Shown one piece after another: positions 1-64,000 of a DNA stretch of 64,000 nt. Position 1 is the stretch's first letter. Every line of letters begins with the position of its first letter. The notes under the pieces are model-generated. The model was not told where the DNA came from. It did not search any database and saw only the letters and a list, made by a program, of their open reading frames with translations. This DNA comes from a virus. The stretch lies in the IMG/VR virus record IMGVR_UViG_3300045988_127492, positions 87,921-151,920 of that record; one strand, written 5' to 3'. A program made the translations under genes and the position numbers.

Positions 1-67
1 CTTTCTTTTTTGCAATGATGTAACTTGAAGATGAGCTATTAGTAACAAACCCTCTTCTTATTTTCAT
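1..67 (-). CDS. 5' end (22 codons) of a GFVTNSSSSS N-terminal-motif family protein; remainder lies left of the window
   Basis: Reverse complement reads MKIRRGFVTNSSSSSYIIAKKK, the same N-terminus as 24726-25499, 26366-26824 and 26821-27105. ATG overlaps the stop of 67-444 (TAATG). Confidence 0.5.
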   Translation of the reverse strand, partial: MKIRRGFVTNSSSSSYIIAKKK

Positions 68-444
68 TATCCATCTCTCCCTTCTCCTTCAGCAACTTCT
101 ATATCAGCAAATCCATTTTCTTCCGTAATGGCATCAATCGCTTCATTCATAGAAAAATTATAATTATAATTAACATCACCCCACTCATCTTCATAGGCCT
201 CATTGCTATCCATAATTACAATATATTCTCCATCAGGATGCTTTTCTAAAATGTCATCAACTCCATAAATTGTTGCTCCGCACCAGCTAGCCCCGAGACC
301 ACCACACCAATCTTTTTCATCATTTACGCCGGCAACATCTAATACATTAAGATTAAATTGATCAATTATCTTCTGAACTTTTTTCTTTGTCAGCGATTCT
401 TGCAAAACAGATAATGAAACTGCTAGAGCTTGAATTAGTGACAA
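67..444 (-). CDS. hypothetical acidic protein
   Basis: 125-aa ORF with a strongly acidic C-terminal half. Coupled to the downstream start. No family recognised. Confidence 0.6.
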   Translation of the reverse strand: MSLIQALAVSLSVLQESLTKKKVQKIIDQFNLNVLDVAGVNDEKDWCGGLGASWCGATIYGVDDILEKHPDGEYIVIMDSNEAYEDEWGDVNYNYNFSMNEAIDAITEENGFADIEVAEGEGRDG

Positions 445-474
445 ATCCTTTCCGTATTTTCATGGTCCTCCCTT

Positions 475-663
475 CTAGTGGCTTTCGCCACTAGATTTCT
501 TATTCCAATTTGGTTTGTTAGTTTTCATTTTATTTACATGTTTAGAAAACGCTAGGGACTTCTTAGATGGCTTTAATCCATGCTTAGTCATTCTGGTGTG
601 TTCTTTTCCGTTTTTATCTACTCTCGTTGTATACTCTTTGTTCCAAGAATTCTTTGATTTCAT
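475..663 (-). CDS. small lysine-rich basic protein
   Basis: 62-aa ORF starting 1 nt after the nadE-like stop. Very K/H/N rich. No family recognised. Confidence 0.45.
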   Translation of the reverse strand: MKSKNSWNKEYTTRVDKNGKEHTRMTKHGLKPSKKSLAFSKHVNKMKTNKPNWNKKSSGESH

Positions 664-664
664 A

Positions 665-1810
665 TTACATATCCTCCATTGAATAAATTACTCTCTCTAA
701 GCTTCTTTTGGATTTAAAGCATTTCTTAAGTAAACACCACATAATTGCCTTTTCAACATCGTCTTCATCTTCCCAATCATTTAAGACTACAGAAGTTTGA
801 GTTCCATCTTTAAAGCCAACAGTTGTTCTAATCTTTTCTGTAGAAATATCTCTTGTTCTTCCTACAAATGCAATATCGTCTTTCGATAAGGTTTTACAAA
901 CGTGTTTATCAGTTTTGTTTTTAGGTACAATATATACATCAATACCCAAAGCATCTTTAATCTGACGTTCGCAACTTCTAAGCTCCTCTCCAATAGTATG
1001 TTCTTTTTCTTTTTTCGCTACTACTTTTTCAAGTGCTTTTAAGATTTCATCTGGTGACATGTTCATATCTGTTTTCTCCTCTTTATAATCAAAATATGGC
1101 ATTGGTTTCAGTTTAAACTCATTCTTCTCATGTAAACGATCAATTCGTCTTTTTACTTCTGGATCGTCACATACTCCTGTACGAATATATCTATCTAATA
1201 CTGCATAGGTGAATCCAAAGTTATCTTCATCTGACTTGCCGCATAAACCATCTGCTGGCGTTTTCTCTACATATTTTTTAGGCAATCTTAAATAATGACC
1301 AATTGCTACAACTTCCTTTTTTACAAAAGGAGCTAATGGAGCTAAATCTCCTGCTCCGTCACCATCACGAGTAAAATATCCAATATATATTTCACTAAGA
1401 TTTCCAGTATTGACTACTCTTCCATTATGAGACTGTGCTACCCCGCGTAAAACAGCCATTCTTAATCTTGGAGCAAGATTAATCAGGGTCTGATCTGATA
1501 CATCCAGTGCAAGATCAATCTGATCAATGATATCATCATAAGCATATCCAATATTAATAGTAAGATAATCAATACCTAATACGTGCTGGCAGATATCATA
1601 CGCCACATCTATATCATCCTGTTTGTAATTTGGCATAATTACTCCGAGGACTTTGCTTGGTCCGACAGCTTCCACACATAACTTAGCAGCTACTAAAGAG
1701 TCAACACCGCCGGAAATACCTACTATAAAGTTACATTCTGGGCCATTTTTCTCTCTCCAATCTCTGATCCACTGAATGCAATCATTTGTTGCTTTTTCTA
1801 CATTAAACAT
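665..1810 (-). CDS. nadE: NH3-dependent NAD+ synthetase (PP-loop ATPase) with ~130-aa C-terminal extension
   Basis: PP-loop GISGGVDSLVAA near the N-terminus. NadE-like body of ~245 aa, then an extra domain (res ~250-381) of unknown family. Confidence 0.85.
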   Translation of the reverse strand: MFNVEKATNDCIQWIRDWREKNGPECNFIVGISGGVDSLVAAKLCVEAVGPSKVLGVIMPNYKQDDIDVAYDICQHVLGIDYLTINIGYAYDDIIDQIDLALDVSDQTLINLAPRLRMAVLRGVAQSHNGRVVNTGNLSEIYIGYFTRDGDGAGDLAPLAPFVKKEVVAIGHYLRLPKKYVEKTPADGLCGKSDEDNFGFTYAVLDRYIRTGVCDDPEVKRRIDRLHEKNEFKLKPMPYFDYKEEKTDMNMSPDEILKALEKVVAKKEKEHTIGEELRSCERQIKDALGIDVYIVPKNKTDKHVCKTLSKDDIAFVGRTRDISTEKIRTTVGFKDGTQTSVVLNDWEDEDDVEKAIMWCLLKKCFKSKRSLERVIYSMEDM

Positions 1811-2303
1811 TCTGTTCCTCCAATTTCCATAATTCTACTTCAAAGTTACACAATTCTTCTTCTATAATTTTGTAAATCACATCCCAATCTGCGCCTCCTC
1901 TTCCGCAGCCTATTTTATATGGGAGTGCAATGCTTGTCTTGTGAGGCCTATTATCAACATCAAACCAATAAATAGGTATCTGTTGCCGAATGAAATTTAA
2001 TCCCTCTCGAAAAGCTTTAAGATCTGTATATTGCTTACCATCATATCCATACTTGTCTTGTGCAAATAAAGACAATATTACTTGATTTTTCCATCTGATA
2101 AAGTACTCGTCATATGTTCCAAGAAGTAATTCTGGATTAAACTCACGTAATTTACAGACGTTTCTATAATGTATATAAATACTTTCGTCATAATCTCTTA
2201 ATGCTTTAGCAACACCAGTATTCATTTCTCCTTGGCAGTTAACTTGATGAATTATATAATCGGTCTTTGCATCTACAATGTTGCCTTCAATAATTCTAAT
2301 CAT
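1803..2303 (-). CDS. macro-domain (ADP-ribose binding/processing) protein
   Basis: IIHQVNCQGEMNTGVAKAL and IGCGRGGADW motifs typical of stand-alone macro domains. 166 aa. Overlaps the nadE start. Confidence 0.75.
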   Translation of the reverse strand: MIRIIEGNIVDAKTDYIIHQVNCQGEMNTGVAKALRDYDESIYIHYRNVCKLREFNPELLLGTYDEYFIRWKNQVILSLFAQDKYGYDGKQYTDLKAFREGLNFIRQQIPIYWFDVDNRPHKTSIALPYKIGCGRGGADWDVIYKIIEEELCNFEVELWKLEEQNV

Positions 2304-2844
2304 TTTTTACCTCTTTATAATTTGCATCTCCTACGTCATACATACTAAAATGGAAATCCATATAATCTTTATCATCTATATCTTCTTTGTCAAAGAAATC
2401 TTCAATCTGCTTTCCATCTGCAATTACAATATAGAGATTTCCATCTTTGCTTATGTACGTTTTTTGAGCTTCGTTTGTATAATCACTATCACCTGTCCAA
2501 TCTGTATAATACTCATAAGATTCTACCGGTTCGTCAGGATGATATTCGTCTTCTAGTTCAAACTTAATTTTTGTAATGTCATTATACATAGACAATGTAT
2601 CAAATATCATTTCTGAAAAACCTTCTGGTACCGCAAAACAACCAAACTGATTTCTCTTTTTATTTGCATCTTTATGAATTTCAATGGCAATAATGTTAGC
2701 TGACACCATTTTACAAATAGCGTTACATGCTATTCTTCTTACAGAAGTGTCTATATCCTCTACTATAAAATCTCCTATGTATTTACCATCAATGGTCACA
2801 TAATCACAATTTTCTAAAATGAAGGTAATTGATTTTAGTCTCAT
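2296..2844 (-). CDS. hypothetical protein
   Basis: Track ORF 2296-2937. Start moved to the internal ATG 2844, preceded by AGGAGA, which avoids an 85-nt overlap with the upstream gene. Confidence 0.6.
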   Translation of the reverse strand: MRLKSITFILENCDYVTIDGKYIGDFIVEDIDTSVRRIACNAICKMVSANIIAIEIHKDANKKRNQFGCFAVPEGFSEMIFDTLSMYNDITKIKFELEDEYHPDEPVESYEYYTDWTGDSDYTNEAQKTYISKDGNLYIVIADGKQIEDFFDKEDIDDKDYMDFHFSMYDVGDANYKEVKND

Positions 2845-2852
2845 TTTTTCTC

Positions 2853-3266
2853 CTATAAATCCTGGAACGTAAACTTCTCGCCACAAGAGCAAATCACTTC
2901 TCCAATAGTTCCAATTGATGTAGGTGTGAAGCACCATGTAAGAGATCCACCTATGCAGCCATGTCCCATTGCTCTCTGTTTAGAAGTTTTAAGTCCATGT
3001 TTTTCTGCATCATGTTTCAACTGCCACTCTCTAATTTTCTTTTCTTCCTTTTCAGAAATTGGGAATCCTCTGTACAGATCTTCTTTTGCTTTTTTCAATT
3101 CAGCTTCCATTCTCTGCATTTCAGAATCTTTATAATGCTCATCTTTGAGATTTTTATTTTCTTCACTCAGATACTTAATTCGTCTTTCATAAGAATCTGC
3201 CTTATCAATAATTCCCTGACAAAGTTCTGAAACCGAATCAGTAAAATATGTTTTTCTCATTTTCAT
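2853..3266 (-). CDS. hypothetical coiled-coil protein with Cys/His-rich C-terminus
   Basis: 137-aa ORF with charged heptad-like N-terminal two thirds. C-terminal GHGCIGG...CSCGEKF. Confidence 0.6.
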   Translation of the reverse strand: MKMRKTYFTDSVSELCQGIIDKADSYERRIKYLSEENKNLKDEHYKDSEMQRMEAELKKAKEDLYRGFPISEKEEKKIREWQLKHDAEKHGLKTSKQRAMGHGCIGGSLTWCFTPTSIGTIGEVICSCGEKFTFQDL

Positions 3267-3267
3267 C

Positions 3268-4734
3268 TTAATGTTCTCCGTTTAATCTGTTTCTGATTTT
3301 TTCAAAACACTCATCATCATATGTTCCCCCATTAATGAACACTGTCCTTAATGCATCATCATATACAAGACTGTCATATCCATCTGCACACTGTAGTTCT
3401 CCATTTTCATCATAATAGATATAACAACATCCTTTATGAGATTTCTTTAAATGACTTGTATCAGTCTTCGGATCCTTATAAATCATGACTGGTTGTCCAT
3501 TAACTTCTCCGAACGTAGCTTTCATAGCAATTCCAAACATATCTCTAGTTACAACGACCATACGTCCATCAGGTTCTACGACCGCTGAAAAACAAAAAGC
3601 TCCCACACCAAAAACAATATTGTTCGCGGCGAATCCTTTCTTCTCAAGTTCCTCCCATACCTGCCTTACATTATTAAGAGTACAGCCATCTCCATAGATA
3701 ATTCCAATATGAGGGTCCAGTACTTTATATCCTTTGCTATTCACTGATCCTTCAAATGTGTTCCAGAGTTTTTCAATTGTCTTTACTGAAATTTCTACCA
3801 TATTTCCACTGTCCGGACGAACCAGAAGCTTACCGTTATGCTGCATAATTTCTTCTTTACAAGCTGGAAGAATGTTGTCAATCATATTCCAGTAATCATA
3901 TGTATCAGATACCATACTGAATGATGCATTAGGATAAAGCTCTGTAAGCAGTCTCTTCACAAATGTAATTTCATCTCCGTCTACGGCGAAGTTTGAAGCC
4001 ATAACTGAGTGTTCTGTTGAGATTGCTCCAATTCCAATACCTTCTGTATAACAATCAGCATCGTAATATTTGTCCAAATAATCAATTGCTGGGATTGTGC
4101 TGGTTTTATCGAATGATAATAACCATGCGGCAGAACATCTTTTAGCTTCTTCAATACAGGACATTCCTCTCATTCCAAAGTCAGAGCAAGCTAAATTGGG
4201 TTTTAAAGAGTCATCACAAGTCTTTTTGTAATAGAAATTAGCCAACTCTCTGTACATATGTCCGATTGTCGCATGAGCACATGGCTTCCAGAGTTCTACC
4301 TGCAGGATACATTCAATCCACTGTACAACCCATGCAAAGTCTGGATGTGTATTTGTGATCTCGATACACGGTACCCCCATCGGAACCAGTGTTCCCTCCG
4401 GTAATGCGCGGATTTGAATTGGAAGATATCCTAATTCGTGGAGTTTAAGGATTGGAGAAATATCGTAATTTCTTTCCCCTAACTGGATATCCATACTATA
4501 TGTATAGAGTTCCTGAATTTCGTCAGTATTCAACTTGAAAAAATCCCTTTTGAAATATTTAACAAGATACTCTTTAATAAAAGCCTGCAGTCCGAAGAAA
4601 ACCATATGATCTTGCTCCTTTAACATTGATCTTCTCGGAGTCCAATAAGAGACTAACTTCGTAAGTCCCTTCGGATAGATTTTATTATGGATTTGCTTAT
4701 AAGTGTCACTTAATAAAATTGCAAGTGTATTCAT
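3268..4734 (-). CDS. NAMPT-family phosphoribosyltransferase (NadV, or NARP1 Namat-like nicotinamide ADP-ribosyl transferase)
   Basis: N-terminus LLSDTYKQIHNKIYPKGLTKLVSYWTPR parallels the NAMPT signature [25 protein letters not shown]. 488 aa is a typical family length. Confidence 0.9.
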   Translation of the reverse strand: MNTLAILLSDTYKQIHNKIYPKGLTKLVSYWTPRRSMLKEQDHMVFFGLQAFIKEYLVKYFKRDFFKLNTDEIQELYTYSMDIQLGERNYDISPILKLHELGYLPIQIRALPEGTLVPMGVPCIEITNTHPDFAWVVQWIECILQVELWKPCAHATIGHMYRELANFYYKKTCDDSLKPNLACSDFGMRGMSCIEEAKRCSAAWLLSFDKTSTIPAIDYLDKYYDADCYTEGIGIGAISTEHSVMASNFAVDGDEITFVKRLLTELYPNASFSMVSDTYDYWNMIDNILPACKEEIMQHNGKLLVRPDSGNMVEISVKTIEKLWNTFEGSVNSKGYKVLDPHIGIIYGDGCTLNNVRQVWEELEKKGFAANNIVFGVGAFCFSAVVEPDGRMVVVTRDMFGIAMKATFGEVNGQPVMIYKDPKTDTSHLKKSHKGCCYIYYDENGELQCADGYDSLVYDDALRTVFINGGTYDDECFEKIRNRLNGEH

Positions 4735-5123
4735 TATTTTTTATTCTCCTCTTTGTTGTTTACAACTTTATCAATCTGGTCAGTAATGTAATCAATAACA
4801 TCCTTGCCGGTTTTCCCAACTGCTTGAATGTTATCTGTCGTTACATTATCTAATACAATCATTGTATACATTGTATCTTTCGATGGAGTTACTGCAAAAA
4901 GTAAACTACTAACGCAAAGCCAGATAACTGATTTCTTTAAATACTTTTTACATGCAACAACAGGTTCCTCATCCTGTTCATAATCCATAGAACTAAGAAA
5001 CCAAATAATTGATAATACCACCGCTGCACATCCAAGTAAAAATAATACAACACTAAATAATCCCTTTAAATCATCAAATAAATCAATTAAATAAATCAAC
5101 CATGGGTTAATAATCGGTTTCAT
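4734..5123 (-). CDS. membrane protein (2 predicted TM helices)
   Basis: 129 aa with hydrophobic stretches LFSVVLFLLGCAAVVLSIIWFL and VIWLCVSSLLFAV. Start/stop coupled to its neighbours. Confidence 0.6.
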   Translation of the reverse strand: MKPIINPWLIYLIDLFDDLKGLFSVVLFLLGCAAVVLSIIWFLSSMDYEQDEEPVVACKKYLKKSVIWLCVSSLLFAVTPSKDTMYTMIVLDNVTTDNIQAVGKTGKDVIDYITDQIDKVVNNKEENKK

Positions 5124-5136
5124 ATTTTTATCTCCT

Positions 5137-5526
5137 TTATAACTTTCCTATCAAACAGCTCCAAGTAAAACCAATCTGAAACATATGAGTTATTTGATCT
5201 TGAATTAAATTAATTTTCTTTTTATTGGCTTTCATATCATCTACTAACATATGTATCAATAAATTCATAACCAATAATAAAGGATTCCATTTACCACCAA
5301 TAATCATAAGCGCAATTGTTGGTGGTAACATAATCATAAATGACCAACTAAAGCTATGCATAAACAATGCTGCTAAATAATCATATTTATATAATTTTCC
5401 TGGTGCATTCTTTTCCCACCATGATTTTTGCTTTGCAGATGCTAACCATCCTTGCAAGTAATAATCATCTACAATATGACAGAAAATCATAGTAAATAAG
5501 ATAAATATTTTATATGCAATATTCAT
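5137..5526 (-). CDS. polytopic membrane protein
   Basis: 129 aa with 3-4 hydrophobic segments and an N-terminal HIVDDYYLQ motif. Shares a 1-nt junction with the Prs-like gene. Confidence 0.6.
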   Translation of the reverse strand: MNIAYKIFILFTMIFCHIVDDYYLQGWLASAKQKSWWEKNAPGKLYKYDYLAALFMHSFSWSFMIMLPPTIALMIIGGKWNPLLLVMNLLIHMLVDDMKANKKKINLIQDQITHMFQIGFTWSCLIGKL

Positions 5527-6329
5527 TATCTAAACCTCTCAATCAGTTCAATCTTAGGACTTTCAAGATTTGTCAAAATCGTATCTGTCGTATAAATCTT
5601 CTCAATCAGTCCATTATTCTTCAGAAGCTCTCCATCATAAATAGTGTTTTCACAATGAGTAACATAGAGATAAATCTTACCTACACCGGCCTCCTTTAGC
5701 TTTTTAGCACTATGATAAAAAGTACCGCCTCTGCTACAGATATCATCTACTATAAGGATATCTTTACCTGGGAGTTGATTAATTTCACCTGATAGATCAA
5801 GACCTTTGATTTCTCCTGTCTCCCAGTCTCTATTCTTAATACCAAACGCATATGGAAGATGTACCATGGAAGAATATCTCTTCATAGATCCTGCGTCTGG
5901 ATAAAACATCATGAGATTATCACTCGCAATCTTCTTGACAGTAGCTTCAATCATTCGATTCGGTGACTCTACATGCACTTTATTAAATAACGCAACAGAT
6001 ACATCAGAGTGAGGATCTAAAACTTCTACCTTATTAAAATGCAATGAATTAATAATCTGAGCAAAATATTTTAAAGTAAATAATTCGTTCTCATGCTTAA
6101 CTCGATCCATACGAGCATCTGGGATATAAGGCATGTATAAACTAGGTACTACTCTATGGTCCCAACAATATCTAGCTATATATTCAACTGCTGTTAACTC
6201 TTCCATTGATTCAAAGAACCATTCAATATTATCTCTACTCCATCCACCGATGGGTGGGAGATTCTTAAATAAGAATGTCCCATCCGGATATTTATCAAGT
6301 TTGATTTCTACACCGTTTAATTTAATCAT
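5526..6329 (-). CDS. ribose-phosphate pyrophosphokinase family protein (Prs, or NARP1 Adps-like ADPR pyrophosphokinase)
   Basis: PRPP-loop ILIVDDICSRGGTFYH. 267 aa, shorter than housekeeping Prs (~315 aa). Confidence 0.85.
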   Translation of the reverse strand: MIKLNGVEIKLDKYPDGTFLFKNLPPIGGWSRDNIEWFFESMEELTAVEYIARYCWDHRVVPSLYMPYIPDARMDRVKHENELFTLKYFAQIINSLHFNKVEVLDPHSDVSVALFNKVHVESPNRMIEATVKKIASDNLMMFYPDAGSMKRYSSMVHLPYAFGIKNRDWETGEIKGLDLSGEINQLPGKDILIVDDICSRGGTFYHSAKKLKEAGVGKIYLYVTHCENTIYDGELLKNNGLIEKIYTTDTILTNLESPKIELIERFR

Positions 6330-6684
6330 TCCAAATCTCCTTGTAATTTATTTCTCGCTGCTCAATGATGTTATTTCTTGTGAAAACAATCTCAAAATCT
6401 GAAATCTGTTTCGTTCCAACAAGCTGAAATTCATAAACTTTATATCCAAGTTTCTTCAGTTCAAGAACATCAGTAAGGCTGAACCAGTGTTTTAATGTTT
6501 CCTTTGATGGTGCTGCTGAGAACCACTGTTTCCCACCTTCTCTGTATAATTCACTATCTTCCATTGGCAGGTTTCTACTTAATCCTTCTGAGAGCTGGTC
6601 GAATACAGGATTCCATGTTCCATCAAAATTCCGCCACAGTCCATGTTTCTCAATTTGGTCTTCTACTCTATATCCGAAAATCAT
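6322..6684 (-). CDS. hypothetical protein inside the NAD island
   Basis: 120-aa ORF overlapping the Prs-like start by 8 nt. No family recognised. Confidence 0.6.
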   Translation of the reverse strand: MIFGYRVEDQIEKHGLWRNFDGTWNPVFDQLSEGLSRNLPMEDSELYREGGKQWFSAAPSKETLKHWFSLTDVLELKKLGYKVYEFQLVGTKQISDFEIVFTRNNIIEQREINYKEIWND

Positions 6685-6702
6685 TTCTTTTCTCCTATCA
6701 CA

Positions 6703-7398
6703 CTAATCTGACAACTTTTCATTGTATTTTTCTTTTAGTTTTTCATAAGCGAGATGTGCTTCATATTCTGTTTCATATCTTCCACCATATATATTTTTAC
6801 TATTGTGAACATATGTGACCTGCCATTTTCCATCTTTTAGTCTTGTTACACCTACATATCTTGATGTTGTTGTTAATTTTCTCCTGCCAAGCATTTCATC
6901 GAAATTAATTCTATTTGGTAAAAACATGCATGTCTCTATTGAGTATATTTTATTATTACTTCCAATATATGACATATCTTTATCTAATTGAATTTCTCCT
7001 TTTAAAAATTTTTGTTCATTATACCCTTTTATATTAGGGATATCTTTATAGAAATATTCAAAACACAACCATCTGTCGCATACCCGTATTCCCTTCTCCC
7101 CGTACAATTTATATCCCTTATGATTTTTGTTGTAACATCTTTCAATCATAAATTTCCATAAATTAAATTCTTTCTTATGATTGGATTTTTTTATATCGCC
7201 TTGACAGGCAACGCCATAATAAATAGGATAGTAAGGATCTCTTATTTCTCCATATATAACGCAAGATGCACATATATCTTTTTCATAATTAGTTAATAAA
7301 AATCTCACTCTATATTTCTGAGAATTATATCTTTTTATAATCTCATAATCTCCATATTTATTGGATTTTCTTATATCTCCAACTTTAATTTTACTCAT
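6703..7398 (-). CDS. AP2-domain DNA-binding protein, free-standing homing-endonuclease-like
   Basis: C-terminal YVGVTRLKDGKWQVTYVHNSKNIYGGRYETEYEAHLAYE (AP2/ERF-like). Central RCYNKNHKGYKLYGEKGIRVCDRW motif is common in phage HEG-like proteins. Confidence 0.65.
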   Translation of the reverse strand: MSKIKVGDIRKSNKYGDYEIIKRYNSQKYRVRFLLTNYEKDICASCVIYGEIRDPYYPIYYGVACQGDIKKSNHKKEFNLWKFMIERCYNKNHKGYKLYGEKGIRVCDRWLCFEYFYKDIPNIKGYNEQKFLKGEIQLDKDMSYIGSNNKIYSIETCMFLPNRINFDEMLGRRKLTTTSRYVGVTRLKDGKWQVTYVHNSKNIYGGRYETEYEAHLAYEKLKEKYNEKLSD

Positions 7399-7957
7399 TT
7401 ATGGCCTCAATCTGAAGTGATTTTAAAATTAACACCGTATTTTTATACATTTCTGTAGTAGTTGCAGCAGTACATTTTAAATCAATAAATATATTTGCTT
7501 CTGGAAAAGCTGTTTTTAATAATACCAAATTAGTAATAACACATACATCCAAGCACAAACCACAAAGCTCTATGAAATATTCGCCCTGAATTTCCTTATT
7601 TTCCGTTATAAATGGCTTTAAATATTCAATGAGTTCAAGAGATCCGAATGTATGTTTTAATATAGGTTTGTAATAACTGTATCCTCTTAAACAATTGTAA
7701 ATACTATCTTCAATTTGCCAACCATCTGAACTAACAATACAGTGCTTTATAGGTAATTTTTTACCTTCATTTGTCTCTAAGTAATCAGCATAATGAGTAT
7801 CTTGTGTAGATATAATAATGCCATTATTTGATTTATACTCTTCAATTTTTTTCACTATATTTGGTACAACTGCCTGAGCTTCCGGTGTACCTAGCGAACC
7901 TGTCACAAAATCATTCTGCACATCAACTACAATCAGAACTTTCTTTTTACTTTCCAC
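7391..7957 (-). CDS. pncA: nicotinamidase / isochorismatase-family hydrolase
   Basis: VLIVVDVQNDFVTGSLG N-terminal motif and catalytic-Cys region GLCLDVCV. 188 aa. Confidence 0.8.
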   Translation of the reverse strand: MESKKKVLIVVDVQNDFVTGSLGTPEAQAVVPNIVKKIEEYKSNNGIIISTQDTHYADYLETNEGKKLPIKHCIVSSDGWQIEDSIYNCLRGYSYYKPILKHTFGSLELIEYLKPFITENKEIQGEYFIELCGLCLDVCVITNLVLLKTAFPEANIFIDLKCTAATTTEMYKNTVLILKSLQIEAINE

Positions 7958-8570
7958 AAATATTACCTCCGATAATCATTTTCCCAAATGGATACTCGAC
8001 AATTCCATAGCTGCATAGGACTTCCATTTCTTTAGTTGGATCATTTCCACACACCTCTAACAATGCCTCAACTTCTTCTACTTTTCTATTGATTTGAGCT
8101 CTATCATCTTCATTATCCTTTAACAACTTATCTCTCATCTTTTTGCTATTTTCAGTCGCTTTATCAAACACATTAGGCATCTCAACTTTATAGCCTTCAT
8201 CCGTAAGTCGTTTCATACAAGCAATTAACTCATGTGTATTAGTATCTGAATTAAGTATCTCTAAAAGTTTTTCATTCATTTCCTTTTCGATTTTCTCAAG
8301 TGACCTTTTCTTCCAAAGTTTTACAACTGATGTGGAATTACTCACTGTTTTCACTTCCTTCTTTTCTGTCTGTAAAATATTTGCTAAATTATCTTCTTTT
8401 AAATAAAAGTACCCAAAATTGGATTTTTCATTGTATTTTCCAGGTACCTCCACTGCAACGAGGCCGGTATCACATATGCCTTTAACAGTTCCATTAAAAT
8501 GTAATAAATTACAAGATTGATACTTTTTAGGAACCGATATTATAAAGACTTTATTTCCTACATTAAACAT
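7947..8570 (-). CDS. hypothetical protein
   Basis: Track ORF 7947-8633 trimmed to ATG 8570 (GGAG RBS), because the 5' extension runs into tRNA-Leu. Confidence 0.6.
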   Translation of the reverse strand: MFNVGNKVFIISVPKKYQSCNLLHFNGTVKGICDTGLVAVEVPGKYNEKSNFGYFYLKEDNLANILQTEKKEVKTVSNSTSVVKLWKKRSLEKIEKEMNEKLLEILNSDTNTHELIACMKRLTDEGYKVEMPNVFDKATENSKKMRDKLLKDNEDDRAQINRKVEEVEALLEVCGNDPTKEMEVLCSYGIVEYPFGKMIIGGNICGK

Positions 8571-8594
8571 TTTTAACTCCTTTCTATTTATTAA

Positions 8595-8676
8595 TCCACC
8601 CAGAGAGACTCGAACTCTCACGCCGTTAAGCATTAGAACCTAAATCTAACGTGTCTACCAGTTCCACCATGAGTGG
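8595..8676 (-). tRNA. tRNA-Leu (anticodon TAG), class II
   Basis: Hand-folded. Acceptor CCACTCA/TGGGTGG. Anticodon stem TTAGA/TCTAA with loop TTTAGGT. Long variable arm. T-arm GAGAG-TTCGAGT-CTCTC. No encoded CCA. Confidence 0.8.
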
Positions 8677-8813
8677 GTACAACTGGCAGGTAAACTGCCA
8701 ATTGTTAATAATGAGAGCTACGATTATTTACTTATTCACTACTTACCAGCCTTGTACAAACTAAGAGCCAAGTATAATCATGCTCATAAACTTTTACCAA
8801 GGATTTGATAAAT

Positions 8814-8901
8814 CTTTATTCTTTATGCTTTATTCTTTAATCTTTAAATTGGGATAAACTTTGAATTTTGAATTTTAAGATTTGATATTTGAGCTTTGAA
8901 C
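8814..8901. repeat. two adjacent heptad tandem-repeat blocks: (CTTTATN)x5 then (TTTGANN)x6
   Basis: Read directly. CTTTATT CTTTATG CTTTATT CTTTAAT CTTTAAA at 8814-8848. TTTGA recurs at 8860, 8867, 8881, 8888 and 8895 in a 7-nt register. Confidence 0.7.
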
Positions 8902-9093
8902 TTTACAGCACTATGGCTATCTGCCTCATCTAATAATGTAAATATTAGACATACCAGTCTAATCCTTTTTGTATTTTATACCATTTGCTGTATAAGTAAT
9001 GCTGCAGTTTCTTTATTGTTTTATATATGTCTAACCCAGCTAAAAAGACATATAGATTATAGTTTAAAGTTTTCGATAAGCAGTGAATATATC

Positions 9094-9732
9094 TTAGTAT
9101 GTAATTTCGATTTCTGTCAGAGAATTACTTACTGAAAGTGCCGCATCTACTTCAGCAGTGAACTCTGCAATTTCTGTTTCCAAATCCTCCATTTCTTTAA
9201 GAACACCAATTGGATCAACAAGTTCCATTGTCTGAGCTTCTATATAAGCTTCTCTAGTTTTTGTAAACTCTTCAGTAGAGGTTTTACCTTCTTTACTGCC
9301 ATAGAGCCCTACAACATAATTTTCAGCTTTATCTTCCAATTTACCATTCTCAGTTATGATCTGAGCCATAGCAGCATCATACTGTTTTTTAATTTTCTGT
9401 TTTAAAAGTTTCTTGAAGTCCATTCCATGATTTTTCATTTCAATAGCTTCAGCTACTGTATACTCTTTATCGGCAACAGTGACTTTAGTTACTGCATTTG
9501 AAAGAACTACAGCTCTTTTAATAGCTTCTCTTCTCTTGATTAAATCAGTTGCTTTATCATAAGAAGATTTCATAACTCCTGTGTAAACTTTGATATCTAC
9601 ACCTTTGACTTTTGTGTTAGAATGCTTATTTGAAATACAAGCTTCTACACTGTTAATCGCTTTAATAATGCGATCATCTAAGATTTTCAGTTCTGCTAAT
9701 GCCTTATGGACATTCATTTTTTCTGTTGTCAT
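9094..9732 (-). CDS. hypothetical coiled-coil protein
   Basis: 212-aa ORF with a strong AGGAGG RBS and charged helical composition. No family named with confidence. Confidence 0.65.
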   Translation of the reverse strand: MTTEKMNVHKALAELKILDDRIIKAINSVEACISNKHSNTKVKGVDIKVYTGVMKSSYDKATDLIKRREAIKRAVVLSNAVTKVTVADKEYTVAEAIEMKNHGMDFKKLLKQKIKKQYDAAMAQIITENGKLEDKAENYVVGLYGSKEGKTSTEEFTKTREAYIEAQTMELVDPIGVLKEMEDLETEIAEFTAEVDAALSVSNSLTEIEITY

Positions 9733-9773
9733 AATAAATACCTCCTGAATTTTAAACTTTAAATTAGTTATCT

Positions 9774-9847
9774 GTGATAAGAGTGGACTCGAACCACTGA
9801 CGCCAAGAGCTATGTGCTCTCCGCTCTCCCAACTGAGCTACTTATCA
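9774..9847 (-). tRNA. tRNA-like gene with CAT anticodon and an aberrant anticodon loop (A33, C32:G38)
   Basis: Acceptor TGATAAG/CTTATCA, canonical D-arm GCTC-AGTTGGGA-GAGC and T-arm AGTGG-TTCGAGT-CCACT. The anticodon loop reads CACATAG and the variable region is 6 nt. Confidence 0.6.
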
Positions 9848-9910
9848 CTTTTCATGCATGACCTGTCGTGCTGCAGTCACAACAGGATTATGTGTACTTT
9901 TTCTTTCTCC

Positions 9911-10237
9911 TTATCCATTATAATTTTCTCCATAGATTGCGATTTCTGGTTTACCATTTTCATCTAATACGTAATATGGTGTAATGCCACTAATGCCACC
10001 ATAACGGTCTGAACCTTGTGCTACATATACAATTTTAGTAGTTTTATCATATACAAAATATTGACTGACCATATACCACCCATTACTCGATGCGATTTTT
10101 ATTTCCTTAAATTCAATAAATTGTCCAAATGATTGAACTTTTTCCCCACTGTCATTTATCTCTTTGTCACCACATCCTGCAAATGAAAATACCAATCCTG
10201 CCATCAATAATCCAACAGTCAAATTTTTAATTTTCAT
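9911..10237 (-). CDS. lipoprotein
   Basis: Signal peptide plus lipobox MKIKNLTVGLLMAGLVFSFAGC. 108 aa. Confidence 0.7.
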   Translation of the reverse strand: MKIKNLTVGLLMAGLVFSFAGCGDKEINDSGEKVQSFGQFIEFKEIKIASSNGWYMVSQYFVYDKTTKIVYVAQGSDRYGGISGITPYYVLDENGKPEIAIYGENYNG

Positions 10238-10353
10238 TTAACTTCTCGCTTCCTTAAGTAATTCTTTTGAATTTTCATCATCTAATTCAAGTTCTCGCTT
10301 GTTTCTTATTGGAACTTTACAGCCTATAAAAGTCACTCCTTCGTCAGGAGAAA

Positions 10354-10427
10354 TGGAAACTCTGGGACTCGAACCCAGGACCGACCGGTTATGAGCCGGT
10401 TGCTCTAACCAACTGAGCTAAGTTTCC
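10354..10427 (-). tRNA. tRNA with CAT anticodon (elongator Met or lysidine-Ile type)
   Basis: Canonical cloverleaf. GGAAACT/AGTTTCC acceptor, ACCGG-CTCATAA-CCGGT anticodon arm, CTGGG-TTCGAGT-CCCAG T-arm. Confidence 0.9.
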
Positions 10428-10795
10428 ATAGTGGGTGAACTTTGAAAACACCCACATATAAAAACGTAACAACTATAATGATTGATTTGTAATCATGTCA
10501 GCTACACGAACAGTCGTCACCATTCCGTTGCCCCATCACTCACCTCTACCTCACTGACTCAATTACTTTTTTCGCCTTATACTAATTACTCATTAGTACA
10601 AAGCACATCTATATAAATGTTTCGTACATCCAAACCATTACTACCAATGTACTGCGTTCCCTTTTTTGAACAGGTTCCAGTTATTAAACCATCCAAATTT
10701 TCACTTAAGTTTTATCTATGTTCGCCATGAACATAAGTAGGTATACCTTAGTTCTATTGGTTACCTCTTTGGCCTTCAGAGCTAACTTAGAACTA

Positions 10796-10867
10796 CGGGG
10801 TAGATGGGATTCGAACCCATGAATGCTGGAGTCAAATTCCAGTGCCTTGCCGCTTGGCCACTACCCT
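10796..10867 (-). tRNA. tRNA-Gln (anticodon TTG)
   Basis: Closely parallels bacterial tRNA-Gln (GCCAAGCGG D-arm, CTGGA-ATTTGAC-TCCAG anticodon arm, ATGGG-TTCGAAT-CCCAT T-arm). Has an A1-C72 mismatch. Confidence 0.8.
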
Positions 10868-10904
10868 CTATAGATACCTATGAAGGTATCTATATATAGA
10901 TTAT

Positions 10905-12005
10905 TTATACTGCATAATGCAATTCTCTACTTTTTACTCTTACAAAAGTCATATATGCTGGCTTCATTGCTTTGATGATCTTTTCATCTTCTTCATCATT
11001 GTAATAATTATCATTCTCTAATTTAATATCATTTCCAGATACATAAATGATGCCTTTCTTATGATCAAACTCACAATCAAGAACTTTACAAGAAGCATCT
11101 ACATAGGTTCCTTTAAAGCAGAATTCCGGTTCAATCCTTGCACTCTTATCAAAGAAATCAATAGTCAATTTTGTGGTTGCTTCAGAACCATCTTCAAGAT
11201 GTAAAGTGGCTTCATATGCAATACTGTTTAAATTAATAATATTTAGATCTTTAATTGCTGTCTCAAAAGGTTCTCCAAAGTTTAATTCAAATGCGATTGC
11301 TCTTAAACAGTCATAGTTTAAATCTACTTTGTGAGCGAAAGAAATTACTTTTTCAATTTCACTGTAATACTGTCTATCCAACTTATCTTCTAGGTACTCT
11401 GTAATTTCAGCATCTGACGGATACTCAAACCTAAAGTGATAGTGGAATCTTCCAGGTCTGTTTACTAAGTAACTATTTAATGAATTGAGATCATTACAAG
11501 TAATTACAAATAATTTCTTTCCCTGCGATAGCCCATCGAATAATGTAAGCATTTCTGTTTGAGGATCCGCCATACCCTCAGCAGCTTTGACACCGCCAAA
11601 TGTCTTGTCAAACTCATCAAACAGTACCATCACTTCCTGTTCAATCTCCTCTATGAAGCTAGCAATTCCGGGGATATATGTATCCACAATGATAACTGGC
11701 AATCCAGTTTTTGCCGCTTCAACAGCCAACGTTTTCGCAAATAATGATTTTCCAATTCCTTTGTTTCCAGAAAGAATAACACCAAGATTTTTCTCTGCTT
11801 TTGGAAAGGCTTTAAGAACTTTCTCAACCTTACTCATATGTACTCCATAAGTTTTCTCTTTAATTTCAATATCTGCATACTTTTCTAAAAAGAAACCGGA
11901 ATTTTTTTGGAATCTCACAACGTAATTCTGTGCTGGAAGCTTATCAAAAGTTTCTAATGAATCGTCATAAGTTCTAAATGTGTTTCCTACTTTAATAATT
12001 CTCAT
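10905..12005 (-). CDS. AAA+ ATPase
   Basis: Walker A GNKGIGKS and Walker B VLFDEFDK. Sensor region followed by a ~130-aa C-terminal domain of unknown family. Confidence 0.8.
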   Translation of the reverse strand: MRIIKVGNTFRTYDDSLETFDKLPAQNYVVRFQKNSGFFLEKYADIEIKEKTYGVHMSKVEKVLKAFPKAEKNLGVILSGNKGIGKSLFAKTLAVEAAKTGLPVIIVDTYIPGIASFIEEIEQEVMVLFDEFDKTFGGVKAAEGMADPQTEMLTLFDGLSQGKKLFVITCNDLNSLNSYLVNRPGRFHYHFRFEYPSDAEITEYLEDKLDRQYYSEIEKVISFAHKVDLNYDCLRAIAFELNFGEPFETAIKDLNIINLNSIAYEATLHLEDGSEATTKLTIDFFDKSARIEPEFCFKGTYVDASCKVLDCEFDHKKGIIYVSGNDIKLENDNYYNDEEDEKIIKAMKPAYMTFVRVKSRELHYAV

Positions 12006-12054
12006 TCTTCATTTCTCCTATTTGAGTTTTACAAAATGGTTTATATGTTAAAAA

Positions 12055-12960
12055 TTAGTGACCATTGACATCTGCTTCATGTAATAACATTACATCTGAA
12101 AACATTTTGTCTCCGATCAATCGTTTATCTTTATTTCTTGCTCTTCTTGATTGAGCCCATGATAAATATGGATGCATATGATAATAAATCAAATTAGCTA
12201 TATAAAAGATATCAAACATATCTTTCCCCGTAGTTACATCAGAGAAATCGCAAGATGTCAAAAATTCATATGCTCCAACACAATGATGCTGATAATAGTG
12301 ACAGTAATCATCCTCTTCTCCTTTTTTATTGATTCTTGATTTAGTAAATAATTTTCCTATATCATGAACCCAAGCTGCAACCCATAAATTAGAGTCTTCT
12401 GTTGGAACTCCTGCTGAAACCTTTTTCAGATGTCCGTAAAGAGTCAAGGTATGATGTGGATTTTCCTGATCAAAATCACGAGTCATATCTATTAAATCAT
12501 TCAAATCTTTACAGTCATCCTGTACAACTCTGATTTCATTGAATCCTTCATGGCACATAGGCGGAGAAAACGTTTTTCTCATTCTAGTAATTACTTCGTC
12601 AGGCACTGGAATTTCTCTTTTTAAATTATCTTCCAAACACTTTTCATATGTTTTTAAGAATACAACACAGGTTTTATAAACTTGTTTACTAACCTGCTTT
12701 AAAAAATGCACTCTCCTTTTCTTTACTAAGTTAGTAGCATCATAGATAACTGAATGAGTTTTCAGATCTTCCAGTATCCTTCGATGTAACTCTTCAAATA
12801 CTTTATTATTATCTGAATCATCAAAATTATCTCCGTACATTTCTCTTCTGAGTTTATCAGATGAATGTAGTATATACTCCGGATTAGCTTCTACATAGGC
12901 CTTAGCCCAAGTACTCTTACCAGAAGCAGGAAGTCCTACTAACATAATCAATTCATTCAT
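12055..12960 (-). CDS. bifunctional polynucleotide 5'-kinase (T4 Pnk-like P-loop) fused to a C-terminal HD phosphohydrolase domain
   Basis: N-terminus LVGLPASGKSTWAKAY...DATNL...RR...VPDEVITRM parallels the T4 Pnk kinase domain. The C-terminus has H...HD (AAWVHDIGK) metal-site motifs. Confidence 0.75.
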   Translation of the reverse strand: MNELIMLVGLPASGKSTWAKAYVEANPEYILHSSDKLRREMYGDNFDDSDNNKVFEELHRRILEDLKTHSVIYDATNLVKKRRVHFLKQVSKQVYKTCVVFLKTYEKCLEDNLKREIPVPDEVITRMRKTFSPPMCHEGFNEIRVVQDDCKDLNDLIDMTRDFDQENPHHTLTLYGHLKKVSAGVPTEDSNLWVAAWVHDIGKLFTKSRINKKGEEDDYCHYYQHHCVGAYEFLTSCDFSDVTTGKDMFDIFYIANLIYYHMHPYLSWAQSRRARNKDKRLIGDKMFSDVMLLHEADVNGH

Positions 12961-13595
12961 TATGTAATCTCCTCTATCTCTTTACAAATTTTTTCTGCAG
13001 TTTCTTTAGATATATACTTCTGATTAAAGAACTCTTGTCCAATATCTGATCTAATTTGATATTTCTGCTTGTCAGGATTAGGTTTTCCTTCTCCATTTAC
13101 AATTTGAGGTAATGAAGCAGTTTGGAGATAATCTATATAATATAAATCTTCTTTTATACTTCTTCGTTTCTCTCTAATTGCTTTCTTAATTTTATAAGCC
13201 CAATATCCAGAAGTAACATTTAATTTATTAAATTCGATATAGTGATCAAGGTCCTGAGATATAAGTTCTAGTTCTTTTAACTGTTTCTCTAATGGTCCTC
13301 TATTACCTAAAATTTCTTTAATAGGCAATATACTGTCATCTATTTTCTTTTTATAATCACCAATTTCTACAAGAGATTTATTCTGCTGTACAAAACCGAC
13401 TCTCTCATCAACTGATGTTACTTTCCAAGGGGCGTATGTACTTAAGTTTTTTGGAATTGTTGATATCCTGTTTAAAGCTTTTGGCACATTATCAAACTTC
13501 TGTGCAGACTTTAGATCTACTACATGAGGCGGATATCCATGCTTAAACAATAAGTAATTTCCAGGATATTTTTCACTTTCTAAAACATATTTCAT
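12960..13595 (-). CDS. hypothetical protein
   Basis: 211-aa ORF with a GGAAGAGG RBS, directly downstream of two sigma-A type promoters. Confidence 0.6.
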   Translation of the reverse strand: MKYVLESEKYPGNYLLFKHGYPPHVVDLKSAQKFDNVPKALNRISTIPKNLSTYAPWKVTSVDERVGFVQQNKSLVEIGDYKKKIDDSILPIKEILGNRGPLEKQLKELELISQDLDHYIEFNKLNVTSGYWAYKIKKAIREKRRSIKEDLYYIDYLQTASLPQIVNGEGKPNPDKQKYQIRSDIGQEFFNQKYISKETAEKICKEIEEIT

Positions 13596-13618
13596 TTTCC
13601 TCTTCCTTCGATGTTTGT

Positions 13619-13647
13619 ATTATATCGCAGTTTACATTTTGCGTCAA
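13619..13647 (-). promoter_or_regulatory. sigma-A type promoter TTGACG-N17-TATAAT
   Basis: Minus strand reads TTGACG caaaatgtaaactgcga TATAAT, ~24 nt upstream of the 13595 start codon. Confidence 0.75.
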
Positions 13648-13707
13648 GAGGTTTTACAAACTTGTTTATAAGTTTAAAAAATTTGTTTCCTCTCTTAACT
13701 TGTTTTA

Positions 13708-13736
13708 AGTATATCACAGTCATTTCATCTTGTCAA
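13708..13736 (-). promoter_or_regulatory. sigma-A type promoter TTGACA-N17-TATACT (tandem with 13619-13647; -35 overlaps the ligA stop)
   Basis: Minus strand reads TTGACA agatgaaatgactgtga TATACT. It has the same upstream TATAAAC-N5-TGTAAAAC element as its neighbour. Confidence 0.65.
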
Positions 13737-15769
13737 CATGTTTTTACAAAATTGTTTATAAAATCTTTTTCTGAAATAATCGGCACACCAAGCTGTGTAG
13801 CCTTTACATTTTTACTGCTCTTTGATGTTGTATCATTATTAATAAGGTAGCTAGTCTTTTTAGTCACAGAGCCTGTCACTTTGCCTCCCAGTGATTCTAT
13901 CTTCTCTACCAACGCAACCCTATTGGTGAACTCAGTGAGTGTCCCAGTAATGCAGAACGTTTTTCCCTTTAAACTATCTTCTACAATTTGTTGAGGAATC
14001 TCTTCAAACTGAAATTCTGCTGCAAGTTCATTTATATATCTTTCATTTTCTTCAAAATAATTTTTTAGAGAAGATGCTTTCGCGAATCCAAAATCCTCCA
14101 GACATGTGAAATCATACTGAGAATTCATATCTTCAATGAAACTGTCAAAAGCTGTTTTTAATCCTTTTTCTCTTGCTCTTTTCTCTTCGATATTATTTAA
14201 TTGTTTACTAACATTACGACCTATTAAAGGTATCGACAACCCATAAAGGAATTTAGGTAACGTTGTTTTACGGCATTTTTCTATTGATTCCAGAATTTTA
14301 TCAACTTTCTTTGCACCTAATCCTTGTAGTGTCAGCAACATTTCTCTACAATTCTTTAAATAAAATAAATCTATTGGCCCTTTAATAAACTCTTTCTCTA
14401 TTAAAAGATTCAAGGTAGATTTAGAAAGCCCAGTAATATCATGCGCTTCTTTACTTACAAAAGTACACAATTCACCAAGAAGTTTTCCCTTGCACTCAAG
14501 GTTCATACATTGAAGTTCCTCTGTTTCGTTCCCACCAATAACCTTTGTATGTCCACCACAAATAGGACATTTATCTGGAACTGTAAACAAATTATTTTTG
14601 TTTCTAGTCAGGTTCTCCGCAATCTGCGGAATGATCATATTAGCTTTATATACAGTGATCGTATCCCCTACAGATAACTCATAGCTTTTGAAAATACTTA
14701 CATTGTGTAAACTAGCTCTCTCAACGATGGTATCATCTATCTCAACCGGATCAAACACTGCTACGGGTGTTAACTGACCAGTCTTTCCCATGCTCCATTC
14801 TACGTTTCTGATCACTGTTTCAAACTTATCATCTGCAAATTTATAAGCCAATTGAGAACGAACATGGTGTGATGTTTCTCCTAGGCTTTCGCCATAGGCA
14901 ATATCATCATATGAAAATACGATTCCATCAATAGGAACATCTTTTTCTCTTGCAGTCTCTCTAAGGATTCTAATATCTTCTTCAATATTATCAACCTTTA
15001 CCCAAGGAACCACTTCAAATCCAAGAAGTTCTAATATCTGCAGTCTTTTCATAAAGCTATTACCATCTATGCCGCGAACCGCCTTCCAAGCAACAAAATT
15101 AATTTTTCTTTCTTTTGTAATAGAGCTATCAAGCTGCCTGACGGAACCAGCAGCTAAGTTCCTAATATTCTTAATGCCGTTCTCCTTGATATATTTTTCT
15201 AATTCTTCACCAAAAAGACCTTTTCTTTCTCCTTCTTCTTTCAACTCAATGTCTTTCAGTTCTTTAAGATGAATGTATTGATGAATTTCCATAATAGCTT
15301 CTCCATCTACTACCACCTCATCTTTATACGGAATTTCTTTCGGAAGATTTACAAAAGTGTTTACTGTATGTAAAACATCTTCGCCAATAACTCCATTACC
15401 TCTAGTCTCTGCTGCAACTAATTTACCATCTATATATTTTACTGAAATAGTAAGCCCATCCATTTTTAGCATAGCCAATCCAGGCAAACCATTCATAAAG
15501 TTTTCAACATCACTTATATCTTTTGTCTTGTCTAAAGACAGCATTGGATGATCGTGTTCAACTTTTTCCAACTCACTAACTGTTTCTGAGCCAACACTAA
15601 TAGTGGGACTGTTGGCTAAAATAATACCTGTAGCATGTTCAAGTTCTTTAAGTCGATCATATTTTTTATCATATTCATAATTAGAAATTAGAGAAGTGTC
15701 TTCCATATAATATGCATGAGCATATATACTTAATTCTTCCACTAATTCACGCATTTCCTTTAAAAGCAC
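13733..15769 (-). CDS. ligA: NAD+-dependent DNA ligase
   Basis: KxDG adenylation motif (LKMDGLTISVKY), Zn finger CPICGG...CMNLEC, HhH region and C-terminal BRCT (GKTFCITGTL). 678 aa. Confidence 0.92.
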   Translation of the reverse strand: MLLKEMRELVEELSIYAHAYYMEDTSLISNYEYDKKYDRLKELEHATGIILANSPTISVGSETVSELEKVEHDHPMLSLDKTKDISDVENFMNGLPGLAMLKMDGLTISVKYIDGKLVAAETRGNGVIGEDVLHTVNTFVNLPKEIPYKDEVVVDGEAIMEIHQYIHLKELKDIELKEEGERKGLFGEELEKYIKENGIKNIRNLAAGSVRQLDSSITKERKINFVAWKAVRGIDGNSFMKRLQILELLGFEVVPWVKVDNIEEDIRILRETAREKDVPIDGIVFSYDDIAYGESLGETSHHVRSQLAYKFADDKFETVIRNVEWSMGKTGQLTPVAVFDPVEIDDTIVERASLHNVSIFKSYELSVGDTITVYKANMIIPQIAENLTRNKNNLFTVPDKCPICGGHTKVIGGNETEELQCMNLECKGKLLGELCTFVSKEAHDITGLSKSTLNLLIEKEFIKGPIDLFYLKNCREMLLTLQGLGAKKVDKILESIEKCRKTTLPKFLYGLSIPLIGRNVSKQLNNIEEKRAREKGLKTAFDSFIEDMNSQYDFTCLEDFGFAKASSLKNYFEENERYINELAAEFQFEEIPQQIVEDSLKGKTFCITGTLTEFTNRVALVEKIESLGGKVTGSVTKKTSYLINNDTTSKSSKNVKATQLGVPIISEKDFINNFVKTC

Positions 15770-16026
15770 CCTTCTTCCTCCATTTTGTACAAAATAATAT
15801 AATCTTTATCATGAACAAACTTTTGTCCTTCCTCTGTCGGAACCTCTTCATATAAATCTGGTTCCAATTTTATGTATGAGTCTCCGGTCTCTATTCTTAC
15901 CGTACTTCCCTCTTCGTATATATTTTCGATTACAAAATTCATCCACCCCATTTCTGTGCCGTTCATATGACAAATTAATCCAATTCTTTCTTCAGTTCCA
16001 AAACATTCATAAAGTCTTTCTAACAC
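15760..16026 (-). CDS. hypothetical acidic protein
   Basis: 88-aa ORF with a GGAGGG RBS. Overlaps the ligA start by 10 nt. Confidence 0.55.
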   Translation of the reverse strand: MLERLYECFGTEERIGLICHMNGTEMGWMNFVIENIYEEGSTVRIETGDSYIKLEPDLYEEVPTEEGQKFVHDKDYIILYKMEEEGCF

Positions 16027-16072
16027 TGCAATCCCTCCAATGTTCGAACGTTTGTTCGGTTGCTATGTTTAA

Positions 16073-16113
16073 ATATTACCACACACAGAGAATTAAGTCA
16101 ATCTATGTGTGGT
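16073..16113 (-). promoter_or_regulatory. sigma-A type promoter TTGACT-N17-TAATAT bracketed by an 8-bp inverted repeat (ACCACACA / TGTGTGGT), a candidate operator
   Basis: Minus strand reads TTGACT taattctctgtgtgtgg TAATAT. Inverted-repeat arms at 16078-16085 and 16106-16113 flank the -35 and overlap the -10 region. Confidence 0.7.
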
Positions 16114-16122
16114 ATCATTTAT

Positions 16123-17028
16123 TTATAAATAATTATAATATTTGATTCTAAGTGCCTTTTTAGTATAGCCATTTATATTATAATTTGAATTAACCTTTTT
16201 GATATATTGTTCTTCAAAAATTGTTTCTTTAGAAACGCCATATTTTTCCATTATGTCTTTTAATTGTTCCACTATCCCAGCTGTATAAAGTCGAGGTATG
16301 GTAAGATATGGAATATTTTCTTCTTTCCTAAGAACTATCAATCGACTTGTTAATCTTAAATTCAGAGCCTCCAACGTATTACTACGTATATTCTTCCTGG
16401 AGTTAACTATATTTCCCTCCATATTTAATGAAGTTACATTCCCAGTAGAAGATATATACTCTTCTTCTTGTGAACTAGCTTTAGCTAACTCTACTAATTC
16501 CTCTGATAAAATTCTTTTTTCTCCATTTTCAAAAGTAAGGATATTCCCGTTGAGTTTACTTATTTTAACTCTTAAAAGTTCACCAACTTCTTCTGTTCTT
16601 ACCCCTTCAAATAAAGCCAAAATTAAAAATTTATCAGAAAAATTTTTAAATTGGGAAATGTCTTCTAAAACTTGTGCTCTACTAGGGCACACTGCTTTCT
16701 CTTTATTAAGATATTTTTGTAAATATTCCGCACTTGTGCCTAGCTCATCATAATGATTTATATTATCAATTGAAATATTGCAAGAACAACACCAATCCGT
16801 ATACTTCCGTAAAATACTTATAATTTTTCTTATTGCATTTAATGAGGAAGCTAAAAATATAGGTAATAATTTATCTATCTCAGACAAAGTAAAATCACAT
16901 ATATCTTTATCAAGTAGTTCCTCATAACTCTCTGTTTTGTTAAAAAGCGATTTAGCACTTGATGGAGTTTGTTCAAGATCTTCTACTATATAACGTAAAT
17001 ACTCTTGCTTCCGTTCTTTGTTATACAT
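16123..17028 (-). CDS. tyrosine-recombinase-like protein lacking catalytic His/Tyr residues (possible MrpR/YopR-type repressor)
   Basis: N-terminal SAM-like region and box I-like LALFEGVRTEEVGELL, but no HxxR and no His at all in the C-terminal half. ATG 17028 with a GAGGAGG RBS. Confidence 0.45.
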   Translation of the reverse strand: MYNKERKQEYLRYIVEDLEQTPSSAKSLFNKTESYEELLDKDICDFTLSEIDKLLPIFLASSLNAIRKIISILRKYTDWCCSCNISIDNINHYDELGTSAEYLQKYLNKEKAVCPSRAQVLEDISQFKNFSDKFLILALFEGVRTEEVGELLRVKISKLNGNILTFENGEKRILSEELVELAKASSQEEEYISSTGNVTSLNMEGNIVNSRKNIRSNTLEALNLRLTSRLIVLRKEENIPYLTIPRLYTAGIVEQLKDIMEKYGVSKETIFEEQYIKKVNSNYNINGYTKKALRIKYYNYL

Positions 17029-17029
17029 A

Positions 17030-18244
17030 TCACACCTCCTCAAATAAAGCTTTTATTTTATTCAATTTTGTATCTGTAGCATTATCAATAATCGGTATAT
17101 CTTTTTCTAAGGCATTTTCTATTTTTTCTGCACACTTATATATATCTTTAGAAATTGATGTCCCATATATTATTACTGGCATAGTTGTATCGTCAAGTAT
17201 AACATCCGGATCATTCTCTTGCAGTATTTTCAAAATGCTTATAATAAAAACAGCAGTTCTAATACACTGGCTTCTATTCATCTTATTAGTTTTAAGAATA
17301 AACTCCAATAATGAAAATAGAGATGCTCTGTCTATTTCTCCTCTATGCGCTCTTTCAATCTTACCTCTTACAGGACTATCTAATGTATTGTTTAATTTAT
17401 CAATAATTATATTAGTAGGAGCTGATTTATCCATTGAAGCTAAATAGCTCTTAGAAATTTTATTTCTTTTATCTTCCTGTTCAATATACTGACATGCTTT
17501 ATTTTCTGAGAAATTCATGATATTCAGAATGAAATTAAACTGAAAATCAGGATTTTTTATTTTTGTATTCATTGCAGCTCTAAACCGGTGAAAACCATCA
17601 ATAATATCAAACTTCCCAGAATTAAGTACCAACTCAGAATCAACTATATCAAAATCCACATTTGGATCATCAACATTAAGATTTAAAGTCAGAGCATTAG
17701 GTACAAATTCTCCTTTACTCATTAAATCCTCGATAGCTTTTACAGATGTAGCAACTATATCAATTGTATATGATATATCTTGTCCTCTACGCCTTTGCTT
17801 AAGCTGACGCTGGGTCCTTGGATTATATATTATAAGTTGCTGATCATAAAGTTCTTTTAACAGATCAATGCTGATTTTTGCTACCCACTGATCTTCAGCT
17901 ATTTCTATTACCGGGCTTATTTTTATTGGATAAATCTCAGCTTTTCGATAATCTGCCTTCAAATTTGAAAAACGTACAATTTCTTTATCTGAGAAATATG
18001 TTTTTATTTCCATGTTTGCCCTAAAAACATTATTAAAAGCATCAATAAGCCAGTACATTTCATTATCTGGTATTTCATCTTTGCTCTTAGCACCGATAAC
18101 ATACTGCATATATTCTATATCTGAATATTCATATTTTTCCATAAGAAATTTTTTAGTTTCTTTCTTAAAGTATGAATTTTTTTGGAGCTGAGAAAAATAT
18201 CCATCCAATGTTTTATATAGGTTTTCACTTCTTAACATTTCCAA
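17030..18244 (-). CDS. DGQHR/ParB-Srx superfamily protein (DndB-like)
   Basis: 404 aa with FDIIDGFHRFRAAM (DG-x-HR motif). Length matches DndB-like proteins. Confidence 0.6.
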   Translation of the reverse strand: MEMLRSENLYKTLDGYFSQLQKNSYFKKETKKFLMEKYEYSDIEYMQYVIGAKSKDEIPDNEMYWLIDAFNNVFRANMEIKTYFSDKEIVRFSNLKADYRKAEIYPIKISPVIEIAEDQWVAKISIDLLKELYDQQLIIYNPRTQRQLKQRRRGQDISYTIDIVATSVKAIEDLMSKGEFVPNALTLNLNVDDPNVDFDIVDSELVLNSGKFDIIDGFHRFRAAMNTKIKNPDFQFNFILNIMNFSENKACQYIEQEDKRNKISKSYLASMDKSAPTNIIIDKLNNTLDSPVRGKIERAHRGEIDRASLFSLLEFILKTNKMNRSQCIRTAVFIISILKILQENDPDVILDDTTMPVIIYGTSISKDIYKCAEKIENALEKDIPIIDNATDTKLNKIKALFEEV

Positions 18245-18278
18245 GCCTCCTTTCTAGTATTATAACATTGTTTAGGAA

Positions 18279-19277
18279 TTATTTCAACAAGCTATTTACA
18301 TATTTAGCTGCTTCTGCATCAACAGGTTTCTGAACAATATATCTTTGTGTAGTATCCACGCGTGAATGATGCATATTTTGCTGAACATACGCAATATCTC
18401 CTGTTTTCTCGTAAAGTAATGTTGCATAAGTACTTCTAAACTTATGTGGTGTAATATGCTTTTCAAAATCTACTGTATATGCTTTAACCAGATCCCTTAC
18501 AGATTTATCTGTAATCCTTGTCCTTCTATTTGATATGAATAAAGCATTACATTCTCGTTTAGCTAAAAGTTCGCTTCTTTTTATTGACCAATCTCTTAGT
18601 ATTTCAATAGTATCATCATCAAGTTCATATTCATACGTGTTCCTACGCTTATCAGTAACTCTAATGATTTTCTGATCCCAGAATATATCTTCCACATTAA
18701 GTTCTGTAAGCGCAGTAACACGAATACCAGTTACCATAAGAAGAGTAAATATAGCTAGGTTCCTTTCTTTCCAAGCCTCTCTTCTTGCATTAGCTCTTTT
18801 TGTACCAATAGAATTATCATTTATTCTATCCACAACTTTTTTCAACTCTGCAGCTGTCATAGCAACTTGCTTATGTGGATCTTTTACAGAAACCCTTTTT
18901 ATGCCACAGTCAAAAGGGTTTTCTGAAATTATTTTTCTACTTAATAAGTAATCAGCAAATGATTTTAATGCCGTATAAGCAGTTGCTTTAGCACTATCTG
19001 AACTATATCCTCCATCTCGCCCTCTCAAACAAGAAAGATAAGAGTTTACATTATCAATAGTCATTGCCCCATTGCAATCTTCTATTGACTCTATAAATCC
19101 ATTTTCTTTCAAATAATTCATAAATCTAACAGCTGTCATAGTATAATTTTGAGCAGTAAGATATTCGCATGAATTGAACAGACCATTATAATAACCAGTA
19201 AAATACTGTGGCTTATCTCTAAGTAATGTTCTCATCTTGCTTTCTGATTTATATTTATGTTCTTCTCTTCCCTTCAT
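18279..19277 (-). CDS. tyrosine recombinase / phage integrase
   Basis: Complete catalytic set: TGIRVTALTEL (Arg I), HKFRST (HxxR), MHHS (His), QRY (Tyr). Start ATG 19277 is preceded by GAGGTGA. Confidence 0.85.
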   Translation of the reverse strand: MKGREEHKYKSESKMRTLLRDKPQYFTGYYNGLFNSCEYLTAQNYTMTAVRFMNYLKENGFIESIEDCNGAMTIDNVNSYLSCLRGRDGGYSSDSAKATAYTALKSFADYLLSRKIISENPFDCGIKRVSVKDPHKQVAMTAAELKKVVDRINDNSIGTKRANARREAWKERNLAIFTLLMVTGIRVTALTELNVEDIFWDQKIIRVTDKRRNTYEYELDDDTIEILRDWSIKRSELLAKRECNALFISNRRTRITDKSVRDLVKAYTVDFEKHITPHKFRSTYATLLYEKTGDIAYVQQNMHHSRVDTTQRYIVQKPVDAEAAKYVNSLLK

Positions 19278-19287
19278 GCAAATCACC

Positions 19288-19989
19288 TCACCATCTAAAT
19301 TTGTGATCTAATCCACTTCCACGGACTCCATTCTTTTCTCTTTCCTCAAGTATTTCTTTCCTAATTTTCTCATGTTTAGAGTGGAAATATGCCATTGCCA
19401 CCAACCAGATCATAATTAGCATAGCCCATCCTGATGGACCCGCTAACAAAAACATGAATGATATCAATACTAATACAATTATAGTTTTTGCATCAGATTC
19501 ATCCCACACCTCAACATGATTATCTGCTTTTGTTACTGGTCTATCGCTTGCTTTTCTCCAATTCCATGGATTGGGCAATGGGATTGGTTCATAATCATCT
19601 CTTACTACTGCAATAGGAAACGGATGTGCTTCTTCCATTTCAAAATCCAATGAATCTACTTTTACCCAAACAGTATAATTAGGATGGTATGTCCAAATTT
19701 TATTTCCTGTTCTTACCACCTGAAAAGTCCCTTGTTGTCCAGGTCTTAATGCTTTTTCCGCTAACTCATTTGCCTCATATACTAAATAAAGCTGGAACCC
19801 ATATGTATCATCATATGTTTCATGCTTAATGTCTGGAGCTAAAAATAATCCTGTATTAGGAACCATATTTTCAAGATGAGGCGGATACATACACTGCTCT
19901 TTATATAGCTCTTCTATAGTTTTATCTGGCATAGTATATGTCCAGCCTCGCTGCATATCTCTTACTTTAACTTTCTTTCCCAAATTCAC
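19288..19989 (-). CDS. membrane-anchored hypothetical protein
   Basis: 233 aa with two C-terminal TM helices (IIVLVLISFMFLLAG, AMLIMIWLVAMAYF). Its stop lies 8 nt before the integrase start. Confidence 0.6.
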   Translation of the reverse strand: MNLGKKVKVRDMQRGWTYTMPDKTIEELYKEQCMYPPHLENMVPNTGLFLAPDIKHETYDDTYGFQLYLVYEANELAEKALRPGQQGTFQVVRTGNKIWTYHPNYTVWVKVDSLDFEMEEAHPFPIAVVRDDYEPIPLPNPWNWRKASDRPVTKADNHVEVWDESDAKTIIVLVLISFMFLLAGPSGWAMLIMIWLVAMAYFHSKHEKIRKEILEEREKNGVRGSGLDHKFRW

Positions 19990-20028
19990 CTTACCTTTCC
20001 TTGGTACAAAAAGATAGCTATTTACAGT

Positions 20029-20559
20029 TTATGGCATCTGTGTAGTATTTTCAATAGGCCGCCATCCTACAACATATTTATTTGACCAGTTTCTCCATTC
20101 ATAATTTCCATATTTTCCTTTAATCATCATATCTCTTTTAAGACTACCATCAGTCATGAGAATTTCTACTTCTTTATATAATTCTGGAAAATCTCCCCAT
20201 TCTGTATGCCATTCCATATTTTCATCTTCTCTTTTTCTTACATATTCAATTACGGGAATCATTTTTTCTATCTTTTCCACTTCGTAAATGTCGATAAAAG
20301 TAACATCTCGTACATCTTTACAAAAATTATGGCTTATTTTTTCTGTTATATGGAAATAGCGATCTTCAACTCGCACAATATTCGAAAAATAATATACATT
20401 GAAAACGTCAAAGTTTTCATTCTTTGGCGAATTGCATGTGCGGACTTTTCCAAAGTCACAAATGAATTTGCATTGCAATTCTGTAAGTTCGCCTTTTGCC
20501 ATTTTATCAGCGGTGATTCCGCGTTCTTTTAGTCCTTCTCTGTAGTAGTAATCTGTCAT
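20029..20559 (-). CDS. hypothetical protein with DUF551-like C-terminus
   Basis: C-terminal W-x-W-x-D-FPE...VVGWRPI pattern resembles the phage DUF551 domain. 176 aa. Confidence 0.55.
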   Translation of the reverse strand: MTDYYYREGLKERGITADKMAKGELTELQCKFICDFGKVRTCNSPKNENFDVFNVYYFSNIVRVEDRYFHITEKISHNFCKDVRDVTFIDIYEVEKIEKMIPVIEYVRKREDENMEWHTEWGDFPELYKEVEILMTDGSLKRDMMIKGKYGNYEWRNWSNKYVVGWRPIENTTQMP

Positions 20560-20730
20560 AATGGTATCCTTTCTTGTAACATAATCCTTGTAGCGAGAGG
20601 TAATTAAAATAAATCAAATTATTTCAATTATGCTTGAACTAATAGGGAATGCCGGGCTTGCCTGGTAAATAATTTTGACATTTAGAGTACCTCCATAAGA
20701 AACTTCTGATCCATCAAACTCCTAAAATCA

Positions 20731-20844
20731 TCAATATAAGTATGACATCAATACTAAGAATACTCTGTCAGCAACTTTTTCATTCATATTTGTAAGCATA
20801 TACCAACAAGTCAAACTAATTATTGCACTTGAAATACTTCTCAT
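20731..20844 (-). CDS. 37-aa hydrophobic micro-protein (below the ORF-track cutoff)
   Basis: MRSISSAIISLTCWYMLTNMNEKVADRVFLVLMSYLY, preceded by AGGAGAATGTT. Confidence 0.35.
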   Translation of the reverse strand: MRSISSAIISLTCWYMLTNMNEKVADRVFLVLMSYLY

Positions 20845-20964
20845 AACATTCTCCTATACTCTCTTTGTTCATTTATCCTTTAAAATCTAAAAGTGGGCGG
20901 ACATACGGCTGGATATGTTCTACGTTCATGAATCTTGATGACATATTTTATTCCCTCCAATCTC

Positions 20965-21138
20965 CTACATATTCTTTAGTATTTCCATTGCATCATCTAA
21001 TGCTACTTGTTTTTCTTCTAATTGTTTCTGTAAGCTCTTTATCTCTTCGTCTCTGGCCTTTATCATAAGCTTTAACTGTTCTTTTGTAGCATTATGTGTA
21101 TTTAAATATTCTCCGTTTTCATACTGTTTATATGTCAT
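20965..21138 (-). CDS. 57-aa coiled-coil small protein (below the ORF-track cutoff)
   Basis: MTYKQYENGEYLNTHNATKEQLKLMIKARDEEIKSLQKQLEEKQVALDDAMEILKNM, preceded by AGGAGAACATT. Starts 10 nt after the 21148 gene stop. Confidence 0.5.
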   Translation of the reverse strand: MTYKQYENGEYLNTHNATKEQLKLMIKARDEEIKSLQKQLEEKQVALDDAMEILKNM

Positions 21139-21147
21139 AATGTTCTC

Positions 21148-21357
21148 CTACACTCTCATATTCCACGCATCAATCAATCCATGCGGTGTTTGATCCCAAC
21201 CTCTATCAATTCCTGCTATACAATTGCAACAATAAATTCTCCATCTTTTTCCTACTATGTGTGTATATTCTTCTAAAATAATTTCTGATTCTCCACAAAA
21301 CGGACACGGTTTGAATTTTACACCTTGATATAAATTTTTTGCCTTGATAGTCTTCAT
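21148..21357 (-). CDS. Lar-family-like zinc-ribbon protein (restriction-alleviation type)
   Basis: KPCPFCGESE ... CCNC ... IDAWNMRV matches the Lar-family pattern PCPFCG...AWN-x-R. 69 aa. Confidence 0.6.
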   Translation of the reverse strand: MKTIKAKNLYQGVKFKPCPFCGESEIILEEYTHIVGKRWRIYCCNCIAGIDRGWDQTPHGLIDAWNMRV

Positions 21358-21366
21358 AATATTCTC

Positions 21367-21555
21367 CTATGTAACTAATTCAAACTCTTTAATAAGTCTC
21401 TGTACAACCATCCGGTTACACTTCTTATAAGCAATCGAAAGTGTTTTCTTTGCACCTTCTTTCTTATAAATAGTGTGTCCGCCAGTGCAATGATCCAGTT
21501 CCCAACCATTTTTTAGAATGATTCTCTCAACTTCTCTTCTGTTATAAGTTTTCAT
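21367..21555 (-). CDS. hicA: HicA-like mRNA interferase toxin
   Basis: 62 aa. The pattern ILKNGWELDHCTGGHTIYKK...LSIAYKKCNRMVVQRLIKE fits the HicA/YcfA fold (G-H-x-x-Y). Confidence 0.65.
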   Translation of the reverse strand: MKTYNRREVERIILKNGWELDHCTGGHTIYKKEGAKKTLSIAYKKCNRMVVQRLIKEFELVT

Positions 21556-21644
21556 GTTTCACCTTCTTCCATCTAAATATCCATTCAATAATGATTCTTA
21601 CTACAACGCCTATTAAAAACCATTTCAAAATTTCGCCCTCTTCA

Positions 21645-22427
21645 TCATATCTTAAAATATCCAACTGTTTTATTCTTTGGCTTTCCCCAAATAGATTCAT
21701 ACAGATACTCTACCGTACTAGGTGCAATTCCATGATAGTTACACAATTCTTTAAATACTTCATATTTTGGTCTGGCATCAATATCTTCAATTACTTCTTC
21801 TAATGAAGTTTCGGCATGATTAGGACTACAACCATACATTGGAAGCGGCTCATACATATTCTTCAATTCTTTATAAACTTCATCATTATACTTATGAGTA
21901 CTATTATCCTGCTTCTCATCATACATAATTTCGCTTATTTTAAACTGAACAATATCACACATATGCCATTGATTATCATCGTCAACACATGAATCGAAAA
22001 AATTAACTTCAAATATATCATCGTTGGTTATATCAATATCATAATCATTTGCTACTTTAGCTGCAGAATCTAACATTTGATTTCTACATTGTTCCAAAGT
22101 GCCGATTTTCTCTACATAGAATCCAACACCATCATAGGCATGATGATAGATGCAGAGATAATTCCCGTCTTCTATTTCAATTTCATGGATAGTATTAACA
22201 TAGAATTCTCCATCTCCGAATGAATACGCAATGCGCATAATTTGATCATCAGATCCGTCTACATTTTTATATTCAAGCTCACTCATTACTTCTTCTCGGC
22301 TTTCCTCTGCAATACTGACTAAGTTGTCTATAACCCATTTATGAGCCGCAAAAGCAGTTTTGAAAAAGTAAAAATATGGTTCTCTATAATATTCATCATT
22401 CAATGTACATACTAAATATACTTTCAT
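21645..22427 (-). CDS. hypothetical acidic protein
   Basis: 260-aa ORF. No family recognised. Confidence 0.6.
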   Translation of the reverse strand: MKVYLVCTLNDEYYREPYFYFFKTAFAAHKWVIDNLVSIAEESREEVMSELEYKNVDGSDDQIMRIAYSFGDGEFYVNTIHEIEIEDGNYLCIYHHAYDGVGFYVEKIGTLEQCRNQMLDSAAKVANDYDIDITNDDIFEVNFFDSCVDDDNQWHMCDIVQFKISEIMYDEKQDNSTHKYNDEVYKELKNMYEPLPMYGCSPNHAETSLEEVIEDIDARPKYEVFKELCNYHGIAPSTVEYLYESIWGKPKNKTVGYFKI

Positions 22428-22428
22428 C

Positions 22429-22785
22429 TCACATTTCTCCTAAACGATCAATATATTGTTCAATATTTCCATTATCATACGTTTTTGTAACTAATATAGC
22501 AGATACTGTTTCTCCTATTCTTTTATAATATTTCTGATATGTGTCTGCACCATAGAGAAAATACTCTGTACCGTTATAATCTACAGTAATTTCATATTCT
22601 ACCTGATCTGTATAGACAAATGGTCTACCATTGAACATCGTCATATATTCTTCTTCTGGCTTATAATACTCATTTACAATTTTAACTTTTACAATCTTTT
22701 CTTTCTTGTTAATACATTTAGCACATCCAGCTAGCATAAACATACTGATAAGCATAATAGATAATATTGTAAATATTTTTTTCAT
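22429..22785 (-). CDS. lipoprotein
   Basis: MKKIFTILSIMLISMFMLAGC signal peptide plus lipobox. 118 aa. Confidence 0.7.
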   Translation of the reverse strand: MKKIFTILSIMLISMFMLAGCAKCINKKEKIVKVKIVNEYYKPEEEYMTMFNGRPFVYTDQVEYEITVDYNGTEYFLYGADTYQKYYKRIGETVSAILVTKTYDNGNIEQYIDRLGEM

Positions 22786-22800
22786 TCCAATATTCTCCTC

Positions 22801-23163
22801 TTACAATCCTAATTCGTTTAAAATAGGAAGCATTACAATAGTAAGTTCTGGATGAATTTTTTCCAAAGTTTCTCTAGCATTAAGTGGTTTATCTGGCTTA
22901 GTCAGTCTTGCGCATTCTCAATCAATTGCCATCTGGATATAATCATCATGAGTCTTAGCTTTTAAATGATGTCTACTATGATGTCTGTGCCAGTTATGCA
23001 CTTGTTTATAATCAAAGAATGGATATAAAAATACTTTATCTAAATCATGAAATAAACTTCTTACTGTATTATGACCTAATAATTGTTTCTCTACTACACG
23101 AAAAGCTTTCCTATGATCAAGTGTATATTTAATTCTGTCTTTATTTTTCATTTTTGTTTCCAC
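22801..23163 (-). pseudogene. His-rich small protein gene interrupted by an in-frame TGA (nonsense mutation, or readthrough/Trp decoding)
   Basis: Track ORF 22918-23163 stops at TGA. The same frame stays open for 41 more codons (ECARLTKPDKPLNARETLEKIHPELTIVMLPILNELGL) and ends 13 nt before the next gene's start codon. Confidence 0.5.
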
Positions 23164-23732
23164 TGTCTCTTTCTCTTACTCTGCATTTTCCAACCTGATA
23201 CTTTAGAGCATCTTTCATTATCATAAGCATTCAAATTTCTTTTATTTTTTATAGGTTTAAGAGTAATACCATACTCATATTTAATTTCATCAAGTTCCTC
23301 TGGCGTAATGCTTTTACGCTGATCAGAAGTCAATTTGGACCAATGATTGTTCCAACCACAATAACGATGTTTGTAATGTAATGTCCAATTTTTCTTATAT
23401 TGATCAGTAAGTTGATAAAAATCTCGCACATTACCATGATCGTCAATAATCAAATATCTATGATATTCGTGATAGCAAATATAATTAAAATCCAATTTAT
23501 TTTCTACTTTAGAATATTCATCTTCAAAATAATTAAATGAATAGTAGAAATCAATACTTCTCGTGCTATACAGGAACTTTAATTTGAAATATTTGTACAG
23601 ATTTTTAGTTCCAGTAACATATCCTATATATTCCCATGGAAGCCATCTGTAAATAGTATAATTGCAATGACATCCTACTGGTTTTGTCCGTTGCATATAA
23701 ATATGGTATTTTCTCATACTATAACCTTTCAT
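23148..23732 (-). CDS. hypothetical protein
   Basis: 194-aa ORF rich in Y/W/K/H. An alternative start is ATG 23717. Confidence 0.55.
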   Translation of the reverse strand: MKGYSMRKYHIYMQRTKPVGCHCNYTIYRWLPWEYIGYVTGTKNLYKYFKLKFLYSTRSIDFYYSFNYFEDEYSKVENKLDFNYICYHEYHRYLIIDDHGNVRDFYQLTDQYKKNWTLHYKHRYCGWNNHWSKLTSDQRKSITPEELDEIKYEYGITLKPIKNKRNLNAYDNERCSKVSGWKMQSKRKRQWKQK

Positions 23733-23762
23733 TTATCTCCCTCAAAAAGAGGGAGATTTATT

Positions 23763-24710
23763 TTATCCTATACAAATAACATTGTGAGTATCTTTTTTAT
23801 ACATATAAATCTTAGAAGTCAGGAAATCTTCCTTTGGAGTAGCTTCTTCTAAAGTGTCTTTTAACACCGATTTCAGGTCTTCTGGATCTACTCCCCCTGC
23901 CTTATGTATCATTACTTCATGAATACTTGTGAATACCAGATATAAATCTGAATCTAACAAATCTGCCAATTTTTCAGCCACTCCTGGTAAGAAAATAGCT
24001 ATGGCTCCATTTGTCTTTATTGTTGTACTGATACAATTTCCACTGTATCCAGCACTAATTTCACATTCTCTGTTTGGACTCATAAAATCATCACCATTAT
24101 AGCTTGGATCAAAAATCATTTTCTCCCACTTATAGAGTCTTGGTGGAGTCATTCGGTAGGTGTTATCAATTGCTTCTTTGAATAAGTTATCCTCATTCAG
24201 TTCCGGATGATCTTTCTTCCAATGTTCTAACATTGCTTTTCGAATCTTTGTACTTGTAACACAACCTTCCTGTTCTGAAACCTGCGCATAAGTGACAAGA
24301 GCAATATCACCAACAATCCTATGAATGGTATCCTGTAAGTCTGCAGCATTTTTATCTTTATTAAGTAAGCGTACAAATAAACGTTTTTTTGCTACTTCAT
24401 AATCTCTTAATCCTTTGGTCTGATCATAAACATTTGCATCTTTGATTCTAAGGATATCTTCAATGACCTTTGCCAGAATGTTTGCAAATGTATCACCTTC
24501 TTCATAGGACTTAAACAATTCCTGTGTATAAAGCCCACAGACCTCCCAGGCATCGTCATGCTCTGCAAACTTTACCAACAGTCTGTCTCCTACAGGCGCA
24601 AACCTCCCGCCTTCTTTCTCAAAAGAAATATTCTCTCTTGGAATGCTAATAGCTGCACTAATTTCATTTTTAAGTTCTTCTACAAATATTTCATAGTTCA
24701 TCATAAACAT
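23763..24710 (-). CDS. hypothetical protein; C-terminal domain paralogous to 45052-45546
   Basis: C-terminal GAIAIFLPGVAEKLADLL...LVFTSIHEVMIH aligns with GAIALFYPGAMERFAQLI...VIPSSTEEVILM of 45052-45546. Confidence 0.6.
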   Translation of the reverse strand: MFMMNYEIFVEELKNEISAAISIPRENISFEKEGGRFAPVGDRLLVKFAEHDDAWEVCGLYTQELFKSYEEGDTFANILAKVIEDILRIKDANVYDQTKGLRDYEVAKKRLFVRLLNKDKNAADLQDTIHRIVGDIALVTYAQVSEQEGCVTSTKIRKAMLEHWKKDHPELNEDNLFKEAIDNTYRMTPPRLYKWEKMIFDPSYNGDDFMSPNRECEISAGYSGNCISTTIKTNGAIAIFLPGVAEKLADLLDSDLYLVFTSIHEVMIHKAGGVDPEDLKSVLKDTLEEATPKEDFLTSKIYMYKKDTHNVICIG

Positions 24711-24725
24711 ACCCTCACTTTCTCG

Positions 24726-25499
24726 CTAACCCATATGGTTGCATGAATACTCTGCCATTTCACTTAACTTTTTAACTATAAAATCTGGTATATAACCACA
24801 TTCAGAGCAGATACAAATCTTTCCTAAAATATACAAACATGCTTGATCCCTTGGAATTTCTTTTCCCATGAACTGTTGTTTAGTTTCTTGGCATTCACCT
24901 TCATAACAGTATTCGTTCTGTGGACAGCTATCACAGTCATATTCCAGAGCATTTTCAATCCAAGGAAAATACCAAGCTAAGATATCAGATTCAATCCCGT
25001 TGCCATTGTCACCTGTACATTCCGTTATTCCTGTACTGAAGTCCAAAGGGATATATGGATCATTAGAAGAAAAATCCCTTATGTAAAAAGGTGCACATTT
25101 ATTCATGCCTGACTGCTGCATTTTTTGAATCCAAAACTGTTTATACTCTTCATAGGATTCACACTCTGTCCAAGAAAGTTCTTCTGGACTTGGTAAATCA
25201 TCATACCAAGTGGTTCCAAACATTGCTTCTAACTGTTTATTAATATTATCAGTGCATCTCCAGTCATACCCGTTTTGCTGATGAATGCTCTTTCCTCTAT
25301 TAGTATTAACAATTTCAAATACTGCCGGATAGTATTTCTCTACATAGTCATACATTTCTGAACAGGATTTATAATATTGTTTATAAAGTTTTCTCACTTC
25401 CTTATATACCGAATCAATAGTTACTGTGTTGTCGTTTGCCTTACCAATAATAAAACTTGAAGAACTACTATTGGTCACAAAACCATTACGAATCTTCAT
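24726..25499 (-). CDS. GFVTNSSSSSF N-terminal-motif family protein, Cys-rich C-terminus
   Basis: Starts MKIRNGFVTNSSSSSFIIGKAN when the internal ATG is used (track start is GTG 25508). GGAAGGGG RBS. Confidence 0.65.
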   Translation of the reverse strand: MKIRNGFVTNSSSSSFIIGKANDNTVTIDSVYKEVRKLYKQYYKSCSEMYDYVEKYYPAVFEIVNTNRGKSIHQQNGYDWRCTDNINKQLEAMFGTTWYDDLPSPEELSWTECESYEEYKQFWIQKMQQSGMNKCAPFYIRDFSSNDPYIPLDFSTGITECTGDNGNGIESDILAWYFPWIENALEYDCDSCPQNEYCYEGECQETKQQFMGKEIPRDQACLYILGKICICSECGYIPDFIVKKLSEMAEYSCNHMG

Positions 25500-26067
25500 T
25501 GGTACCACCCCTTCCTATATCATATGCTCTTTTACAGTAGACCCAATCATCACATAATGAACCTGCCATTTCTTTGTAGCACCCTTTGCACAAGTGTTGT
25601 CTGTCTTCTACTATTTTATTAAATTGGTCATAGTCTACATAGAATTCTTTCCGGTAAGTTCCATCTTCATCTTTAACTTTTCCTATATAACCACCATTTG
25701 CCATATCATAAGCAGTTTGGTCTATATATGGATGTAAGAAATCATAAATATCCTGTCCCAGATCATCTCCATCATACATGTACCCCTTCATGCAGAAGTT
25801 TATAGAAAAGCACCAGCCCGTGTAGTTATCAGTAGGACTCTTATAGAAATCCAAATAATATGCTGGATATAGCAGTCTATAATGATCTGCCCATTTAGAT
25901 TCCTTAAATTCTTTACATAACAGTTTATCCCAAAAATCTTCTTCGGAGCATTTTTTTGTCAAAAGGCTCAGATCATGAAGCAAGTCTTCCGGAATATCTT
26001 TTTTTAGTCCGAATGCTAAATTCCCCTCATAATAATTCCCCACTTTTCCACATCCTTTCGAACACAT
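25486..26067 (-). CDS. hypothetical protein
   Basis: 193-aa ORF overlapping its neighbours at both ends. Confidence 0.55.
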   Translation of the reverse strand: MCSKGCGKVGNYYEGNLAFGLKKDIPEDLLHDLSLLTKKCSEEDFWDKLLCKEFKESKWADHYRLLYPAYYLDFYKSPTDNYTGWCFSINFCMKGYMYDGDDLGQDIYDFLHPYIDQTAYDMANGGYIGKVKDEDGTYRKEFYVDYDQFNKIVEDRQHLCKGCYKEMAGSLCDDWVYCKRAYDIGRGGTNEDS

Positions 26068-26356
26068 AAATAGAATTCTCTGTTTCTACTGTTACCTCAG
26101 TTACTTTTACTGTAATGCCTACTACACGACTTGTGTATAATACTAATCCTTCGAGAGAGGTTCCATCAGAATCACATACGTAGCTAATTATCATAGGAGC
26201 GTTCCCTGTAATTTTATTTACATCAAGGTCTACTATCCGTCCTATTCTTAATGGATAACGCCCATCCGTTCTTTTGATTCCTCTAATGCCACAACTGCCA
26301 GAATGTAATATTTCTTTTATTTTATATTGTGTATTCTTTTTTCGCAGTGTTTCCAT
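26027..26356 (-). CDS. hypothetical protein
   Basis: 109-aa ORF with beta-rich composition. Confidence 0.55.
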   Translation of the reverse strand: METLRKKNTQYKIKEILHSGSCGIRGIKRTDGRYPLRIGRIVDLDVNKITGNAPMIISYVCDSDGTSLEGLVLYTSRVVGITVKVTEVTVETENSIYVFERMWKSGELL

Positions 26357-26365
26357 ATGGTCTCC

Positions 26366-26824
26366 TTAATGATGACTAATAGTAGCAAGACAACATTTCA
26401 TCTTTGGAACAACATAATGTTCAAGTTCTGAGTATTTAAGTCCATCATTGTCTGAATAACTGATTTCCACAAACACAGAGAGACCTTCCATTGCTTTTTC
26501 TAAATTAGACACTTTATTTGTAATTGCTTTATTAAGTTCTTTCTGAAATTCTTCTGTTTCTCGAACTTTAAATCTCTCGCTATAAGGGATATTTAAAGTA
26601 TTTTCTACTTCCCATCTGGTATAATAACGAATTTCTTCTGTATATCCCCCCAGAACATCTTCTTTATCCAATCTTGTAGCTTCCGTTACATCTCTCAGAA
26701 TCTCTTCAAAATACTCTTTAAGATTTTCTGCTTTCAGTTCTTCTTTGACGCTCTCTTCACTTTTAAAGCCAAGGATGAAGCTACTACTGCTACTGTTAGT
26801 TACAAATCCTTTTCTAATTTTCAT
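26366..26824 (-). CDS. GFVTNSSSSSF N-terminal-motif family protein
   Basis: MKIRKGFVTNSSSSSFILGFKSEE from ATG 26824. ATGA overlap with the upstream paralog's stop. Confidence 0.65.
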   Translation of the reverse strand: MKIRKGFVTNSSSSSFILGFKSEESVKEELKAENLKEYFEEILRDVTEATRLDKEDVLGGYTEEIRYYTRWEVENTLNIPYSERFKVRETEEFQKELNKAITNKVSNLEKAMEGLSVFVEISYSDNDGLKYSELEHYVVPKMKCCLATISHH

Positions 26825-27105
26825 GACCAATCCTCCCATTCAACGTCTTCACCATCTACACCAATTAACCGTAAGAACTTACTCATATTAAAATTGTCCA
26901 TAATAGTAAAACCACGAATTGATTGATCCGTTTCAGTAATACTCCATCTGTCCCACTCATCATAATAAGAACTATCCATTTCTAATTCTTTTGCAACTTT
27001 AATATGATTTTTAATCTTTTCAATCTGATCAGCTGTTAAATTACTTTTTGCAATAGTAAAACTGGATGAAGAACTATTAGTTACAAAACCGGTTCTTAAT
27101 TTCAT
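26821..27105 (-). CDS. GFVTNSSSSSF N-terminal-motif family protein (short)
   Basis: MKLRTGFVTNSSSSSFTIAKSN. 94 aa. Confidence 0.65.
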   Translation of the reverse strand: MKLRTGFVTNSSSSSFTIAKSNLTADQIEKIKNHIKVAKELEMDSSYYDEWDRWSITETDQSIRGFTIMDNFNMSKFLRLIGVDGEDVEWEDWS

Positions 27106-27524
27106 GTATCCTCCTCTATGATTTTATAATTTTTCTCTTGAGCATAGCTTTTTGTGTAGGTATTACAAGTGGCATAAACATACACATCTTTATTTCCTTT
27201 ATCAATTAAATTTCTTTGGCTTAAATCTCTCACTTTTGCTTCGGCAGCAAGATTATTTCTAGCCTTTATAGCTATGCAATTCTTAAAACGAGTTTCTATG
27301 GACACCAAGTAATATTCTTTAGGCTCTCCTGAAGCTTCATCATACATATCACTTAAATCATTGGTATCAAAATCAATAGTCTTACTGTCCGGATCACAAT
27401 GAACATATCCATTCTTTTTACCTTCAAAGTGGACGATCCCATCCTGAGGCAACCGCTGCAGAGCTTCAATCATCTCTGCAACAGTTGTTCCCTCACACCT
27501 CACTCTCTTACTAATATCCAGCAT
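27102..27524 (-). CDS. hypothetical protein
   Basis: 140-aa ORF with a 4-nt overlap with the downstream gene. Confidence 0.55.
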   Translation of the reverse strand: MLDISKRVRCEGTTVAEMIEALQRLPQDGIVHFEGKKNGYVHCDPDSKTIDFDTNDLSDMYDEASGEPKEYYLVSIETRFKNCIAIKARNNLAAEAKVRDLSQRNLIDKGNKDVYVYATCNTYTKSYAQEKNYKIIEEDT

Positions 27525-27535
27525 AGAACTCCTTT

Positions 27536-27802
27536 CTACTCCGTAACTTTAATGACGTAGATTTTATTTCCTCGTTTAGCATATTTAATAACTTCTTTTC
27601 CATCCTCCTCATTGAGTCTCTTGCAACAATTCATTACTGCAGAAGCTCTTCTTTTAGCCTCAGCTTCATCATCGTACTCAAAACACATATTAGCTCTGCC
27701 AGTTTTCATGAACTCAACAATGGCTCTTCCCTCTTCTGTTGTAACAAGACCTCTTCTGTTTGCTCCTAAATCTTCTACCTGTACGTCATAGCTCATTTTC
27801 AT
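27536..27802 (-). CDS. hypothetical protein
   Basis: 88-aa ORF. Confidence 0.55.
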   Translation of the reverse strand: MKMSYDVQVEDLGANRRGLVTTEEGRAIVEFMKTGRANMCFEYDDEAEAKRRASAVMNCCKRLNEEDGKEVIKYAKRGNKIYVIKVTE

Positions 27803-27806
27803 AATT

Positions 27807-28031
27807 TTAGTTCTCCTTTTCTCTTTTATTTAAAATTAATAATTTTAACGAATTTAGTGGTACCATAAAATACCTATTTACAGGATGCTCATGTTCCAAT
27901 ACTGGATAGTATACGACACCCCAAGAACCCTTTAGGGACTCTTCTCCAGTTAAAGTAAATATTCTATTTTCCCATGAATCTATTAAAGTATCTTTCATAA
28001 TCACTTGTAACCCTTTTTTATTCGGAACCAT
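27807..28031 (-). CDS. hypothetical protein
   Basis: Track ORF 27807-28094 trimmed to ATG 28031, immediately after the upstream stop. The RBS is weak, so the start is uncertain. Confidence 0.45.
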   Translation of the reverse strand: MVPNKKGLQVIMKDTLIDSWENRIFTLTGEESLKGSWGVVYYPVLEHEHPVNRYFMVPLNSLKLLILNKREKEN

Positions 28032-28032
28032 A

Positions 28033-28824
28033 TTAAAAACCTGTTTGCTTTCCAACAAAGTTAATTGGCTCACCAGTAACTTTGTTAATACCATGCCCTA
28101 CTACTTCGACAAAATAATCTTCCCAGTAGTCTCCTTTCTTGTAATAGGATGTATCTTCTTCATAGTATCCTTCTGTATGTTTAACAACAAATTTTACGGT
28201 TCCTTTAAAATCTTTGATCCAAGTAGTTGACCATTCTCTATTCAGATGGTAATCAAATTCCGGATTATATTTCAGTACTTCTTCTAACAAAAATACTGAC
28301 ACCAATCCAGCGTCTGCACAAAAATCGCCAATAACTTTCTTTGTATCTGTGTTAAAAGTAGTACAGCTCCAATCACCATAAAGTGTATCTCTTGTCATGT
28401 AATGAGTGATTCCAAGAGCTTCCATCTCACTACCGTAATTACATGCAGCCCAATCATCTTTTGTGAGTTCGTTAATTTCTCTCATAATGTAACAAGGATC
28501 TGTGATGATGATGTCTCCATCAAATTCCATTCCCGTATCAAGGTATCTCCTCAAATTATTTTTATTCCTGTATTTATAGAACAGTTCAATTACACCTGAG
28601 TGTTTTAACCACTTGTAAGTATTAGCGTCATAGTCATCTTCAAGACACTTCATGCACAGCATGTCTAAATAAAAATCTACATCTCTATGCATATTTTCCA
28701 AATCTTCAAAGACCTCATCCATTTTTTGATCTGTTAATGGTAACTTTTCTCTTAAAATTTTCTCAATTTCAGGCCGAACACTTTCACATTCTTTTGTTTT
28801 CTGTTCTAACCAAGCTTTGTTCAT
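28033..28824 (-). CDS. hypothetical protein
   Basis: Start moved to ATG 28824, preceded by AAAGGAGAG. 263 aa. Confidence 0.6.
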   Translation of the reverse strand: MNKAWLEQKTKECESVRPEIEKILREKLPLTDQKMDEVFEDLENMHRDVDFYLDMLCMKCLEDDYDANTYKWLKHSGVIELFYKYRNKNNLRRYLDTGMEFDGDIIITDPCYIMREINELTKDDWAACNYGSEMEALGITHYMTRDTLYGDWSCTTFNTDTKKVIGDFCADAGLVSVFLLEEVLKYNPEFDYHLNREWSTTWIKDFKGTVKFVVKHTEGYYEEDTSYYKKGDYWEDYFVEVVGHGINKVTGEPINFVGKQTGF

Positions 28825-28837
28825 TTTTCTCTCTCCT

Positions 28838-29233
28838 TTAATTTGGTTCGTCATAACTAAGTCCAGAAAGATTTACAAACTCATTTAATGCTAAAAACAT
28901 ATCTTTTTCCAATTTCTCCTTCCATATGTTACTCCACCAATCTACATCTGCTTCAATTCCAAGGTACCCAGCAGACTCCCAACCATCTTCCGTTTTAACA
29001 CAAGTGAAATACTCAATAATTGGTTTATATGTTGGTAATTCATTAAACATCCCACGGACAAAAATATTCACCTCAATGTCAACGTAACCTATTTCTAATA
29101 CCGCTTCACCTATGAGAGGTCCATTGTCAAGATCAATCTCTAAATGGTCTGCTTTTATGACTCTTATCCAATGTTGAATTCCATTGAGTCGAAATTCGTA
29201 ATCTGGGCGTTGTTTAGCTTCTTCAAATGTCAT
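28838..29233 (-). CDS. hypothetical protein
   Basis: Start ATG 29233 with GAGGTG 7 nt upstream. 131 aa. Confidence 0.55.
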   Translation of the reverse strand: MTFEEAKQRPDYEFRLNGIQHWIRVIKADHLEIDLDNGPLIGEAVLEIGYVDIEVNIFVRGMFNELPTYKPIIEYFTCVKTEDGWESAGYLGIEADVDWWSNIWKEKLEKDMFLALNEFVNLSGLSYDEPN

Positions 29234-29235
29234 AG

Positions 29236-29682
29236 CTAGCACCTCGAATATAATTCAATTTCCATATGAATGTATTTTCCCATGTTACTATTTAAAATTT
29301 CTAACAGATCATGCCCTCCACATTTAAATTCTTCTTCAGTCCAAAGATATCCTGTGTAATCACTATACCGATGATAATATTCAGATTCAGTGATACCTTC
29401 CATTGATACAATCTTTGTTTCGTCAATATGATCCATATCAATAGGAGTATCTCCTGTAAGCATTTGAATACTTGCATATCTGTCAAGCCACCCGCATCGA
29501 CTTTCCATTTCTTTTGAAAAAGCAAATCCATTATTAGATACAACAATTTCTTCACCAGAAAATCTTTTTACTTTCTGAATATTTTGTATTCCAATAATGC
29601 TATCAGCAACATCTTCTGTGTTTACCCACCCTACTTTTCCATTGAGAATAATAGTGTCCTCTAATTTATACCCTTCTTTCAT
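29236..29682 (-). CDS. hypothetical protein
   Basis: 148-aa ORF. The nested ORF 29301-29555 in another frame was ignored. Confidence 0.55.
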   Translation of the reverse strand: MKEGYKLEDTIILNGKVGWVNTEDVADSIIGIQNIQKVKRFSGEEIVVSNNGFAFSKEMESRCGWLDRYASIQMLTGDTPIDMDHIDETKIVSMEGITESEYYHRYSDYTGYLWTEEEFKCGGHDLLEILNSNMGKYIHMEIELYSRC

Positions 29683-29914
29683 GTCTATAATTCTCCTTTC
29701 TTTTCTCTATAGTATTCCTCAAATTGTGTTCTCCATATATAATAGAGTAATACTTCAAAGCTTCTAATAATGGAACCGGATTTCCATCTAAGAAATATCC
29801 ATAACCATTACCGCATTTGTGTTGAGGATTTATAAAACTTATTTGACAGATACTGCAGTACGGAGACTTACAACAGAATTCTCTTAACTTGAAATATATT
29901 TCATATCTATCCAT
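29666..29914 (-). CDS. Cys-rich small protein
   Basis: 82 aa with CCKSPYCSIC...HKCGNG. Confidence 0.5.
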   Translation of the reverse strand: MDRYEIYFKLREFCCKSPYCSICQISFINPQHKCGNGYGYFLDGNPVPLLEALKYYSIIYGEHNLRNTIEKRKENYRHERRV

Positions 29915-30196
29915 GTCTTCTCCTATAAATTAATGTGCTTAAAGGAAGTTCTAACATCTGGCTATTCCAACAATATCTTGCTTCTTTTATATGATAAAGC
30001 TTATTTTCATGTCCTTCAAATGCGCTATGTATCGTAACTTTTTGACCACATAGTTTTTTCATTTATTCATTGAAGCCACAGATGACAATTGGCATTCCAT
30101 CCTCTTCCTGCGGCCGATATTCTTCTATTAAACGATCAAACGGTTTTACTTTATAGTGACCACCAATTTTAAGAACTTTAAGTTTACTTAGATTCA
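29907..30196 (-). pseudogene. family-A small-protein paralog split by an in-frame TAA
   Basis: MNLSKLKVLKIGGHYKVKPFDRLIEEYRPQEEDGMPIVICGFNE-TAA-MKKLCGQKVTIHS...LPLSTLIYRRRHG. Aligns end to end with 31860-32144 (..NCGFVREMKKYCGQKLRIRAI..). Confidence 0.55.
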
Positions 30197-30516
30197 TTGT
30201 TTATCCTTTCATATAGTTTTCTAAACTTTACAAAATCTTCTTGTTTACCTCCATTGTCAGGATGAGCTTTAACCATTGCATAATGAACAGCTTCTTCTAT
30301 TTCTAAAGATGGTGTAATAATTTGGGGCTTTTTAAGTTTTATTGCAAGCCTTTTATTTTCTTCACATACACATATTATATTGAAGCGTAAAGAGTCATTC
30401 TGTCTTTTTAATTTATCTACTTCCATTTTCAAATTTATGTTTCCACTTATACAAACAAACAAAATTATTAATGTTGCTACCAATACAACACTCAACCCTA
30501 CTATTTGTACTAACAT
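30184..30516 (-). CDS. membrane-anchored J-domain-like protein
   Basis: From ATG 30516 (GAGGAG RBS): N-terminal TM helix, a coiled coil, then AVHYAMVKAHPDNGGKQEDFVKFRKLYERI, which carries the HPD tripeptide. Confidence 0.6.
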   Translation of the reverse strand: MLVQIVGLSVVLVATLIILFVCISGNINLKMEVDKLKRQNDSLRFNIICVCEENKRLAIKLKKPQIITPSLEIEEAVHYAMVKAHPDNGGKQEDFVKFRKLYERINNESK

Positions 30517-31574
30517 AAATCTTTCTCCTCTTTTGTACATAAGACGATTTCTCTTCTGATCGGACATCCACCTAAGCAATCACACTGACGGCTACAGCCT
30601 CTACAAGAATTCCTGAAATGACTTCTGAAATCATCGAATACATCTGAATCCCATGCTTCCTGAATAGTGTGTTCATTAAGATCAACTGCCCACTTAAGTT
30701 CCTGATTATCAAAGCTACATGGCAGCATTTTCATATCTGACGTAATGTAACCAGAAAATCTTGCTCCTTCACACGGTTCCAGAGTAGAATTTAAAATCTC
30801 TTCTGTAAAATTCAACAGTCCAGGCACAGAACATGAATCAAATCCAATCTGAAATTTATAATCATGTTTATCAATCAAAGAGAAAAATTCTTTGACTCTT
30901 TCATCATCAGGAGATAAGACATTTGCCTGAGTTCCTAAGCCTACTGGTTTATGTAGCAAGAAAATCACTGCATTAATACCATCTGGAAAATCTTCACGCT
31001 GCAAATGTTCAATAGCTTCGTCAATAGAATTTCGACCAAGAACATAATGAATATTAGTAGTAACACCAGCAGCTACTAACATGTTAATTGCTTTTTCAGT
31101 ATACTCACTTCTGTACCAAGAAATAGCTACAGCGCCACAATATCCTTTGCAAAGGGCTACGATTTCATCAGTAAATCCTAAACCTGAGCTTGTAAAATTT
31201 GGTACAATCCCTTGTGAACGACAGTATTTAAGAATTTCTTCAAAGTTCTCATGCTGATCCACATCGCCTCTACCTCCAAGAGCAAACTGGAATGTTTTTC
31301 CTTTACATTCATCTACTATTCTCTTGAAATTCTCAAGGGACATATTAGGCTCCTGTGTGTGTAATCCATTCTGATAACACTGAACTCCTGACTGAATACA
31401 CAAACCAGATGCCCCATGAACGCAATGTCCCATAACACCAATATCTAACAAAGCAGGAAAATTTCTCATAAATGGTTCCTTTCCTGTTGTCAAATCATCA
31501 GACCGGATATAGAACCCTGTCTTCGGATTAAATGTTTCTACAAAGTTATTTTTCTTGTCGTAATATCTATACAT
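30510..31574 (-). CDS. radical-SAM-fold enzyme with C-terminal SPASM domain and non-canonical N-terminal Cys spacing
   Basis: C-terminal PCSF...EAWDSDVFDDFRSHFRNSCRGCSRQCDCLGGCP (SPASM pattern). GGRGD in place of the GGE SAM motif. N-terminal Cys cluster is GHCVHGASGLCIQSGVQCY, not CxxxCxxC. Confidence 0.7.
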   Translation of the reverse strand: MYRYYDKKNNFVETFNPKTGFYIRSDDLTTGKEPFMRNFPALLDIGVMGHCVHGASGLCIQSGVQCYQNGLHTQEPNMSLENFKRIVDECKGKTFQFALGGRGDVDQHENFEEILKYCRSQGIVPNFTSSGLGFTDEIVALCKGYCGAVAISWYRSEYTEKAINMLVAAGVTTNIHYVLGRNSIDEAIEHLQREDFPDGINAVIFLLHKPVGLGTQANVLSPDDERVKEFFSLIDKHDYKFQIGFDSCSVPGLLNFTEEILNSTLEPCEGARFSGYITSDMKMLPCSFDNQELKWAVDLNEHTIQEAWDSDVFDDFRSHFRNSCRGCSRQCDCLGGCPIRREIVLCTKEEKDLC

Positions 31575-31872
31575 TTTTTCTTCTCTCCTTAATCATAATT
31601 TCTAATTTCCCTGTGAATGGAATAAGCATTACTTCATCCCAAGAGAAATAAAGCAATTCTTTATCCTCATCCTCGTATCCTGTAATGGTTTCCAAATCAT
31701 ATATGTTATTAACTGGATCATATATTGCTTTAATTTTGTATATTTTCCCACAAAAGCATCGCATATCTGGGATAAAACTTGATGGTGTATTTATAGTTCC
31801 ATCAGTGACACCATACTCCTTTGCCATCTGATCCCAAGACTTAACCCTTACTTTCTGTCCTACTTCATACAT
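31567..31872 (-). CDS. family-A small protein (KVGxxVxV...W..M..E(F/Y)G...CG...L-I-x-x-R-R tail)
   Basis: MYEVGQKVRVKSWDQMAKEYG...FCGKIYKIKAI...LEIMIKERRKNV. Confidence 0.65.
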   Translation of the reverse strand: MYEVGQKVRVKSWDQMAKEYGVTDGTINTPSSFIPDMRCFCGKIYKIKAIYDPVNNIYDLETITGYEDEDKELLYFSWDEVMLIPFTGKLEIMIKERRKNV

Positions 31873-32144
31873 TCTTGCCTCCTTGTGATTAACATTGATA
31901 AGTCTCCTTTTTCAAACATCTCACTTGTAAAAGTCCATGTATCTGCAGCATTCAAATAATAATAGATGTCATCAAATTTCTGTATAGCACGTATCCGCAA
32001 CTTTTGGCCACAATATTTTTTCATTTCTCTTACAAAACCGCAATTGTTACATCGAATAACACCATAATAATTAACACCAAATTCTTTAACCATATCATCC
32101 CATTGACGAATCTGAACTATGTCTCCTACTTTGTATTGCCTCAT
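31860..32144 (-). CDS. family-A small protein
   Basis: MRQYKVGDIVQIRQWDDMVKEFG...YCGQKLRIRAI...LSMLITRRQECMK. The AGGAGG codons encoding RR form the downstream gene's SD. Confidence 0.65.
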   Translation of the reverse strand: MRQYKVGDIVQIRQWDDMVKEFGVNYYGVIRCNNCGFVREMKKYCGQKLRIRAIQKFDDIYYYLNAADTWTFTSEMFEKGDLSMLITRRQECMK

Positions 32145-32403
32145 GCAAACCTCCTATTGGCATAATCATGTCTGTAGACCATGTGAACATTCTTCCATCT
32201 TCTTCAATATCGAAAAGATCTCTATCCCAGGGCAAAACATATTTGATTGTTACTATATTTCCACAATACTTACGCATATCTCTAACAAACGAAGCTTGAC
32301 ATGATATATATTCATTGTACGATCCAGCATGTCTTAATCCAAATTCTTTTTTCATACTTTCCCATGAACGTACTCTATACTTTTGTCCTACTTTTACTTT
32401 CAT
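32095..32403 (-). CDS. family-A small protein
   Basis: MKVKVGQKYRVRSWESMKKEFG...YCGNIVTIKYV...GGLHEAIQSRRH. Confidence 0.65.
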   Translation of the reverse strand: MKVKVGQKYRVRSWESMKKEFGLRHAGSYNEYISCQASFVRDMRKYCGNIVTIKYVLPWDRDLFDIEEDGRMFTWSTDMIMPIGGLHEAIQSRRHSSDSSMG

Positions 32404-32680
32404 TTCTTACCTCAATTAAATTCATCAACCCAGGCTTAATAAGCATATTTTCAGTAAATAAATATTGCTCTCCAGTTTCTATATTCTGCCCTTTATATAC
32501 ATGGTCTTTTTTATACCAATTATCCCTTGTAATTATGCGAATATTTTTCTCGCATAAAGGCTCCATTTCAAGTAAAAATACTATTGGTCCAAAATCTAAA
32601 CATCCAAGGAATTTGCCATTAGAAGCTTTTTTAAGTTCTTCCCATCTTTTTACACGGTATACTTCTCCTATTTTTATCAT
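32375..32680 (-). CDS. family-A small protein
   Basis: MIKIGEVYRVKRWEELKKAS...LCEKNIRIITR...PGLMNLIEVRNESK. Confidence 0.6.
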   Translation of the reverse strand: MIKIGEVYRVKRWEELKKASNGKFLGCLDFGPIVFLLEMEPLCEKNIRIITRDNWYKKDHVYKGQNIETGEQYLFTENMLIKPGLMNLIEVRNESKSRTKV

Positions 32681-32688
32681 AATTTCAC

Positions 32689-33765
32689 CTACTCAATAAG
32701 CAGTACATCAACTGCATTTCTAAATTTCTTTAACAACTCCGGATTAGCACAAACAATTTTCTTTCTGGTTACTCTACTTTTTCCATGCTTGTTAATATAT
32801 CTGGTTTCTAAATTATGCCAGTTGATAGAAGAATTCATTTCTTTCATCTTCTGATAAACTTTTCTATATGTAACCATGTTTCCATTGCTCTTATCTTTAT
32901 ATTTTTCTGCTAAAGGAATAATAATAGAATCAGTTGCATCCTGATTACAAACTGGTTTATACTTTTCGTAGAGATCTCCTAAAGCTGCACTAAAGATAGA
33001 TCTAAGAGTATCATTTGCATAGACAACATCATAAGTGCTAAACTTACTTACCGGATTATGTTTTGCTTTGTAATCTTTTACTTCCTGATCCCAACAGATA
33101 CCATAGTTTTTATTCATATATTTATATACTGCACCCATAACTGAGCCACGGTCTGAAAATCTATCACATGTAGTAAGTGCATCAATCATCTGGTACATAT
33201 CATTTTTCCATTTCTTACAGGGGTCTTCTACCTTTTTCACTGGTAATGCGACAGCAGGAGCTTTTGATTCTAACAATACAGAAACTACTTTACCCATATC
33301 CGCATAAACTCTATCTACTTTTTCCTGTAGAATTTCAATCTGTTTACTAAAATCAGGCATCTGTAACTGAATGATATTAGAATTATCAACTTTCTTTTCT
33401 AAGAAAGCTGCTGCCAGTACATCTTTTGCTTTGAGCTGGTATGATACAAGCTTTTCAGTAATTCCTGGGGAATCTTTTTTCATTGCTGGAGTGATTGAAA
33501 TTTTAGTTAGCCATAAAGGTAAGTAATCCAGTTGTAAACATAAAACATTTTGATTCCCACCATTTGTAAGGAGGGTAAAATTTTGTACCCCCTTTGAAAT
33601 TACTGAATCTGTTTGCATTTTTCTTCTTTCATATTTGATCCGGTTGTCGTCGAGTCCAATAGCCTCACACACCCAACGAGCACCGACCCAGACATTCCCT
33701 TCTGGATCCTGTGCCGCTCTAAGAATATCTCCCTGAAAATTTATTTCTTTAGCTACTAAATCCAT
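32689..33765 (-). CDS. phage antirepressor-like protein
   Basis: N-terminal INFQGDILRAAQDPEGNVWVGARWVCEAIGL resembles P22-type antirepressor N-terminal domains. 358 aa. Confidence 0.55.
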   Translation of the reverse strand: MDLVAKEINFQGDILRAAQDPEGNVWVGARWVCEAIGLDDNRIKYERRKMQTDSVISKGVQNFTLLTNGGNQNVLCLQLDYLPLWLTKISITPAMKKDSPGITEKLVSYQLKAKDVLAAAFLEKKVDNSNIIQLQMPDFSKQIEILQEKVDRVYADMGKVVSVLLESKAPAVALPVKKVEDPCKKWKNDMYQMIDALTTCDRFSDRGSVMGAVYKYMNKNYGICWDQEVKDYKAKHNPVSKFSTYDVVYANDTLRSIFSAALGDLYEKYKPVCNQDATDSIIIPLAEKYKDKSNGNMVTYRKVYQKMKEMNSSINWHNLETRYINKHGKSRVTRKKIVCANPELLKKFRNAVDVLLIE

Positions 33766-33767
33766 AA

Positions 33768-34310
33768 TTATTCTCCTTTTAACTTACTGATTGCTAATTT
33801 AATTGCTTCTTGTTCTTTTGGAGTTTTACAAACATTGTCATCGAGATAGCTTTGAAGCAACGCGACTGCTTTCTCGTCAGTCATTTCATTTAATTTATTT
33901 CTTACAATTTCCAGAAGCTTTTCTTCATTCCCTTTCCATTCATATGCTTTACATAAATTTCCGCTACAATGTACATTTGTGATTGATAAGGCACATGAAG
34001 AACAATTTTTATCGCCACACCCAGCAACATATTTAATCATGTCCTCAATAAACTCTCTGGCAGTCATTTCTTTCTCTTCTGACCGACTCTCATCAATAAT
34101 TTCGGAAGCTGTATATAAATTATGATGATAACCGGTGGCAACTGTTCCATCACTACGAAAACGAAGTACATCTGGAAATTTCTGTCCTTCAAAAACTCTT
34201 AATTCTCCTCCTGTAACCCATTTGTATCCCTGTTTCCTTGCAATTTCAAAGAACTTTTCACATTCTTCTCTTGTATTTACTCTTACATAAATATTTCTTA
34301 AATCAATCAT
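33768..34310 (-). CDS. family-C (MIDLR) domain protein with Cys-rich C-terminal extension
   Basis: MIDLRNIYVRVNTREECEKFFEIARKQGYKWVTGG...FPDVLRF matches 34727-35002 and 34995-35276. Confidence 0.6.
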   Translation of the reverse strand: MIDLRNIYVRVNTREECEKFFEIARKQGYKWVTGGELRVFEGQKFPDVLRFRSDGTVATGYHHNLYTASEIIDESRSEEKEMTAREFIEDMIKYVAGCGDKNCSSCALSITNVHCSGNLCKAYEWKGNEEKLLEIVRNKLNEMTDEKAVALLQSYLDDNVCKTPKEQEAIKLAISKLKGE

Positions 34311-34333
34311 ACTGTTTTATCTCCTCTTTATCA

Positions 34334-34708
34334 TTATTCAAGTACTGGTTTTAATGGACATGCTTCAGGAATTGTAGAGTGTTCTTTCTTTTTTAATATT
34401 TCGATATATTCATGTAATAAATTACAATAATATCCATTGATAAGTTTTGAAAATGGACATTCATTGCATGTATTCGGAGCGTTTATGATTATCATTTTCT
34501 TGTTTGTTTTCTCACCTTTTGATAATCGCACTAACAATCCCTGTTCTTCTAAGTCCTCATAATCGGCAAGTTTTTCAATAGCTTTTCCAACAGGACACGC
34601 CCAGCAACCTGAAAATGTATAATCATCACAGAAACATTTACAAGCTGTATCTCCGACTTCTGCCAAAAGAGTGTTTTCATCTTCTATTCTCTTTGTTAAT
34701 CTCTCCAT
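34334..34708 (-). CDS. Cys-rich hypothetical protein
   Basis: 124 aa with several Cys pairs (CKCFCDD, CWACPVG, CNECPF). Confidence 0.55.
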   Translation of the reverse strand: MERLTKRIEDENTLLAEVGDTACKCFCDDYTFSGCWACPVGKAIEKLADYEDLEEQGLLVRLSKGEKTNKKMIIINAPNTCNECPFSKLINGYYCNLLHEYIEILKKKEHSTIPEACPLKPVLE

Positions 34709-34726
34709 CTACTTCACCTCAAAAAT

Positions 34727-35002
34727 TTACATCTCCGAAACATCTTCCCTTTTTAAAATCAAACCTCTTAATCCAAGTATATCTTTACACTGATAATCTC
34801 GTGGATAATATTGATAAGCCGTAGCATTATAATGTACACTATATTCTTCATCAAAACGCAATCTAGTCGGGAACCGACAATAAACATGATCTAAAGAAAC
34901 ACTATTCGCCCAATAGAATCCTTGTCTCTTCGCTACTACAGCTATTGCCTTGTACTCAACTTCATTATTCACTAAAACAGTACATTTTCTTAAATCAATC
35001 AT
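34727..35002 (-). CDS. family-C small protein with L-I-L-x-R tail
   Basis: MIDLRKCTVLVNNEVEYKAIAVVAKRQGFYWAN...FPTRLRF...LRGLILKREDVSEM. Confidence 0.6.
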   Translation of the reverse strand: MIDLRKCTVLVNNEVEYKAIAVVAKRQGFYWANSVSLDHVYCRFPTRLRFDEEYSVHYNATAYQYYPRDYQCKDILGLRGLILKREDVSEM

Positions 35003-35276
35003 TAGTTCTTCCCTTTTGTCTAATTAAAATAAGTTTTCGTACACCTTTTATTAGAACCATACAGTTTGGATAGTCACGCGGCTGGCAACCTATCCATGCT
35101 CCATAATATGTACAATGATTTCTCTTAAATTCTAATCTAGTTGGGAATTCACACATAATATTATTTAAAGAACTTCCACTAGCCCATTCAAAGCCTTGCT
35201 TTATAGCCATTTTAGTTATAGCTCTGTACTCTTTTTCATTGTTAATCTTTACAGTACAATCTCTAAGGTCAATCAT
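34995..35276 (-). CDS. family-C small protein with L-I-L-x-R tail
   Basis: MIDLRDCTVKINNEKEYRAITKMAIKQGFEWAS...FPTRLEF...VRKLILIRQKGRTND (from the internal ATG). Confidence 0.6.
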   Translation of the reverse strand: MIDLRDCTVKINNEKEYRAITKMAIKQGFEWASGSSLNNIMCEFPTRLEFKRNHCTYYGAWIGCQPRDYPNCMVLIKGVRKLILIRQKGRTND

Positions 35277-35413
35277 TTCCATCCCCATCCTTTCAAAGTA
35301 AGCATCTTTTTCAGGTTCTTACATTTAATGAAACTTGGTGTATATTCTTTTGTCTCTTCACAATATCCAAACCATTTACCTGATACATCCTTTTGAATAA
35401 TATATACTTTCAT
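35273..35413 (-). CDS. 46-aa small protein (below the ORF-track cutoff)
   Basis: MKVYIIQKDVSGKWFGYCEETKEYTPSFIKCKNLKKMLTLKGWGWK. ATGA overlaps at both ends fill an otherwise empty 120-nt gap. Confidence 0.5.
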   Translation of the reverse strand: MKVYIIQKDVSGKWFGYCEETKEYTPSFIKCKNLKKMLTLKGWGWK

Positions 35414-35703
35414 TGCTGATTCTCCTTCCTAAGTTTTATAATATTGTTTAATCCTGATGGAGAACGTAGCATAGCGTTGTTAAAGTACCATTCGATTCCA
35501 TGTCCATCTATTTTTATGAAGTACTCATCTGCTGTACCATCCGTTATAGCAACAATCTTACCTAATTTTCCACGATATTTTGCCATAGAAGTATTAAAAA
35601 GCAATGTTTCATATCCACAAATTGGTTTATGTTCATATACATAAAGATTATTGATAATCAAATCCTCTCTAACAATTACCTTGTCTCCAATCTTATATCT
35701 CAT
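35410..35703 (-). CDS. family-A small protein
   Basis: MRYKIGDKVIVRED...MAKYRGKLGKIVAI...PSGLNNIIKLRKENQQ. Confidence 0.65.
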   Translation of the reverse strand: MRYKIGDKVIVREDLIINNLYVYEHKPICGYETLLFNTSMAKYRGKLGKIVAITDGTADEYFIKIDGHGIEWYFNNAMLRSPSGLNNIIKLRKENQQ

Positions 35704-35923
35704 AATTTTCCTTTCTGGCTTCTATCAGTCTACTTAGACTTCCTACCGGAATAAGTGATGATCTATACCAGCATCCATCTGGAACCCCAATTAGATTATA
35801 ACCATTAAGACTCTTTCTACCAATCCTATAAACTTTTCCGAGATATTTTACCCCTATCTCACGAACTGCTAAGTTACGTTTTATACGAACCCAGTCTCCT
35901 ACTTTATATTCTCTCTTCTGCAT
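35693..35923 (-). CDS. family-A-like small protein (short form)
   Basis: MQKREYKVGDWVRIKRN...VGSLSRLIEARKENYEI. Confidence 0.6.
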   Translation of the reverse strand: MQKREYKVGDWVRIKRNLAVREIGVKYLGKVYRIGRKSLNGYNLIGVPDGCWYRSSLIPVGSLSRLIEARKENYEI

Positions 35924-36183
35924 ATCAAACCTCCTAAGCTATTAGCTGGCAATAACATGGCATCGTTAAATACCCACATGTTTTGTTCTACTTCTAAAGA
36001 TAATTCATAAAACTCTCCTTCATTATCAATTGAAGCTTTTGTTATTTTATATTCTCTCCCGCAAAATTTTTCCATTTGATGAGCAAACCATAATTTTCTA
36101 CTTGATGAATTTGAGTAGGGATATTCATTTCCTCCAATTAAATCTGTTCGAACTCTAACTCTATCCCCAACTTTATATCTCAT
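35899..36183 (-). CDS. family-A small protein
   Basis: MRYKVGDRVRVRTD...MEKFCGREYKITKA...NSLGGLICRRENIK. Confidence 0.65.
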   Translation of the reverse strand: MRYKVGDRVRVRTDLIGGNEYPYSNSSSRKLWFAHQMEKFCGREYKITKASIDNEGEFYELSLEVEQNMWVFNDAMLLPANSLGGLICRRENIK

Positions 36184-36428
36184 GTTCGTTTTCTCCTCCT
36201 ATCAATCAGTACAGTTAATCCTTTGTAAGGGATAAATTCGTCTGCTGGAAATACATAACCTCTAAGTTCTTCAAACATATAAGCTTCAAACGTATAAGCT
36301 TCTATCCCAGAAGTTAAACTTTTAATTAATCTTATAGTATATATATTTCCTAACAACCGTTCTCTATGGATACCCCATATCTTAAGAGGTGCATTAGTTT
36401 TAAGGATTACTTTGTCTCCTGGCCTCAT
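36180..36428 (-). CDS. family-A-like small protein
   Basis: MRPGDKVILKTN...YKGLTVLIDRRRKRT. Confidence 0.6.
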   Translation of the reverse strand: MRPGDKVILKTNAPLKIWGIHRERLLGNIYTIRLIKSLTSGIEAYTFEAYMFEELRGYVFPADEFIPYKGLTVLIDRRRKRT

Positions 36429-36642
36429 ATTGCCTCCTTTTGTGAATTGCAGAAGATAATGTGTCTTTTATAGGGATCAACATATCTATATCAAATATAT
36501 ATTTTGATTCTTCCACTAAACAGGAACCATAGTCATATATACTTTGTATGGTCAAAATTCTTCTTTGTACGTCTTTCACAGGAATCCCAAATACAGTCCC
36601 AGATAATCTAGGATCAACTATCACTTTATCTCCAACCTTCAT
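36400..36642 (-). CDS. family-A-like small protein
   Basis: MKVGDKVIVDPRL...KDTLSSAIHKRRQYE from the internal ATG 36642. Confidence 0.6.
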   Translation of the reverse strand: MKVGDKVIVDPRLSGTVFGIPVKDVQRRILTIQSIYDYGSCLVEESKYIFDIDMLIPIKDTLSSAIHKRRQYEARRQSNP

Positions 36643-36643
36643 G

Positions 36644-36799
36644 TTATTTCTCCAGTATAAAATCAAGTACTTCTACAATACTCATACCTGATATATCTAA
36701 TAGTTTCATTTCCTTTGAAGCATACTGCACAATACAAATCCCGTCCTTGATTGTACAGCTTGTTATGCCTCTCTTTTTTAATAACTTGTTCAGCTCCAT
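36644..36799 (-). CDS. 51-aa small protein (below the ORF-track cutoff)
   Basis: MELNKLLKKRGITSCTIKDGICIVQYASKEMKLLDISGMSIVEVLDFILEK, preceded by AAGGAG. Its stop lies 1 nt before the 36642 start. Confidence 0.5.
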   Translation of the reverse strand: MELNKLLKKRGITSCTIKDGICIVQYASKEMKLLDISGMSIVEVLDFILEK

Positions 36800-36810
36800 G
36801 ATGACTCCTT

Positions 36811-36850
36811 AAAATTCTCTTGGGGAGTCGAACCCCAAGAGAACTGTTTT
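36811..36850. terminator. bidirectional Rho-independent terminator (11-bp stem TTCTCTTGGGG/CCCCAAGAGAA)
   Basis: Perfect 11-bp stem with a 7-nt loop and T-tracts on both strands. Lies between 36865-37389 and the small-ORF array. Confidence 0.8.
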
Positions 36851-36864
36851 TATTTTATTGTTTA

Positions 36865-37389
36865 TTACTCAGCATCCGGCAGATAGAACTTTTTAATTCT
36901 ATCCTCACCAACAGCCTCTACAGCAGCCATTGCTACCTCATGAGAGCTGAAGTAAATACCGTCAGTGATTTTTCTTCTGCTCCATGTGGAGTCAACTTTC
37001 TCTGTCTCTCTGTTCCAGCAGAGTTTGTATTTTCTCTGAGAGTGATCGTCCCAATCAATCTCATCGTTGTGATCAATAGCGAAGCGTTTCAGCTCTGCTA
37101 CAATCATCAGATACTCAGCAGCTGCATCTCTCTCCTCCTCAGTCTTGAAGCAGTTACCTACTGCAAGTCTCATTACATCTTTCTGGTTCTCTGTTGTGAA
37201 TACTCCGCCGTCTTTCTTACCTGTACCCCACAGATAGAAGTACTGCTCGCCCTCTGTTGGCTCCCAATGTTTCTGTACTGTCTCTGGTGCATCAATCATT
37301 TCCTGAAATGCTCCGATGAGTTCTTTAAGCTCGTCCTGTCCAAGTGTTGCAAAAATTCTTGTAATAGTAGTAATGTTCATCATAGTCAA
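36865..37389 (-). CDS. hypothetical protein (isolated, terminator-flanked cassette)
   Basis: 174-aa ORF that looks GC-richer by eye than its neighbours. AAAGGAG RBS. No family recognised. Confidence 0.65.
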   Translation of the reverse strand: MTMMNITTITRIFATLGQDELKELIGAFQEMIDAPETVQKHWEPTEGEQYFYLWGTGKKDGGVFTTENQKDVMRLAVGNCFKTEEERDAAAEYLMIVAELKRFAIDHNDEIDWDDHSQRKYKLCWNRETEKVDSTWSRRKITDGIYFSSHEVAMAAVEAVGEDRIKKFYLPDAE

Positions 37390-37521
37390 ATTCTCCTTTT
37401 AATCCTTGTTTTCTTATTTTTTCTTATTTCTCTTTTTAAATCCTATATTCAGTTGTAATTTATATGAAAACCTCTTAGTGGGCTAGAGGTCAATCATATA
37501 CTTTGGCATATCCATTCCTCC

Positions 37522-38508
37522 TTACGCTGCTGATTTAATATCTATAATGTCACAAACAGAATAATACTGATAATGACTTAAAACGATACCAATTGCTTCC
37601 ATTTCATTTACTGCAAGAACTTCACAACATATTTCTTCTTCCTTGTATCCTAGAAGATATACATGAAAGTATTTCTTAGCTGCTTTTTCATTTGAAAACA
37701 TAAGGACACCAGAATCTGTATAAGCTGTTGTGTAATCTGTGCTAATAGGTGATGTCTCTTCTTCATCATCCCAGTCTTTCCACCAGTTTCCATATTTACC
37801 ATAGCCATAAGCAGCTTCGATGTACTCAAAAGGCTCTTCACATGGTAAAGCAAGAATCTTTTTCGCTTCTTCAATCGTTGATAAAAGAGCTTCTACATTG
37901 ATGGTTTCTGTTATTGTGTGCTCATTAAAGTATCCAGATGAAAGATTCACTGCCGCTACTTGCAATACAGGAGCAATTATTGAAATATCAGACACTGAAC
38001 CCCATTCTGTTTTGAAATAACCAGTTGATTCAATAAACTCTTTAAAATCTGGGTTATCACAAGAGTAAAATACACAATCGTTTGTTCCTCTACGGTCAAT
38101 TTCAATTATGTAATTTATATTATTGTTTACTACATAATCACTCTTTGCAAACTTCCCAGATCCTACACAACCAATCTCTTCATCTTCTGTAAATAATACA
38201 GAACAATGATAGTCCTTAATGATCTGTAAGATAGCGTAGATTCCACACCGGTCATCTCCCCCAATTCCTTGAGGGGAAGACATAATTGCTCCGTTATATT
38301 TGATTTTCTGGACACATTCTTTATGTACTGTGTCCATATGAGCAACTAAGAGTACTGGGAAAGTTCCTTCTGCATAAAGGAAACCATCTTCTGACTTAGG
38401 CTCATAACCTGCTGCTTCCAATTTAGCTTCCAGATGTCTCTTGAGAGTCATCTGTTTCATTTTTAAGATTTCTTCAAATTCTACAATTCTGTATTTATTT
38501 TCATTCAT
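37522..38508 (-). CDS. M28/M42-like metallopeptidase-fold protein with C-terminal extension
   Basis: VLLVAHMDTVH, GIGGDDRCG and FTEDEEIGCVGS resemble the metal-ligand motifs of co-catalytic Zn aminopeptidases. Confidence 0.55.
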   Translation of the reverse strand: MNENKYRIVEFEEILKMKQMTLKRHLEAKLEAAGYEPKSEDGFLYAEGTFPVLLVAHMDTVHKECVQKIKYNGAIMSSPQGIGGDDRCGIYAILQIIKDYHCSVLFTEDEEIGCVGSGKFAKSDYVVNNNINYIIEIDRRGTNDCVFYSCDNPDFKEFIESTGYFKTEWGSVSDISIIAPVLQVAAVNLSSGYFNEHTITETINVEALLSTIEEAKKILALPCEEPFEYIEAAYGYGKYGNWWKDWDDEEETSPISTDYTTAYTDSGVLMFSNEKAAKKYFHVYLLGYKEEEICCEVLAVNEMEAIGIVLSHYQYYSVCDIIDIKSAA

Positions 38509-40021
38509 CTCCGGTCTCCTTTTCTACACAATCTGGACAAAGTCCTTTATCATCGTCTCCGATTACATAGAGACTGCCGCATTCTTTGCATTCTTTAACT
38601 TTTTCGTTAAAGAAATAGTCACCCTCACGTTCAACATATGTATAATTTTCCTCTAAACACTGACTACACACATTTTCATTAGTCGACTCTACATGAATAA
38701 CATCTTCATCTCTTCGTAATCTTCCACAACAATCACATGTTGTGAATTCATTATCTTTACAATCATCACAGATATCCATATCTAATTCACTATAATAATG
38801 AATATAATCGTTAGGGATTCTTTCATCACAGCAATCACAGAAAGTAGAACAATCACAACAGTACCATTGGTCGTCAATAAGATACATATCATCTTCATCA
38901 TAACGACAGCCGCATCTATGACATCTTCGTGTTCCATCGGATCCGTCATAGCAATCTTCACAAAGAAGTGTTGATTCATTATCATGCCAATCGCCGCATT
39001 TTACACAATAGATATCATGTCCTACAGTCATTTTTCTATTGTCAACTCTTCCCTTGGGAATCATTTTGACGATTCTACTTACTGAACACTCATTCTGATA
39101 GCTATAATCTCTATAATGAGTTCCCTCAGAATGAATAACTCCGCAGCAAGCTTCTGTTCCACCTTTCTTTCTCCAAAGATTAGGTGCTACTAAGCAGTCA
39201 GCAATAATCTTCTGAAGCTGTGCTCTGATTGGTGTATACAGTGAGTTCTGACCATCATTACACTGAGGATACAGTCTTCCCTGTATGAGGATTCCATCCT
39301 TATAATGAAACATCTGACGAATGATCTTAGGCTCAAACTCTAAGTCATTTCCGTCATATTCTTTGTCTACCTGATAATAAACCATTGTAGTTCCATCAAG
39401 CAGATAACTCATGGTACCGGAACAATGGCATCCTGAATATCCATTAGGATTATTCTTATCAAGTGTGTGGCAAGAAGACCAGCTGTTTCCGTTGCTTGAT
39501 AATAAATAATCAACTGGATTAACTGACAGAATCGTATGTCTGACCTGATCCAGTGGATTGATTGCATCAGAATACTTTGCGTATTCTTTTTCATAACCAC
39601 TTCTTTTGTCTATTCCTAAGAGCTTACAAATCTTATTTACTGCTCTTGAAGTTTTCTGTCCTGCTGCGATTCCTTTGATTTCTGGATAGGACTTTTTAAT
39701 TCTTTCTGCCATATCCTCAGTTAAAAGCTGTTCTTTATAATATTTCAAACAATCAAGGGCATCTGTATAACCGCTCACATCTATCACTCTATCAAGAAAC
39801 CGATAAATTTTATTTTCATCAACTTTTCCTTTGACATTCTGATCAAATGCTACATAACATTTCTCTTCATTCCAATTCGGATGATGTCTTAACAACTCAA
39901 TCAGAGGAGCTTTGCCCTCTGCCCAGATGTCAATAATTTTATTAATTGCACTGGTACCCCAAGGGATATCATACATATTAAGAACTTTAATCATACCCTG
40001 TTTCATTGTTTCCTTATTCAT
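38501..40021 (-). CDS. large hypothetical protein with multi-CxxC C-terminal region
   Basis: 506 aa. The last ~190 aa hold more than 10 CxxC pairs. Nested alternative-frame ORFs were ignored. Confidence 0.6.
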   Translation of the reverse strand: MNKETMKQGMIKVLNMYDIPWGTSAINKIIDIWAEGKAPLIELLRHHPNWNEEKCYVAFDQNVKGKVDENKIYRFLDRVIDVSGYTDALDCLKYYKEQLLTEDMAERIKKSYPEIKGIAAGQKTSRAVNKICKLLGIDKRSGYEKEYAKYSDAINPLDQVRHTILSVNPVDYLLSSNGNSWSSCHTLDKNNPNGYSGCHCSGTMSYLLDGTTMVYYQVDKEYDGNDLEFEPKIIRQMFHYKDGILIQGRLYPQCNDGQNSLYTPIRAQLQKIIADCLVAPNLWRKKGGTEACCGVIHSEGTHYRDYSYQNECSVSRIVKMIPKGRVDNRKMTVGHDIYCVKCGDWHDNESTLLCEDCYDGSDGTRRCHRCGCRYDEDDMYLIDDQWYCCDCSTFCDCCDERIPNDYIHYYSELDMDICDDCKDNEFTTCDCCGRLRRDEDVIHVESTNENVCSQCLEENYTYVEREGDYFFNEKVKECKECGSLYVIGDDDKGLCPDCVEKETGDE

Positions 40022-40677
40022 GCTGCAAAACCTCCTAATATTGTTTCGTATAACTCTTCCGGAACCTGTTCTTTTCCTAAGTACTGCTCTGAAATTTCCT
40101 TTGCTTTAACTACTGCCGAAGTTCCTTTATCTTTGATTCTTTCATAGAAAGCTTCAACAGTATTCATGACTTTGGATATTGTCTCATACTCCGTGTACAA
40201 TTCCTTATCATCTGCCTGGACCTGTTCAAACACTTCCTGTACTCCATAAGCTACGAAACATTCTGGACAATAATCGTTCACCAGAGGACCGGAAATAATC
40301 TTTCCGCAGTGCTTACAAATGCTCAACTGGTAATCTCGCTCATCCAGATCCTTGTAGTCATCATTTTCAAACTTGAAAACTTCATACTGGTCAAAGATAT
40401 ATGCTGCATCGTATCCCTTGGCGAGTTCCTCAAATTTAATCAGAACTTCTACAGAATCTTCATTGTCCTGCGTAAATGGTTTTATTTTGTGGTTTAAGGG
40501 TTTCGTTTTTAACTGATCCTCATCAATATAGAGATATTTTGAGTCAAAGTTCTCAGTGATGTCTTCTCCTTGGACGTATTTCTTGAAGATAAAACCAAGA
40601 ATAATATTAATATTTTCTGTTTCTGCTTCTGATGAAGTGATTTTGTTATCTTTATATAAACTAATAAGTGTTGCCAT
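40018..40677 (-). CDS. hypothetical protein with central zinc ribbon
   Basis: CKHCGKIISGPLVNDYCPEC. 219 aa. Preceded by a consensus promoter. Confidence 0.6.
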   Translation of the reverse strand: MATLISLYKDNKITSSEAETENINIILGFIFKKYVQGEDITENFDSKYLYIDEDQLKTKPLNHKIKPFTQDNEDSVEVLIKFEELAKGYDAAYIFDQYEVFKFENDDYKDLDERDYQLSICKHCGKIISGPLVNDYCPECFVAYGVQEVFEQVQADDKELYTEYETISKVMNTVEAFYERIKDKGTSAVVKAKEISEQYLGKEQVPEELYETILGGFAA

Positions 40678-40706
40678 GTCTGTTCTCCTTTCTTGACTGT
40701 AACTGC

Positions 40707-40735
40707 ATTATAAACCATTTTGTAAAACCTGTCAA
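40707..40735 (-). promoter_or_regulatory. consensus sigma-A promoter TTGACA-N17-TATAAT
   Basis: Minus strand reads TTGACA ggttttacaaaatggtt TATAAT, ~30 nt upstream of the 40677 start. Confidence 0.8.
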
Positions 40736-40764
40736 TAGTTTAAAATAAGTTTTTACAAAATAGT

Positions 40765-41607
40765 TTAAGAAATTTTTCTTCCTCTTTCATTAAACATTTT
40801 TGCTTCTCCGATAGATACCAGATAATCCTGCATGTAGAGAGCTAAACTCATACCTGGCCTCTCTGGATAGGCGGCTAATCCTTTAGCTCTGAGTGTACTT
40901 GGCTCAGTTTCTCTCATAATAGGAACAAGTTTAAACAAACCAACTGAACCATAGTAGGTATAAATAGTATATAAGGCATGTAATACATATTTGCTTAAAC
41001 CATTAATTTCCATTGTATAGCCAGCTCTATAACAAGTACCAACAATTGCTTCTAATCCAATATATCCTGAAGATCTAGAAATATTGTAGGCTAAATCATA
41101 AGAGCCAATTGCACCTGCACTCTGGTTTCCTTTGTAGTTACTAATTGTTAAGTTGTATTCATCAATTACTTTCTGTATAGCGGTACATACAGGGTCATTT
41201 AATACTAATCCTGCTTTGTGCTGCTGCATTTTACTTACTTTCTCTGTACAATTTGACTGACGTACAAAAATTGAAGCCTCATATTTTCTTCTCTCTTCCG
41301 GATCAGTTGGTGCTGTAGTGATAACCACACACTCAAGTGCATCTAAAATTCCTTCTGATGCACAACATCTTCCATTGCCGTCTACAATAGAGAACGTTCC
41401 TTCTTCCGGATGCGGCACTACTAACAGCGGATCCATAAGAGTGTGATCAAATTCTTTATGCAGTTTTGCAATTTTCTTTGATCTACCTGCTTCTAACCGC
41501 TGATATGCTGGATCAACGGATAACAGCTCTCTTGGGATTACCGCTAAGTGCTTGCTTCCTGATACTAAAAGGTTGTTCATAATTGTATTAAATAATACGT
41601 TGTTCAT
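40765..41607 (-). CDS. ParB/Srx-like N-terminal-domain protein
   Basis: LLSVDPAYQR...IVDGNGRCCA (ParB-like nuclease/NTPase fold motifs). Start moved to ATG 41607. Confidence 0.6.
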   Translation of the reverse strand: MNNVLFNTIMNNLLVSGSKHLAVIPRELLSVDPAYQRLEAGRSKKIAKLHKEFDHTLMDPLLVVPHPEEGTFSIVDGNGRCCASEGILDALECVVITTAPTDPEERRKYEASIFVRQSNCTEKVSKMQQHKAGLVLNDPVCTAIQKVIDEYNLTISNYKGNQSAGAIGSYDLAYNISRSSGYIGLEAIVGTCYRAGYTMEINGLSKYVLHALYTIYTYYGSVGLFKLVPIMRETEPSTLRAKGLAAYPERPGMSLALYMQDYLVSIGEAKMFNERGRKIS

Positions 41608-41681
41608 TGCTTCTTTTCCTCTTTTCTTAAATTTATATAATAAAAAAGAGCTGTTTCCACAGCTCTGATTTACTTTCTTGT

Positions 41682-41915
41682 TTACTGATTGCATTCTACT
41701 AAATTAGTAAGATACTCAATACCATGCCCACAAAATGCTGTCAACACTTCATCGAGTACATTGTACTGTTCTTCTGTTTCACAGAGTTCTAATGCCTGGA
41801 GAACTCCGTAACCTCTCTCATACTCACTGCTGTTCTGCAGTTCCTTAGTGAGCACGTCTCCTAAGATTTCTGTTGCGTAATCAACAGAGAATAATCTTTC
41901 TTTTGCTGTTTTCAT
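41682..41915 (-). CDS. hypothetical small protein
   Basis: Start ATG 41915, preceded by AAGGAGG and overlapping the upstream stop (ATGA). Confidence 0.55.
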   Translation of the reverse strand: MKTAKERLFSVDYATEILGDVLTKELQNSSEYERGYGVLQALELCETEEQYNVLDEVLTAFCGHGIEYLTNLVECNQ

Positions 41916-42235
41916 CTTGAAAACCTCCTTGATATAATTAATTCTTTGAGATTCTTTGGTTCTCTTGTCCAAATTAAATCTTTGTCTTTGTAGTCCATTT
42001 TGTATGTAAGACTATCCACGGTAGACTTGTATAATGCTATTATTGAATATACAGGATTACCTTCAGAGTTCAAATTTTCTTTGTAACTATTGCTTGTCAT
42101 AAATCCACTAGAATTAATAAAGCAAAAGTCTTGACTACCATAGTTTTTAGTCTCACAATTGGTAAGAACAAGATATTTCCCACATGGCATAACAGCTGTC
42201 ATGCCAGACCGGAGTTTCTTTCTTAAATCAACCAT
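41912..42235 (-). CDS. small protein with L-I-x-x-R-R tail
   Basis: Ends KNLKELIISRRFSR. The AGG AGG (RR) codons are the SD of 41682-41915. Confidence 0.55.
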   Translation of the reverse strand: MVDLRKKLRSGMTAVMPCGKYLVLTNCETKNYGSQDFCFINSSGFMTSNSYKENLNSEGNPVYSIIALYKSTVDSLTYKMDYKDKDLIWTREPKNLKELIISRRFSR

Positions 42236-42431
42236 TTTGTCTCCTCTCTATCAGTCCACGTAGGCGTAGAATAGAAATTAAATCTTGATCGTTAGTCCAG
42301 TGTAATTGGTTATTTTTACGATAATGGATCAAATAAGGTGAATCAAGTAATGGATCTTTATAAATATATACTACTTTTCCAATACCATAAAGTCGATGAC
42401 AGACTATATCATCTATTTTTATCTTGTGCAC
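42228..42431 (-). CDS. family-B small protein (Tudor-like H-x-x-(F/Y)-G-x-G-K-V motif plus L-I-x-x-R-R tail)
   Basis: GTG start. IVCHRLYGIGKVVYIY ... LRGLIERRQNG. Confidence 0.65.
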   Translation of the reverse strand: MHKIKIDDIVCHRLYGIGKVVYIYKDPLLDSPYLIHYRKNNQLHWTNDQDLISILRLRGLIERRQNG

Positions 42432-42651
42432 TTCTTCTCCTTTCTATTAGACCGTACAACGATATTGAAATAAAAGTAAGTGTACTTTTAAAACACCAGT
42501 AATAATGACAGTCTGAACCTCTCCCAAATCCATCATGTAGTATCTTATTTTCTTTATAAAAATAAATCAAATAAAGCGCAGGACTAATCCTAATATCTAC
42601 AATTTTTCCAATACCAAATTCTTCTCGCCATACAATATCACCTATTTGCAT
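42409..42651 (-). CDS. family-B small protein
   Basis: MQIGDIVWREEFGIGKIVDIR ... LYGLIERRRSAQDKNR. GAAAGGAGA (ERR) serves as the SD for the next gene's GTG. Confidence 0.65.
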   Translation of the reverse strand: MQIGDIVWREEFGIGKIVDIRISPALYLIYFYKENKILHDGFGRGSDCHYYWCFKSTLTFISISLYGLIERRRSAQDKNR

Positions 42652-42872
42652 TGCTGTCTCCTCTTTATAATACGTCCTAAGGTATTTTTATTTATTAATA
42701 TATGTCCAACTTCATGAGGCCAAGCCCAATATATGTGTCTACTTTTGTCAAAGATGAATGTCTCGTTTGCCTTGTAGAAGTATATTTCATAAAAAGAACC
42801 GTCGTACCCTATAACTTTTCCAACTCCACATTGGGGATGACATACTATTCCGCCTATCCATCTTTGTCTCAT
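42642..42872 (-). CDS. family-B small protein
   Basis: IVCHPQCGVGKVIGYDG ... TLGRIIKRRQQCK. Confidence 0.65.
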   Translation of the reverse strand: MRQRWIGGIVCHPQCGVGKVIGYDGSFYEIYFYKANETFIFDKSRHIYWAWPHEVGHILINKNTLGRIIKRRQQCK

Positions 42873-43126
42873 ATCTTTGCCTTTCTGATTTCAATCAAAG
42901 CTTTTAATGAATTATCATCACAGAAAAAACACTGTAATTCTTTTTTGCTGAACCACCATCCATGGTTATTTTTACAAGATCCAGGTATAGCGGCTCCGTC
43001 ATGTAGATCTTGATGTGCCTTGAAAAAGTAAACTAAATAATTAAGATCATCAAAGTGTTCTTCATACTTAATAATTTTACCTATACCATAAATCGGATGG
43101 TGTATTAATTTATTGAAATCTCCCAT
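42869..43126 (-). CDS. family-B small protein
   Basis: LIHHPIYGIGKIIKYEE ... HDGAAIPGSCKNNHGWWFS ... LKALIEIRKAKI. Confidence 0.65.
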   Translation of the reverse strand: MGDFNKLIHHPIYGIGKIIKYEEHFDDLNYLVYFFKAHQDLHDGAAIPGSCKNNHGWWFSKKELQCFFCDDNSLKALIEIRKAKI

Positions 43127-43410
43127 TCTTTATCACTTTCCTTTCCATGTGGTATATAATCTACATATATACATATCTTTTTTGATTCGCGTCTCTTTTC
43201 TATAAGCAACCCTAAAGGTGAAGTTTTCATATCTTTGATTTGACATGGACTAAACCACCAACCATGATTATCTTCACATGCACCAGGCTCTATTGCACCA
43301 TCATGCAAATCTTCATCTTCTTTGAAAAAATAAACAAGCTCACTTCCAGGGCGTACTCGTATTACTTTCCCTATTCCAAAATGTGGGTGTCTGACATAGT
43401 TTCCTATCAT
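43105..43410 (-). CDS. family-B small protein
   Basis: YVRHPHFGIGKVIRVRPG ... HDGAIEPGACEDNHGWWFS ... LGLLIEKRRESKK plus a 24-aa extra tail. Confidence 0.65.
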   Translation of the reverse strand: MIGNYVRHPHFGIGKVIRVRPGSELVYFFKEDEDLHDGAIEPGACEDNHGWWFSPCQIKDMKTSPLGLLIEKRRESKKICIYVDYIPHGKESDKEWEISIN

Positions 43411-43643
43411 TTGCCTTGCCTCTTTTCTATAAAATGTCTCAATGGTTTCTTATGCAGAAACTTAATCTCTTGTTTCGTATAAATCATACAATTAGGCATG
43501 TGTTTCCCATCGCCATCCAGTACATGAAAAGTCGCTTCATTTTGCTTGCAAACTTGTACAGCATAGGGGTAAATACATTTATAAAGATAACATTTGAATT
43601 TTCCCAACCCAAATTTAGGTTCCCATACATATATGTTCTGCAT
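43407..43643 (-). CDS. family-B small protein
   Basis: YVWEPKFGLGKFKCY ... PLRHFIEKRQGK. Confidence 0.6.
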   Translation of the reverse strand: MQNIYVWEPKFGLGKFKCYLYKCIYPYAVQVCKQNEATFHVLDGDGKHMPNCMIYTKQEIKFLHKKPLRHFIEKRQGK

Positions 43644-43645
43644 AA

Positions 43646-43888
43646 TTATCCCTTCTTTCTCTTGGTTATCAAATCAATTAATGGTCTTTTGCGTAAATAT
43701 ACGAATTCACCTTTTCTATAGGCCTGCGCATTAACTACTGTTCTTCCTTTATATTCGCCAGTATAAAGGAAATAACCATTTTTATAATGTTCTACCACAT
43801 ACCTGCGACTTTGATAAGCTATCGGATCATAGAAACTTAACTTGCCGAATCCATCAAGAGTTTTTACATAGATGTGTCTCATTTCCAT
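43646..43888 (-). CDS. family-B-like small protein
   Basis: YVKTLDGFGKLSFYD ... PLIDLITKRKKG. Confidence 0.6.
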   Translation of the reverse strand: MEMRHIYVKTLDGFGKLSFYDPIAYQSRRYVVEHYKNGYFLYTGEYKGRTVVNAQAYRKGEFVYLRKRPLIDLITKRKKG

Positions 43889-44067
43889 TCTCCTTTTCTG
43901 CGCAAGATTGCTTCATAAAGAGTATTGTAAACTACGAATGGCTGCAATACCTCTTCTGAAAATTCAAGGACACTATCGTAATGTAAAAAATCCACAAGAC
44001 ATTTACCTTCTTTTATTTTTTCCACTGCGCATCCTGTTCTTCCTACTTTTGTGTATATTATTTTCAT
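43879..44067 (-). CDS. family-B-like small protein (most divergent, first of the array)
   Basis: From ATG 44067 (GGGAGG RBS): MKIIYTKVGRTGCAVEKI ... LYEAILRRKGEWK. Confidence 0.55.
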   Translation of the reverse strand: MKIIYTKVGRTGCAVEKIKEGKCLVDFLHYDSVLEFSEEVLQPFVVYNTLYEAILRRKGEWK

Positions 44068-44109
44068 GTTTACCTCCCGAATGAATAGTAGCAAACATAC
44101 GTTCGGATG

Positions 44110-44334
44110 TCAAGTATCTATATAACAGAAACTTCCGGTTCCTGTATCCACAGTGCAGCAAGCATGTTCATATTTCATGATCAAACGATTGAATTTCTCT
44201 TCTGACATTTTTGTTGTGACCTTAAAAGGATGTGCCCAAGGTGAATCCACTGGCATTCTATTAGGAAGTAAATATACGGGCGTTCCCTTGGAAAGTTCTT
44301 TCTGCGCTTCTCTTCTAGTTACTTTCTTTAACAT
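44110..44334 (-). CDS. hypothetical small protein
   Basis: Internal ATG 44334 used (MLKKVTRREAQKELSKG...). The track's 5' extension lacks an RBS. Confidence 0.5.
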   Translation of the reverse strand: MLKKVTRREAQKELSKGTPVYLLPNRMPVDSPWAHPFKVTTKMSEEKFNRLIMKYEHACCTVDTGTGSFCYIDT

Positions 44335-44441
44335 AAAATCCCTTTCTATAAGTAGCATAATTAAGCATCTTGGAGGAAATCGGGTAGCCCTAGGTTTCAT
44401 GCTACCCTTTTTGAGCAATTCAAGATGTTTAAGTATACTGC

Positions 44442-44807
44442 TTATTCAGCAGTATATTTCGCAAGCTGGTTTAAGCTACCAGCGTAATGAGCTAAGATAA
44501 CTTCATCATCATAAACTTCTGTAGTTCCATTGGAGTTCATAATGCATGATGCAAGATCATAGAGTTCCCAACAATCTGTACTATCTTCATACCAAGAGAA
44601 CATGTTTCCGTTGGCACATGTTATTGTAAGTAAGTCATATCCTGGTTCTGCATCATATTCAATTTCCGTTATAATGCCTGTTAAAGGGTATGTATTTTCA
44701 TAGGTATTCAATCCTAAAACATCTTCACTCCCATCTGTGAGATCTTTAGCTGATACTGGCACTGCTAATATTGCTACAGTTAATAAACATATCAATAATC
44801 TTTTCAT
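44442..44807 (-). CDS. secreted protein (signal peptide)
   Basis: MKRLLICLLTVAILAVPVSAKD from ATG 44807 (AAAGGAAA RBS). Confidence 0.6.
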   Translation of the reverse strand: MKRLLICLLTVAILAVPVSAKDLTDGSEDVLGLNTYENTYPLTGIITEIEYDAEPGYDLLTITCANGNMFSWYEDSTDCWELYDLASCIMNSNGTTEVYDDEVILAHYAGSLNQLAKYTAE

Positions 44808-44821
44808 AATAATTTCCTTTC

Positions 44822-45055
44822 CTATATAAAGTTCACGATTTCTCTTGCTAAATAGCTGTACATGATGGACACTGAGATCCGGTGCCATGATCCATTCTGG
44901 AACATCATTACTGGAATATCAAAAGGATCTTTTGGACGTTCAATACATATGAACTGAAGTCCGTTACCTCTAATAAATAAGGCTCCTTTAGGTACTATGT
45001 AACCCAAAAGAGCCTCTTTCCGTTGTATTCTGACGGTTGTATATTTATAAATCAT
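44822..45055 (-). CDS. hypothetical protein, paralog of the N-terminal half of 47909-48367
   Basis: ...PKGALFIRGNGLQFICIERP...YSYLAREIVNFI versus ...PEGSLFIEAPGKLRFVCCSRN...DTVLAREILEFI. Confidence 0.55.
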   Translation of the reverse strand: MIYKYTTVRIQRKEALLGYIVPKGALFIRGNGLQFICIERPKDPFDIPVMMFQNGSWHRISVSIMYSYLAREIVNFI

Positions 45056-45546
45056 GCTGATTTCCTCCTTGCTATAGATTCGCTCAAAGATACTACAGGT
45101 TTTAGTGTGCTAGCTGCCTTGTCAAAGAAATAGGCATGGCTGTCTAAGACTAAATCATCTCCTACACATACTGCATTCACTTCTCGAATCATCTTATTGA
45201 CACCTGTAGAGTCAGTTCCAGGCATGAGGATCACTTCTTCTGTTGAAGAAGGAATAACAAAGAAACTCCCAATAAGTTGAGCGAAGCGTTCCATTGCTCC
45301 CGGATAAAACAGAGCTATTGCCCCACAAGAAGTTTTGTTGGTTACAACATAACCAGTAGGAGATTTTGGTACAGGAGATGTATAGAATCCTTCATCATTA
45401 AAGGATCCAAAAATAGCAGATTCCATTGTGCAGAGGATTCCCGGATGCTCTGCTTCCAGCTTATCAAGGTAAACTGACTGTCTATCTTCTGTGGTTTCAA
45501 ATGAATCGTTTCCTGAGAATTGCTTATAAAATATATTAAGAGTCAT
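45052..45546 (-). CDS. hypothetical protein, paralog of the C-terminal domain of 23763-24710
   Basis: GAIALFYPGAMERFAQLIGSFFVIPSSTEEVILMPG motif block is shared with 23763-24710. Confidence 0.6.
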   Translation of the reverse strand: MTLNIFYKQFSGNDSFETTEDRQSVYLDKLEAEHPGILCTMESAIFGSFNDEGFYTSPVPKSPTGYVVTNKTSCGAIALFYPGAMERFAQLIGSFFVIPSSTEEVILMPGTDSTGVNKMIREVNAVCVGDDLVLDSHAYFFDKAASTLKPVVSLSESIARRKSA

Positions 45547-45548
45547 GA

Positions 45549-45956
45549 TTAATACCTTCTTTCTAAATAATGTGTTTCGCTTGCAAAGTGGACTAAAGCT
45601 CCCTCTTCACCTGCTTCTATTTCTATAGGCAGAGATTGAGCTTCACTGACAACAGCAGATTTAATATAATCGTCTGCTGTCTTAGATGTGCCATTGTTAG
45701 ACACAACACAAGATACTGTATCTCCTACTGTGAAGCCTTTTCCCTTGTAGTTCCATGTCTGTTTATCAGGAGATACAATGGATACAGAGCGTCCAGAAAC
45801 AAAATAGACAGTGCCTGTCATTGGACGGGTACTATCTTCCTTTGCGTCGGTAGGAATAACTACTGCTAAGAATATTACAGAAGCAATTAATGCTCCTATT
45901 AATGAAGGGATTACTACTTCCTTGATTAATTTCTGTTTTACTTTGTCTATGTTCAT
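45549..45956 (-). CDS. membrane-anchored extracytoplasmic protein
   Basis: From ATG 45956 (GGAGG RBS): N-terminal TM IPSLIGALIASVIFLAVVI followed by a beta-rich domain. Confidence 0.55.
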   Translation of the reverse strand: MNIDKVKQKLIKEVVIPSLIGALIASVIFLAVVIPTDAKEDSTRPMTGTVYFVSGRSVSIVSPDKQTWNYKGKGFTVGDTVSCVVSNNGTSKTADDYIKSAVVSEAQSLPIEIEAGEEGALVHFASETHYLERRY

Positions 45957-46018
45957 AAATTTTCCTCCAATCAAAAAAAGACAACCGGTATTAAACCGAT
46001 TGCCTTGTTAAAAATTTT

Positions 46019-46438
46019 TTAATATTTTTTTTGTACACCTAATACATTCATTAGTGCATCTTGCAAAACCCTTGATACATTTACACCTGCATGTTCTGCT
46101 TCGTAATTTAACCAACTTGGTAAAGCTACATTTCGACGAACAGTTTTAGTATCTATTTTTCTTCTGTACTCAGCAGAATCTACGTCTACCAACGAAATAA
46201 TTGTTTTGCCTTCTCCTGAAAATGTTGTTTTACTTAAATCAATAGTAGACACATCAGATGGTTTAGGAATTTCTTCACCTCCATCTTCCATAGAAACACA
46301 TTTTAATTCGATTGCATCTCTTGCCATTTCAATTGCGTTATTAAAGTCTTTCCCTTCTGTCAAAATTTCTAAATCTGGCACTTCAACCAAAATTGCGCCA
46401 TCAACCTCTGTAAATACTGCTGGGTAAACTCCTTTCAT
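46019..46438 (-). CDS. hicB: HicB-like antitoxin
   Basis: From ATG 46438 (GGAGG RBS): MKGVYPAVFTEVDGAILVEVPDL...AIEMARDAIEL (HicB N-terminal fold pattern), with a C-terminal RHH-like VALPSWL... Confidence 0.65.
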   Translation of the reverse strand: MKGVYPAVFTEVDGAILVEVPDLEILTEGKDFNNAIEMARDAIELKCVSMEDGGEEIPKPSDVSTIDLSKTTFSGEGKTIISLVDVDSAEYRRKIDTKTVRRNVALPSWLNYEAEHAGVNVSRVLQDALMNVLGVQKKY

Positions 46439-46495
46439 AGTATTATTCCTCCACGTGTATGTTCTTTTCATATTATTTATTCCCAAAAGGAAGGG

Positions 46496-46669
46496 TTATA
46501 ATAACCCGTTCCTTCTAAGGATTGCTCTCGCTAATTGCTCATTAATTTCTTTATGTCTTGGTACAGTTTCCCTTTGGTTACCTCGGACATAAATGTCGTG
46601 ACCCGCCCCGTGACGTTCAAAGACGAAACCACCATTTTCTAATCTTTTAACAAGATCCTTTTGCTTCAT
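46496..46669 (-). CDS. hicA: HicA-family mRNA interferase toxin
   Basis: From ATG 46669 (AAAGGAG RBS): MKQKDLVKRLENGGFVFERHGAGHDIYVRGNQRETVPRHKEINEQLARAILR. Confidence 0.75.
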   Translation of the reverse strand: MKQKDLVKRLENGGFVFERHGAGHDIYVRGNQRETVPRHKEINEQLARAILRRNGLL

Positions 46670-46706
46670 CTTTGGTGACCACTCCTTTCTATCTTGTTTG
46701 GTTATT

Positions 46707-46749
46707 ATTATACACACTTTTTACACAATGTCAATAGTTATTGTGTAAT
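46707..46749 (-). promoter_or_regulatory. sigma-A promoter TTGACA-N16-TATAAT with the -35 box centred in a 9-bp inverted repeat (TTACACAAT / ATTGTGTAA)
   Basis: Minus strand reads TTGACA ttgtgtaaaaagtgtg TATAAT. The perfect inverted repeat flanks the -35 box and is a candidate HicB operator. Confidence 0.7.
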
Positions 46750-47009
46750 TAATGTGTATAATCGCTAGCATATCCTACTACTTCACCAGTAAATAGATTA
46801 ATAGCACACTCATAATCTTCTCCCACTACTGGAACCAACAGATTTGCTTTGTGCTTCTGTTTCTTAACGGAAGATTTCCAGAGTAAAGACAGTTCGCTTG
46901 TACTTGGACACAATAAACCTGCGTATCCATAGTCAAGGATCTCACTGTGCCTAAGGACTAAGACAACAGCTTCTTTCTGCCTTGCAGAAAGTGTAGAATA
47001 CAGAGACAT
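46749..47009 (-). CDS. hypothetical protein
   Basis: 86-aa ORF. Confidence 0.5.
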   Translation of the reverse strand: MSLYSTLSARQKEAVVLVLRHSEILDYGYAGLLCPSTSELSLLWKSSVKKQKHKANLLVPVVGEDYECAINLFTGEVVGYASDYTH

Positions 47010-47036
47010 AAAGTCAAAGAGTTCATTGTACTCAAG

Positions 47037-47306
47037 TCATTCTTTCAGCAGCTCTTTAGCTGCATTGATAGATGACCTAAATTCTGCTTTGCCTTCCAGA
47101 ATTTCTGCATAGACATTATTGTGTTCTGCCCACGCTTCATAGTCAGCAAGATACTGACAAAACTGCTCTGGAGAATAGCTGAAAGAGAACTCATCAAGTA
47201 CGTTTGTCCAGTAGTTTCCGTTGTAGATGTAAAGCTCTCTTCCTAATACGGATTTAAGCTCTACTGATGTGATTTCTCTGTTGATGATTCTTGTGTAAAT
47301 AGTCAT
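47037..47306 (-). CDS. hypothetical protein
   Basis: 89-aa ORF with an AGGAGG RBS. Confidence 0.55.
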   Translation of the reverse strand: MTIYTRIINREITSVELKSVLGRELYIYNGNYWTNVLDEFSFSYSPEQFCQYLADYEAWAEHNNVYAEILEGKAEFRSSINAAKELLKE

Positions 47307-47339
47307 AGTAATTTCCTCCTGCCTTTAGGGTGGCAATCC

Positions 47340-47579
47340 CTAATTTTCAGTTATGTAGGTTGCTATTTTTTCCGTACAATCCATACAGAAATCTTTTTCA
47401 TTAATTTCGGCATATTGTGCATCCTGTTTCCGTTCTCTTGTGGATGAGGATACAGAGACTCCAACACACCCAGTTTTCTGTTCATGCACTGGATTTGTAT
47501 GCCGACTAATTGCTATTTTGGTATAGTTTTCACCTTGGATAATTTCTTTCCCACATTTATCACAGATTAATTTACGCAT
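47340..47579 (-). CDS. zinc-ribbon small protein
   Basis: CDKCGKEI ... CMDCTEKI. 79 aa. GGGGG RBS. Confidence 0.55.
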   Translation of the reverse strand: MRKLICDKCGKEIIQGENYTKIAISRHTNPVHEQKTGCVGVSVSSSTRERKQDAQYAEINEKDFCMDCTEKIATYITEN

Positions 47580-47667
47580 AATCTACCCCCTTTATTAATG
47601 CCCTATCAAGGTTTGACCTTGTTTGTTGCACAAACAAACCTACTCCTCGCAGGAATAGAGCATCTGC

Positions 47668-47895
47668 CTAAGTAACTAGACAGTAGAATACAAAGAGAGC
47701 ATTTTCAAAATTGCCTTGTACAGAGACAAATTTTAAGATACTTTCAGAGTATTCTTCTTCTGTCATTTCCTTTTCCCAATATGGACAATGTTTTTTCCAT
47801 GTTGAGTAAGTAGAATAACAATGAGTGAGCAAATAATCGCTCATTTGCCTAACCGCTCTTGCCTTGCGAGAGTTAGACCAGTGTTCATAGATCAT
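47668..47895 (-). CDS. hypothetical small protein
   Basis: Internal ATG 47895 (AAAGGGGG RBS) used. The longer track ORF overlaps the upstream gene by 137 nt. Confidence 0.45.
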   Translation of the reverse strand: MIYEHWSNSRKARAVRQMSDYLLTHCYSTYSTWKKHCPYWEKEMTEEEYSESILKFVSVQGNFENALFVFYCLVT

Positions 47896-47908
47896 AGAAC
47901 ACCCCCTT

Positions 47909-48367
47909 TCATGGTCTGATTTTAGTTCCAGCAGGTTTATGTGATACCTGTGGACGATTTTTGCCTGTAGACCAATAGCATTCATGGAAAGTAACCTCCA
48001 TATCATTGATACCTCCGGCAATGTGAGAATGTTCCCTAAACTCATAACCTACACGACGTTCTTTTGGAATGCATGAATACAGACCTACACACTGAGACGG
48101 TTTGAGTCTCTGTGGGAGATAGAATCCATTCTGTCGAATGAACTCCAGAATTTCCCTTGCAAGTACAGTATCAAAATGGATGATACCTTTTGTCCATGTA
48201 TATACATCATTGTCAGTATTAGACATATATACTCGAATACCTTTATCAAAGTTACGGGAACAACATACAAACCGCAGTTTTCCTGGCGCTTCAATGAAGA
48301 GACTACCCTCCGGAAATTTAATGCCGTAGTGGCGTTCGGCTTTTTTTATAGCTCTGATTTTGTACAT
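47909..48367 (-). CDS. hypothetical protein (paralog of 44822-45055 plus a C-terminal extension)
   Basis: 152-aa ORF with a GGAGGAAA RBS. See 44822-45055. Confidence 0.55.
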   Translation of the reverse strand: MYKIRAIKKAERHYGIKFPEGSLFIEAPGKLRFVCCSRNFDKGIRVYMSNTDNDVYTWTKGIIHFDTVLAREILEFIRQNGFYLPQRLKPSQCVGLYSCIPKERRVGYEFREHSHIAGGINDMEVTFHECYWSTGKNRPQVSHKPAGTKIRP

Positions 48368-48437
48368 GATGATTTCCTCCTGTCATGTTCTTATTCCTAC
48401 CTATGACCGAAGTCATAGGCAGAGTATAAGCCCACGA

Positions 48438-49214
48438 TTATGCTACAGGTGTTTCAACCTCGGTCTTTTCAGCTCTGGACAGCAGATATACACCTAACAA
48501 GTCAGAGATAGCATTAGCTACGGAACGTTTAGAAAAGTCGTTCTTGTAATCGAAATCAGAGACAGTATTCTTGCCGTCTTTAGACTTCACATTACGTCCA
48601 GCTTTTCCACCAAAAGCCGCAAGGAAGTTACGAACATCTTCACCAGCCATGTCGGAGTTTTTGAGCTTTAAGCCATTGAACATATCCCCAGACTGACCAC
48701 AGAACTGATAAAAAGCATCTCTAAGAAGTCTGTTAATGCCTTTAATCTCTTTACCCTGAGTATAATATTTTTTGAGTAAATCACTCATACTGTCAGGAAC
48801 TAACTCTGTCGGGAGCTTTTCAGACACAACTACAGAGTGAATCATCAGAGTTAAGAAGATTTTGTCAGTGTCAGATATCGCCTTGAAACTAGTATCATCA
48901 CATTTGCACTGACTGAGATGGTCAACACATTCTTTATAGTCGTCGCGGAGTTCGGACATTTTGTCTGTACTGCCGGCAAATGCTGTAGACATCTCAGTAT
49001 CAGAAAATTCAAGCCAGTCTTTGCCCGGATACATTTTTTCAGCTTCGGAGACAAGTTCAGAAACTTTTTTACTGTTGACCTGTCTGGACAAAATCCGCTC
49101 TTTTTCAATAGAGTATACTCTAAAAGCAAGAATATCTTTAACTGTCGCCTCTGATTCAGATTTCAAGTTTGCTGGCATAGTCATAGCGTTGAGAATAATA
49201 GTAGATTTTAACAT
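48438..49214 (-). CDS. hypothetical protein, first gene of the leftward transcription unit
   Basis: 258-aa ORF with an AGGAGGAAAAACT RBS. Followed by a UUCG-tetraloop hairpin at 48399-48420. Confidence 0.65.
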   Translation of the reverse strand: MLKSTIILNAMTMPANLKSESEATVKDILAFRVYSIEKERILSRQVNSKKVSELVSEAEKMYPGKDWLEFSDTEMSTAFAGSTDKMSELRDDYKECVDHLSQCKCDDTSFKAISDTDKIFLTLMIHSVVVSEKLPTELVPDSMSDLLKKYYTQGKEIKGINRLLRDAFYQFCGQSGDMFNGLKLKNSDMAGEDVRNFLAAFGGKAGRNVKSKDGKNTVSDFDYKNDFSKRSVANAISDLLGVYLLSRAEKTEVETPVA

Positions 49215-49464
49215 AGTTTTTCCTCCTGTTGCTCTTATGGATAGAACATGACCGTAGTTTTATATTATTGTTTACAGTGTTACTATAATGTCCATGCTAG
49301 GCAATGAACCTAGTTACCGCCTGGTTAGCGGTTCATGGACTGATATTTTATGCCATTGTACCCATTTTCTAGTACAATGCGCTATTAACATTGACGGACT
49401 TTTTATGAGCCATCCCACTATTATAAGGCCTATTGCTTTAATATACCCTTTTTTGCAGAATTTT

Positions 49465-49660
49465 CCCGTCACTCTCAAAACCCACCCGTTAATAAAGACA
49501 CTAGAGAATTGAAACAATTCAGGCACCCGTTGAAACAACGCTATTATTAACAGATTTGATGAAACTATAGATTTATAGTGCAACCGCTCTCACACTTTAT
49601 GAACCTTTTCACTATGGTTCATGGGCTACTATCACCCGTCACTGTCGTTCTATACCCGTC
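49465..49660. repeat. iteron-like direct repeats (C)ACCCGT(C/T) x5 in two 12-nt subtypes
   Basis: CCCGTCACTCTC (49465) / CCCGTCACTGTC (49635). CCACCCGTTAA (49482) / GCACCCGTTGAA (49524). TACCCGTC (49654). Degenerate ACCGT copies at 49731 and 50045. Confidence 0.6.
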
Positions 49661-49905
49661 TCAAGAACTAAACTTTTTTTACCTACCATGCTTTTCACAA
49701 TTTCGCGAACCTTTTTTCTTGCTATTGCAAACCGTCCAGTCGTTTCACTGTTATGAGAATTAAACATAATCAGTATGGATGTACTATTGATATCGGTTTA
49801 GTAATACCGCTTGCTACCTGCTAACAAGTGCCTATGTAGTATTTACGTCCTACATAGTGGACGAATCATTTTTTATCACCTCTTTTTTCCCCTGTCGTTG
49901 ATGTT

Positions 49906-49934
49906 ACTATACACGTGTCACGTGTATTTGTCAA
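49906..49934 (-). promoter_or_regulatory. sigma-A promoter TTGACA-N17-TATAGT with a double CACGTG palindrome in the spacer
   Basis: Minus strand reads TTGACA aatacacgtgacacgtg TATAGT. A 21-nt block TTACTATACACGTGTCACGTG is repeated exactly at 50066-50086. Confidence 0.75.
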
Positions 49935-50067
49935 GAGTTATTTTAAAACTTTTTGAAAAAGTTTTATTTGCTAGTTTACAATTACATATTTGAACACTAG
50001 GTTGTGTAGTGAACTACACTCCCACCAACAAGGACTCTGTGAAAACCGTTCCCCGTTGACACCACTT

Positions 50068-50096
50068 ACTATACACGTGTCACGTGCAAATGTCAA
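50068..50096 (-). promoter_or_regulatory. second copy of the leftward promoter, TTGACA-N17-TATAGT with CACGTGTCACGTG in the spacer
   Basis: Minus strand reads TTGACA tttgcacgtgacacgtg TATAGT, 162 bp upstream of the first copy. Confidence 0.75.
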
Positions 50097-50369
50097 TACC
50101 TTTTTGAAAAAAGTTTTATAATACAGTTTAAAAAGCCGTGAAACCCGTATAAATACAGGCTTTATGGCATGAAAAAAAGTTTTTAGTGAAAAAATTACTT
50201 CCTATTAAAGCGAAAAAATGAGTTTGTCCAGATCCTTAACAGTGAAGTGTGTAAGACATAGTGTATAATATACGTGATGTAATACATACTACAAAAGATA
50301 TATTATATACGTAATGTAATATGTATTACTATAGATAATATGCTAGAATATTCAGATGATATATAAAGT

Positions 50370-50546
50370 TTAATCAATTATATCAGAAATACGTGATTTA
50401 ATGATAGTTGCGCGTGCAATATTATTATCTTTGCAATATTTTTGTAATTTATCGTATTGTGAGTTAGAAAGTCTGATAGTTATTGTTTTTGTGTTATTGT
50501 CGTTCCACTTTTTGTTATATTCTTTCTTATATTCATAATTTGGCAT
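50370..50546 (-). CDS. 58-aa ribbon-helix-helix (Arc/CopG/MobC-like) putative regulator (below the ORF-track cutoff)
   Basis: MPNYEYKKEYNKKWNDNNTKTITIRLSNSQYDKLQKYCKDNNIARATIIKSRISDIID. The beta-strand TITIRLS plus two helices is the classic RHH pattern. GAGGA RBS 9 nt upstream. Confidence 0.55.
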   Translation of the reverse strand: MPNYEYKKEYNKKWNDNNTKTITIRLSNSQYDKLQKYCKDNNIARATIIKSRISDIID

Positions 50547-51236
50547 TAATCTTGTCCTCTTCTTTATAATATTTTCTTAATTGTATTTACAATTCAATAG
50601 TTACATCGAACTTTTTATTCAATTATTTAAATTTGTATATATATTCAGGCTTTTATACAATCGTACATACTAATAGTAGTCAATTTAACCAAAACAATAT
50701 TTATCAGATACAATTGTTGTTATTGCATATAAACTTTATTAATTTAAAGCATCGCATTTATAACGCATTAATATTGTATAAGGGTACTGAATTAATATAT
50801 TAATTTTATACATTTATAACGTGGTGCAGTATTAATTTTATGCATTAGTACAGTTTTAAAAATTTGACGTTTTACAACGGGGCTACGGTAACACGATAAT
50901 TTTTTAACGTTGTAAGTCCCACTATTCCTACTAAATCAGTCAGAAATAGTCATTTTCAGTCCAAAGTGTTCACAAACAGCCACTAAAGGTTTGAAAATAA
51001 GCATTTTCACACCTTTTACAACCGGGGGTACTTATGCCCTGAGATCCCCAGAAATTCAGCGATTCCGCCCTATGCAAGTCTTTTTAGACACCAAGTTCAG
51101 ATTTCAGACCATGTTCCCACTTTCTCCGATCAAAGCTGCTCTCTCACTCAATCCTCAAACCAGAGTTTCTTCCTTATTATATATGTTTTCCGGATCTACC
51201 CTTTTTTATTTTCTAAACCATCTTGTAAAACCCTCA

Positions 51237-51265
51237 TTGACTTTTCTTGTAATCAGTGTTATAAT
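51237..51265 (+). promoter_or_regulatory. sigma-A promoter TTGACT-N17-TATAAT driving the rightward module
   Basis: TTGACT tttcttgtaatcagtgt TATAAT, followed by the palindrome TATCCCgtagGGGATA at ~51271-51287 and the RBS AGGAGG of 51306. Confidence 0.8.
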
Positions 51266-51305
51266 ACACTTATCCCGTAGGGGATAGAAATCACAGGAGG
51301 TACAT

Positions 51306-51575
51306 ATGAACGACATTACATTTTATGGAGTAGATCTAGTCCAAGAACTCCAAAAACAGCTAGACTCCCACAAGTCAGCTATCTTATCTACTGCACCCCC
51401 AGATGCAGTAAAAGGCTACAATCTAGGTGTAAAAAACACTCTTCTACTTTTAGAATCACTTCTCTCATCTTTCGAACCCCACGAGTTCCTGATCAATACC
51501 ACAGATTCCCACTTAACTGAGTATGATTATGATGAGCTTATAGCTTTAACTTGTAAACCATTTTATAAATCCTAA
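51306..51575 (+). CDS. hypothetical small protein (first rightward gene)
   Basis: 89-aa ORF with an AGGAGG RBS. Confidence 0.6.
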   Translation: MNDITFYGVDLVQELQKQLDSHKSAILSTAPPDAVKGYNLGVKNTLLLLESLLSSFEPHEFLINTTDSHLTEYDYDELIALTCKPFYKS

Positions 51576-51588
51576 AGGAGAATTTTAT

Positions 51589-52680
51589 ATGAAAACTTTT
51601 ACTAATACACATTCATTACTATACCATATCAACGATTCAATTTCAATCCCTCTCAGATATTCTACTATTGAAGGTACTACATGGTTCATCGGCAAAGATG
51701 TAGCAGCCATCTGTGGGTATAAAGACACTTGGAAAGCTATAAAATACCATGTTTCACCTGAAAACATTGATCATACCGTATTAGATTCCCACAAATTTGT
51801 TATCATCAACTACGCAGGATTCAAAGAGATAGATCCTACTGAAGAGCATCTAAACTGGTTTGTAAATCATCTTCCAGAATCAAAATCATCCATAGAAGCT
51901 CCAACAGTGTTCACCCACCCACAATTCGGTACTCTTACTGTTATCAAGAAGGAAAATGATGAACTCTGGTTCGTTGGTAAGGAAGTAGCGGCAAAACTTG
52001 GATACAAAGATACCCCTAAAGCTGTTAAAGCACACGTTAGCATTGATGACAGAGGGGTGGGCGTTTTACCCACCCTTAAAGGATCCCAACAGATGACTAT
52101 CATCAATGAATCTGGTCTCTACTCTCTTATCCTCAGCAGTAAGCTACCGTCAGCGAAGGAGTTCAAACACTGGGTTACTTCCGAAGTACTCCCATCCATC
52201 CGTAAGACAGGGGGCTATGTTAACCCATCGCAGTCAGATCTTTTCCTAGACACCTATCTCCCATTTGCAGATCAGAACACTCGACTTCTCTTTAAAACTA
52301 CTCTTGATACTATTCAGCAGCAGAATAATACAATTCAGCAGCAGAACCACACTATCTCACATCAGGAAGACATCATTCGTAATCTCACATCAGACATTCC
52401 TTTAGCAGACAGACGACAGATTCTCAATCGAATTGTACGTTTCGGTGGCAGTCCTTATACAAGATGGTCTTTCCTCTATAGAGAGTTCGACAATAAGTTC
52501 CATATGAACACTAAGGTACAGCTTGAACGCTACAACGAAACTCATAGACCTAAGTTACAGAATCGTTTAGATTACATTGAGCACATCGGTATGTTCAATG
52601 AATTAGCTGAAATTGCATCCGTAATCTTTGGTCCTGACATCGAGAAATTATCTGCTCAGTATTACGAAATCTGCAAGTAA
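51589..52680 (+). CDS. antirepressor-like protein with two Bro-N domains
   Basis: TWFIGKDVAAICGYKDTWKAIKYHV and LWFVGKEVAAKLGYKDTPKAVKAHV, plus GLYSLILSSKLPSAKEFKHWVTSEVLPSIRKTG (Bro-N/Ant signature). Confidence 0.8.
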   Translation: MKTFTNTHSLLYHINDSISIPLRYSTIEGTTWFIGKDVAAICGYKDTWKAIKYHVSPENIDHTVLDSHKFVIINYAGFKEIDPTEEHLNWFVNHLPESKSSIEAPTVFTHPQFGTLTVIKKENDELWFVGKEVAAKLGYKDTPKAVKAHVSIDDRGVGVLPTLKGSQQMTIINESGLYSLILSSKLPSAKEFKHWVTSEVLPSIRKTGGYVNPSQSDLFLDTYLPFADQNTRLLFKTTLDTIQQQNNTIQQQNHTISHQEDIIRNLTSDIPLADRRQILNRIVRFGGSPYTRWSFLYREFDNKFHMNTKVQLERYNETHRPKLQNRLDYIEHIGMFNELAEIASVIFGPDIEKLSAQYYEICK

Positions 52681-52784
52681 ATTTTGATTCTATAGTGAGA
52701 GGCTTACAACTTTACAGTGAGCCTCTTACAAAAGAAATCTGATCCATATATTCAAATAAACCCATTATTTAGGAGGTAAAAAAC

Positions 52785-53672
52785 TTGATTGATACCACAA
52801 AAATTTTACCCGGTCAGGAATTTAAGAACATGCAGGAACTGTCAGTAGCTCTTACAGGTCAGAAGATGCCAGCCGGAAACAGATATGTTGTTAGAGTCAA
52901 CGAGATGAAGAAGTATTTAGCATGGGAAAAAGTCCCTGGGAGCAATAGAATTATCATTACTGATATATTCTCTGAACCAATTGAAAAGCCTAGAAAGAAA
53001 TATAAAAAAAGAACTATTACTCCAAGAGAGTATTATCCTCAGGGTAAATATAATTCTATGATGTATTCTAATCTAACCACTTTGGAACTTAATCATAAAT
53101 ACTCTATTGCTGAATTATTTGAAGTTCTAGGAATGACAAGTTGTAAATTTACTCGACCTAAGTATTATTTAGAGTGTGTGAATAAAACAGAATTGTCTCT
53201 TTCGACTTACAAATACTTTTATAATAAATTGAATTTAATCTTAAGTAAGACTTTGTACTCTACTCTCACTAATTTTAAAAAGAGAGGATGTATTTCTTAT
53301 CATATGGAATATAGATATACATTTAAAAGTGGTTACAAAGAAGTAGATATTCCAATAGAAATAATGGAAGAAGTTAAAGAACAGGCGCTGCAGGAAACTG
53401 CACATAAAGATGAATGGTCTGTTTTGCATAGCTCTGATGCTAAAGCCTACACACAATCTATTTTAGATAAATTGTCTGTATATGGTATAAAAAAATATAC
53501 TAAGTGCTATGTATTTACTTCTGTTAAGCAATTTAATAATTTGCCAGAACCAGATTTATCTGAAATGAATAATCTAACAATTGAGAAACTTTATAAATAC
53601 AGTAATAAGTTCGACCAGGTAAATCAAAAGAAAATTCAATCCATCATAAACACCAGTATTTTAAGTCGGTAG
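52785..53672 (+). CDS. hypothetical protein
   Basis: 295-aa ORF with a TTG start and an AGGAGG RBS. Confidence 0.6.
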   Translation: MIDTTKILPGQEFKNMQELSVALTGQKMPAGNRYVVRVNEMKKYLAWEKVPGSNRIIITDIFSEPIEKPRKKYKKRTITPREYYPQGKYNSMMYSNLTTLELNHKYSIAELFEVLGMTSCKFTRPKYYLECVNKTELSLSTYKYFYNKLNLILSKTLYSTLTNFKKRGCISYHMEYRYTFKSGYKEVDIPIEIMEEVKEQALQETAHKDEWSVLHSSDAKAYTQSILDKLSVYGIKKYTKCYVFTSVKQFNNLPEPDLSEMNNLTIEKLYKYSNKFDQVNQKKIQSIINTSILSR

Positions 53673-53793
53673 ACCGAAAGGCGAAGCCTGAGGTCTGAAC
53701 ACACGAAATCTTTTTCAGCGCATCTTTCTTACCTCGGCGGCTATGTACGCCTCGCCTAAAGCTGCTGCTTCTGAAAAAATTTTGCGTTCAGAC
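53671..53793 (+). ncRNA. candidate structured RNA/DNA element (nested and mutually exclusive helices), function unknown
   Basis: GTCTGAAC (53693) pairs with GTTCAGAC (53786). TTTTTCAG (53711) pairs with CTGAAAAA (53771). AGACC..GGTCT (53671/53692) competes with the first helix. Locally GC-rich in an AT-rich spacer. Confidence 0.3.
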
Positions 53794-53978
53794 GTTGATT
53801 ATTTTTGTTGGTGAAAAGTTTTCCACCAAAATAAAAATTGTACATATATCTTTTATATAAAAAATATTTGTACCTTTTTTATTAAGTAGAAAAAATATTA
53901 TTCGAAGTTGAACGAATGAGCGAAGCGAATGAGAGAAAACTATAAGACCCTCATGGCTCGCATAAGTTAAAGAAAGGA

Positions 53979-55625
53979 ATGATTACAATAGCAAAGCAGA
54001 AAAAATGTAAAAGATACTTATTCAAGCTCCACAGTGAACGTCTTCGTAGGTCACGCTGGAAGCTAGAATATCCATTAGAGGAAGCTCTAAATACAGAAGA
54101 CATTATTTCTCTGTCAGATAGCCAGATTCTCAGGTTCATAGATGAAATGAACGGTGCCACCAGTGAAGCCAGAGAAGAAGAAGCTTCTTATATAAAGAAA
54201 GAAATCAAACGTCTCAAAAAATCTGATTCTTCTAAGAAAGATACTCTCATAGCAAATCTCTATAAAAGATTCTATAATCTTCAGTTTGTCCCAGATTACA
54301 TGTGTTTAATCATTGATAAGATGTCCGACTATGACAGAGCCAATAAAGGCTTTTCTATCAACGGAATTAAATATCACAGACTCTTAGGCACCAACGGGGG
54401 TGTGAAAAATTCTACCATCGTTTATGTCTCTGAGAGATTATACCCTCAGATCTATGAACGTCTCTGCTGCGGAAGAAACATGGAACAAAAATTTGTGCCA
54501 GCTAAACTTGAAGCATATCAGGCACTGATCTGTTCCGGTAGCATCCCAGTGAGTATGCCAAAAGGGGTCATAGTTGTCCCAGACTGTATCACTCATTTCA
54601 GAGAAGATATCATTCGTGTAGATGACTCCCAGTCAGATGAGCCAATCGTAGAATTTCTCAAGGATCAAGAAATAGAACTTACGGAATCAGACGGTTACGG
54701 AATCATGCTCCCATCACTCTCCTACCGTTGGGCTAGAGAACTTGATGAAGAAGAGGACTTTTTATCTGGCTGTAACCTCAGAGGACTCCCATGGACAAAA
54801 GGTATGGTATTCACAATGGATTACTTAGCTTTCGGAGAATCTGTAGCGAAAAACTTCTATATAAAAGATGCTTGGGGCGATCTGAGAGACATCAGAGAAT
54901 CTGAATTAATCATCACTACTTCTATGCTCAAACTCTGGGACTCCTACTCTTCTTTCGAAGATTACTGGTCCAATGTAGAAAAATATCATTATCAGATATC
55001 TATAGCTAAGACTGCTCCTGCAAGACTTGATGAGTACAGAAGCACAAATTACCAGTTCCTGCAGAATTACCACCTTACACCGGAAGAAGTAACTGAGTTA
55101 GTCCGTCCGACAGTAGAAGAAATTCAAGAAATCCTCGGATTAGACTACAGGAAGTCACTCCTGTTCCTGAGAGGAACTAATCTTACGGAAGATTCCTACA
55201 TTGATGAGGAACCGTATATTAATGCTCTTATGATAGAGCCACAGATGATCAACGATCCTTATATCAGAGATAGAATCTACAATATGATTAAGAAGAAGAT
55301 CAGGCAAGCTAAGATTGGTGTTCTCAAAGTAAGGGGTAACTTTGCCATCATTGGTGGGGATCCGTATAGTCTGATGCAGAGTATCTTTGATCTGCCAGTA
55401 ACTGGATTACTCCACTCAGGTGAATGTTGGCATAAACATTGGCTCGATCGAGGAGTCAGTGAAGTATGCTGCTTCAGAGCACCTATGACAAGTAAGTACA
55501 ATGTGCGCAAACTTAAAGTAGTAGGTACTCCTGATATGACTTACTGGTATAGATATATAAACACATGCATGTTGTTAAACTCATGGGATAGTACTAAAGA
55601 AGCTCTCAACGGAGCTGATTGTGAT
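53979..55625 (+). CDS. YonO / cellular-RdRP-like single-subunit RNA polymerase, exon 1
   Basis: SDGYGIMLPSLS and RAPMTSKYNVRKLKVV resemble the RdRP motifs SDG-x-G-x-(I/M)S and R-N-P-x6-V-R-V-L-x-A-V. The exon ends ...LNGADCD at a U. Confidence 0.75.
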
Positions 55626-56617
55626 AAAACTCTGTCACCTTATACAGCGATGTATATGTAAAACTCGGTGAACTTACAAATGTAAGGTGTCCGGTACAAC
55701 CGGGCTAACAGTGGAACTCTTATTGGAAAAATAGATTATAAAAAGAAGGTGAGAACAATAGAAGAAAGAATTTTAAATGTAAAAGGTATTGAGTACATAG
55801 TCCGTGAAGATGGAAAGGTATTCAGTACTCATAACCGTGGTCGAGGTAAATACCATCAAGAAATTAAGCAGCGTATGAATTCAGATGGATACATGTGCGT
55901 TACTGTCGGTAGAACAGGGAACAGATCATCTGCCAGAATCCATAGATTAGTGGCGGAAGCATTTATCCCTAATCCTTTAAATTTACCGGAAGTAAATCAC
56001 AAAGACTACGATCGCACAAACAACAGTGCAGATAACTTAGAATGGTACTCACATAAAGAAAATATTGACTATACTCTCGCTGCTGGCAGACATATTTCGC
56101 AGACTGCAGATTATAGTGGCAAGAAAAATCCCAACTATGGGAACACCACGTTAAGTCAAAAATATAAAGCTGATCCTGCATACTCAAAAGAAAAACAATC
56201 TCGTCCAGGAGGCAAGAATGGAAGAGCTATTCCAGTATGCTTGTTAGATAAAGACAAAAATGTAATAGCAACTTTTCCATATATGCAGTTGTGCGCAGAA
56301 TATGTGTTAGAGCAACTGCACTCTTCTTCATCTCCGGCAGGTCTAGCAGGAAGAATTCCATATTATATAAAAACAGGCAACATATATAAACACACATACT
56401 ATTTTTCCAAAGACAATACTGTGCTAAGTCTCAACAATGAGAACAGTTCAACGACTATCGAAAGCATAGCTTAAGAGAAATACTTAAGTAAAGAAGCAAG
56501 TAGAGTACCTTGTGAGTGAAATTCTCACAGGGGAAGTGCCGAGCATCTGTATCTTGGTGATAGAGTTACAGATGAAGATATAGTCTAGCCCTTATGGAAA
56601 CATAAGGTATTAAGTCG
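55626..56617 (+). mobile_element. group I intron (992 nt) carrying an HNH homing endonuclease ORF
   Basis: P1: exon GTGAT pairs with GTCAC (55634-38), forming a G-U at the splice site. P10: CTCT (55630-33) pairs with exon-2 GGAG. R-like GTTCAACGACTATCG (56446-60). S element AAGATATAGTC (56575-85). GAAA-tetraloop hairpin 56590-56607. The intron ends in G. Confidence 0.85.
55749..56474 (+). CDS. HNH-family homing endonuclease (intron-encoded)
   Basis: DGYMCVTVGRTGNRSSARIHRLVAEAFIPNP...VNHKDYDRTNNSADNLEW (H-N-H pattern). GTG start. The 3' end overlaps the intron core R element. Confidence 0.8.
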   Translation: MRTIEERILNVKGIEYIVREDGKVFSTHNRGRGKYHQEIKQRMNSDGYMCVTVGRTGNRSSARIHRLVAEAFIPNPLNLPEVNHKDYDRTNNSADNLEWYSHKENIDYTLAAGRHISQTADYSGKKNPNYGNTTLSQKYKADPAYSKEKQSRPGGKNGRAIPVCLLDKDKNVIATFPYMQLCAEYVLEQLHSSSSPAGLAGRIPYYIKTGNIYKHTYYFSKDNTVLSLNNENSSTTIESIA

Positions 56618-57703
56618 GGAGACTTAATGTTTACTACTAATAATACTATTCTATTAAAACATACAGAAAACTTACCGCCAATCTATTGTATTCAGCGTAA
56701 AGGAAACAAGGTAGTTCCGACTGAAGCAGATATGATACAAGCTAATAAAGGATCTTTTGGTGATGCGATTGGTTCTATTACTAATGTTATCACTTCACAG
56801 ATATGCTTACAGGCAAGGTTCCCGAAAGACAGTGAGGAATATAAAGTCTTAGACTACAGGATATTGTGTGGGCAAATGTTTCAACAGAATTCCATCGACA
56901 AAGCGAAGGGCATCATTGCCAAGCCCATGCCGAAACATTGGTATGACAATAACTACAACCGTATAGAAGAAACAGATACACCGGAAGAAATAGCTAAAAA
57001 AGAGTTCAACCAGAGGATCTGCGCAGATAAGAAGCCGTACTTCTTCATCTACAACTACCCTACTCTCATGAAAGAATACAAAGATTACATAAAAACATCA
57101 GATGCCGTGAGCAGGTCCAGATTCAATATTCCACTGGAAACGCTGCTGTCAGCACAAGATTTGACTGAGGAACAGGCAGAGTTTCTTAAATTTTACAAAG
57201 AGTTCTATCCGGTCAATGCAGAAACATGTGTAGTTAATGAACTCTGTTGGGAAATTGAGAAGGAACTTTCTGATGTGAAAGAAAGCAAGGTGCCGTTTGA
57301 TAGCTCTATTCTGAAATCGGATGCTGCTTACACTGAAAATGAAAAGATGTTCATTAAATATATTTATGACAAATATAACAAAGCCTATGCAAATAGAATG
57401 AGCCGCCATAGTTCTGTATATGAAGATACTTCTTTAACACCTATTGGGATGACCTTTGAATCAGAGTGCGCTGAGTATGTGCCAAATGCAGAAAAGCTTT
57501 GCAACATTCTGGTTGACTTAGGATATAACACCAAAAAAGGAAAAACTTTCATCTGGGAAATGTCCGGGGATACCATTATTGATAATCTTCTGTCTCGAAC
57601 AGATGGCTATGCTCAGTTTCCAGTAAAGGATCCAGACGGTGATATAGAGTTTTGCGGCGAACACTTCTCAATGAAAAAAGTAAAAATGAAAGGTGAAGAA
57701 TAA
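56618..57703 (+). CDS. YonO / RdRP-like RNA polymerase, exon 2
   Basis: In-frame GDLMFTTNN... begins right after the intron-terminal G. Joining the exons restores NGADCDGDLMF, compare the beta-prime motif NADFDGDQM. Confidence 0.75.
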   Translation, partial: GDLMFTTNNTILLKHTENLPPIYCIQRKGNKVVPTEADMIQANKGSFGDAIGSITNVITSQICLQARFPKDSEEYKVLDYRILCGQMFQQNSIDKAKGIIAKPMPKHWYDNNYNRIEETDTPEEIAKKEFNQRICADKKPYFFIYNYPTLMKEYKDYIKTSDAVSRSRFNIPLETLLSAQDLTEEQAEFLKFYKEFYPVNAETCVVNELCWEIEKELSDVKESKVPFDSSILKSDAAYTENEKMFIKYIYDKYNKAYANRMSRHSSVYEDTSLTPIGMTFESECAEYVPNAEKLCNILVDLGYNTKKGKTFIWEMSGDTIIDNLLSRTDGYAQFPVKDPDGDIEFCGEHFSMKKVKMKGEE

Positions 57704-58569
57704 TGGATTTAATACTTAATGAAAAACAATATGTAGAAAAAATGTTAGAGCTTGGTGATTGTAGTCCTAAAGATTTAGGGGCAAACATAGCTCTACTAAC
57801 CAGATATATGTATCAGGAAAATTATACTCAGAAAGAAATCTACAATGGTATAGAAGAATTTGCTTCCAAAGTAGATTCTGACTTTGACATTAACAACTGG
57901 TATTCATTTATAGACAAATGCATCAGTAAAGCTAAGAAGAGAGATCTGTTGAACATTGACTATATACCTGTTACCCAGAAAGAATTAGATACTATCAAGG
58001 AAATCAAGAATCCTGCCAGAGAAAGACTTGCATTTACTCTCTTAGTTATTGCTAAATTTAATAATTTGAAATCAGAGACAAATAATAACTGGATCAATTA
58101 TTCTATGGATGTATATTTTAATCTTGCTAGAGTAACGTGCAAAGTAGATGATCGTCCATATATGATTTATGATCTGAAAGAAGCTGGTCTAGTTGAAGTG
58201 AGCAAAAAGATAACTCGATTCAATATAAGAATCACATTTGTTGATAATGAGTCTGATCCGGTACTTAAAATTACAGATATGCGTGAGTTGGGCTACCAGT
58301 ACCAGAACTTAGGTCCGAAATCTAAGATAAAACTGTGTAAACGCTGCGGCAAGCCATACAAAGTAAAAAGTTCCAAAGCAAGAAGCGCTTTCTGCTCTGA
58401 CTGCCAGAGTATCCAAGAAAAGAAACCTAAAGTAATTAAATGTGAAAAGTGTGGTAAAGAGTTTTTGACATCACCCAAAAATAATAGTTCTACACTCTGT
58501 TCAGAGTGCCATAGAGAAGTAAAAAATGAAATCAATCGAACTTTTATGCGCAAAGCACGACAAAAATAA
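57703..58569 (+). CDS. hypothetical protein with two C-terminal zinc ribbons
   Basis: CKRCGKPY...CSDCQ and CEKCGKEF...CSECH. 288 aa. Its start overlaps the polymerase stop (TAATG). Confidence 0.6.
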   Translation: MDLILNEKQYVEKMLELGDCSPKDLGANIALLTRYMYQENYTQKEIYNGIEEFASKVDSDFDINNWYSFIDKCISKAKKRDLLNIDYIPVTQKELDTIKEIKNPARERLAFTLLVIAKFNNLKSETNNNWINYSMDVYFNLARVTCKVDDRPYMIYDLKEAGLVEVSKKITRFNIRITFVDNESDPVLKITDMRELGYQYQNLGPKSKIKLCKRCGKPYKVKSSKARSAFCSDCQSIQEKKPKVIKCEKCGKEFLTSPKNNSSTLCSECHREVKNEINRTFMRKARQK

Positions 58570-58600
58570 GGGTTTGTGGATCGCACAAAAAAAGTTCAGT

Positions 58601-58642
58601 CTCCGCAAATGCGCTCTACAGGCGCGTTTGCGAGATTTCGTT
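58601..58642 (+). terminator. Rho-independent terminator candidate
   Basis: 13-bp GC-rich stem CTC(C)GCAAATGCGC / GCGCGTTTGCGAG with one bulge, followed by ATTTCGTT. Confidence 0.5.
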
Positions 58643-58674
58643 GATTGAGTATATATGAAAGGGAAGATATAGAG

Positions 58675-58905
58675 ATGAAAAACAATAATAGACTTTATTT
58701 TGCCAGACAGAAATTTTTAGGAAAATGTCCTGTCTGTGGAAAAACACTGAAAAAAGTAGATGGCGTGAATATCCTTCGCTGTAACAACGCTGCCTGTTCC
58801 GGAGTGACCGTGAGAAGAAATGGGGAAGTTTCTCAGGAACCCTACTACAGAATGCTAAACGACAGAGGTATGGAAATCTACGAACATCTATTTAATAAAA
58901 AATAA
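58675..58905 (+). CDS. zinc-ribbon small protein
   Basis: CPVCGKTL...CNNAAC. ATG 58675 preferred over the upstream TTG. Confidence 0.55.
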   Translation: MKNNNRLYFARQKFLGKCPVCGKTLKKVDGVNILRCNNAACSGVTVRRNGEVSQEPYYRMLNDRGMEIYEHLFNKK

Positions 58906-58918
58906 ATTACAGAAAGAG

Positions 58919-59098
58919 TTGATTATTATTAAACCGATTTCTAAGAAAGAAATTGAAAAGCTAATGGACAAAGGTATCATTAGAAACACACACAAAGGCT
59001 ACATTAACAAAAAGGGATATCATGTAGGATATTACAAAACCACAGGTAATAAGAGATACATTGAGGACTATTATGCTGACAAAGCAAAATCACTGTAA
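58919..59098 (+). CDS. 59-aa small basic protein (not in the ORF track at this length; TTG start, or ATG 58964)
   Basis: (M)IIIKPISKKEIEKLMDKGIIRNTHKGYINKKGYHVGYYKTTGNKRYIEDYYADKAKSL fills the gap. The RBS is weak. Confidence 0.4.
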   Translation: MIIIKPISKKEIEKLMDKGIIRNTHKGYINKKGYHVGYYKTTGNKRYIEDYYADKAKSL

Positions 59099-59112
59099 AG
59101 GAGTGCCTAACT

Positions 59113-60324
59113 ATTACTAAATTTTATGATACCAATGCTCTCCTGAATCTTCAGGAATCGGCATTCAAAGAAACATTTTTTATCTCTGATGAAACTCTTA
59201 GAGAAATCGAAAATATCAAAACATCCTCTCGTAAAGATGAGAATATCAAATACAAAGCTAGACATATAGCTCGTCTTTTAGATCAGAATCATGATCAGTA
59301 TTCCGTAGTAAATTATAATTTCGAAATGGAAAAACAACTGTTGAACTTTGAGTTGGATCCAGATAAACCAGACAATAGAATTGTCTTTAGTGCTTATGCT
59401 CTGTCTAAAACTCAGGACATTGAATTCATTTCAGATGACTTATGCTGCAAAAATATTGCGAGAAAAATCTTCGGTCTGCCGGTATATGGAATCGTAGAAC
59501 CTACTAATGAAATATACAAAGGATATAAAGTAATCAAAGGTGATACTGCAGCTATCAATCAGGCTATGGCTGAACTAGATTACTCTACTTGGTATACCAA
59601 TGAGTATCTTATTATTGAGAATACTGATGATGGTACTACTAAAGAGATGCGCTATGACGGTCAGGGGTTTGTAGCATTAAAGTTACCATCTTCTAAATTT
59701 ATTAAAGCAAAGAACTCTTTACAGCGTTGTGCATTAGATATTCTGAATAACCCAGACATTACTATTGCTGCTATTCTTGGTGGCTACGGTAGTGGTAAGA
59801 CTTATCTTTCTATGCAGATGGCACTGTACAACGTAAAGGAAAAAGGTAGAAACAGTAAAATCTTAGGTGTTCGAGAAGTTTCTGGTGAAGGTAAAGAGAT
59901 TGGGTTCCTGCCAGGTGATATGGAAGATAAGGTCGGAAAATTCTTTGAACCACTCTCCCAGTCTCTCAATGGCGGAGAATTTGAATTACAGAGCTTAAAA
60001 GTATCTGGTGTGTTAGATACTAATGTACCATTCTTTATGAAAGGTACTACTTATAATGACACTGTTATCATCTGCGATGAAGCAGAAGATTTATCAGAAA
60101 GTCAGATTAGACTCATCGGTACACGACTTGGAGAAAACAGTAAGATTTATCTTGCAGGTGACTATAAGCAGTCCCTATTAAGTAAGACAATTAACAACCC
60201 TCTCATCAAAATGTGTAATGAGTTTAAAGGAAATGAAAAGTTTGGATGTATCTATCTTGGAGAAGATGTGCGATCAGAAACCAGTAAACTCTTCGCTGAT
60301 CTTTTCGAAAAGGATCACTTCTAA
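59113..60324 (+). CDS. phoH: PIN-domain / PhoH-like ATPase fusion (YlaK-type), probable non-ATG (ATT) start
   Basis: Walker A GGYGSGKT and Walker B VIICDEAEDL. The frame is open upstream of the track ATG (59326) and encodes ITKFYDTNALLNL (first acidic motif of PIN). AAGGAG lies 9 nt before ATT 59113. Confidence 0.65.
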   Translation: MTKFYDTNALLNLQESAFKETFFISDETLREIENIKTSSRKDENIKYKARHIARLLDQNHDQYSVVNYNFEMEKQLLNFELDPDKPDNRIVFSAYALSKTQDIEFISDDLCCKNIARKIFGLPVYGIVEPTNEIYKGYKVIKGDTAAINQAMAELDYSTWYTNEYLIIENTDDGTTKEMRYDGQGFVALKLPSSKFIKAKNSLQRCALDILNNPDITIAAILGGYGSGKTYLSMQMALYNVKEKGRNSKILGVREVSGEGKEIGFLPGDMEDKVGKFFEPLSQSLNGGEFELQSLKVSGVLDTNVPFFMKGTTYNDTVIICDEAEDLSESQIRLIGTRLGENSKIYLAGDYKQSLLSKTINNPLIKMCNEFKGNEKFGCIYLGEDVRSETSKLFADLFEKDHF

Positions 60325-60350
60325 AATATAAGGATTACAAGGAGAAACGT

Positions 60351-60968
60351 ATGGAAGAATTATTTGATTTTCCAATTATGAAAAGTGGGGTGGATGAATT
60401 AGTTGCTGATATCATCAAAAGCAATTATGACAATCGTAGATTAATCATCAATGATGAAATCAACAATAATCTGTTAGAATCCATCTGTCTCTATATTTTG
60501 AAATATAATCAGGAAGATAAAGATGTCCCTGAGGATAAAAGAAAACCTATCTGGATTATTCTTAACTCCGTAGGTGGGGTCGTAAACTTCGGAATGGGAC
60601 TTATTGATTGTATCAAACATAGCATCACACCTGTATATTGCTTAGTAATCGGAATGGCTGCAAGCATGGCAAGTTATATTCCAATGGTATGTGATAAGTC
60701 ATATATCTTTCCAAACAGTACCATTTGTATTCATGATGGACAGACTGGTATTATGCAGACTTCCAGAAAAGCAAATGATATCATGAACTTCTACAATAAA
60801 TGTGATGAAAGATTGGCTGAACTTGTATATGCTAACACTTCTATTACTAAAGAGTTCTTAGATGGTATTGCTGACCGTGAATATTATATGTTCCCGGAAG
60901 AAGCTAAAGAATTAGGTATCGTTGATATTATTGTTGGTGTTGACTGCTCTATTGATGAAGTATTATGA
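60351..60968 (+). CDS. clpP: ClpP-family serine protease
   Basis: LNSVGGVV, GMAASMASYI (Ser), ICIHDGQTG (His), ADREYYMFPEEAKELGIVDII (Asp region). Confidence 0.8.
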   Translation: MEELFDFPIMKSGVDELVADIIKSNYDNRRLIINDEINNNLLESICLYILKYNQEDKDVPEDKRKPIWIILNSVGGVVNFGMGLIDCIKHSITPVYCLVIGMAASMASYIPMVCDKSYIFPNSTICIHDGQTGIMQTSRKANDIMNFYNKCDERLAELVYANTSITKEFLDGIADREYYMFPEEAKELGIVDIIVGVDCSIDEVL

Positions 60969-61309
60969 AATATTCCAAAAAGGATTTAATCGCTAAAGTT
61001 TCAGAGAAAACAGGCTATCAGGAAGAAAGTATATCTGAAATATATGAAGCTTTAGAAGAAACTGTGTATGATTTGCTCCTCTCGGCAAATGAACATAAGG
61101 ATGTAGAAGTCCGACTATTTTCAGGATTCGGTATGTTCAGTAAATTAGTGCCAAGTCATGAGAAAAAGATGCCTGACGGAGAAATTAAAACAATAGAACC
61201 TACATTAAAGTTTTCTGCCCGTTACAGCGCTCGCTGGAGGAAAGATAATATCAAAGTGTACAGAGAAGCTTTAAAATTGTGGGAAAGAGTGAAAGGAAGA
61301 AAAGGATAA
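60965..61309 (+). CDS. divergent HU/IHF-like DNA-binding protein
   Basis: KKDLIAKVSEKTGYQEESISEIYEALEETV...GFGMF... follows the HU fold pattern. 114 aa. Confidence 0.55.
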   Translation: MKYSKKDLIAKVSEKTGYQEESISEIYEALEETVYDLLLSANEHKDVEVRLFSGFGMFSKLVPSHEKKMPDGEIKTIEPTLKFSARYSARWRKDNIKVYREALKLWERVKGRKG

Positions 61310-61501
61310 ATGAATGGCGTAGAGATTAAAACAACGACTACTACCCAGATGAAAATCAAGAAAGCCACTATTGATGAACAGGGAACTGTTTATGTAGATG
61401 GCGAGGTAGTTGATCTTATCAATGCACTGAAGAATACATTTGAAGATTGTATTTTTGATTTAGCAGTGACAGAAAAGACAGAGGTTCCTGTAGAGGACTG
61501 A
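61310..61501 (+). CDS. hypothetical small acidic protein
   Basis: 63-aa ORF abutting the previous stop. Confidence 0.5.
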   Translation: MNGVEIKTTTTTQMKIKKATIDEQGTVYVDGEVVDLINALKNTFEDCIFDLAVTEKTEVPVED

Positions 61502-61507
61502 TGTTGA

Positions 61508-62281
61508 GTGCCCTGTGGTATATATTGCATTGAGAATAAAATAAATCATAAAAAATATGTTGGACAGTCTATTGATATAAAGTCACGATGGACCCAACAT
61601 AGACATACAAGTTCTTTAGTAAAAGATACATTTCTTTATAGAGCAATGGACAAATATGGTGTTGAAAACTTCGATTTTTATATACTCGAAGAATGTCAAC
61701 CTGATGAACTAGACAATAAAGAAATTTATTGGATAGCTGCCCTAGATACATATAATCATGGATATAATATGACTCTTGGCGGATCAGGTTTAGTAGGTTA
61801 CAACGCCTACAATAGAAATTGTATTCCTAAAAACTTTGGTATGCTTTCTGACGGTGTAGATGAAACTGTACCTATTATAAAGTTAGATACCAACTATGAG
61901 GTACTAGAGTATTATGTAAGCGTACAAGACTGTGCCAGAGCTAATGGCATAGCTTCCACAAACATTTCTAAAACTGCATCAGGGAAAAATAATACATGTC
62001 ACGGATACATTTTTATGTATTTCAATGATATTAAGGATATGACAACTGATGAAATTATAGCTTATCGGTCACATCAAAGGGACCATTATAAAGATTCTAC
62101 TTTAAAATCTATAGATCGAATCTCCTCTTCTGGAGAAGTTATCAATAATTATGTAAGCATTGCTCAGGCAGCTAAAGAACTACATTTAGATGCATCTTCT
62201 ATAAGTAAGGTGTGCAAAGGAAAACTAAAGCAAACTCACGGCTATAAATTTAGATATGCCGTAGTAAACAATAAAGAATAA
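61508..62281 (+). CDS. GIY-YIG homing endonuclease (free-standing)
   Basis: GIYCIENKINHKKYVGQS...R...H...YN motif series. The C-terminal half has two repeated DNA-binding modules (SVQDCARANGIASTNISK / SIAQAAKELHLDASSISK). Confidence 0.8.
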   Translation: MPCGIYCIENKINHKKYVGQSIDIKSRWTQHRHTSSLVKDTFLYRAMDKYGVENFDFYILEECQPDELDNKEIYWIAALDTYNHGYNMTLGGSGLVGYNAYNRNCIPKNFGMLSDGVDETVPIIKLDTNYEVLEYYVSVQDCARANGIASTNISKTASGKNNTCHGYIFMYFNDIKDMTTDEIIAYRSHQRDHYKDSTLKSIDRISSSGEVINNYVSIAQAAKELHLDASSISKVCKGKLKQTHGYKFRYAVVNNKE

Positions 62282-62298
62282 AAGGAGAAATAAACATT

Positions 62299-62571
62299 AT
62301 GACAAAAGCAGAAGTAATTACAAAAGTAGCAGAGACAACAGGAATCACAAAGAAAGATACAGGTGCAATGGTAGACGCTCTTCTTCAGGTTATCACTGAC
62401 GAACTGGTAGCAGGCGGAAAAGTTGCTTTCACTGGATTTGGTTCTTTCTCAGTAGTTGACAGAGCTGCTAGAGAATGCCGCAACCCACAGACAGGAGAAA
62501 CTATGATGACAGAAGCTCATACTGCTCCGAAATTCAAAGCTGGTAAAGCACTCAAAGATGCTGTGAAATAA
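62299..62571 (+). CDS. hup: HU-type DNA-binding protein
   Basis: MTKAEVITKVAETTGITKKDTGAMVDALL...GFGSFSVVDRAARECRNPQTGETM...FKAGKALKDAV, near-canonical HU. Confidence 0.9.
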   Translation: MTKAEVITKVAETTGITKKDTGAMVDALLQVITDELVAGGKVAFTGFGSFSVVDRAARECRNPQTGETMMTEAHTAPKFKAGKALKDAVK

Positions 62572-62618
62572 TTATACATATTGAATTGCTGGCCTAGAGA
62601 ATTCTAGGTTGGCAGTTT

Positions 62619-62691
62619 GTCCGGTTAGTCTAGCGGTGTAGGACACTGCGCTTTCAATGCAGTAACATGGGTTCAAATCCCGTACCGGATA
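62619..62691 (+). tRNA. tRNA-Glu (anticodon TTC)
   Basis: GTCCGGT/ACCGGAT acceptor, GTCTAGCGG D-arm, CTGCG-CTTTCAA-TGCAG anticodon arm, ATGGG-TTCAAAT-CCCGT T-arm. Confidence 0.85.
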
Positions 62692-62698
62692 TTGGTAT

Positions 62699-62734
62699 AT
62701 TTGAGAGATGTGGGGAACCTCAAATGTCTTTTTT
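62699..62734 (+). terminator. hairpin plus T-tract after tRNA-Glu
   Basis: ATTTGAG..(13 nt)..CTCAAAT followed by GTCTTTTTT. Confidence 0.45.
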
Positions 62735-62784
62735 CGTAAAATCATTTTTTTTCATAGGAGAGCTAGAACTCTCCTCCTTTCTTT

Positions 62785-62857
62785 GGCTCTATAGTTAAGC
62801 GGTTTATAACACCTGCCTGTCACGCAGGAGTCCGGAGTTCAACTCTCCGTAGAGCCG
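62785..62857 (+). tRNA. tRNA-Asp (anticodon GTC)
   Basis: GGCTCTA/TAGAGCC acceptor, CCTGC-CTGTCAC-GCAGG anticodon arm, CGGAG-TTCAACT-CTCCG T-arm. Confidence 0.9.
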
Positions 62858-62863
62858 TCATTT

Positions 62864-62946
62864 GCAAAGTAAATTCACAAGGCGTGGAACCGACCTGCTA
62901 AGTCGTGTGATCCGACAGGATTGAGTTTCGATTACTCTGCTTTGCG
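62864..62946 (+). tRNA. tRNA-Ser (anticodon GCT), class II, with weak stems
   Basis: GCAAAGT/GCTTTGC acceptor, 3-bp D-stem, CGAC-CTGCTAA-GTCG anticodon arm, variable-arm hairpin ATCC-gaca-GGAT. The T-arm has only 4 bp (GAGT-TTCGATT-ACTC). Confidence 0.55.
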
Positions 62947-63067
62947 CTAGATTGAAAACATGACACAAGTTTTGCAAGGAAGGATACTTTTAGGTGATAT
63001 TACATCATCCTATTAAGAGAATTCGCTGAGTTTTAGAATGTCTGACAATCTGGAAAGACAGATAAAT

Positions 63068-63151
63068 GTTACGTGTCCGGTAGGTCGAGGGTGCAGTCTT
63101 GAAAACTGTCTGGGCGTAAAAGCCTCTGGGGTTCGAATCCCTAACGTAACG
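63068..63151 (+). tRNA. tRNA-Ser (anticodon TGA), class II
   Basis: GTTACGT/ACGTAAC acceptor, GCAGT-CTTGAAA-ACTGT anticodon arm, variable arm GGGC-gtaaaa-GCCT, TGGGG-TTCGAAT-CCCTA T-arm. Confidence 0.8.
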
Positions 63152-63154
63152 TCT

Positions 63155-63236
63155 GGGAGAACTGTAGAGTTGGAGATCTACGGCGGTCTGTAAAACCGTT
63201 GCAATTGCTTTGAGTGTTCGAATCATTCTTCTCCCA
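63155..63236 (+). tRNA. tRNA-Tyr (anticodon GTA), class II
   Basis: GGGAGAA/TTCTCCC acceptor, GTAG..CTAC D-stem, GCGGT-CTGTAAA-ACCGT anticodon arm, GAGTG-TTCGAAT-CATTC T-arm. Confidence 0.85.
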
Positions 63237-63498
63237 TATTGAGATGATTATTTTTAAGACTATTACCGTAGGTTTAAACAGAGAGTTTAATCCTTCACTA
63301 CTCGCTGAGTACTTTTATCGGCGTGGGAAGCTTCTAAAGTGCTCGCACACATGCTCGACTTTGCCGAAGCGAAGTCGGGTATATGCACGGACATGTACTT
63401 GTTTGAAATTATCTCCCATAATACATCACCGCCTTTCGTTAGTGACGGTAATAGTCTATGTTTTGTATTATATCACAAACTATTATATATTGCAATAT

Positions 63499-63571
63499 CG
63501 CAGGTTACGTAGGATCGGCACCTCGGAGCTTTCATAGGGCTTGTAGATGGGTTCAACTCCCATACCTGCTA
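63499..63571 (+). tRNA. non-canonical tRNA-like element with CAT anticodon
   Basis: Good T-arm (ATGGG-TTCAACT-CCCAT), anticodon arm GAGCT-TTCATAG-GGCTT and 6-bp acceptor GCAGGT/ACCTGC. The acceptor-to-D-arm junction has 2 extra nt and only a 3-bp D-stem. Confidence 0.35.
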
Positions 63572-63576
63572 TTATC

Positions 63577-63599
63577 AAGATACTTCGGTATCTTTTTTT
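63577..63599 (+). terminator. Rho-independent terminator closing the tRNA cluster
   Basis: AAGATAC-TTCG-GTATCTT stem-loop followed by TTTTTTT. Confidence 0.85.
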
Positions 63600-63623
63600 A
63601 TTGGATGAAAAGGAGGTGCTCTA

Positions 63624-64000
63624 GTGGCACAAGAAGTTGAAAAAAAGCCAGTACCAAGAGCAAAGCCTAAAGCACCTGCTCAGAAAGTTATTGATCGTGC
63701 TATTGATGAAGCTCTTTATGAAGTTGGTCGTACTAAATTTACATGTAATATGTGTGGTAAATTGAAAGATTCTTCTGAATTTTATATGAGTACGGATCCA
63801 CTATGTACTACTGGTGTAACGAGGATATGCAAAGCATGTGCAGCTAAATTAGCATATTCTGAAGATTTAAAAGGTAATAAGAAAGCTCCTGATGAGCAAA
63901 GCGTGCAGTTAGCACTTAGATACTTAGATAAACCTTTTTTCCAAGATCTTTATGATAAATCTATACTCGAAGCTGCCAATACAATGTCTGGTAAAGGGAA
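63624..64000 (+). CDS. 5' part of a protein with an N-terminal zinc ribbon (continues beyond the window)
   Basis: GTG start 7 nt after AAGGAGG. Open frame to the window end: VAQEVEKKPVPRAK...CNMCGKLK...CKACAAKL...LRYLDKPFFQDLYDK. Not in the ORF track because it is truncated. Confidence 0.6.
   Translation, partial: MAQEVEKKPVPRAKPKAPAQKVIDRAIDEALYEVGRTKFTCNMCGKLKDSSEFYMSTDPLCTTGVTRICKACAAKLAYSEDLKGNKKAPDEQSVQLALRYLDKPFFQDLYDKSILEAANTMSGKG

What the first reader, a model, noticed from the sequence alone, without database searches (positions are those of the whole stretch)
29907..32680. Radical-SAM/SPASM enzyme with non-canonical Cys spacing, a membrane-anchored J-domain protein and flanking multi-copy small Cys-Gly proteins: a possible protein-modification module
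The 354-aa ORF 30510-31574 has a convincing SPASM-type C-terminus (PCSF...EAWDSDVFDDFRSHFRNSCRGCSRQCDCLGGCP) and a GGRGD motif where radical-SAM enzymes have GGE. Its N-terminal cluster is C-x8-C-x6-C (GHCVHGASGLCIQSGVQC) rather than CxxxCxxC.

Its surroundings:
- Directly upstream are four family-A paralogs (31567-32680).
- Directly downstream are a TM-anchored HPD/J-like protein (30184-30516) and a fifth family-A copy (29907-30196).
- Five more family-A copies sit at 35410-36642.
- Most family-A members keep a central (Y/F/L)-C-G motif: FCGKIY, YCGQKL, YCGNIV, LCGQKV, FCGREY.

SPASM maturases typically act on Cys-containing peptide or protein substrates encoded next to them, often in several copies. 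Substrates of 80-100 aa in a phage, coupled to a J-protein, would be a new arrangement. This is an inference from gene context only.
Basis: inference. Interest (0 to 1): 0.65.

Follow-up and report, generated by a model that had tools for sequence, protein, structure and literature searches.

The report
Radical-SAM enzyme with serine-tagged partners
The enzyme is a real radical-SAM/SPASM protein with an odd iron-sulfur motif, but its conserved partners are a different, undescribed set of proteins that all begin MK-I-R-x-D/G-F-V-T-N-S-S-S-S-S-F, and this enzyme-plus-partner pair recurs in phages, bacteria and one archaeal genome.

Summary
ORF 30510-31574(-) is a radical-SAM/SPASM enzyme. It passes the Pfam SPASM threshold, its AlphaFold model has pLDDT 94, and its best fold matches are SuiB, PqqE and anSME. 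Its cluster loop is C-x7-C-x6-C, not x8/x6. More distant homologues carry the canonical CxxxCxxC and pass PF04055.

The proposed link to the small "family A" proteins and the J-like protein is not supported. Both accompany the enzyme only in the window's own ~95%-identical phage clade. They are absent from 11 of 11 loci whose enzyme is 64-69% identical. Family A also occurs in 10 copies without the enzyme on another phage scaffold.

The conserved partner is "family C": proteins of about 84 to over 700 aa that share only the N-terminus MK[IV]RxDFVTNSSSSS[FY].
- It follows the enzyme in 37 of 37 enzyme-seeded viral loci.
- The enzyme lies upstream in 45 of 49 family-C-seeded loci.
- The two genes are adjacent in 74 of 80 bacterial/archaeal loci; 26 of these sit in SMEK-NACHT (NLR-like) operons.
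- Both occur in the same ~175 T4-like Klebsiella/RB43-type phages.

The window holds five family C genes: 24726-27105 (three), 67-463 and 1-67.

Best reading: a one-maturase, many-substrates protein-modification module. The chemistry is unknown. I found no curated model or paper for it.

The parts
30510..31574 (-). Radical-SAM/SPASM enzyme, 354 aa. Cluster loop C51-x7-C59-x6-C66, GGRGD motif, and 8 conserved C-terminal Cys that could hold two auxiliary clusters.
   Evidence: pLDDT 93.9; SuiB E=3e-11, TM 0.65; also PqqE and anSMEcpe; PHROG 7293, unknown function.
26821..27105 (-). Family C gene, 94 aa, N-terminus MKLRTGFVTNSSSSSF. Candidate substrate or partner of the enzyme.
   Evidence: (PHROG 7397, unknown function); co-occurrence.
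26366..26824 (-). Family C gene, 152 aa, N-terminus MKIRKGFVTNSSSSSF, C-terminus ...CCLATISHH.
   Evidence: In the AlphaFold model residues 1-13 have pLDDT below 50 and the core is a beta-sheet plus helices. No PDB fold match.
24726..25499 (-). Family C gene, 257 aa, N-terminus MKIRNGFVTNSSSSSF, Cys-rich, ending ...SCNHMG. The same subfamily is found in other phages and in bacteria.
67..463 (-). Family C gene interrupted by a frameshift at an A-run. The first 33 aa (MKIRKGFVTNSSSSSFIICFARIAD...) are in one frame and the remaining 125 aa, ending ...GEGRDG, are in another.
   Evidence: It matches the 'GRNG'-ending subfamily in alignment A3.
1..67 (-). Start of a fifth family C gene (MKIRRGFVTNSSSSSYIIAKK...), cut off by the window edge.
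30184..30516 (-). 110-aa protein with a membrane anchor, a coiled coil and a minimal HPD (J-like) C-terminus. Lineage-specific; not part of the conserved module.
   Evidence: Found only in the 95-97% clade.
31567..32680 (-). Four family-A paralogues (SH3-like small proteins, PHROG 7488). Lineage-specific neighbours; not the conserved partner.
29907..30197 (-). Family-A copy split by an in-frame TAA at 30063-30065.
   Evidence: Intact in related phages.
35410..36642 (-). Five further family-A paralogues.

Best explanation
The ORF is the enzyme half of a conserved two-gene module. The enzyme is a radical-SAM/SPASM protein. Its partners are one to ten 'family C' proteins that are otherwise hypervariable but all begin with M-K-[IV]-[RK]-x-[DG]-F-V-[TS]-N-S-S-S-[ST]-S-[FY].

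I propose that the enzyme is a protein maturase. On this reading it threads the flexible N-terminal tail of each family C protein into its barrel and uses a 5'-deoxyadenosyl radical to modify a residue in or next to the serine run. One enzyme would then serve many paralogous substrates, as the anaerobic sulfatase-maturing enzyme does for sulfatases.

In this phage clade, about 3.4 kb of lineage-specific genes (the J-like protein, a family-A copy and others) has come to lie between the enzyme and its family C genes. The enzyme's cluster loop has also been lengthened from CxxxCxxC to Cx7Cx6C.

Shown: the fold class, the motif, and the co-occurrence. Inferred: that family C is the substrate, that the N-terminal motif is the site, and any chemistry.
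For: Enzyme class:
- SPASM passes the Pfam cut-off.
- The AlphaFold model has pLDDT 93.9 and pTM 0.92.
- The best PDB fold matches all act on peptides or proteins: SuiB, PqqE, anSMEcpe, CteB and SkfB, with TM 0.58-0.65.
- Canonical homologues pass PF04055 (P0154 69 bits, L118 33 bits).

Partnership:
- All 37 enzyme-seeded viral loci with at least 4.5 kb of downstream flank have family C downstream on the same strand.
- 45 of 49 non-close loci seeded with the peptide FVTNSSSS have the enzyme upstream within 8 kb.
- 74 of 80 genome loci, from many bacterial phyla and one Methanoregula genome, have a family C gene directly adjacent. It starts either 0-30 nt after the enzyme's stop or is the gene immediately upstream.
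- Neighbour clustering finds no other recurrent partner except a SMEK-NACHT NTPase and a ~125-aa protein, in 26 and 20-21 loci respectively.
- In deposited phage genomes, 175 records hold the KP15-type enzyme and 175 hold the KP15_102-type family C protein, with the same genus breakdown.

Motif under protein-level selection:
- There are 155 distinct 48-nt versions.
- The Ser codons mix AGY and TCN freely, while N10 and S13-S15 stay almost invariant.
- The rest of the protein averages 17% identity.

Tail accessibility: residues 1-13 have pLDDT below 50 in the model, and the core starts at residue 14.
Against: - There is no biochemical evidence of any kind.
- The family C model is only moderate (pLDDT 70, shallow alignment), so the flexible tail could be an artefact.
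- No covariation between enzyme and motif residues could be separated from phylogeny.
- The window enzyme lacks the canonical CxxxCxxC and gets no PF04055 hit, so activity in this clade is assumed, not shown.
- In this window and in KP15 the two genes are not adjacent: 3.4 kb apart here and 19-24 kb apart in KP15.
- 6 of 80 genome loci and 4 of 49 family-C-seeded loci lack the partner within the stretch fetched.
Confidence: 0.55

Rival explanations
1. One reading: the enzyme cross-links or otherwise modifies the conserved Cys of the family-A small proteins, with the J-like protein assisting.
For: In the window the enzyme is physically embedded among family-A genes, with overlapping stop and start codons. 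The same arrangement is kept in about 30 related phage contigs.
Against: - Those contigs are one clade, with the enzyme 95-97% identical.
- Family A and the J-like protein are absent from all 11 loci with a 64-69% identical enzyme.
- Among family-C-seeded loci outside the clade, only L113 (which belongs to the window's clade) has family A.
- Neighbour clustering of the 80 genome loci found no other recurrent family.
- Ten family-A copies occur on a scaffold without the enzyme.
- The Cys is present in only 6 of 10 copies.
Confidence: 0.04
2. Family C proteins are not substrates but adaptors or subunits. The invariant N-terminal strand would dock onto the enzyme, for example on its conserved 40-residue N-terminal three-stranded sheet. 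The variable C-terminal domains (zinc ribbons, LRR-like repeats, others) would then bring different targets to one catalytic subunit.
For: - The co-occurrence data are the same as for the best explanation.
- The C-terminal parts are extremely diverse, ranging from about 84 to over 700 aa, and some carry repeat or Cys-rich domains.
- The enzyme has a conserved N-terminal beta-sheet (strands at residues 2-6, 11-15 and 22-24) with near-invariant F15, G20 and R24.
Against: - I know of no precedent among SPASM enzymes for interchangeable targeting subunits.
- Members as short as 84-94 aa leave little room for a target-binding domain.
- An invariant run of five serines is more typical of a reaction or recognition site than of a docking strand.
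Confidence: 0.2
3. The N-terminal motif is a sorting or assembly tag, like the capsid-targeting sequence shared by the hypervariable internal proteins of T4-like phages. On this reading the enzyme acts on something else (a small molecule or nucleic acid) and is merely co-inherited.
For: The pattern of an invariant short N-terminus on otherwise unrelated, multi-copy phage proteins resembles T4 internal proteins (established knowledge of T4, not tested here). In KP15 and in this window the genes are not adjacent.
Against: The pair is adjacent, often with overlapping or near-abutting coding regions, in 74 of 80 genome loci from bacteria and one archaeon. Many of these sit in NLR-like operons, where a capsid tag makes no sense. 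Nothing else is conserved around them.
Confidence: 0.1
4. In the window's clade the enzyme is a catalytically dead 'pseudo-SAM' protein that has lost the canonical cluster motif and kept only a binding or structural role.
For: There is no PF04055 hit. The last two Cys are 6 residues apart, where almost all known radical-SAM enzymes have 2. The Cys-loop region has a lower pLDDT of about 77.
Against: - Three Cys are kept across the whole clade (94 of the 120 closest homologues are scored 7-6, and most of the rest are regex truncations).
- GGRGD is kept in 117 of 120.
- All eight auxiliary-cluster Cys are kept.
- Relatives form a graded series of spacings (3-2, 4-2, 5-2, 5-3, 7-2, 7-6, 9-2), all still carrying three Cys.
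Confidence: 0.1

Closest known systems
Anaerobic sulfatase-maturing enzymes (anSME/AtsB) and their sulfatase substrates
   Same: Both are rSAM/SPASM enzymes with two auxiliary clusters acting on full-length proteins rather than short peptides. One maturase serves many paralogous substrates that share a short motif, and serine can be the target. anSMEcpe is among the top fold matches (E=1e-9, TM 0.58).
   Different: The motif is MKxRxDFVTNSSSSSF at the extreme N-terminus, not (C/S)xPxR inside a sulfatase domain. The substrates share no catalytic domain. TIGR03942 did not appear among the matches listed for the window protein, and a canonical homologue scored 26 bits against a cut-off of 349. 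The chemistry is unknown.
RiPP maturases SuiB (streptide), PqqE, CteB, SkfB and MftC
   Same: These are the best structural neighbours, with weak sequence matches to the same NCBIfam models. They share the 7-8 Cys SPASM arrangement.
   Different: The enzyme has no PqqD-like recognition domain, only about 40 N-terminal residues of beta-sheet. The partners are proteins of about 84 to over 700 aa with the conserved part at the N-terminus. No protease or exporter is conserved nearby.
FxSxx-COOH peptide plus rSAM/SPASM (FxsB-type) cassettes in NTPase-based conflict systems (Kaur et al. 2020, PMC7159879)
   Same: An rSAM/SPASM enzyme is paired with a short conserved motif next to STAND-type NTPases. 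Here 26 of 80 genome loci carry a SMEK-NACHT NTPase directly upstream.
   Different: That motif is C-terminal and comes with a processing peptidase and a vWA-MoxR system. Here the motif is N-terminal and the operon is SMEK-NACHT, a ~125-aa protein, family C and the enzyme. No paper combining 'SMEK' and 'radical SAM' was found.
Radical-SAM enzymes with non-canonical cluster motifs (ThiC Cx2Cx4C, HmdB Cx5Cx2C, some QueE Cx14Cx2C; from my own knowledge)
   Same: Three Cys are kept but with altered spacing.
   Different: Here a single family shows a graded series (3-2, 4-2, 5-2, 5-3, 7-2, 7-6, 9-2). The window's form also widens the normally fixed Cx2C pair to Cx6C.
J-domain co-chaperones (PF00226), including the phage RB43 protein Rki
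   Same: HPD tripeptide flanked by helices. 13/33 identity to E. coli DnaJ helix II-HPD-helix III.
   Different: No Pfam hit. There is no room for helices I and IV. It has a membrane anchor and is restricted to one phage clade.

Membership tests
Radical SAM superfamily (PF04055) | CxxxCxxC motif binding the SAM-cleaving [4Fe-4S] cluster | tested here: not met
   The window protein has C51-x7-C59-x6-C66. Homologues in the same family have the canonical motif.
Radical SAM superfamily (PF04055) | Profile match above the Pfam gathering score | tested here: not met
   No PF04055 hit at E<0.1 for the window protein. It is met by homologues: P0154 69 bits, P0185 61 bits, L118 33 bits, against a cut-off of 29.5.
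Radical SAM superfamily (PF04055) | Partial TIM-barrel core fold shared with solved radical-SAM enzymes | tested here: met
   Model pLDDT 93.9. There are 85 PDB matches at E<=0.001, and all 50 listed are radical-SAM enzymes.
Radical SAM superfamily (PF04055) | Reductive cleavage of SAM | not testable with these tools
   Needs anaerobic biochemistry.
SPASM subfamily (PF13186 / TIGR04085) | C-terminal Cys-rich domain with Cx2Cx5Cx3C and upstream Cys for two auxiliary clusters | tested here: met
   PF13186 scores 24.5 bits against 21.5. C324-x2-C327-x5-C333-x3-C337 is present, with C248, C268, C286 and C346 invariant or nearly so. TIGR04085 scores 19.5 bits, below its cut-off of 27.
Anaerobic sulfatase maturase (TIGR03942) | Profile match above the curated cut-off, plus a sulfatase substrate with (C/S)xPxR | tested here: not met
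   Not among the matches listed for the window protein. A canonical homologue scores 26 bits against 349. No sulfatase is encoded nearby.
Any named rSAM/SPASM peptide-maturase equivalog in NCBIfam (PqqE, MftC, SkfB, WgkB, StsB, PapB, GeoRSP and others) | Score above the family's curated cut-off | tested here: not met
   The best score for the window protein is 31.8 bits (TIGR04317, cut-off 380). The best for canonical homologues is 67.8 bits (TIGR03962, cut-off 265).
RiPP biosynthetic cluster | Short precursor peptide with leader and core, a recognition element, and a protease or exporter | tested here: not met
   The partners are proteins of about 84 to over 700 aa. Only about 40 residues precede the barrel. 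No recurrent protease or transporter is found.
J-domain (PF00226) | HPD motif between helices II and III within a four-helix, ~70-aa domain | tested here: inconclusive
   HPD is present, with 39% identity over 33 residues to DnaJ. There is no Pfam hit and no PDB sequence hit, and only about 40 residues are available.
Proposed new module: rSAM/SPASM enzyme plus family C | An enzyme of this clade (PHROG 7293-like) and at least one protein starting MK[IVF][RK]x[DG]F[VI][TS]NSSS[ST]S[FY], in the same locus and on the same strand | tested here: met
   In the window the enzyme is at 30510-31574 and family C genes are at 26821-27105, 26366-26824 and 24726-25499, all on the minus strand. The pattern is general.

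The most novel reading that the evidence does not exclude
The enzyme installs a so far unknown radical-derived modification on an invariant 16-residue N-terminal 'serine tag'. That tag is shared by a large, hypervariable family of effector-like proteins used on both sides of phage-host conflict. Bacteria and archaea would couple the pair to NLR-like SMEK-NACHT sensors. Phages of gut Firmicutes would carry expanded families of up to 8 copies per locus, and T4-like enterobacterial phages also carry the pair. The window's clade would additionally show that a radical-SAM cluster can be held by a Cx7Cx6C loop.
Probability: 0.3. Interest if true: 0.85.

Novelty: new variant of a known kind. Interest (0 to 1): 0.7.

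Why it matters
If the enzyme does modify the serine-rich N-terminus, this would be a new class of radical-SAM protein modification with an unusually wide distribution. A scan of 185,579 species' genomes found 454 loci; 80 were fetched, and of those 74 had family C adjacent and 26 sat in NLR-like operons. Thousands of metagenomic homologues exist, many of them in phages.

The pattern is rare outside the sulfatase system: one maturase and many unrelated proteins that share only a tag.

About a third of the fetched genome loci link it to NLR-like defence operons, while phages carry expanded copies. It may therefore bear on immunity or counter-immunity.

The family also offers a natural series of cluster-loop spacings, which can be used to ask how much the CxxxCxxC rule can bend.

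The pair is present in cultured T4-like phages (KP15, RB43 and relatives), so the idea can be tested directly in the laboratory.

Tried and rejected
- Near-identity DNA search of 27000-37000 against deposited phages: no match.
- PDB sequence search with the enzyme: only BtrN at E about 0.4.
- Family C against Pfam, NCBIfam and PADLOC: nothing. In PHROGs it matches only PHROG 7397 (unknown function). PDB fold search: nothing.
- tblastn of a window family C protein against deposited phages: no match, probably because of divergence and low-complexity masking.
- Viral scans with two canonical enzyme representatives (P0154, P0209): nothing found.
- Covariation between enzyme columns and motif positions 6, 9 and 14: only phylogenetic signal. 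R24 is invariant whether position 6 is D or G.
- Promoter and terminator scans of 24000-37500: at or below chance.
- Literature searches: motif strings, phage plus SPASM, SMEK plus radical SAM, and Slopekvirus plus radical SAM. [quoted passage not shown]
- Considered and rejected: that the shared C-terminal tail L-x3-I-x2-R(R) of families A and B is an enzyme recognition motif. The invariant Arg codons are the in-frame Shine-Dalgarno (AGGAG) of the overlapping downstream gene.
- Considered and rejected: that the motif is conserved at the DNA level. Ser codon usage rules this out.


Full report
**Setting.** The window is low-GC DNA (about 34% G+C) with genes packed on the minus strand up to about 50 kb. 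The annotated genes are accessory phage functions:
- NAD synthetase, nicotinamide phosphoribosyltransferase and PRPP synthetase;
- NAD-dependent ligase, integrases, anti-repressors and PhoH.

No deposited phage is close at the DNA level. IMG/VR holds about 30 contigs of 85-250 kb with the same genes at about 95% identity. One protein of the region is also found in Blautia wexlerae assemblies. This is most likely a large gut Lachnospiraceae phage.

**The observation.** The 354-aa ORF at 30510-31574(-) is real.
- It passes the Pfam SPASM cut-off (24.5 against 21.5 bits) but gives no Radical_SAM hit.
- NCBIfam returns only weak matches to many rSAM/SPASM maturases, all far below their cut-offs.
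- PHROGs places it in PHROG 7293, of unknown function.

The neighbouring features are as follows.
- The 'fifth copy' carries an in-frame TAA that is absent from related phages.
- The central Cys occurs in only 6 of 10 copies.
- The J-like call rests on an HPD motif and 13/33 identity to DnaJ, with no profile support.

**What the enzyme is.** The family is very large.
- 4045 hits came from the 5.8-billion-protein set.
- 1556 cluster representatives were found at 50% identity.
- Relatives at 27% identity occur in T4-like Klebsiella, Enterobacter and Cronobacter phages.

An alignment of 37 diverse members shows that distant members have the textbook CxxxCxxC-Y and GG-G-(E/N)P. The window's subclade has extra residues between the first and third Cys.

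Across loci and representatives the spacings form a series: 3-2, 4-2, 5-2, 5-3, 7-2, 7-6 and 9-2. Canonical members pass PF04055. Eight C-terminal Cys are invariant or nearly so.

An AlphaFold model built on 39 sequences is confident (pLDDT 93.9, pTM 0.92). Its best PDB neighbours are SuiB, PqqE, anSMEcpe, CteB, SkfB, TigE and ChlB. All of these act on peptides or proteins.

So the protein is a member of the radical-SAM/SPASM group by homology and fold, although it fails two sequence-level tests. Only about 40 residues, forming three short strands, precede the barrel. There is therefore no PqqD-like recognition domain.

**Testing the proposed partners.** I built an HMM of family A and searched the six-frame ORFs of 42 viral loci that encode the enzyme.
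- Family A, the J-like protein and the other immediate neighbours were found only in the loci whose enzyme is 95-97% identical.
- In the 11 loci with a 64-69% identical enzyme, none of them is present.
- A 35-kb faecal phage scaffold (MT835544.1) has ten family-A ORFs and neither the enzyme nor family C.

**The real partner.** In every divergent locus the enzyme is followed, on the same strand, by one to seven genes whose products begin MK[IV]RxDFVTNSSSSS[FY]. The window has five such genes:
- 26821-27105, 26366-26824 and 24726-25499, all intact;
- 67-463, frameshifted at an A-run;
- 1-67, cut by the window edge.

Outside the first 16 residues these 'family C' proteins average 17% identity. 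They range from about 84 to over 700 aa, and some carry zinc-ribbon-like or repeat domains. They match only PHROG 7397 (unknown function). Nothing matches in Pfam, NCBIfam or PADLOC.

The motif is maintained at the protein level. Among 155 distinct 48-nt versions, the serine codons switch freely between AGY and TCN. N10 and S13-S15 are nevertheless almost invariant, even at positions where my search pattern allowed alternatives.

**Strength of the association.**
- Forward: 37 of 37 enzyme-seeded viral loci with enough downstream flank have family C.
- Reverse: scanning IMG/VR for the peptide FVTNSSSS gave 49 loci outside the window's clade, and 45 have the enzyme upstream on the same strand.
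- Beyond phages: a scan of one genome per species with the canonical subset found 454 loci. These come from Firmicutes, Proteobacteria, Desulfobacterota, Bacteroidota, Verrucomicrobiota, Spirochaetia, CPR bacteria and a Methanoregula genome. In 74 of the 80 loci fetched, a family C gene abuts the enzyme.
- Other neighbours: clustering all neighbours shows nothing else recurrent except a SMEK_N-NACHT NTPase of 885-949 aa and a ~125-aa protein. These form the operon NTPase, small protein, family C (motif MKxKxDFVSNSSSTSF), enzyme, in 26 of the 80 loci.
- T4-like phages: KP15 has no family C within 6 kb of the enzyme, but it has two elsewhere. KP15_97 and KP15_102 lie 19-24 kb away.
- Deposited phages: the enzyme and KP15_102 homologues each occur in 175 records with matching genus counts, including RB43.

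**Mechanism.** What is shown:
- an enzyme of the rSAM/SPASM fold;
- an invariant N-terminal serine-rich motif on otherwise unrelated proteins;
- a very tight genomic coupling of the two, with no conserved protease or exporter.

What I infer is that family C proteins are the enzyme's substrates and that the N-terminal tail is the site. The AlphaFold model of the 152-aa member gives residues 1-13 low confidence, and the folded core begins at residue 14. That would suit threading into the barrel, but the model is only moderate (pLDDT 70).

The closest functional analogy is the anaerobic sulfatase maturase, where one enzyme acts on many proteins at a short motif and serine is a possible target. 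The chemistry cannot be decided here. Candidates are oxidation of Ser to an aldehyde, epimerisation, or a cross-link such as an aromatic-to-C-beta link at [FY]-[VI]-[TS].

A near-invariant extra Cys (C146, in YCGAVA[VI]S) lies outside all cluster motifs. It could be a hydrogen-atom donor, which is speculation.

The main rival is that family C proteins are interchangeable adaptors rather than substrates. A sorting-tag model and a dead-enzyme model are less likely, for the reasons given under the rival explanations.

**Novelty.** No curated model covers either family, and no paper in the searchable library mentions the motif or the pairing. [quoted passage not shown] Kaur et al. 2020 describe a different rSAM/SPASM-peptide cassette (C-terminal FxSxx) in NTPase conflict systems, which is a conceptual precedent.

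I therefore class this as a new variant of a known kind: an rSAM/SPASM maturase with cognate substrates. The new elements are the substrate family, the N-terminal tag on full-length hypervariable proteins, the link to NLR-like operons and phage expansions, and an unusual flexibility of the cluster motif.

**Verdict.** The interpretation has the right kind of enzyme but the wrong partners. What the region reveals, once followed outward, is more interesting than the original proposal. Confidence that the enzyme and family C form a functional pair is high, at about 0.85. Confidence that family C is the substrate, modified at its N-terminus, is about 0.55.

Noticed in passing
window 665-6329 (-): A cluster of NAD+ synthesis and salvage genes: NAD synthetase (665-1810), nicotinamide phosphoribosyltransferase (3268-4734) and ribose-phosphate pyrophosphokinase (5526-6329). 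It resembles phage NAD+-reconstitution pathways. Family C genes at 1-463 lie right next to it.
   Followed up: partly
window 29907-36642, the 3' ends of family A and B genes: All family A and B proteins end in L-x3-I-x2-R(R). The invariant Arg codons (AGG/AGA) are the Shine-Dalgarno sequence of the next gene, whose start overlaps the stop. This is dual coding and suggests translational coupling along the block.
   Followed up: yes
window 30063-30065: An in-frame TAA splits a family-A gene (30063-30197 plus 29907-30062). The gene is intact (about 96 aa) in related phage contigs. It is either a recent nonsense mutation or an assembly error.
   Followed up: partly
window 67-463 (-): A family C gene is broken by a frameshift at a run of A's (GACAAAGAAAAAAGTT). 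This could be a sequencing error, a pseudogene or slippage.
   Followed up: partly
window 33768-35288 (-): A second small paralogue family ('family B', N-terminus MIDLR-x-C/I-x-V-x-VN) comprises 34727-35002, 34995-35288 and the N-terminus of the 180-aa ORF 33768-34310. Its function is unknown.
   Followed up: no
L202 (KP15 record 66515-70885): In Klebsiella phage KP15 the two family C genes (KP15_97 and KP15_102) flank KP15_100, a 738-aa protein annotated with a MIDAS (vWA) site. By eye, ORFs carrying a MIDAS-like DxSGS motif also lie just upstream of the enzyme in viral loci L037 and L042; no domain search was run on them.
   Followed up: no
L122-L200 (for example L142 4580-9035): A four-gene operon: SMEK_N-NACHT NTPase, a ~125-aa protein, family C, then the rSAM/SPASM enzyme. 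It occurs in Proteobacteria, Desulfobacterota, Verrucomicrobiota, Bacteroidota and a Methanoregula genome. It looks like an undescribed NLR-type conflict system.
   Followed up: partly
proteins P0051, P0127, P0128, P0271; Slopekvirus phages Rpl1 and Kpn35c1: Some enzyme homologues are fused to, or split by, homing-endonuclease modules. P0051 carries PF07460, and a published comparison reports a GIY-YIG insertion splitting the gene in Kpn35c1. P0271 reads as two family C units in one ORF.
   Followed up: no
window 30510-31574, residue C146: A near-invariant Cys in the motif YCGAVA(V/I)S lies outside the three cluster motifs across the whole family. It is a candidate catalytic residue.
   Followed up: no
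window 36815-36843: A perfect 11-bp stem (6 G-C pairs) with a 7-nt loop sits in the gap between ORFs 36644-36799 and 36865-37389. It is the strongest hairpin in the 13.5 kb scanned.
   Followed up: no
window 16123-19286 (-): Two integrase-family genes (16123-17043 and 18279-19286) flank a 404-aa protein of unknown function (PHROG 5732), in the middle of the accessory region of a large phage.
   Followed up: no

What the first reader, a model, noticed from the sequence alone, without database searches (positions are those of the whole stretch)
42228..44094. Eight-gene tandem array of small PcrA/UvrD-C-terminal-Tudor-like (DUF3553-like) proteins
Eight consecutive, overlapping 62-101-aa ORFs each start with a variant of V-x-H-x-x-(F/Y)-G-x-G-K-(V/I):
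- CHRLYGIGKVV
- WREEFGIGKIV
- CHPQCGVGKVI
- IHHPIYGIGKII
- VRHPHFGIGKVI
- WEPKFGLGKF
- KTLDGFGKL
- KVGRTGCAV

The motif is followed by a (Y/F)-F-x-K segment. This is the signature of the small Tudor/SH3-like domain found at the C-terminus of UvrD/PcrA helicases, in DUF3553 proteins, and (as GDxVVHxxHGxG) in CarD/Mfd RNAP-interacting domains. In those proteins the domain binds the RNA polymerase beta subunit.

A phage that carries its own non-canonical RNAP and also eight diverged copies of a host-RNAP-docking module is unusual. The copies could compete with PcrA, Mfd or CarD for host RNAP, or be a diversified binder set. Two members (42869, 43105) share an extra HDGAxxPGxCxxNHGWWFS insert.
Basis: partly seen in the sequence, partly recalled or inferred. 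Interest (0 to 1): 0.7.

Follow-up and report, generated by a model that had tools for sequence, protein, structure and literature searches.

The report
Phage array of Tudor-like miniproteins
A large gut phage of the Clostridium phage c-st/SPbeta type carries seven, possibly eight, back-to-back genes for about 75-residue proteins whose fold resembles the small domain that bacterial PcrA/UvrD helicases use to dock onto RNA polymerase. What they bind is unknown.

Summary
The ORFs are real and sit exactly where reported.

- **Family membership.** Seven of the eight (m1-m7, 42228-43888, minus strand) form one paralogous family. The eighth (m8) cannot be shown to belong.
- **Genes, not noise.** They overlap or abut, and each has a Shine-Dalgarno site inside the upstream gene's tail. 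Four orthologue groups have dN/dS of 0.23-0.36. All 36 related viral contigs carry the array, with 3-6 copies against 7 here.
- **Tudor reading.** It holds, but only transitively. The window proteins give sub-threshold Pfam hits. Their profile finds multi-repeat relatives (E down to 8e-18). Those relatives pass Pfam's PcrA_UvrD_tudor cut-off and match the last 50 residues of NCBIfam PcrA and UvrD.
- **Structure.** An AlphaFold model (pLDDT above 90 over residues 1-60) returns UvrD/PcrA Tudor domains as five of the six best PDB matches, at weak E-values.
- **Limits of the similarity.** Only strands 1-3 align. The second half is a family-specific LHDG...C..HGWW element followed by a C-terminal helix.
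- **Not supported.** DUF3553 is not matched. CarD/Mfd similarity is sub-threshold.
- **Untested.** RNA polymerase binding has not been examined.
- **Wider context.** At least 12 other small beta-barrel genes nearby share the same C-terminal L..LI..RR tail. Its basic residues are encoded by the next gene's ribosome-binding site.

The parts
43646..43882 (-). m7, 78 aa, from the second ATG (the ORF list starts it at 43888). First gene of the conserved m7-m6-m5 core. It has lost the His/aromatic and HDG/HGWW signatures.
   Evidence: (E 5e-22). The gene caller on the source contig also gives 78 aa. Its start forms an ATGA overlap with the m8 stop.
43407..43643 (-). m6, 78 aa. Second core gene.
   Evidence: E 1.9e-7 with the m1-m5 HMM; 3e-24.
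43105..43410 (-). m5, 101 aa. Third core gene and the best-conserved type. It has the full LHDGAIEPGACEDNHGWWF element. The tail LLIEKRR lies at residues 68-74 and is followed by a 27-residue disordered extension that runs to the m4 start.
   Evidence: AlphaFold pLDDT above 90 for residues 1-60, below 50 for 84-92 and 97-99; 6e-34.
42869..43126 (-). m4, 85 aa. Lineage-specific extra copy that keeps the full HDG...HGWW element.
   Evidence: (50% identical to m5, E 1e-21).
42642..42872 (-). m3, 76 aa. Extra copy with the HDG element eroded (FIFD...RHIYWAW). The gene caller on the source contig did not call it.
   Evidence: 7e-18. Near-identical protein P0011 is found in other assemblies.
42409..42651 (-). 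m2, 80 aa. Belongs to the 'm2-like' type that is present in 0-3 copies at the 3' end of the array in related phages.
   Evidence: (3e-21).
42228..42431 (-). m1, 67 aa, GTG start. Shortest copy, with about 19 residues deleted, including the HDG...WW element. Found only in this genome.
   Evidence: SD GAAAGGAG 6 nt upstream; 2e-9; hhalign probability 97.7%.
43879..44067 (-). m8, 62 aa from ATG 44067 (the ORF list extends it to TTG 44094). Same size, strand, position and tail (AILRRKG) as the others. Membership of the family is not demonstrable.
   Evidence: orthologues sit directly upstream of the array in 5 related loci; only 2 clusters among 5.8 billion proteins; in-register hhalign at 16-18% probability.
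44085..44113 (-). Promoter-like site, TTGACA-17-TACTAT with an upstream TG, directly ahead of m8.
   Evidence: 10 of 12 matches. Consensus match only.
41647..41666 (-). First terminator-like hairpin with a T-run downstream of the array on the coding strand. It defines a probable unit of about 2.4 kb and ten genes.
41912..42235 (-). 107-aa gene overlapping the m1 stop by 8 nt. It has a different N-terminal part but the same C-terminal tail (LKELIISRR).
   Evidence: It aligns with the family only over the tail.
46707..46734 (-). Perfect sigma-70/sigma-A consensus promoter (TTGACA-16-TATAAT) upstream of the region. A second one lies at 40707-40735 (-), downstream of it.
   Evidence: 2 found, 0.12 expected.
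29907..36666 (-). Twelve further small genes (51-102 aa) with the same C-terminal tail. Nine form a second paralogous family that begins M-x-Y-K-V-G-D-x-V-x-V: 31567-32680 (4 genes) and 35410-36666 (5 genes). Two are MIDLR-type genes (34727-35288). One lies at 29907-30062.

Best explanation
**What the genes are.** The array is a translationally coupled operon in the accessory region of a large phage or phage-plasmid of Clostridia, related to Clostridium phage c-st and SPbeta. It is probably transcribed by the host RNA polymerase.

Each gene encodes a stand-alone miniature beta-barrel. Its first three strands are homologous to the C-terminal Tudor domain of PcrA/UvrD helicases. The barrel is completed by a family-specific LHDG...C..HGWW element, which may bind a metal, and by a C-terminal helix (L..LI..RR).

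The purine-rich end of that helix is encoded by the Shine-Dalgarno site of the next gene. Tail and ribosome-binding site are therefore a single dual-use sequence.

**How it most likely works (inferred).** The proteins act as free protein-protein interaction modules that bind host proteins. The target suggested by homology is the TGE beta-hairpin 'helicase interaction motif' on the RNA polymerase beta subunit (SI1 insertion) and on UvrB. A free Tudor domain bound there would compete with PcrA/UvrD.

The conserved m7-m6-m5 core and the variable distal copies have diverged on the presumed binding face. They probably bind different partners.

**Shown and not shown.** Gene reality, paralogy, fold, the link to PcrA/UvrD Tudor domains, operon architecture and copy-number variation are shown. 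Any binding partner is not.
For: **Real genes**
- The ORFs have SD sites inside the upstream tails, with ATGA or 8-23 nt overlaps.
- dN/dS is 0.23-0.36 in the four orthologue groups tested.
- The array is present on all 36 related IMG/VR contigs, always tandem and on one strand. The core order m7-m6-m5 is fixed, followed by 0-3 m2-like copies.

**Fold**
- AlphaFold2 of m5 with a 95-sequence alignment gives mean pLDDT 80.9, above 90 for residues 1-60. It predicts strands at 5-8, 12-20, 23-28 and 50-53, and helices at 55-59 and 65-79.
- Foldseek against the PDB ranks UvrD/PcrA Tudor domains 1-4 and 6: 7egs_B, 7egt_B (probability 0.99, TM 0.67 on the target), 6yi2, 5dma and 9dqs (rmsd 1.0 over 32 columns).
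- A model of the neighbouring second family returns generic SH3 and chromo barrels, and no UvrD domain appears among the 50 matches listed. The UvrD result is therefore not what any small barrel gives.

**Homology chain**
- 18 of 95 family members hit CarD_TRCF_RID and 12 of 95 hit PcrA_UvrD_tudor at E below 1.

**Function of the PcrA Tudor domain**
- It binds RNA polymerase and UvrB through the TGE hairpin (PMC5397179, PMC8318588).

**Host-type promoters**
- Two perfect sigma-70 consensus sites flank the region, against 0.12 expected.
Against: - No window protein reaches any curated family threshold.
- The clade-only profile has no significant PDB hit. 9dqs scores E 1.3.
- All Foldseek E-values are 0.1 or weaker.
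- Only strands 1-3 align. The part of PcrA that carries K712 and L714, both essential for RNA polymerase binding, has no counterpart.
- The His equivalent to H681 is Asp in most m5-type orthologues.
- m6 and m7, the most conserved array positions, lack both the His and the aromatic residue.
- No homologue exists in 50,697 deposited phage genomes, so no experimental handle is available.
- The second small-barrel family with the same tail suggests a broader logic in which RNA polymerase docking is not the common theme.
Confidence: 0.4

Rival explanations
1. The proteins are small nucleic-acid-binding proteins (DNA or RNA) rather than protein-binding decoys. A chromo/Tudor-like barrel plus a basic C-terminal helix would coat or regulate phage or host nucleic acid.
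For: - Five of the seven members have pI 9.0-10.0 and a net charge of +3 to +11.
- Distant relatives give weak hits to YccV/HspQ, a hemimethylated-DNA-binding SH3-like family.
- The second family's model matches PWWP-ssDNA complexes, chromo barrels and KOW-type ribosomal proteins.
Against: - The isolated PcrA C-terminal domain binds neither single- nor double-stranded DNA (PMC5397179).
- Much of the positive charge sits in the last 6-10 residues. There the codons are dictated by the purine-rich SD of the next gene.
- m4 and m5 are neutral or acidic.
Confidence: 0.2
2. The proteins are anti-defence or superinfection-related accessory proteins. Each paralogue would neutralise a different host or competitor defence protein, unrelated to RNA polymerase.
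For: - Copy number varies from 3 to 7 between close relatives, with a variable distal end.
- The array sits in a block of small genes next to HicA/HicB, Bro-N anti-repressor-like and ParB-like genes.
- The paralogues are divergent at 24-50% identity.
Against: - No similarity to any PADLOC model.
- PHROG matches are to families of unknown function only.
- Variable copy number is also compatible with neutral gain and loss.
Confidence: 0.25
3. The ORFs are chance or decaying reading frames. The shared motifs would reflect a repeated DNA element, such as a ribosome-binding site or promoter, rather than proteins.
For: - The K/R-R-R part of the tail is encoded by GAAAGGAG-type SD sequences.
- The gene caller skipped m1 and m3 on the source contig.
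- m1 has lost about 19 residues and is unique to this genome.
Against: - dN/dS is 0.23-0.36.
- Leu codons of the tail vary synonymously (CTA, TTG, TTA, CTT) while the residue is kept.
- About 150 homologous proteins exist, and 88 clusters at 50% identity were found in an exhaustive search.
- The structure is predicted with confidence.
- DNA repeats inside the array are only 60-79% identical.
Confidence: 0.03

Closest known systems
C-terminal Tudor domain of PcrA/UvrD helicases (Pfam PF21196; PDB 5DMA, 6YI2, 7EGS, 7EGT, 9DQS)
   Same: - Small beta-barrel that begins (V/I)-G-D-x-V-x-H-x-x-(Y/F/W)-G-x-G-x-(V/I).
- Strands 1-3 align at sequence level through intermediates.
- It gives the best structural matches.
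- The His and aromatic residues equivalent to H681 and W684 are kept in several members.
   Different: - Stand-alone proteins of about 75 aa, not the end of a roughly 725-aa helicase.
- The region carrying K712 and L714 is replaced by LHDG...C..HGWW.
- An extra C-terminal helix is present.
- Window members score below the Pfam cut-off.
- No evidence of RNA polymerase or UvrB binding.
CarD/CdnL N-terminal domain and Mfd RNA polymerase-interacting domain (Pfam PF02559)
   Same: - Tudor-like barrel.
- Similar first hairpin.
- Sub-threshold HMM hits in 18 of 95 family members.
   Different: - PDB CarD hits are not significant (E about 1.4).
- Only profile positions 1-39 of 57 ever match.
- CarD and Mfd bind the beta1 lobe by strand addition, a different site from PcrA.
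Uncharacterised phage family phrog_22041, and multi-repeat proteins such as P0122 and P0131
   Same: - Same domain, including the LHDG...HGWWC signature (E 1e-14 to 1e-20 against phrog_22041).
- These are the true nearest relatives.
   Different: - There the domain is repeated 2-4 times inside one polypeptide and fused to other domains.
- Here each copy is a separate gene with its own tail helix and ribosome-binding site.
The second small beta-barrel family of the same phage (nine genes at 31567-32680 and 35410-36666; weak Mind bomb SH3 repeat, PF18346, similarity)
   Same: - Same size, strand and tandem overlapping layout.
- Identical C-terminal L..LI..RR helix overlapping the next ribosome-binding site.
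- Same phage clade.
   Different: - Different barrel: KVGDxVxV...W.F...ML.P.
- Structural matches are generic SH3, chromo and PWWP domains, not UvrD.
DUF3553 (Pfam PF12073)
   Different: Never matched in any Pfam scan here, up to E = 10 for the eight window proteins and E = 1 for 95 family members.

Membership tests
PcrA_UvrD_tudor (PF21196) | Score at or above the Pfam gathering cut-off (23.9 bits) | tested here: not met
   Only m5 scores against the model, at 12.5 bits and E 0.13. The best E-value over 95 family members is 0.002. Distant relatives P0122, P0131 and P0137 do pass, at 54, 40 and 35 bits.
PcrA_UvrD_tudor (PF21196) | Five-stranded Tudor-like barrel that superposes on solved PcrA/UvrD C-terminal domains | tested here: inconclusive
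   The AlphaFold model is confident over residues 1-60. UvrD/PcrA Tudor domains take ranks 1-4 and 6 in the PDB search, but with E 0.1-0.3 and TM on the target of 0.37-0.67.
PcrA_UvrD_tudor (PF21196) | Sequence homology to the helicase C-terminal domain | tested here: met
   Met transitively. The family profile reaches P0122 at 7.6e-18. P0122 matches NCBIfam PcrA positions 674-710 at 5e-12. The combined profile A4 hits 7egs_B at 1.4e-4 and 5dma at 2.8e-3, over profile positions 2-33 of 67 only.
PcrA_UvrD_tudor (PF21196) | Residues required for RNA polymerase binding (H681, W684, K712, L714 of G. stearothermophilus PcrA) | tested here: inconclusive
   His is present in m1, m3, m4 and m5. The aromatic residue is present in m1, m2, m4, m5 and m6. 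The K712/L714 segment is not alignable.
PcrA_UvrD_tudor (PF21196) | Position at the C-terminus of an SF1 helicase | tested here: not met
   All members are stand-alone proteins of 67-101 aa.
PcrA_UvrD_tudor (PF21196) | Binds the TGE hairpin of RpoB and UvrB | not testable with these tools
   Needs pull-down, two-hybrid or complex prediction. The host is not identified.
CarD_TRCF_RID (PF02559) | Score at or above the gathering cut-off (23 bits) and similarity to solved CarD or Mfd RNA polymerase-interacting domains | tested here: not met
   The best window score is 15.1 bits. PDB CarD chains score E 1.4-1.5 with profile A4. CdnL ranks 26th in Foldseek with probability 0.11.
DUF3553 (PF12073) | Any HMM match | tested here: not met
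   Absent.
Tandem paralogue array (the observation itself) | Each of the eight ORFs is homologous to the others | tested here: not met
   Seven are homologous. m8 is not detectable and reaches only 16-18% hhalign probability.

The most novel reading that the evidence does not exclude
The phage carries a natural library of more than 20 translationally coupled miniature beta-barrel binders. They fall into two barrel families and share one C-terminal helix. The Tudor-type array mimics the free PcrA/UvrD C-terminal domain. It would occupy the helicase-interaction hairpin on host RNA polymerase beta and on UvrB. That would uncouple host transcription from PcrA-dependent R-loop and conflict resolution while the phage switches to its own YonO-like polymerase. 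The divergent paralogues would extend the same scaffold to other host targets.
Probability: 0.12. Interest if true: 0.75.

Novelty: new variant of a known kind. Interest (0 to 1): 0.45.

Why it matters
In bacteria, the PcrA/UvrD Tudor domain recruits a helicase to RNA polymerase and to UvrB. No stand-alone viral version was found in the literature searched here.

If these miniproteins bind the same hairpin, they would be a new class of phage host-takeover factor. They would also be ready-made, roughly 8-kDa competitive probes for the PcrA-RNA polymerase interaction in Firmicutes.

Two points stand regardless of target:
- The locus defines an uncharacterised domain family, a Tudor-like barrel with an LHDG...HGWW element, that no Pfam model covers.
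- It shows a clear case of dual coding, in which a conserved C-terminal helix and the next gene's ribosome-binding site are the same nucleotides across about 20 genes.

Tried and rejected
- **DNA similarity to deposited phages.** The 5-kb region has no blastn match in 50,697 records.
- **tblastn of m5 against the same collection.** Only chance hits to Klebsiella phage portal genes, at E 0.03.
- **PHROGs, NCBIfam and PADLOC on the eight proteins.** Nothing below E 0.19.
- **PDB sequence search.** The 7-sequence profile and the 95-sequence clade profile gave nothing significant. The Tudor link appeared only after distant relatives were added.
- **BFVD fold search.** Only uncharacterised phage proteins, with E of 0.016 or weaker.
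- **The search for related loci.** A scan of GTDB genomes with P0049 found no relative, so the host stays unidentified.
- **Cluster look-up.** The three family clusters with NCBI copies carry no names or accessions.
- **dN/dS against the window copies.** Orthologues are only 42-65% identical, so this failed. I computed it among the orthologues instead.
- **The tail as a pure by-product of the ribosome-binding site.** Rejected for the L..LI part, because codons vary synonymously, m5 keeps the motif 27 codons away from the next start, and AlphaFold predicts a helix. Accepted for the K/R-R-R part.
- **m8 as a member.** Not rejected outright, but not demonstrable.
Full report
**1. The observation**

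The window has low G+C (30-40%). Nearly all genes up to about 51 kb lie on the minus strand.

Eight consecutive minus-strand ORFs of 67-101 aa occupy 42228-44094, exactly as reported. I call them m1 (42228-42431) to m8 (43879-44094).

The core motif G[IVLF]GK[IVLF] occurs eight times in the six-frame translation of the whole window. Seven of these lie in the array, against 0.92 expected from shuffles.

Paralogy is well supported for seven ORFs:
- m1-m5 match each other by BLASTP at E from 1e-21 to 1e-4, and m6 matches m7 at 1.6e-5.
- An HMM of m1-m5 finds m6 (1.9e-7) and m7 (0.013) as the next-best of 965 ORFs.
- A 95-sequence profile scores all seven at 2e-9 to 6e-34.

m8 is never found. It has only one other cluster of relatives among 5.8 billion proteins. 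Its orthologues sit directly upstream of the array in five related phages. They read MKIIYTTLIGLGYV...KYTVEFLH and align in register with the family at only 16-18% hhalign probability.

The array therefore has seven demonstrable members and one possible, very diverged one.

**2. Gene reality and architecture**

Likely true starts are ATG 43882 for m7 and ATG 44067 for m8, as called on the source contig.

| Junction | Arrangement |
|---|---|
| m8/m7 | ATGA overlap |
| m7/m6 | 2-nt gap |
| m6/m5 | ATGA overlap |
| m5/m4 | 22-nt overlap |
| m4/m3 | ATGA overlap |
| m3/m2 | 10-nt overlap |
| m2/m1 | 23-nt overlap |
| m1/next gene | 8-nt overlap |

Each start is preceded by a GAAAGGAG-type Shine-Dalgarno sequence that lies inside the last codons of the upstream gene.

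Signals on the coding strand:
- A promoter-like site (TTGACA-17-TACTAT with TG) lies at 44113-44085.
- The first terminator-like hairpin downstream is at 41666-41647.
- The only two perfect TTGACA-N16-18-TATAAT sites in the window lie on this strand at 46734-46707 and 40735-40707, against 0.12 expected.
- I infer transcription by the host polymerase. This is not shown.

Orthologue groups of the m2, m5, m6 and m7 types have median dN/dS of 0.36, 0.28, 0.32 and 0.23. DNA repeats within the array are only 60-79% identical, so the duplications are old.

**3. Distribution**

The window matches ENA metagenome contig ERZ27229669:k119_71578 (152,097 bp), on which all eight array proteins are encoded at 100% identity.

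About 150 homologous proteins exist, all from metagenomes and none with a Pfam domain. No deposited phage genome has a homologue.

All 36 related IMG/VR contigs carry the family as a same-strand tandem array of 3-6 copies (one end-cut fragment shows only two), against 7 here.

The order is fixed. A core m7-m6-m5 is followed by 0-3 m2-like copies, and m8 precedes the core in some contigs. m4, m3 and m1 are specific to this lineage.

Larger genes place the phage near Clostridium phage c-st, Enterocloster phages and SPbeta.

**4. What the proteins are**

Direct Pfam scans give only sub-threshold hits, but always to bacterial RNA polymerase-associated Tudor domains: CarD_TRCF_RID, PcrA_UvrD_tudor and Tudor_1_RapA. 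Across 95 family members, 18 hit CarD_TRCF_RID and 12 hit PcrA_UvrD_tudor, with best E-values of 0.0035 and 0.002.

An exhaustive HMMER search of 1.84 billion representatives found 88 clusters. These include proteins with 2-4 internal repeats of the domain: P0122 (7.6e-18), P0124, P0131 and P0137.

Their consensus is fKvGDRVkHkeYGiGtI...YLVEFDkeN..LHdGnG..K..H(C/G)WWC.

Evidence linking these relatives to PcrA/UvrD:
- They pass the PF21196 gathering score at 54, 40 and 35 bits, against a cut-off of 23.9.
- P0122 matches the last 50 residues of the NCBIfam PcrA and UvrD models at 5e-12 and 1e-9.
- P0122 matches solved UvrD1 and PcrA Tudor domains directly, at 0.0076 and 0.022.
- A profile combining m1-m5 with 51 such domains hits E. 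coli UvrD (7egs_B 1.4e-4, 6yi2 1.8e-4), M. smegmatis UvrD1 (9dqs 6e-4), PcrA (5dma 2.8e-3) and T. thermophilus UvrD (7egt 5.8e-3).

That match covers profile positions 2-33 of 67, which correspond to strands 1-3. The clade-only profile gives no significant PDB hit.

**5. Structure**

AlphaFold2 of m5 gives mean pLDDT 80.9, above 90 over residues 1-60.

| Element | Residues |
|---|---|
| Strands | 5-8, 12-20, 23-28, 50-53 |
| Short helix | 55-59 |
| C-terminal helix | 65-79, the PLGLLIEKRR tail |
| Low confidence (pLDDT below 50) | 84-92 and 97-99 |

Foldseek against the PDB ranks UvrD/PcrA Tudor domains 1-4 and 6. The E-values are only 0.1-0.3.

As a control, a model of the neighbouring second family (pLDDT 82.3) returns generic SH3, chromo, PWWP and KOW barrels. 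No UvrD domain appears among the 50 matches listed.

The 'extra insert' of m4 and m5 is the ancestral signature. H36 is present in 54 of 56 broad-family sequences, H49 in 42 of 56, and Cys at position 45, 50 or 53 is frequent. I note a possible metal site; this is speculation. m1 has deleted the element, and m3, m6 and m7 have eroded it.

**6. The tail**

The pattern L..[LIVMFA]I..R occurs 27 times in all six-frame ORFs of at least 45 aa. Twenty of these lie within the last 22 residues.

All twenty are in small minus-strand ORFs, in three clusters (29.9-32.7, 34.7-36.7 and 41.9-44.1 kb) plus one at 46.5 kb. Uniform placement would give 6.5.

The K/R-R-(R/Q) residues are the translation of the next gene's SD. 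The L..LI part is under protein-level selection:
- Leu codons vary synonymously.
- m5 keeps the motif 27 codons from the next start.
- The segment is predicted helical in both families.

Nine of the other tail-bearing genes form a second paralogous family. It has its own metagenomic relatives, and one source names a relative 'Mind bomb SH3 repeat domain'.

The simplest reading is one old lineage of barrel-plus-helix miniproteins. It has diversified in this phage clade, with the tail constrained both by helix packing and by the overlapping ribosome-binding site.

**7. Mechanism**

From the literature:
- The PcrA/UvrD Tudor domain binds RNA polymerase. Binding requires H681, W684, K712 and L714, and the isolated domain does not bind DNA (PMC5397179).
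- Its target is a TGE beta-hairpin in the SI1 insertion of RpoB. The same motif is present in UvrB, which competes with RNA polymerase for PcrA. Preventing the association raises R-loop levels (PMC8318588).

In the window proteins:
- By sequence, H681 corresponds to residue 8 of m5 and W684 to residue 11.
- His is kept in m1, m3, m4 and m5. The aromatic residue is kept in m1, m2, m4, m5 and m6.
- Most m5-type orthologues have Asp at position 8.
- The K712/L714 strand has no counterpart.

My best explanation is that these are free Tudor-type protein-binding modules expressed from a host-type promoter. My estimates are:

| Claim | Estimated probability |
|---|---|
| Fold and family assignment | about 0.85 |
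| Binder of host or phage proteins | about 0.5 |
| Specifically the RpoB/UvrB hairpin | about 0.2 |

Rivals are nucleic-acid binding and anti-defence roles. Basic pI in five of seven members favours the first, but the charge is concentrated in the SD-encoded tail. Variable copy number and the accessory-region context favour the second.

**8. Comparison and verdict**

The proteins work like, and are distantly homologous to, the PcrA/UvrD C-terminal Tudor domain.

They fail formal membership on three counts: they score below the gathering cut-off, they are stand-alone, and their second half is replaced. CarD/Mfd and DUF3553 membership is not supported.

The nearest true relatives are the uncharacterised phrog_22041 and the multi-repeat phage proteins.

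I rate this a new variant of a known kind. Its proposed function remains a hypothesis.

Noticed in passing
window 29907-36666 (-), plus 41912-42235 and about 46499-46720: At least 13 further small genes (51-107 aa) end in the same L..LI..(K/R)R tail as the array. Nine form a second tandem paralogue family (KVGDxVxV...W.F..ML.P), predicted to be an SH3/chromo-like barrel with a C-terminal helix. The shared tail overlaps each downstream ribosome-binding site.
   Followed up: partly
window 53979-57703 (+): The YonO-like RNA polymerase gene appears to be split. A 560-aa ORF is 41% identical to a Clostridium phage c-st protein and 29% identical to the roughly 835-aa SPbeta-type gene, and it ends ...NGADCDK. 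It is followed by an HNH endonuclease ORF (55749-56474), a Rfam group I intron (56196-56607, 50.4 bits against a threshold of 50) and a 358-aa ORF (56627-57703). This suggests an intron-interrupted polymerase gene.
   Followed up: partly
window 9000-9087 (-): RAGATH-27 RNA motif (Rfam RF03100, 89 bits against a threshold of 76) between tRNA genes.
   Followed up: no
window 8595-10867 (-) and 62618-63237 (+): Eight tRNA genes in two clusters: Leu-TAG, Met-CAT twice and Gln-TTG; then Glu-TTC, Asp-GTC, Ser-TGA and Tyr-GTA.
   Followed up: no
window 3268-4734 (-) and 13733-15769 (-): Genes for nicotinamide phosphoribosyltransferase and NAD-dependent DNA ligase, which suggests the phage supports its own NAD supply for ligation.
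   Followed up: no
window 43105-43190 (-), C-terminus of m5: m5 reads on for 27 residues past its LIEKRR tail until it overlaps the m4 start. AlphaFold predicts most of this extension at low confidence. Orthologues in phages that lack m4 and m3 stop right after the tail. This looks like the scar of the insertion that added m4 and m3.
   Followed up: partly
family-wide (m5 residues H8, H36, C45, H49; broad family H36, H49, C50, C53): A conserved His/Cys set in the LHDG...HGWW element could form a metal site. It is absent from PcrA/UvrD Tudor domains, and only m4, m5 and partly m2 keep it.
   Followed up: no
L001 6975-7625 (source contig; corresponds roughly to window 46.5-47.2 kb): A HicA toxin / HicB antitoxin pair lies about 2.5 kb upstream of the array. 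A ParB-like gene (40765-41694) lies downstream, consistent with a c-st-like plasmid-prophage lifestyle.
   Followed up: no
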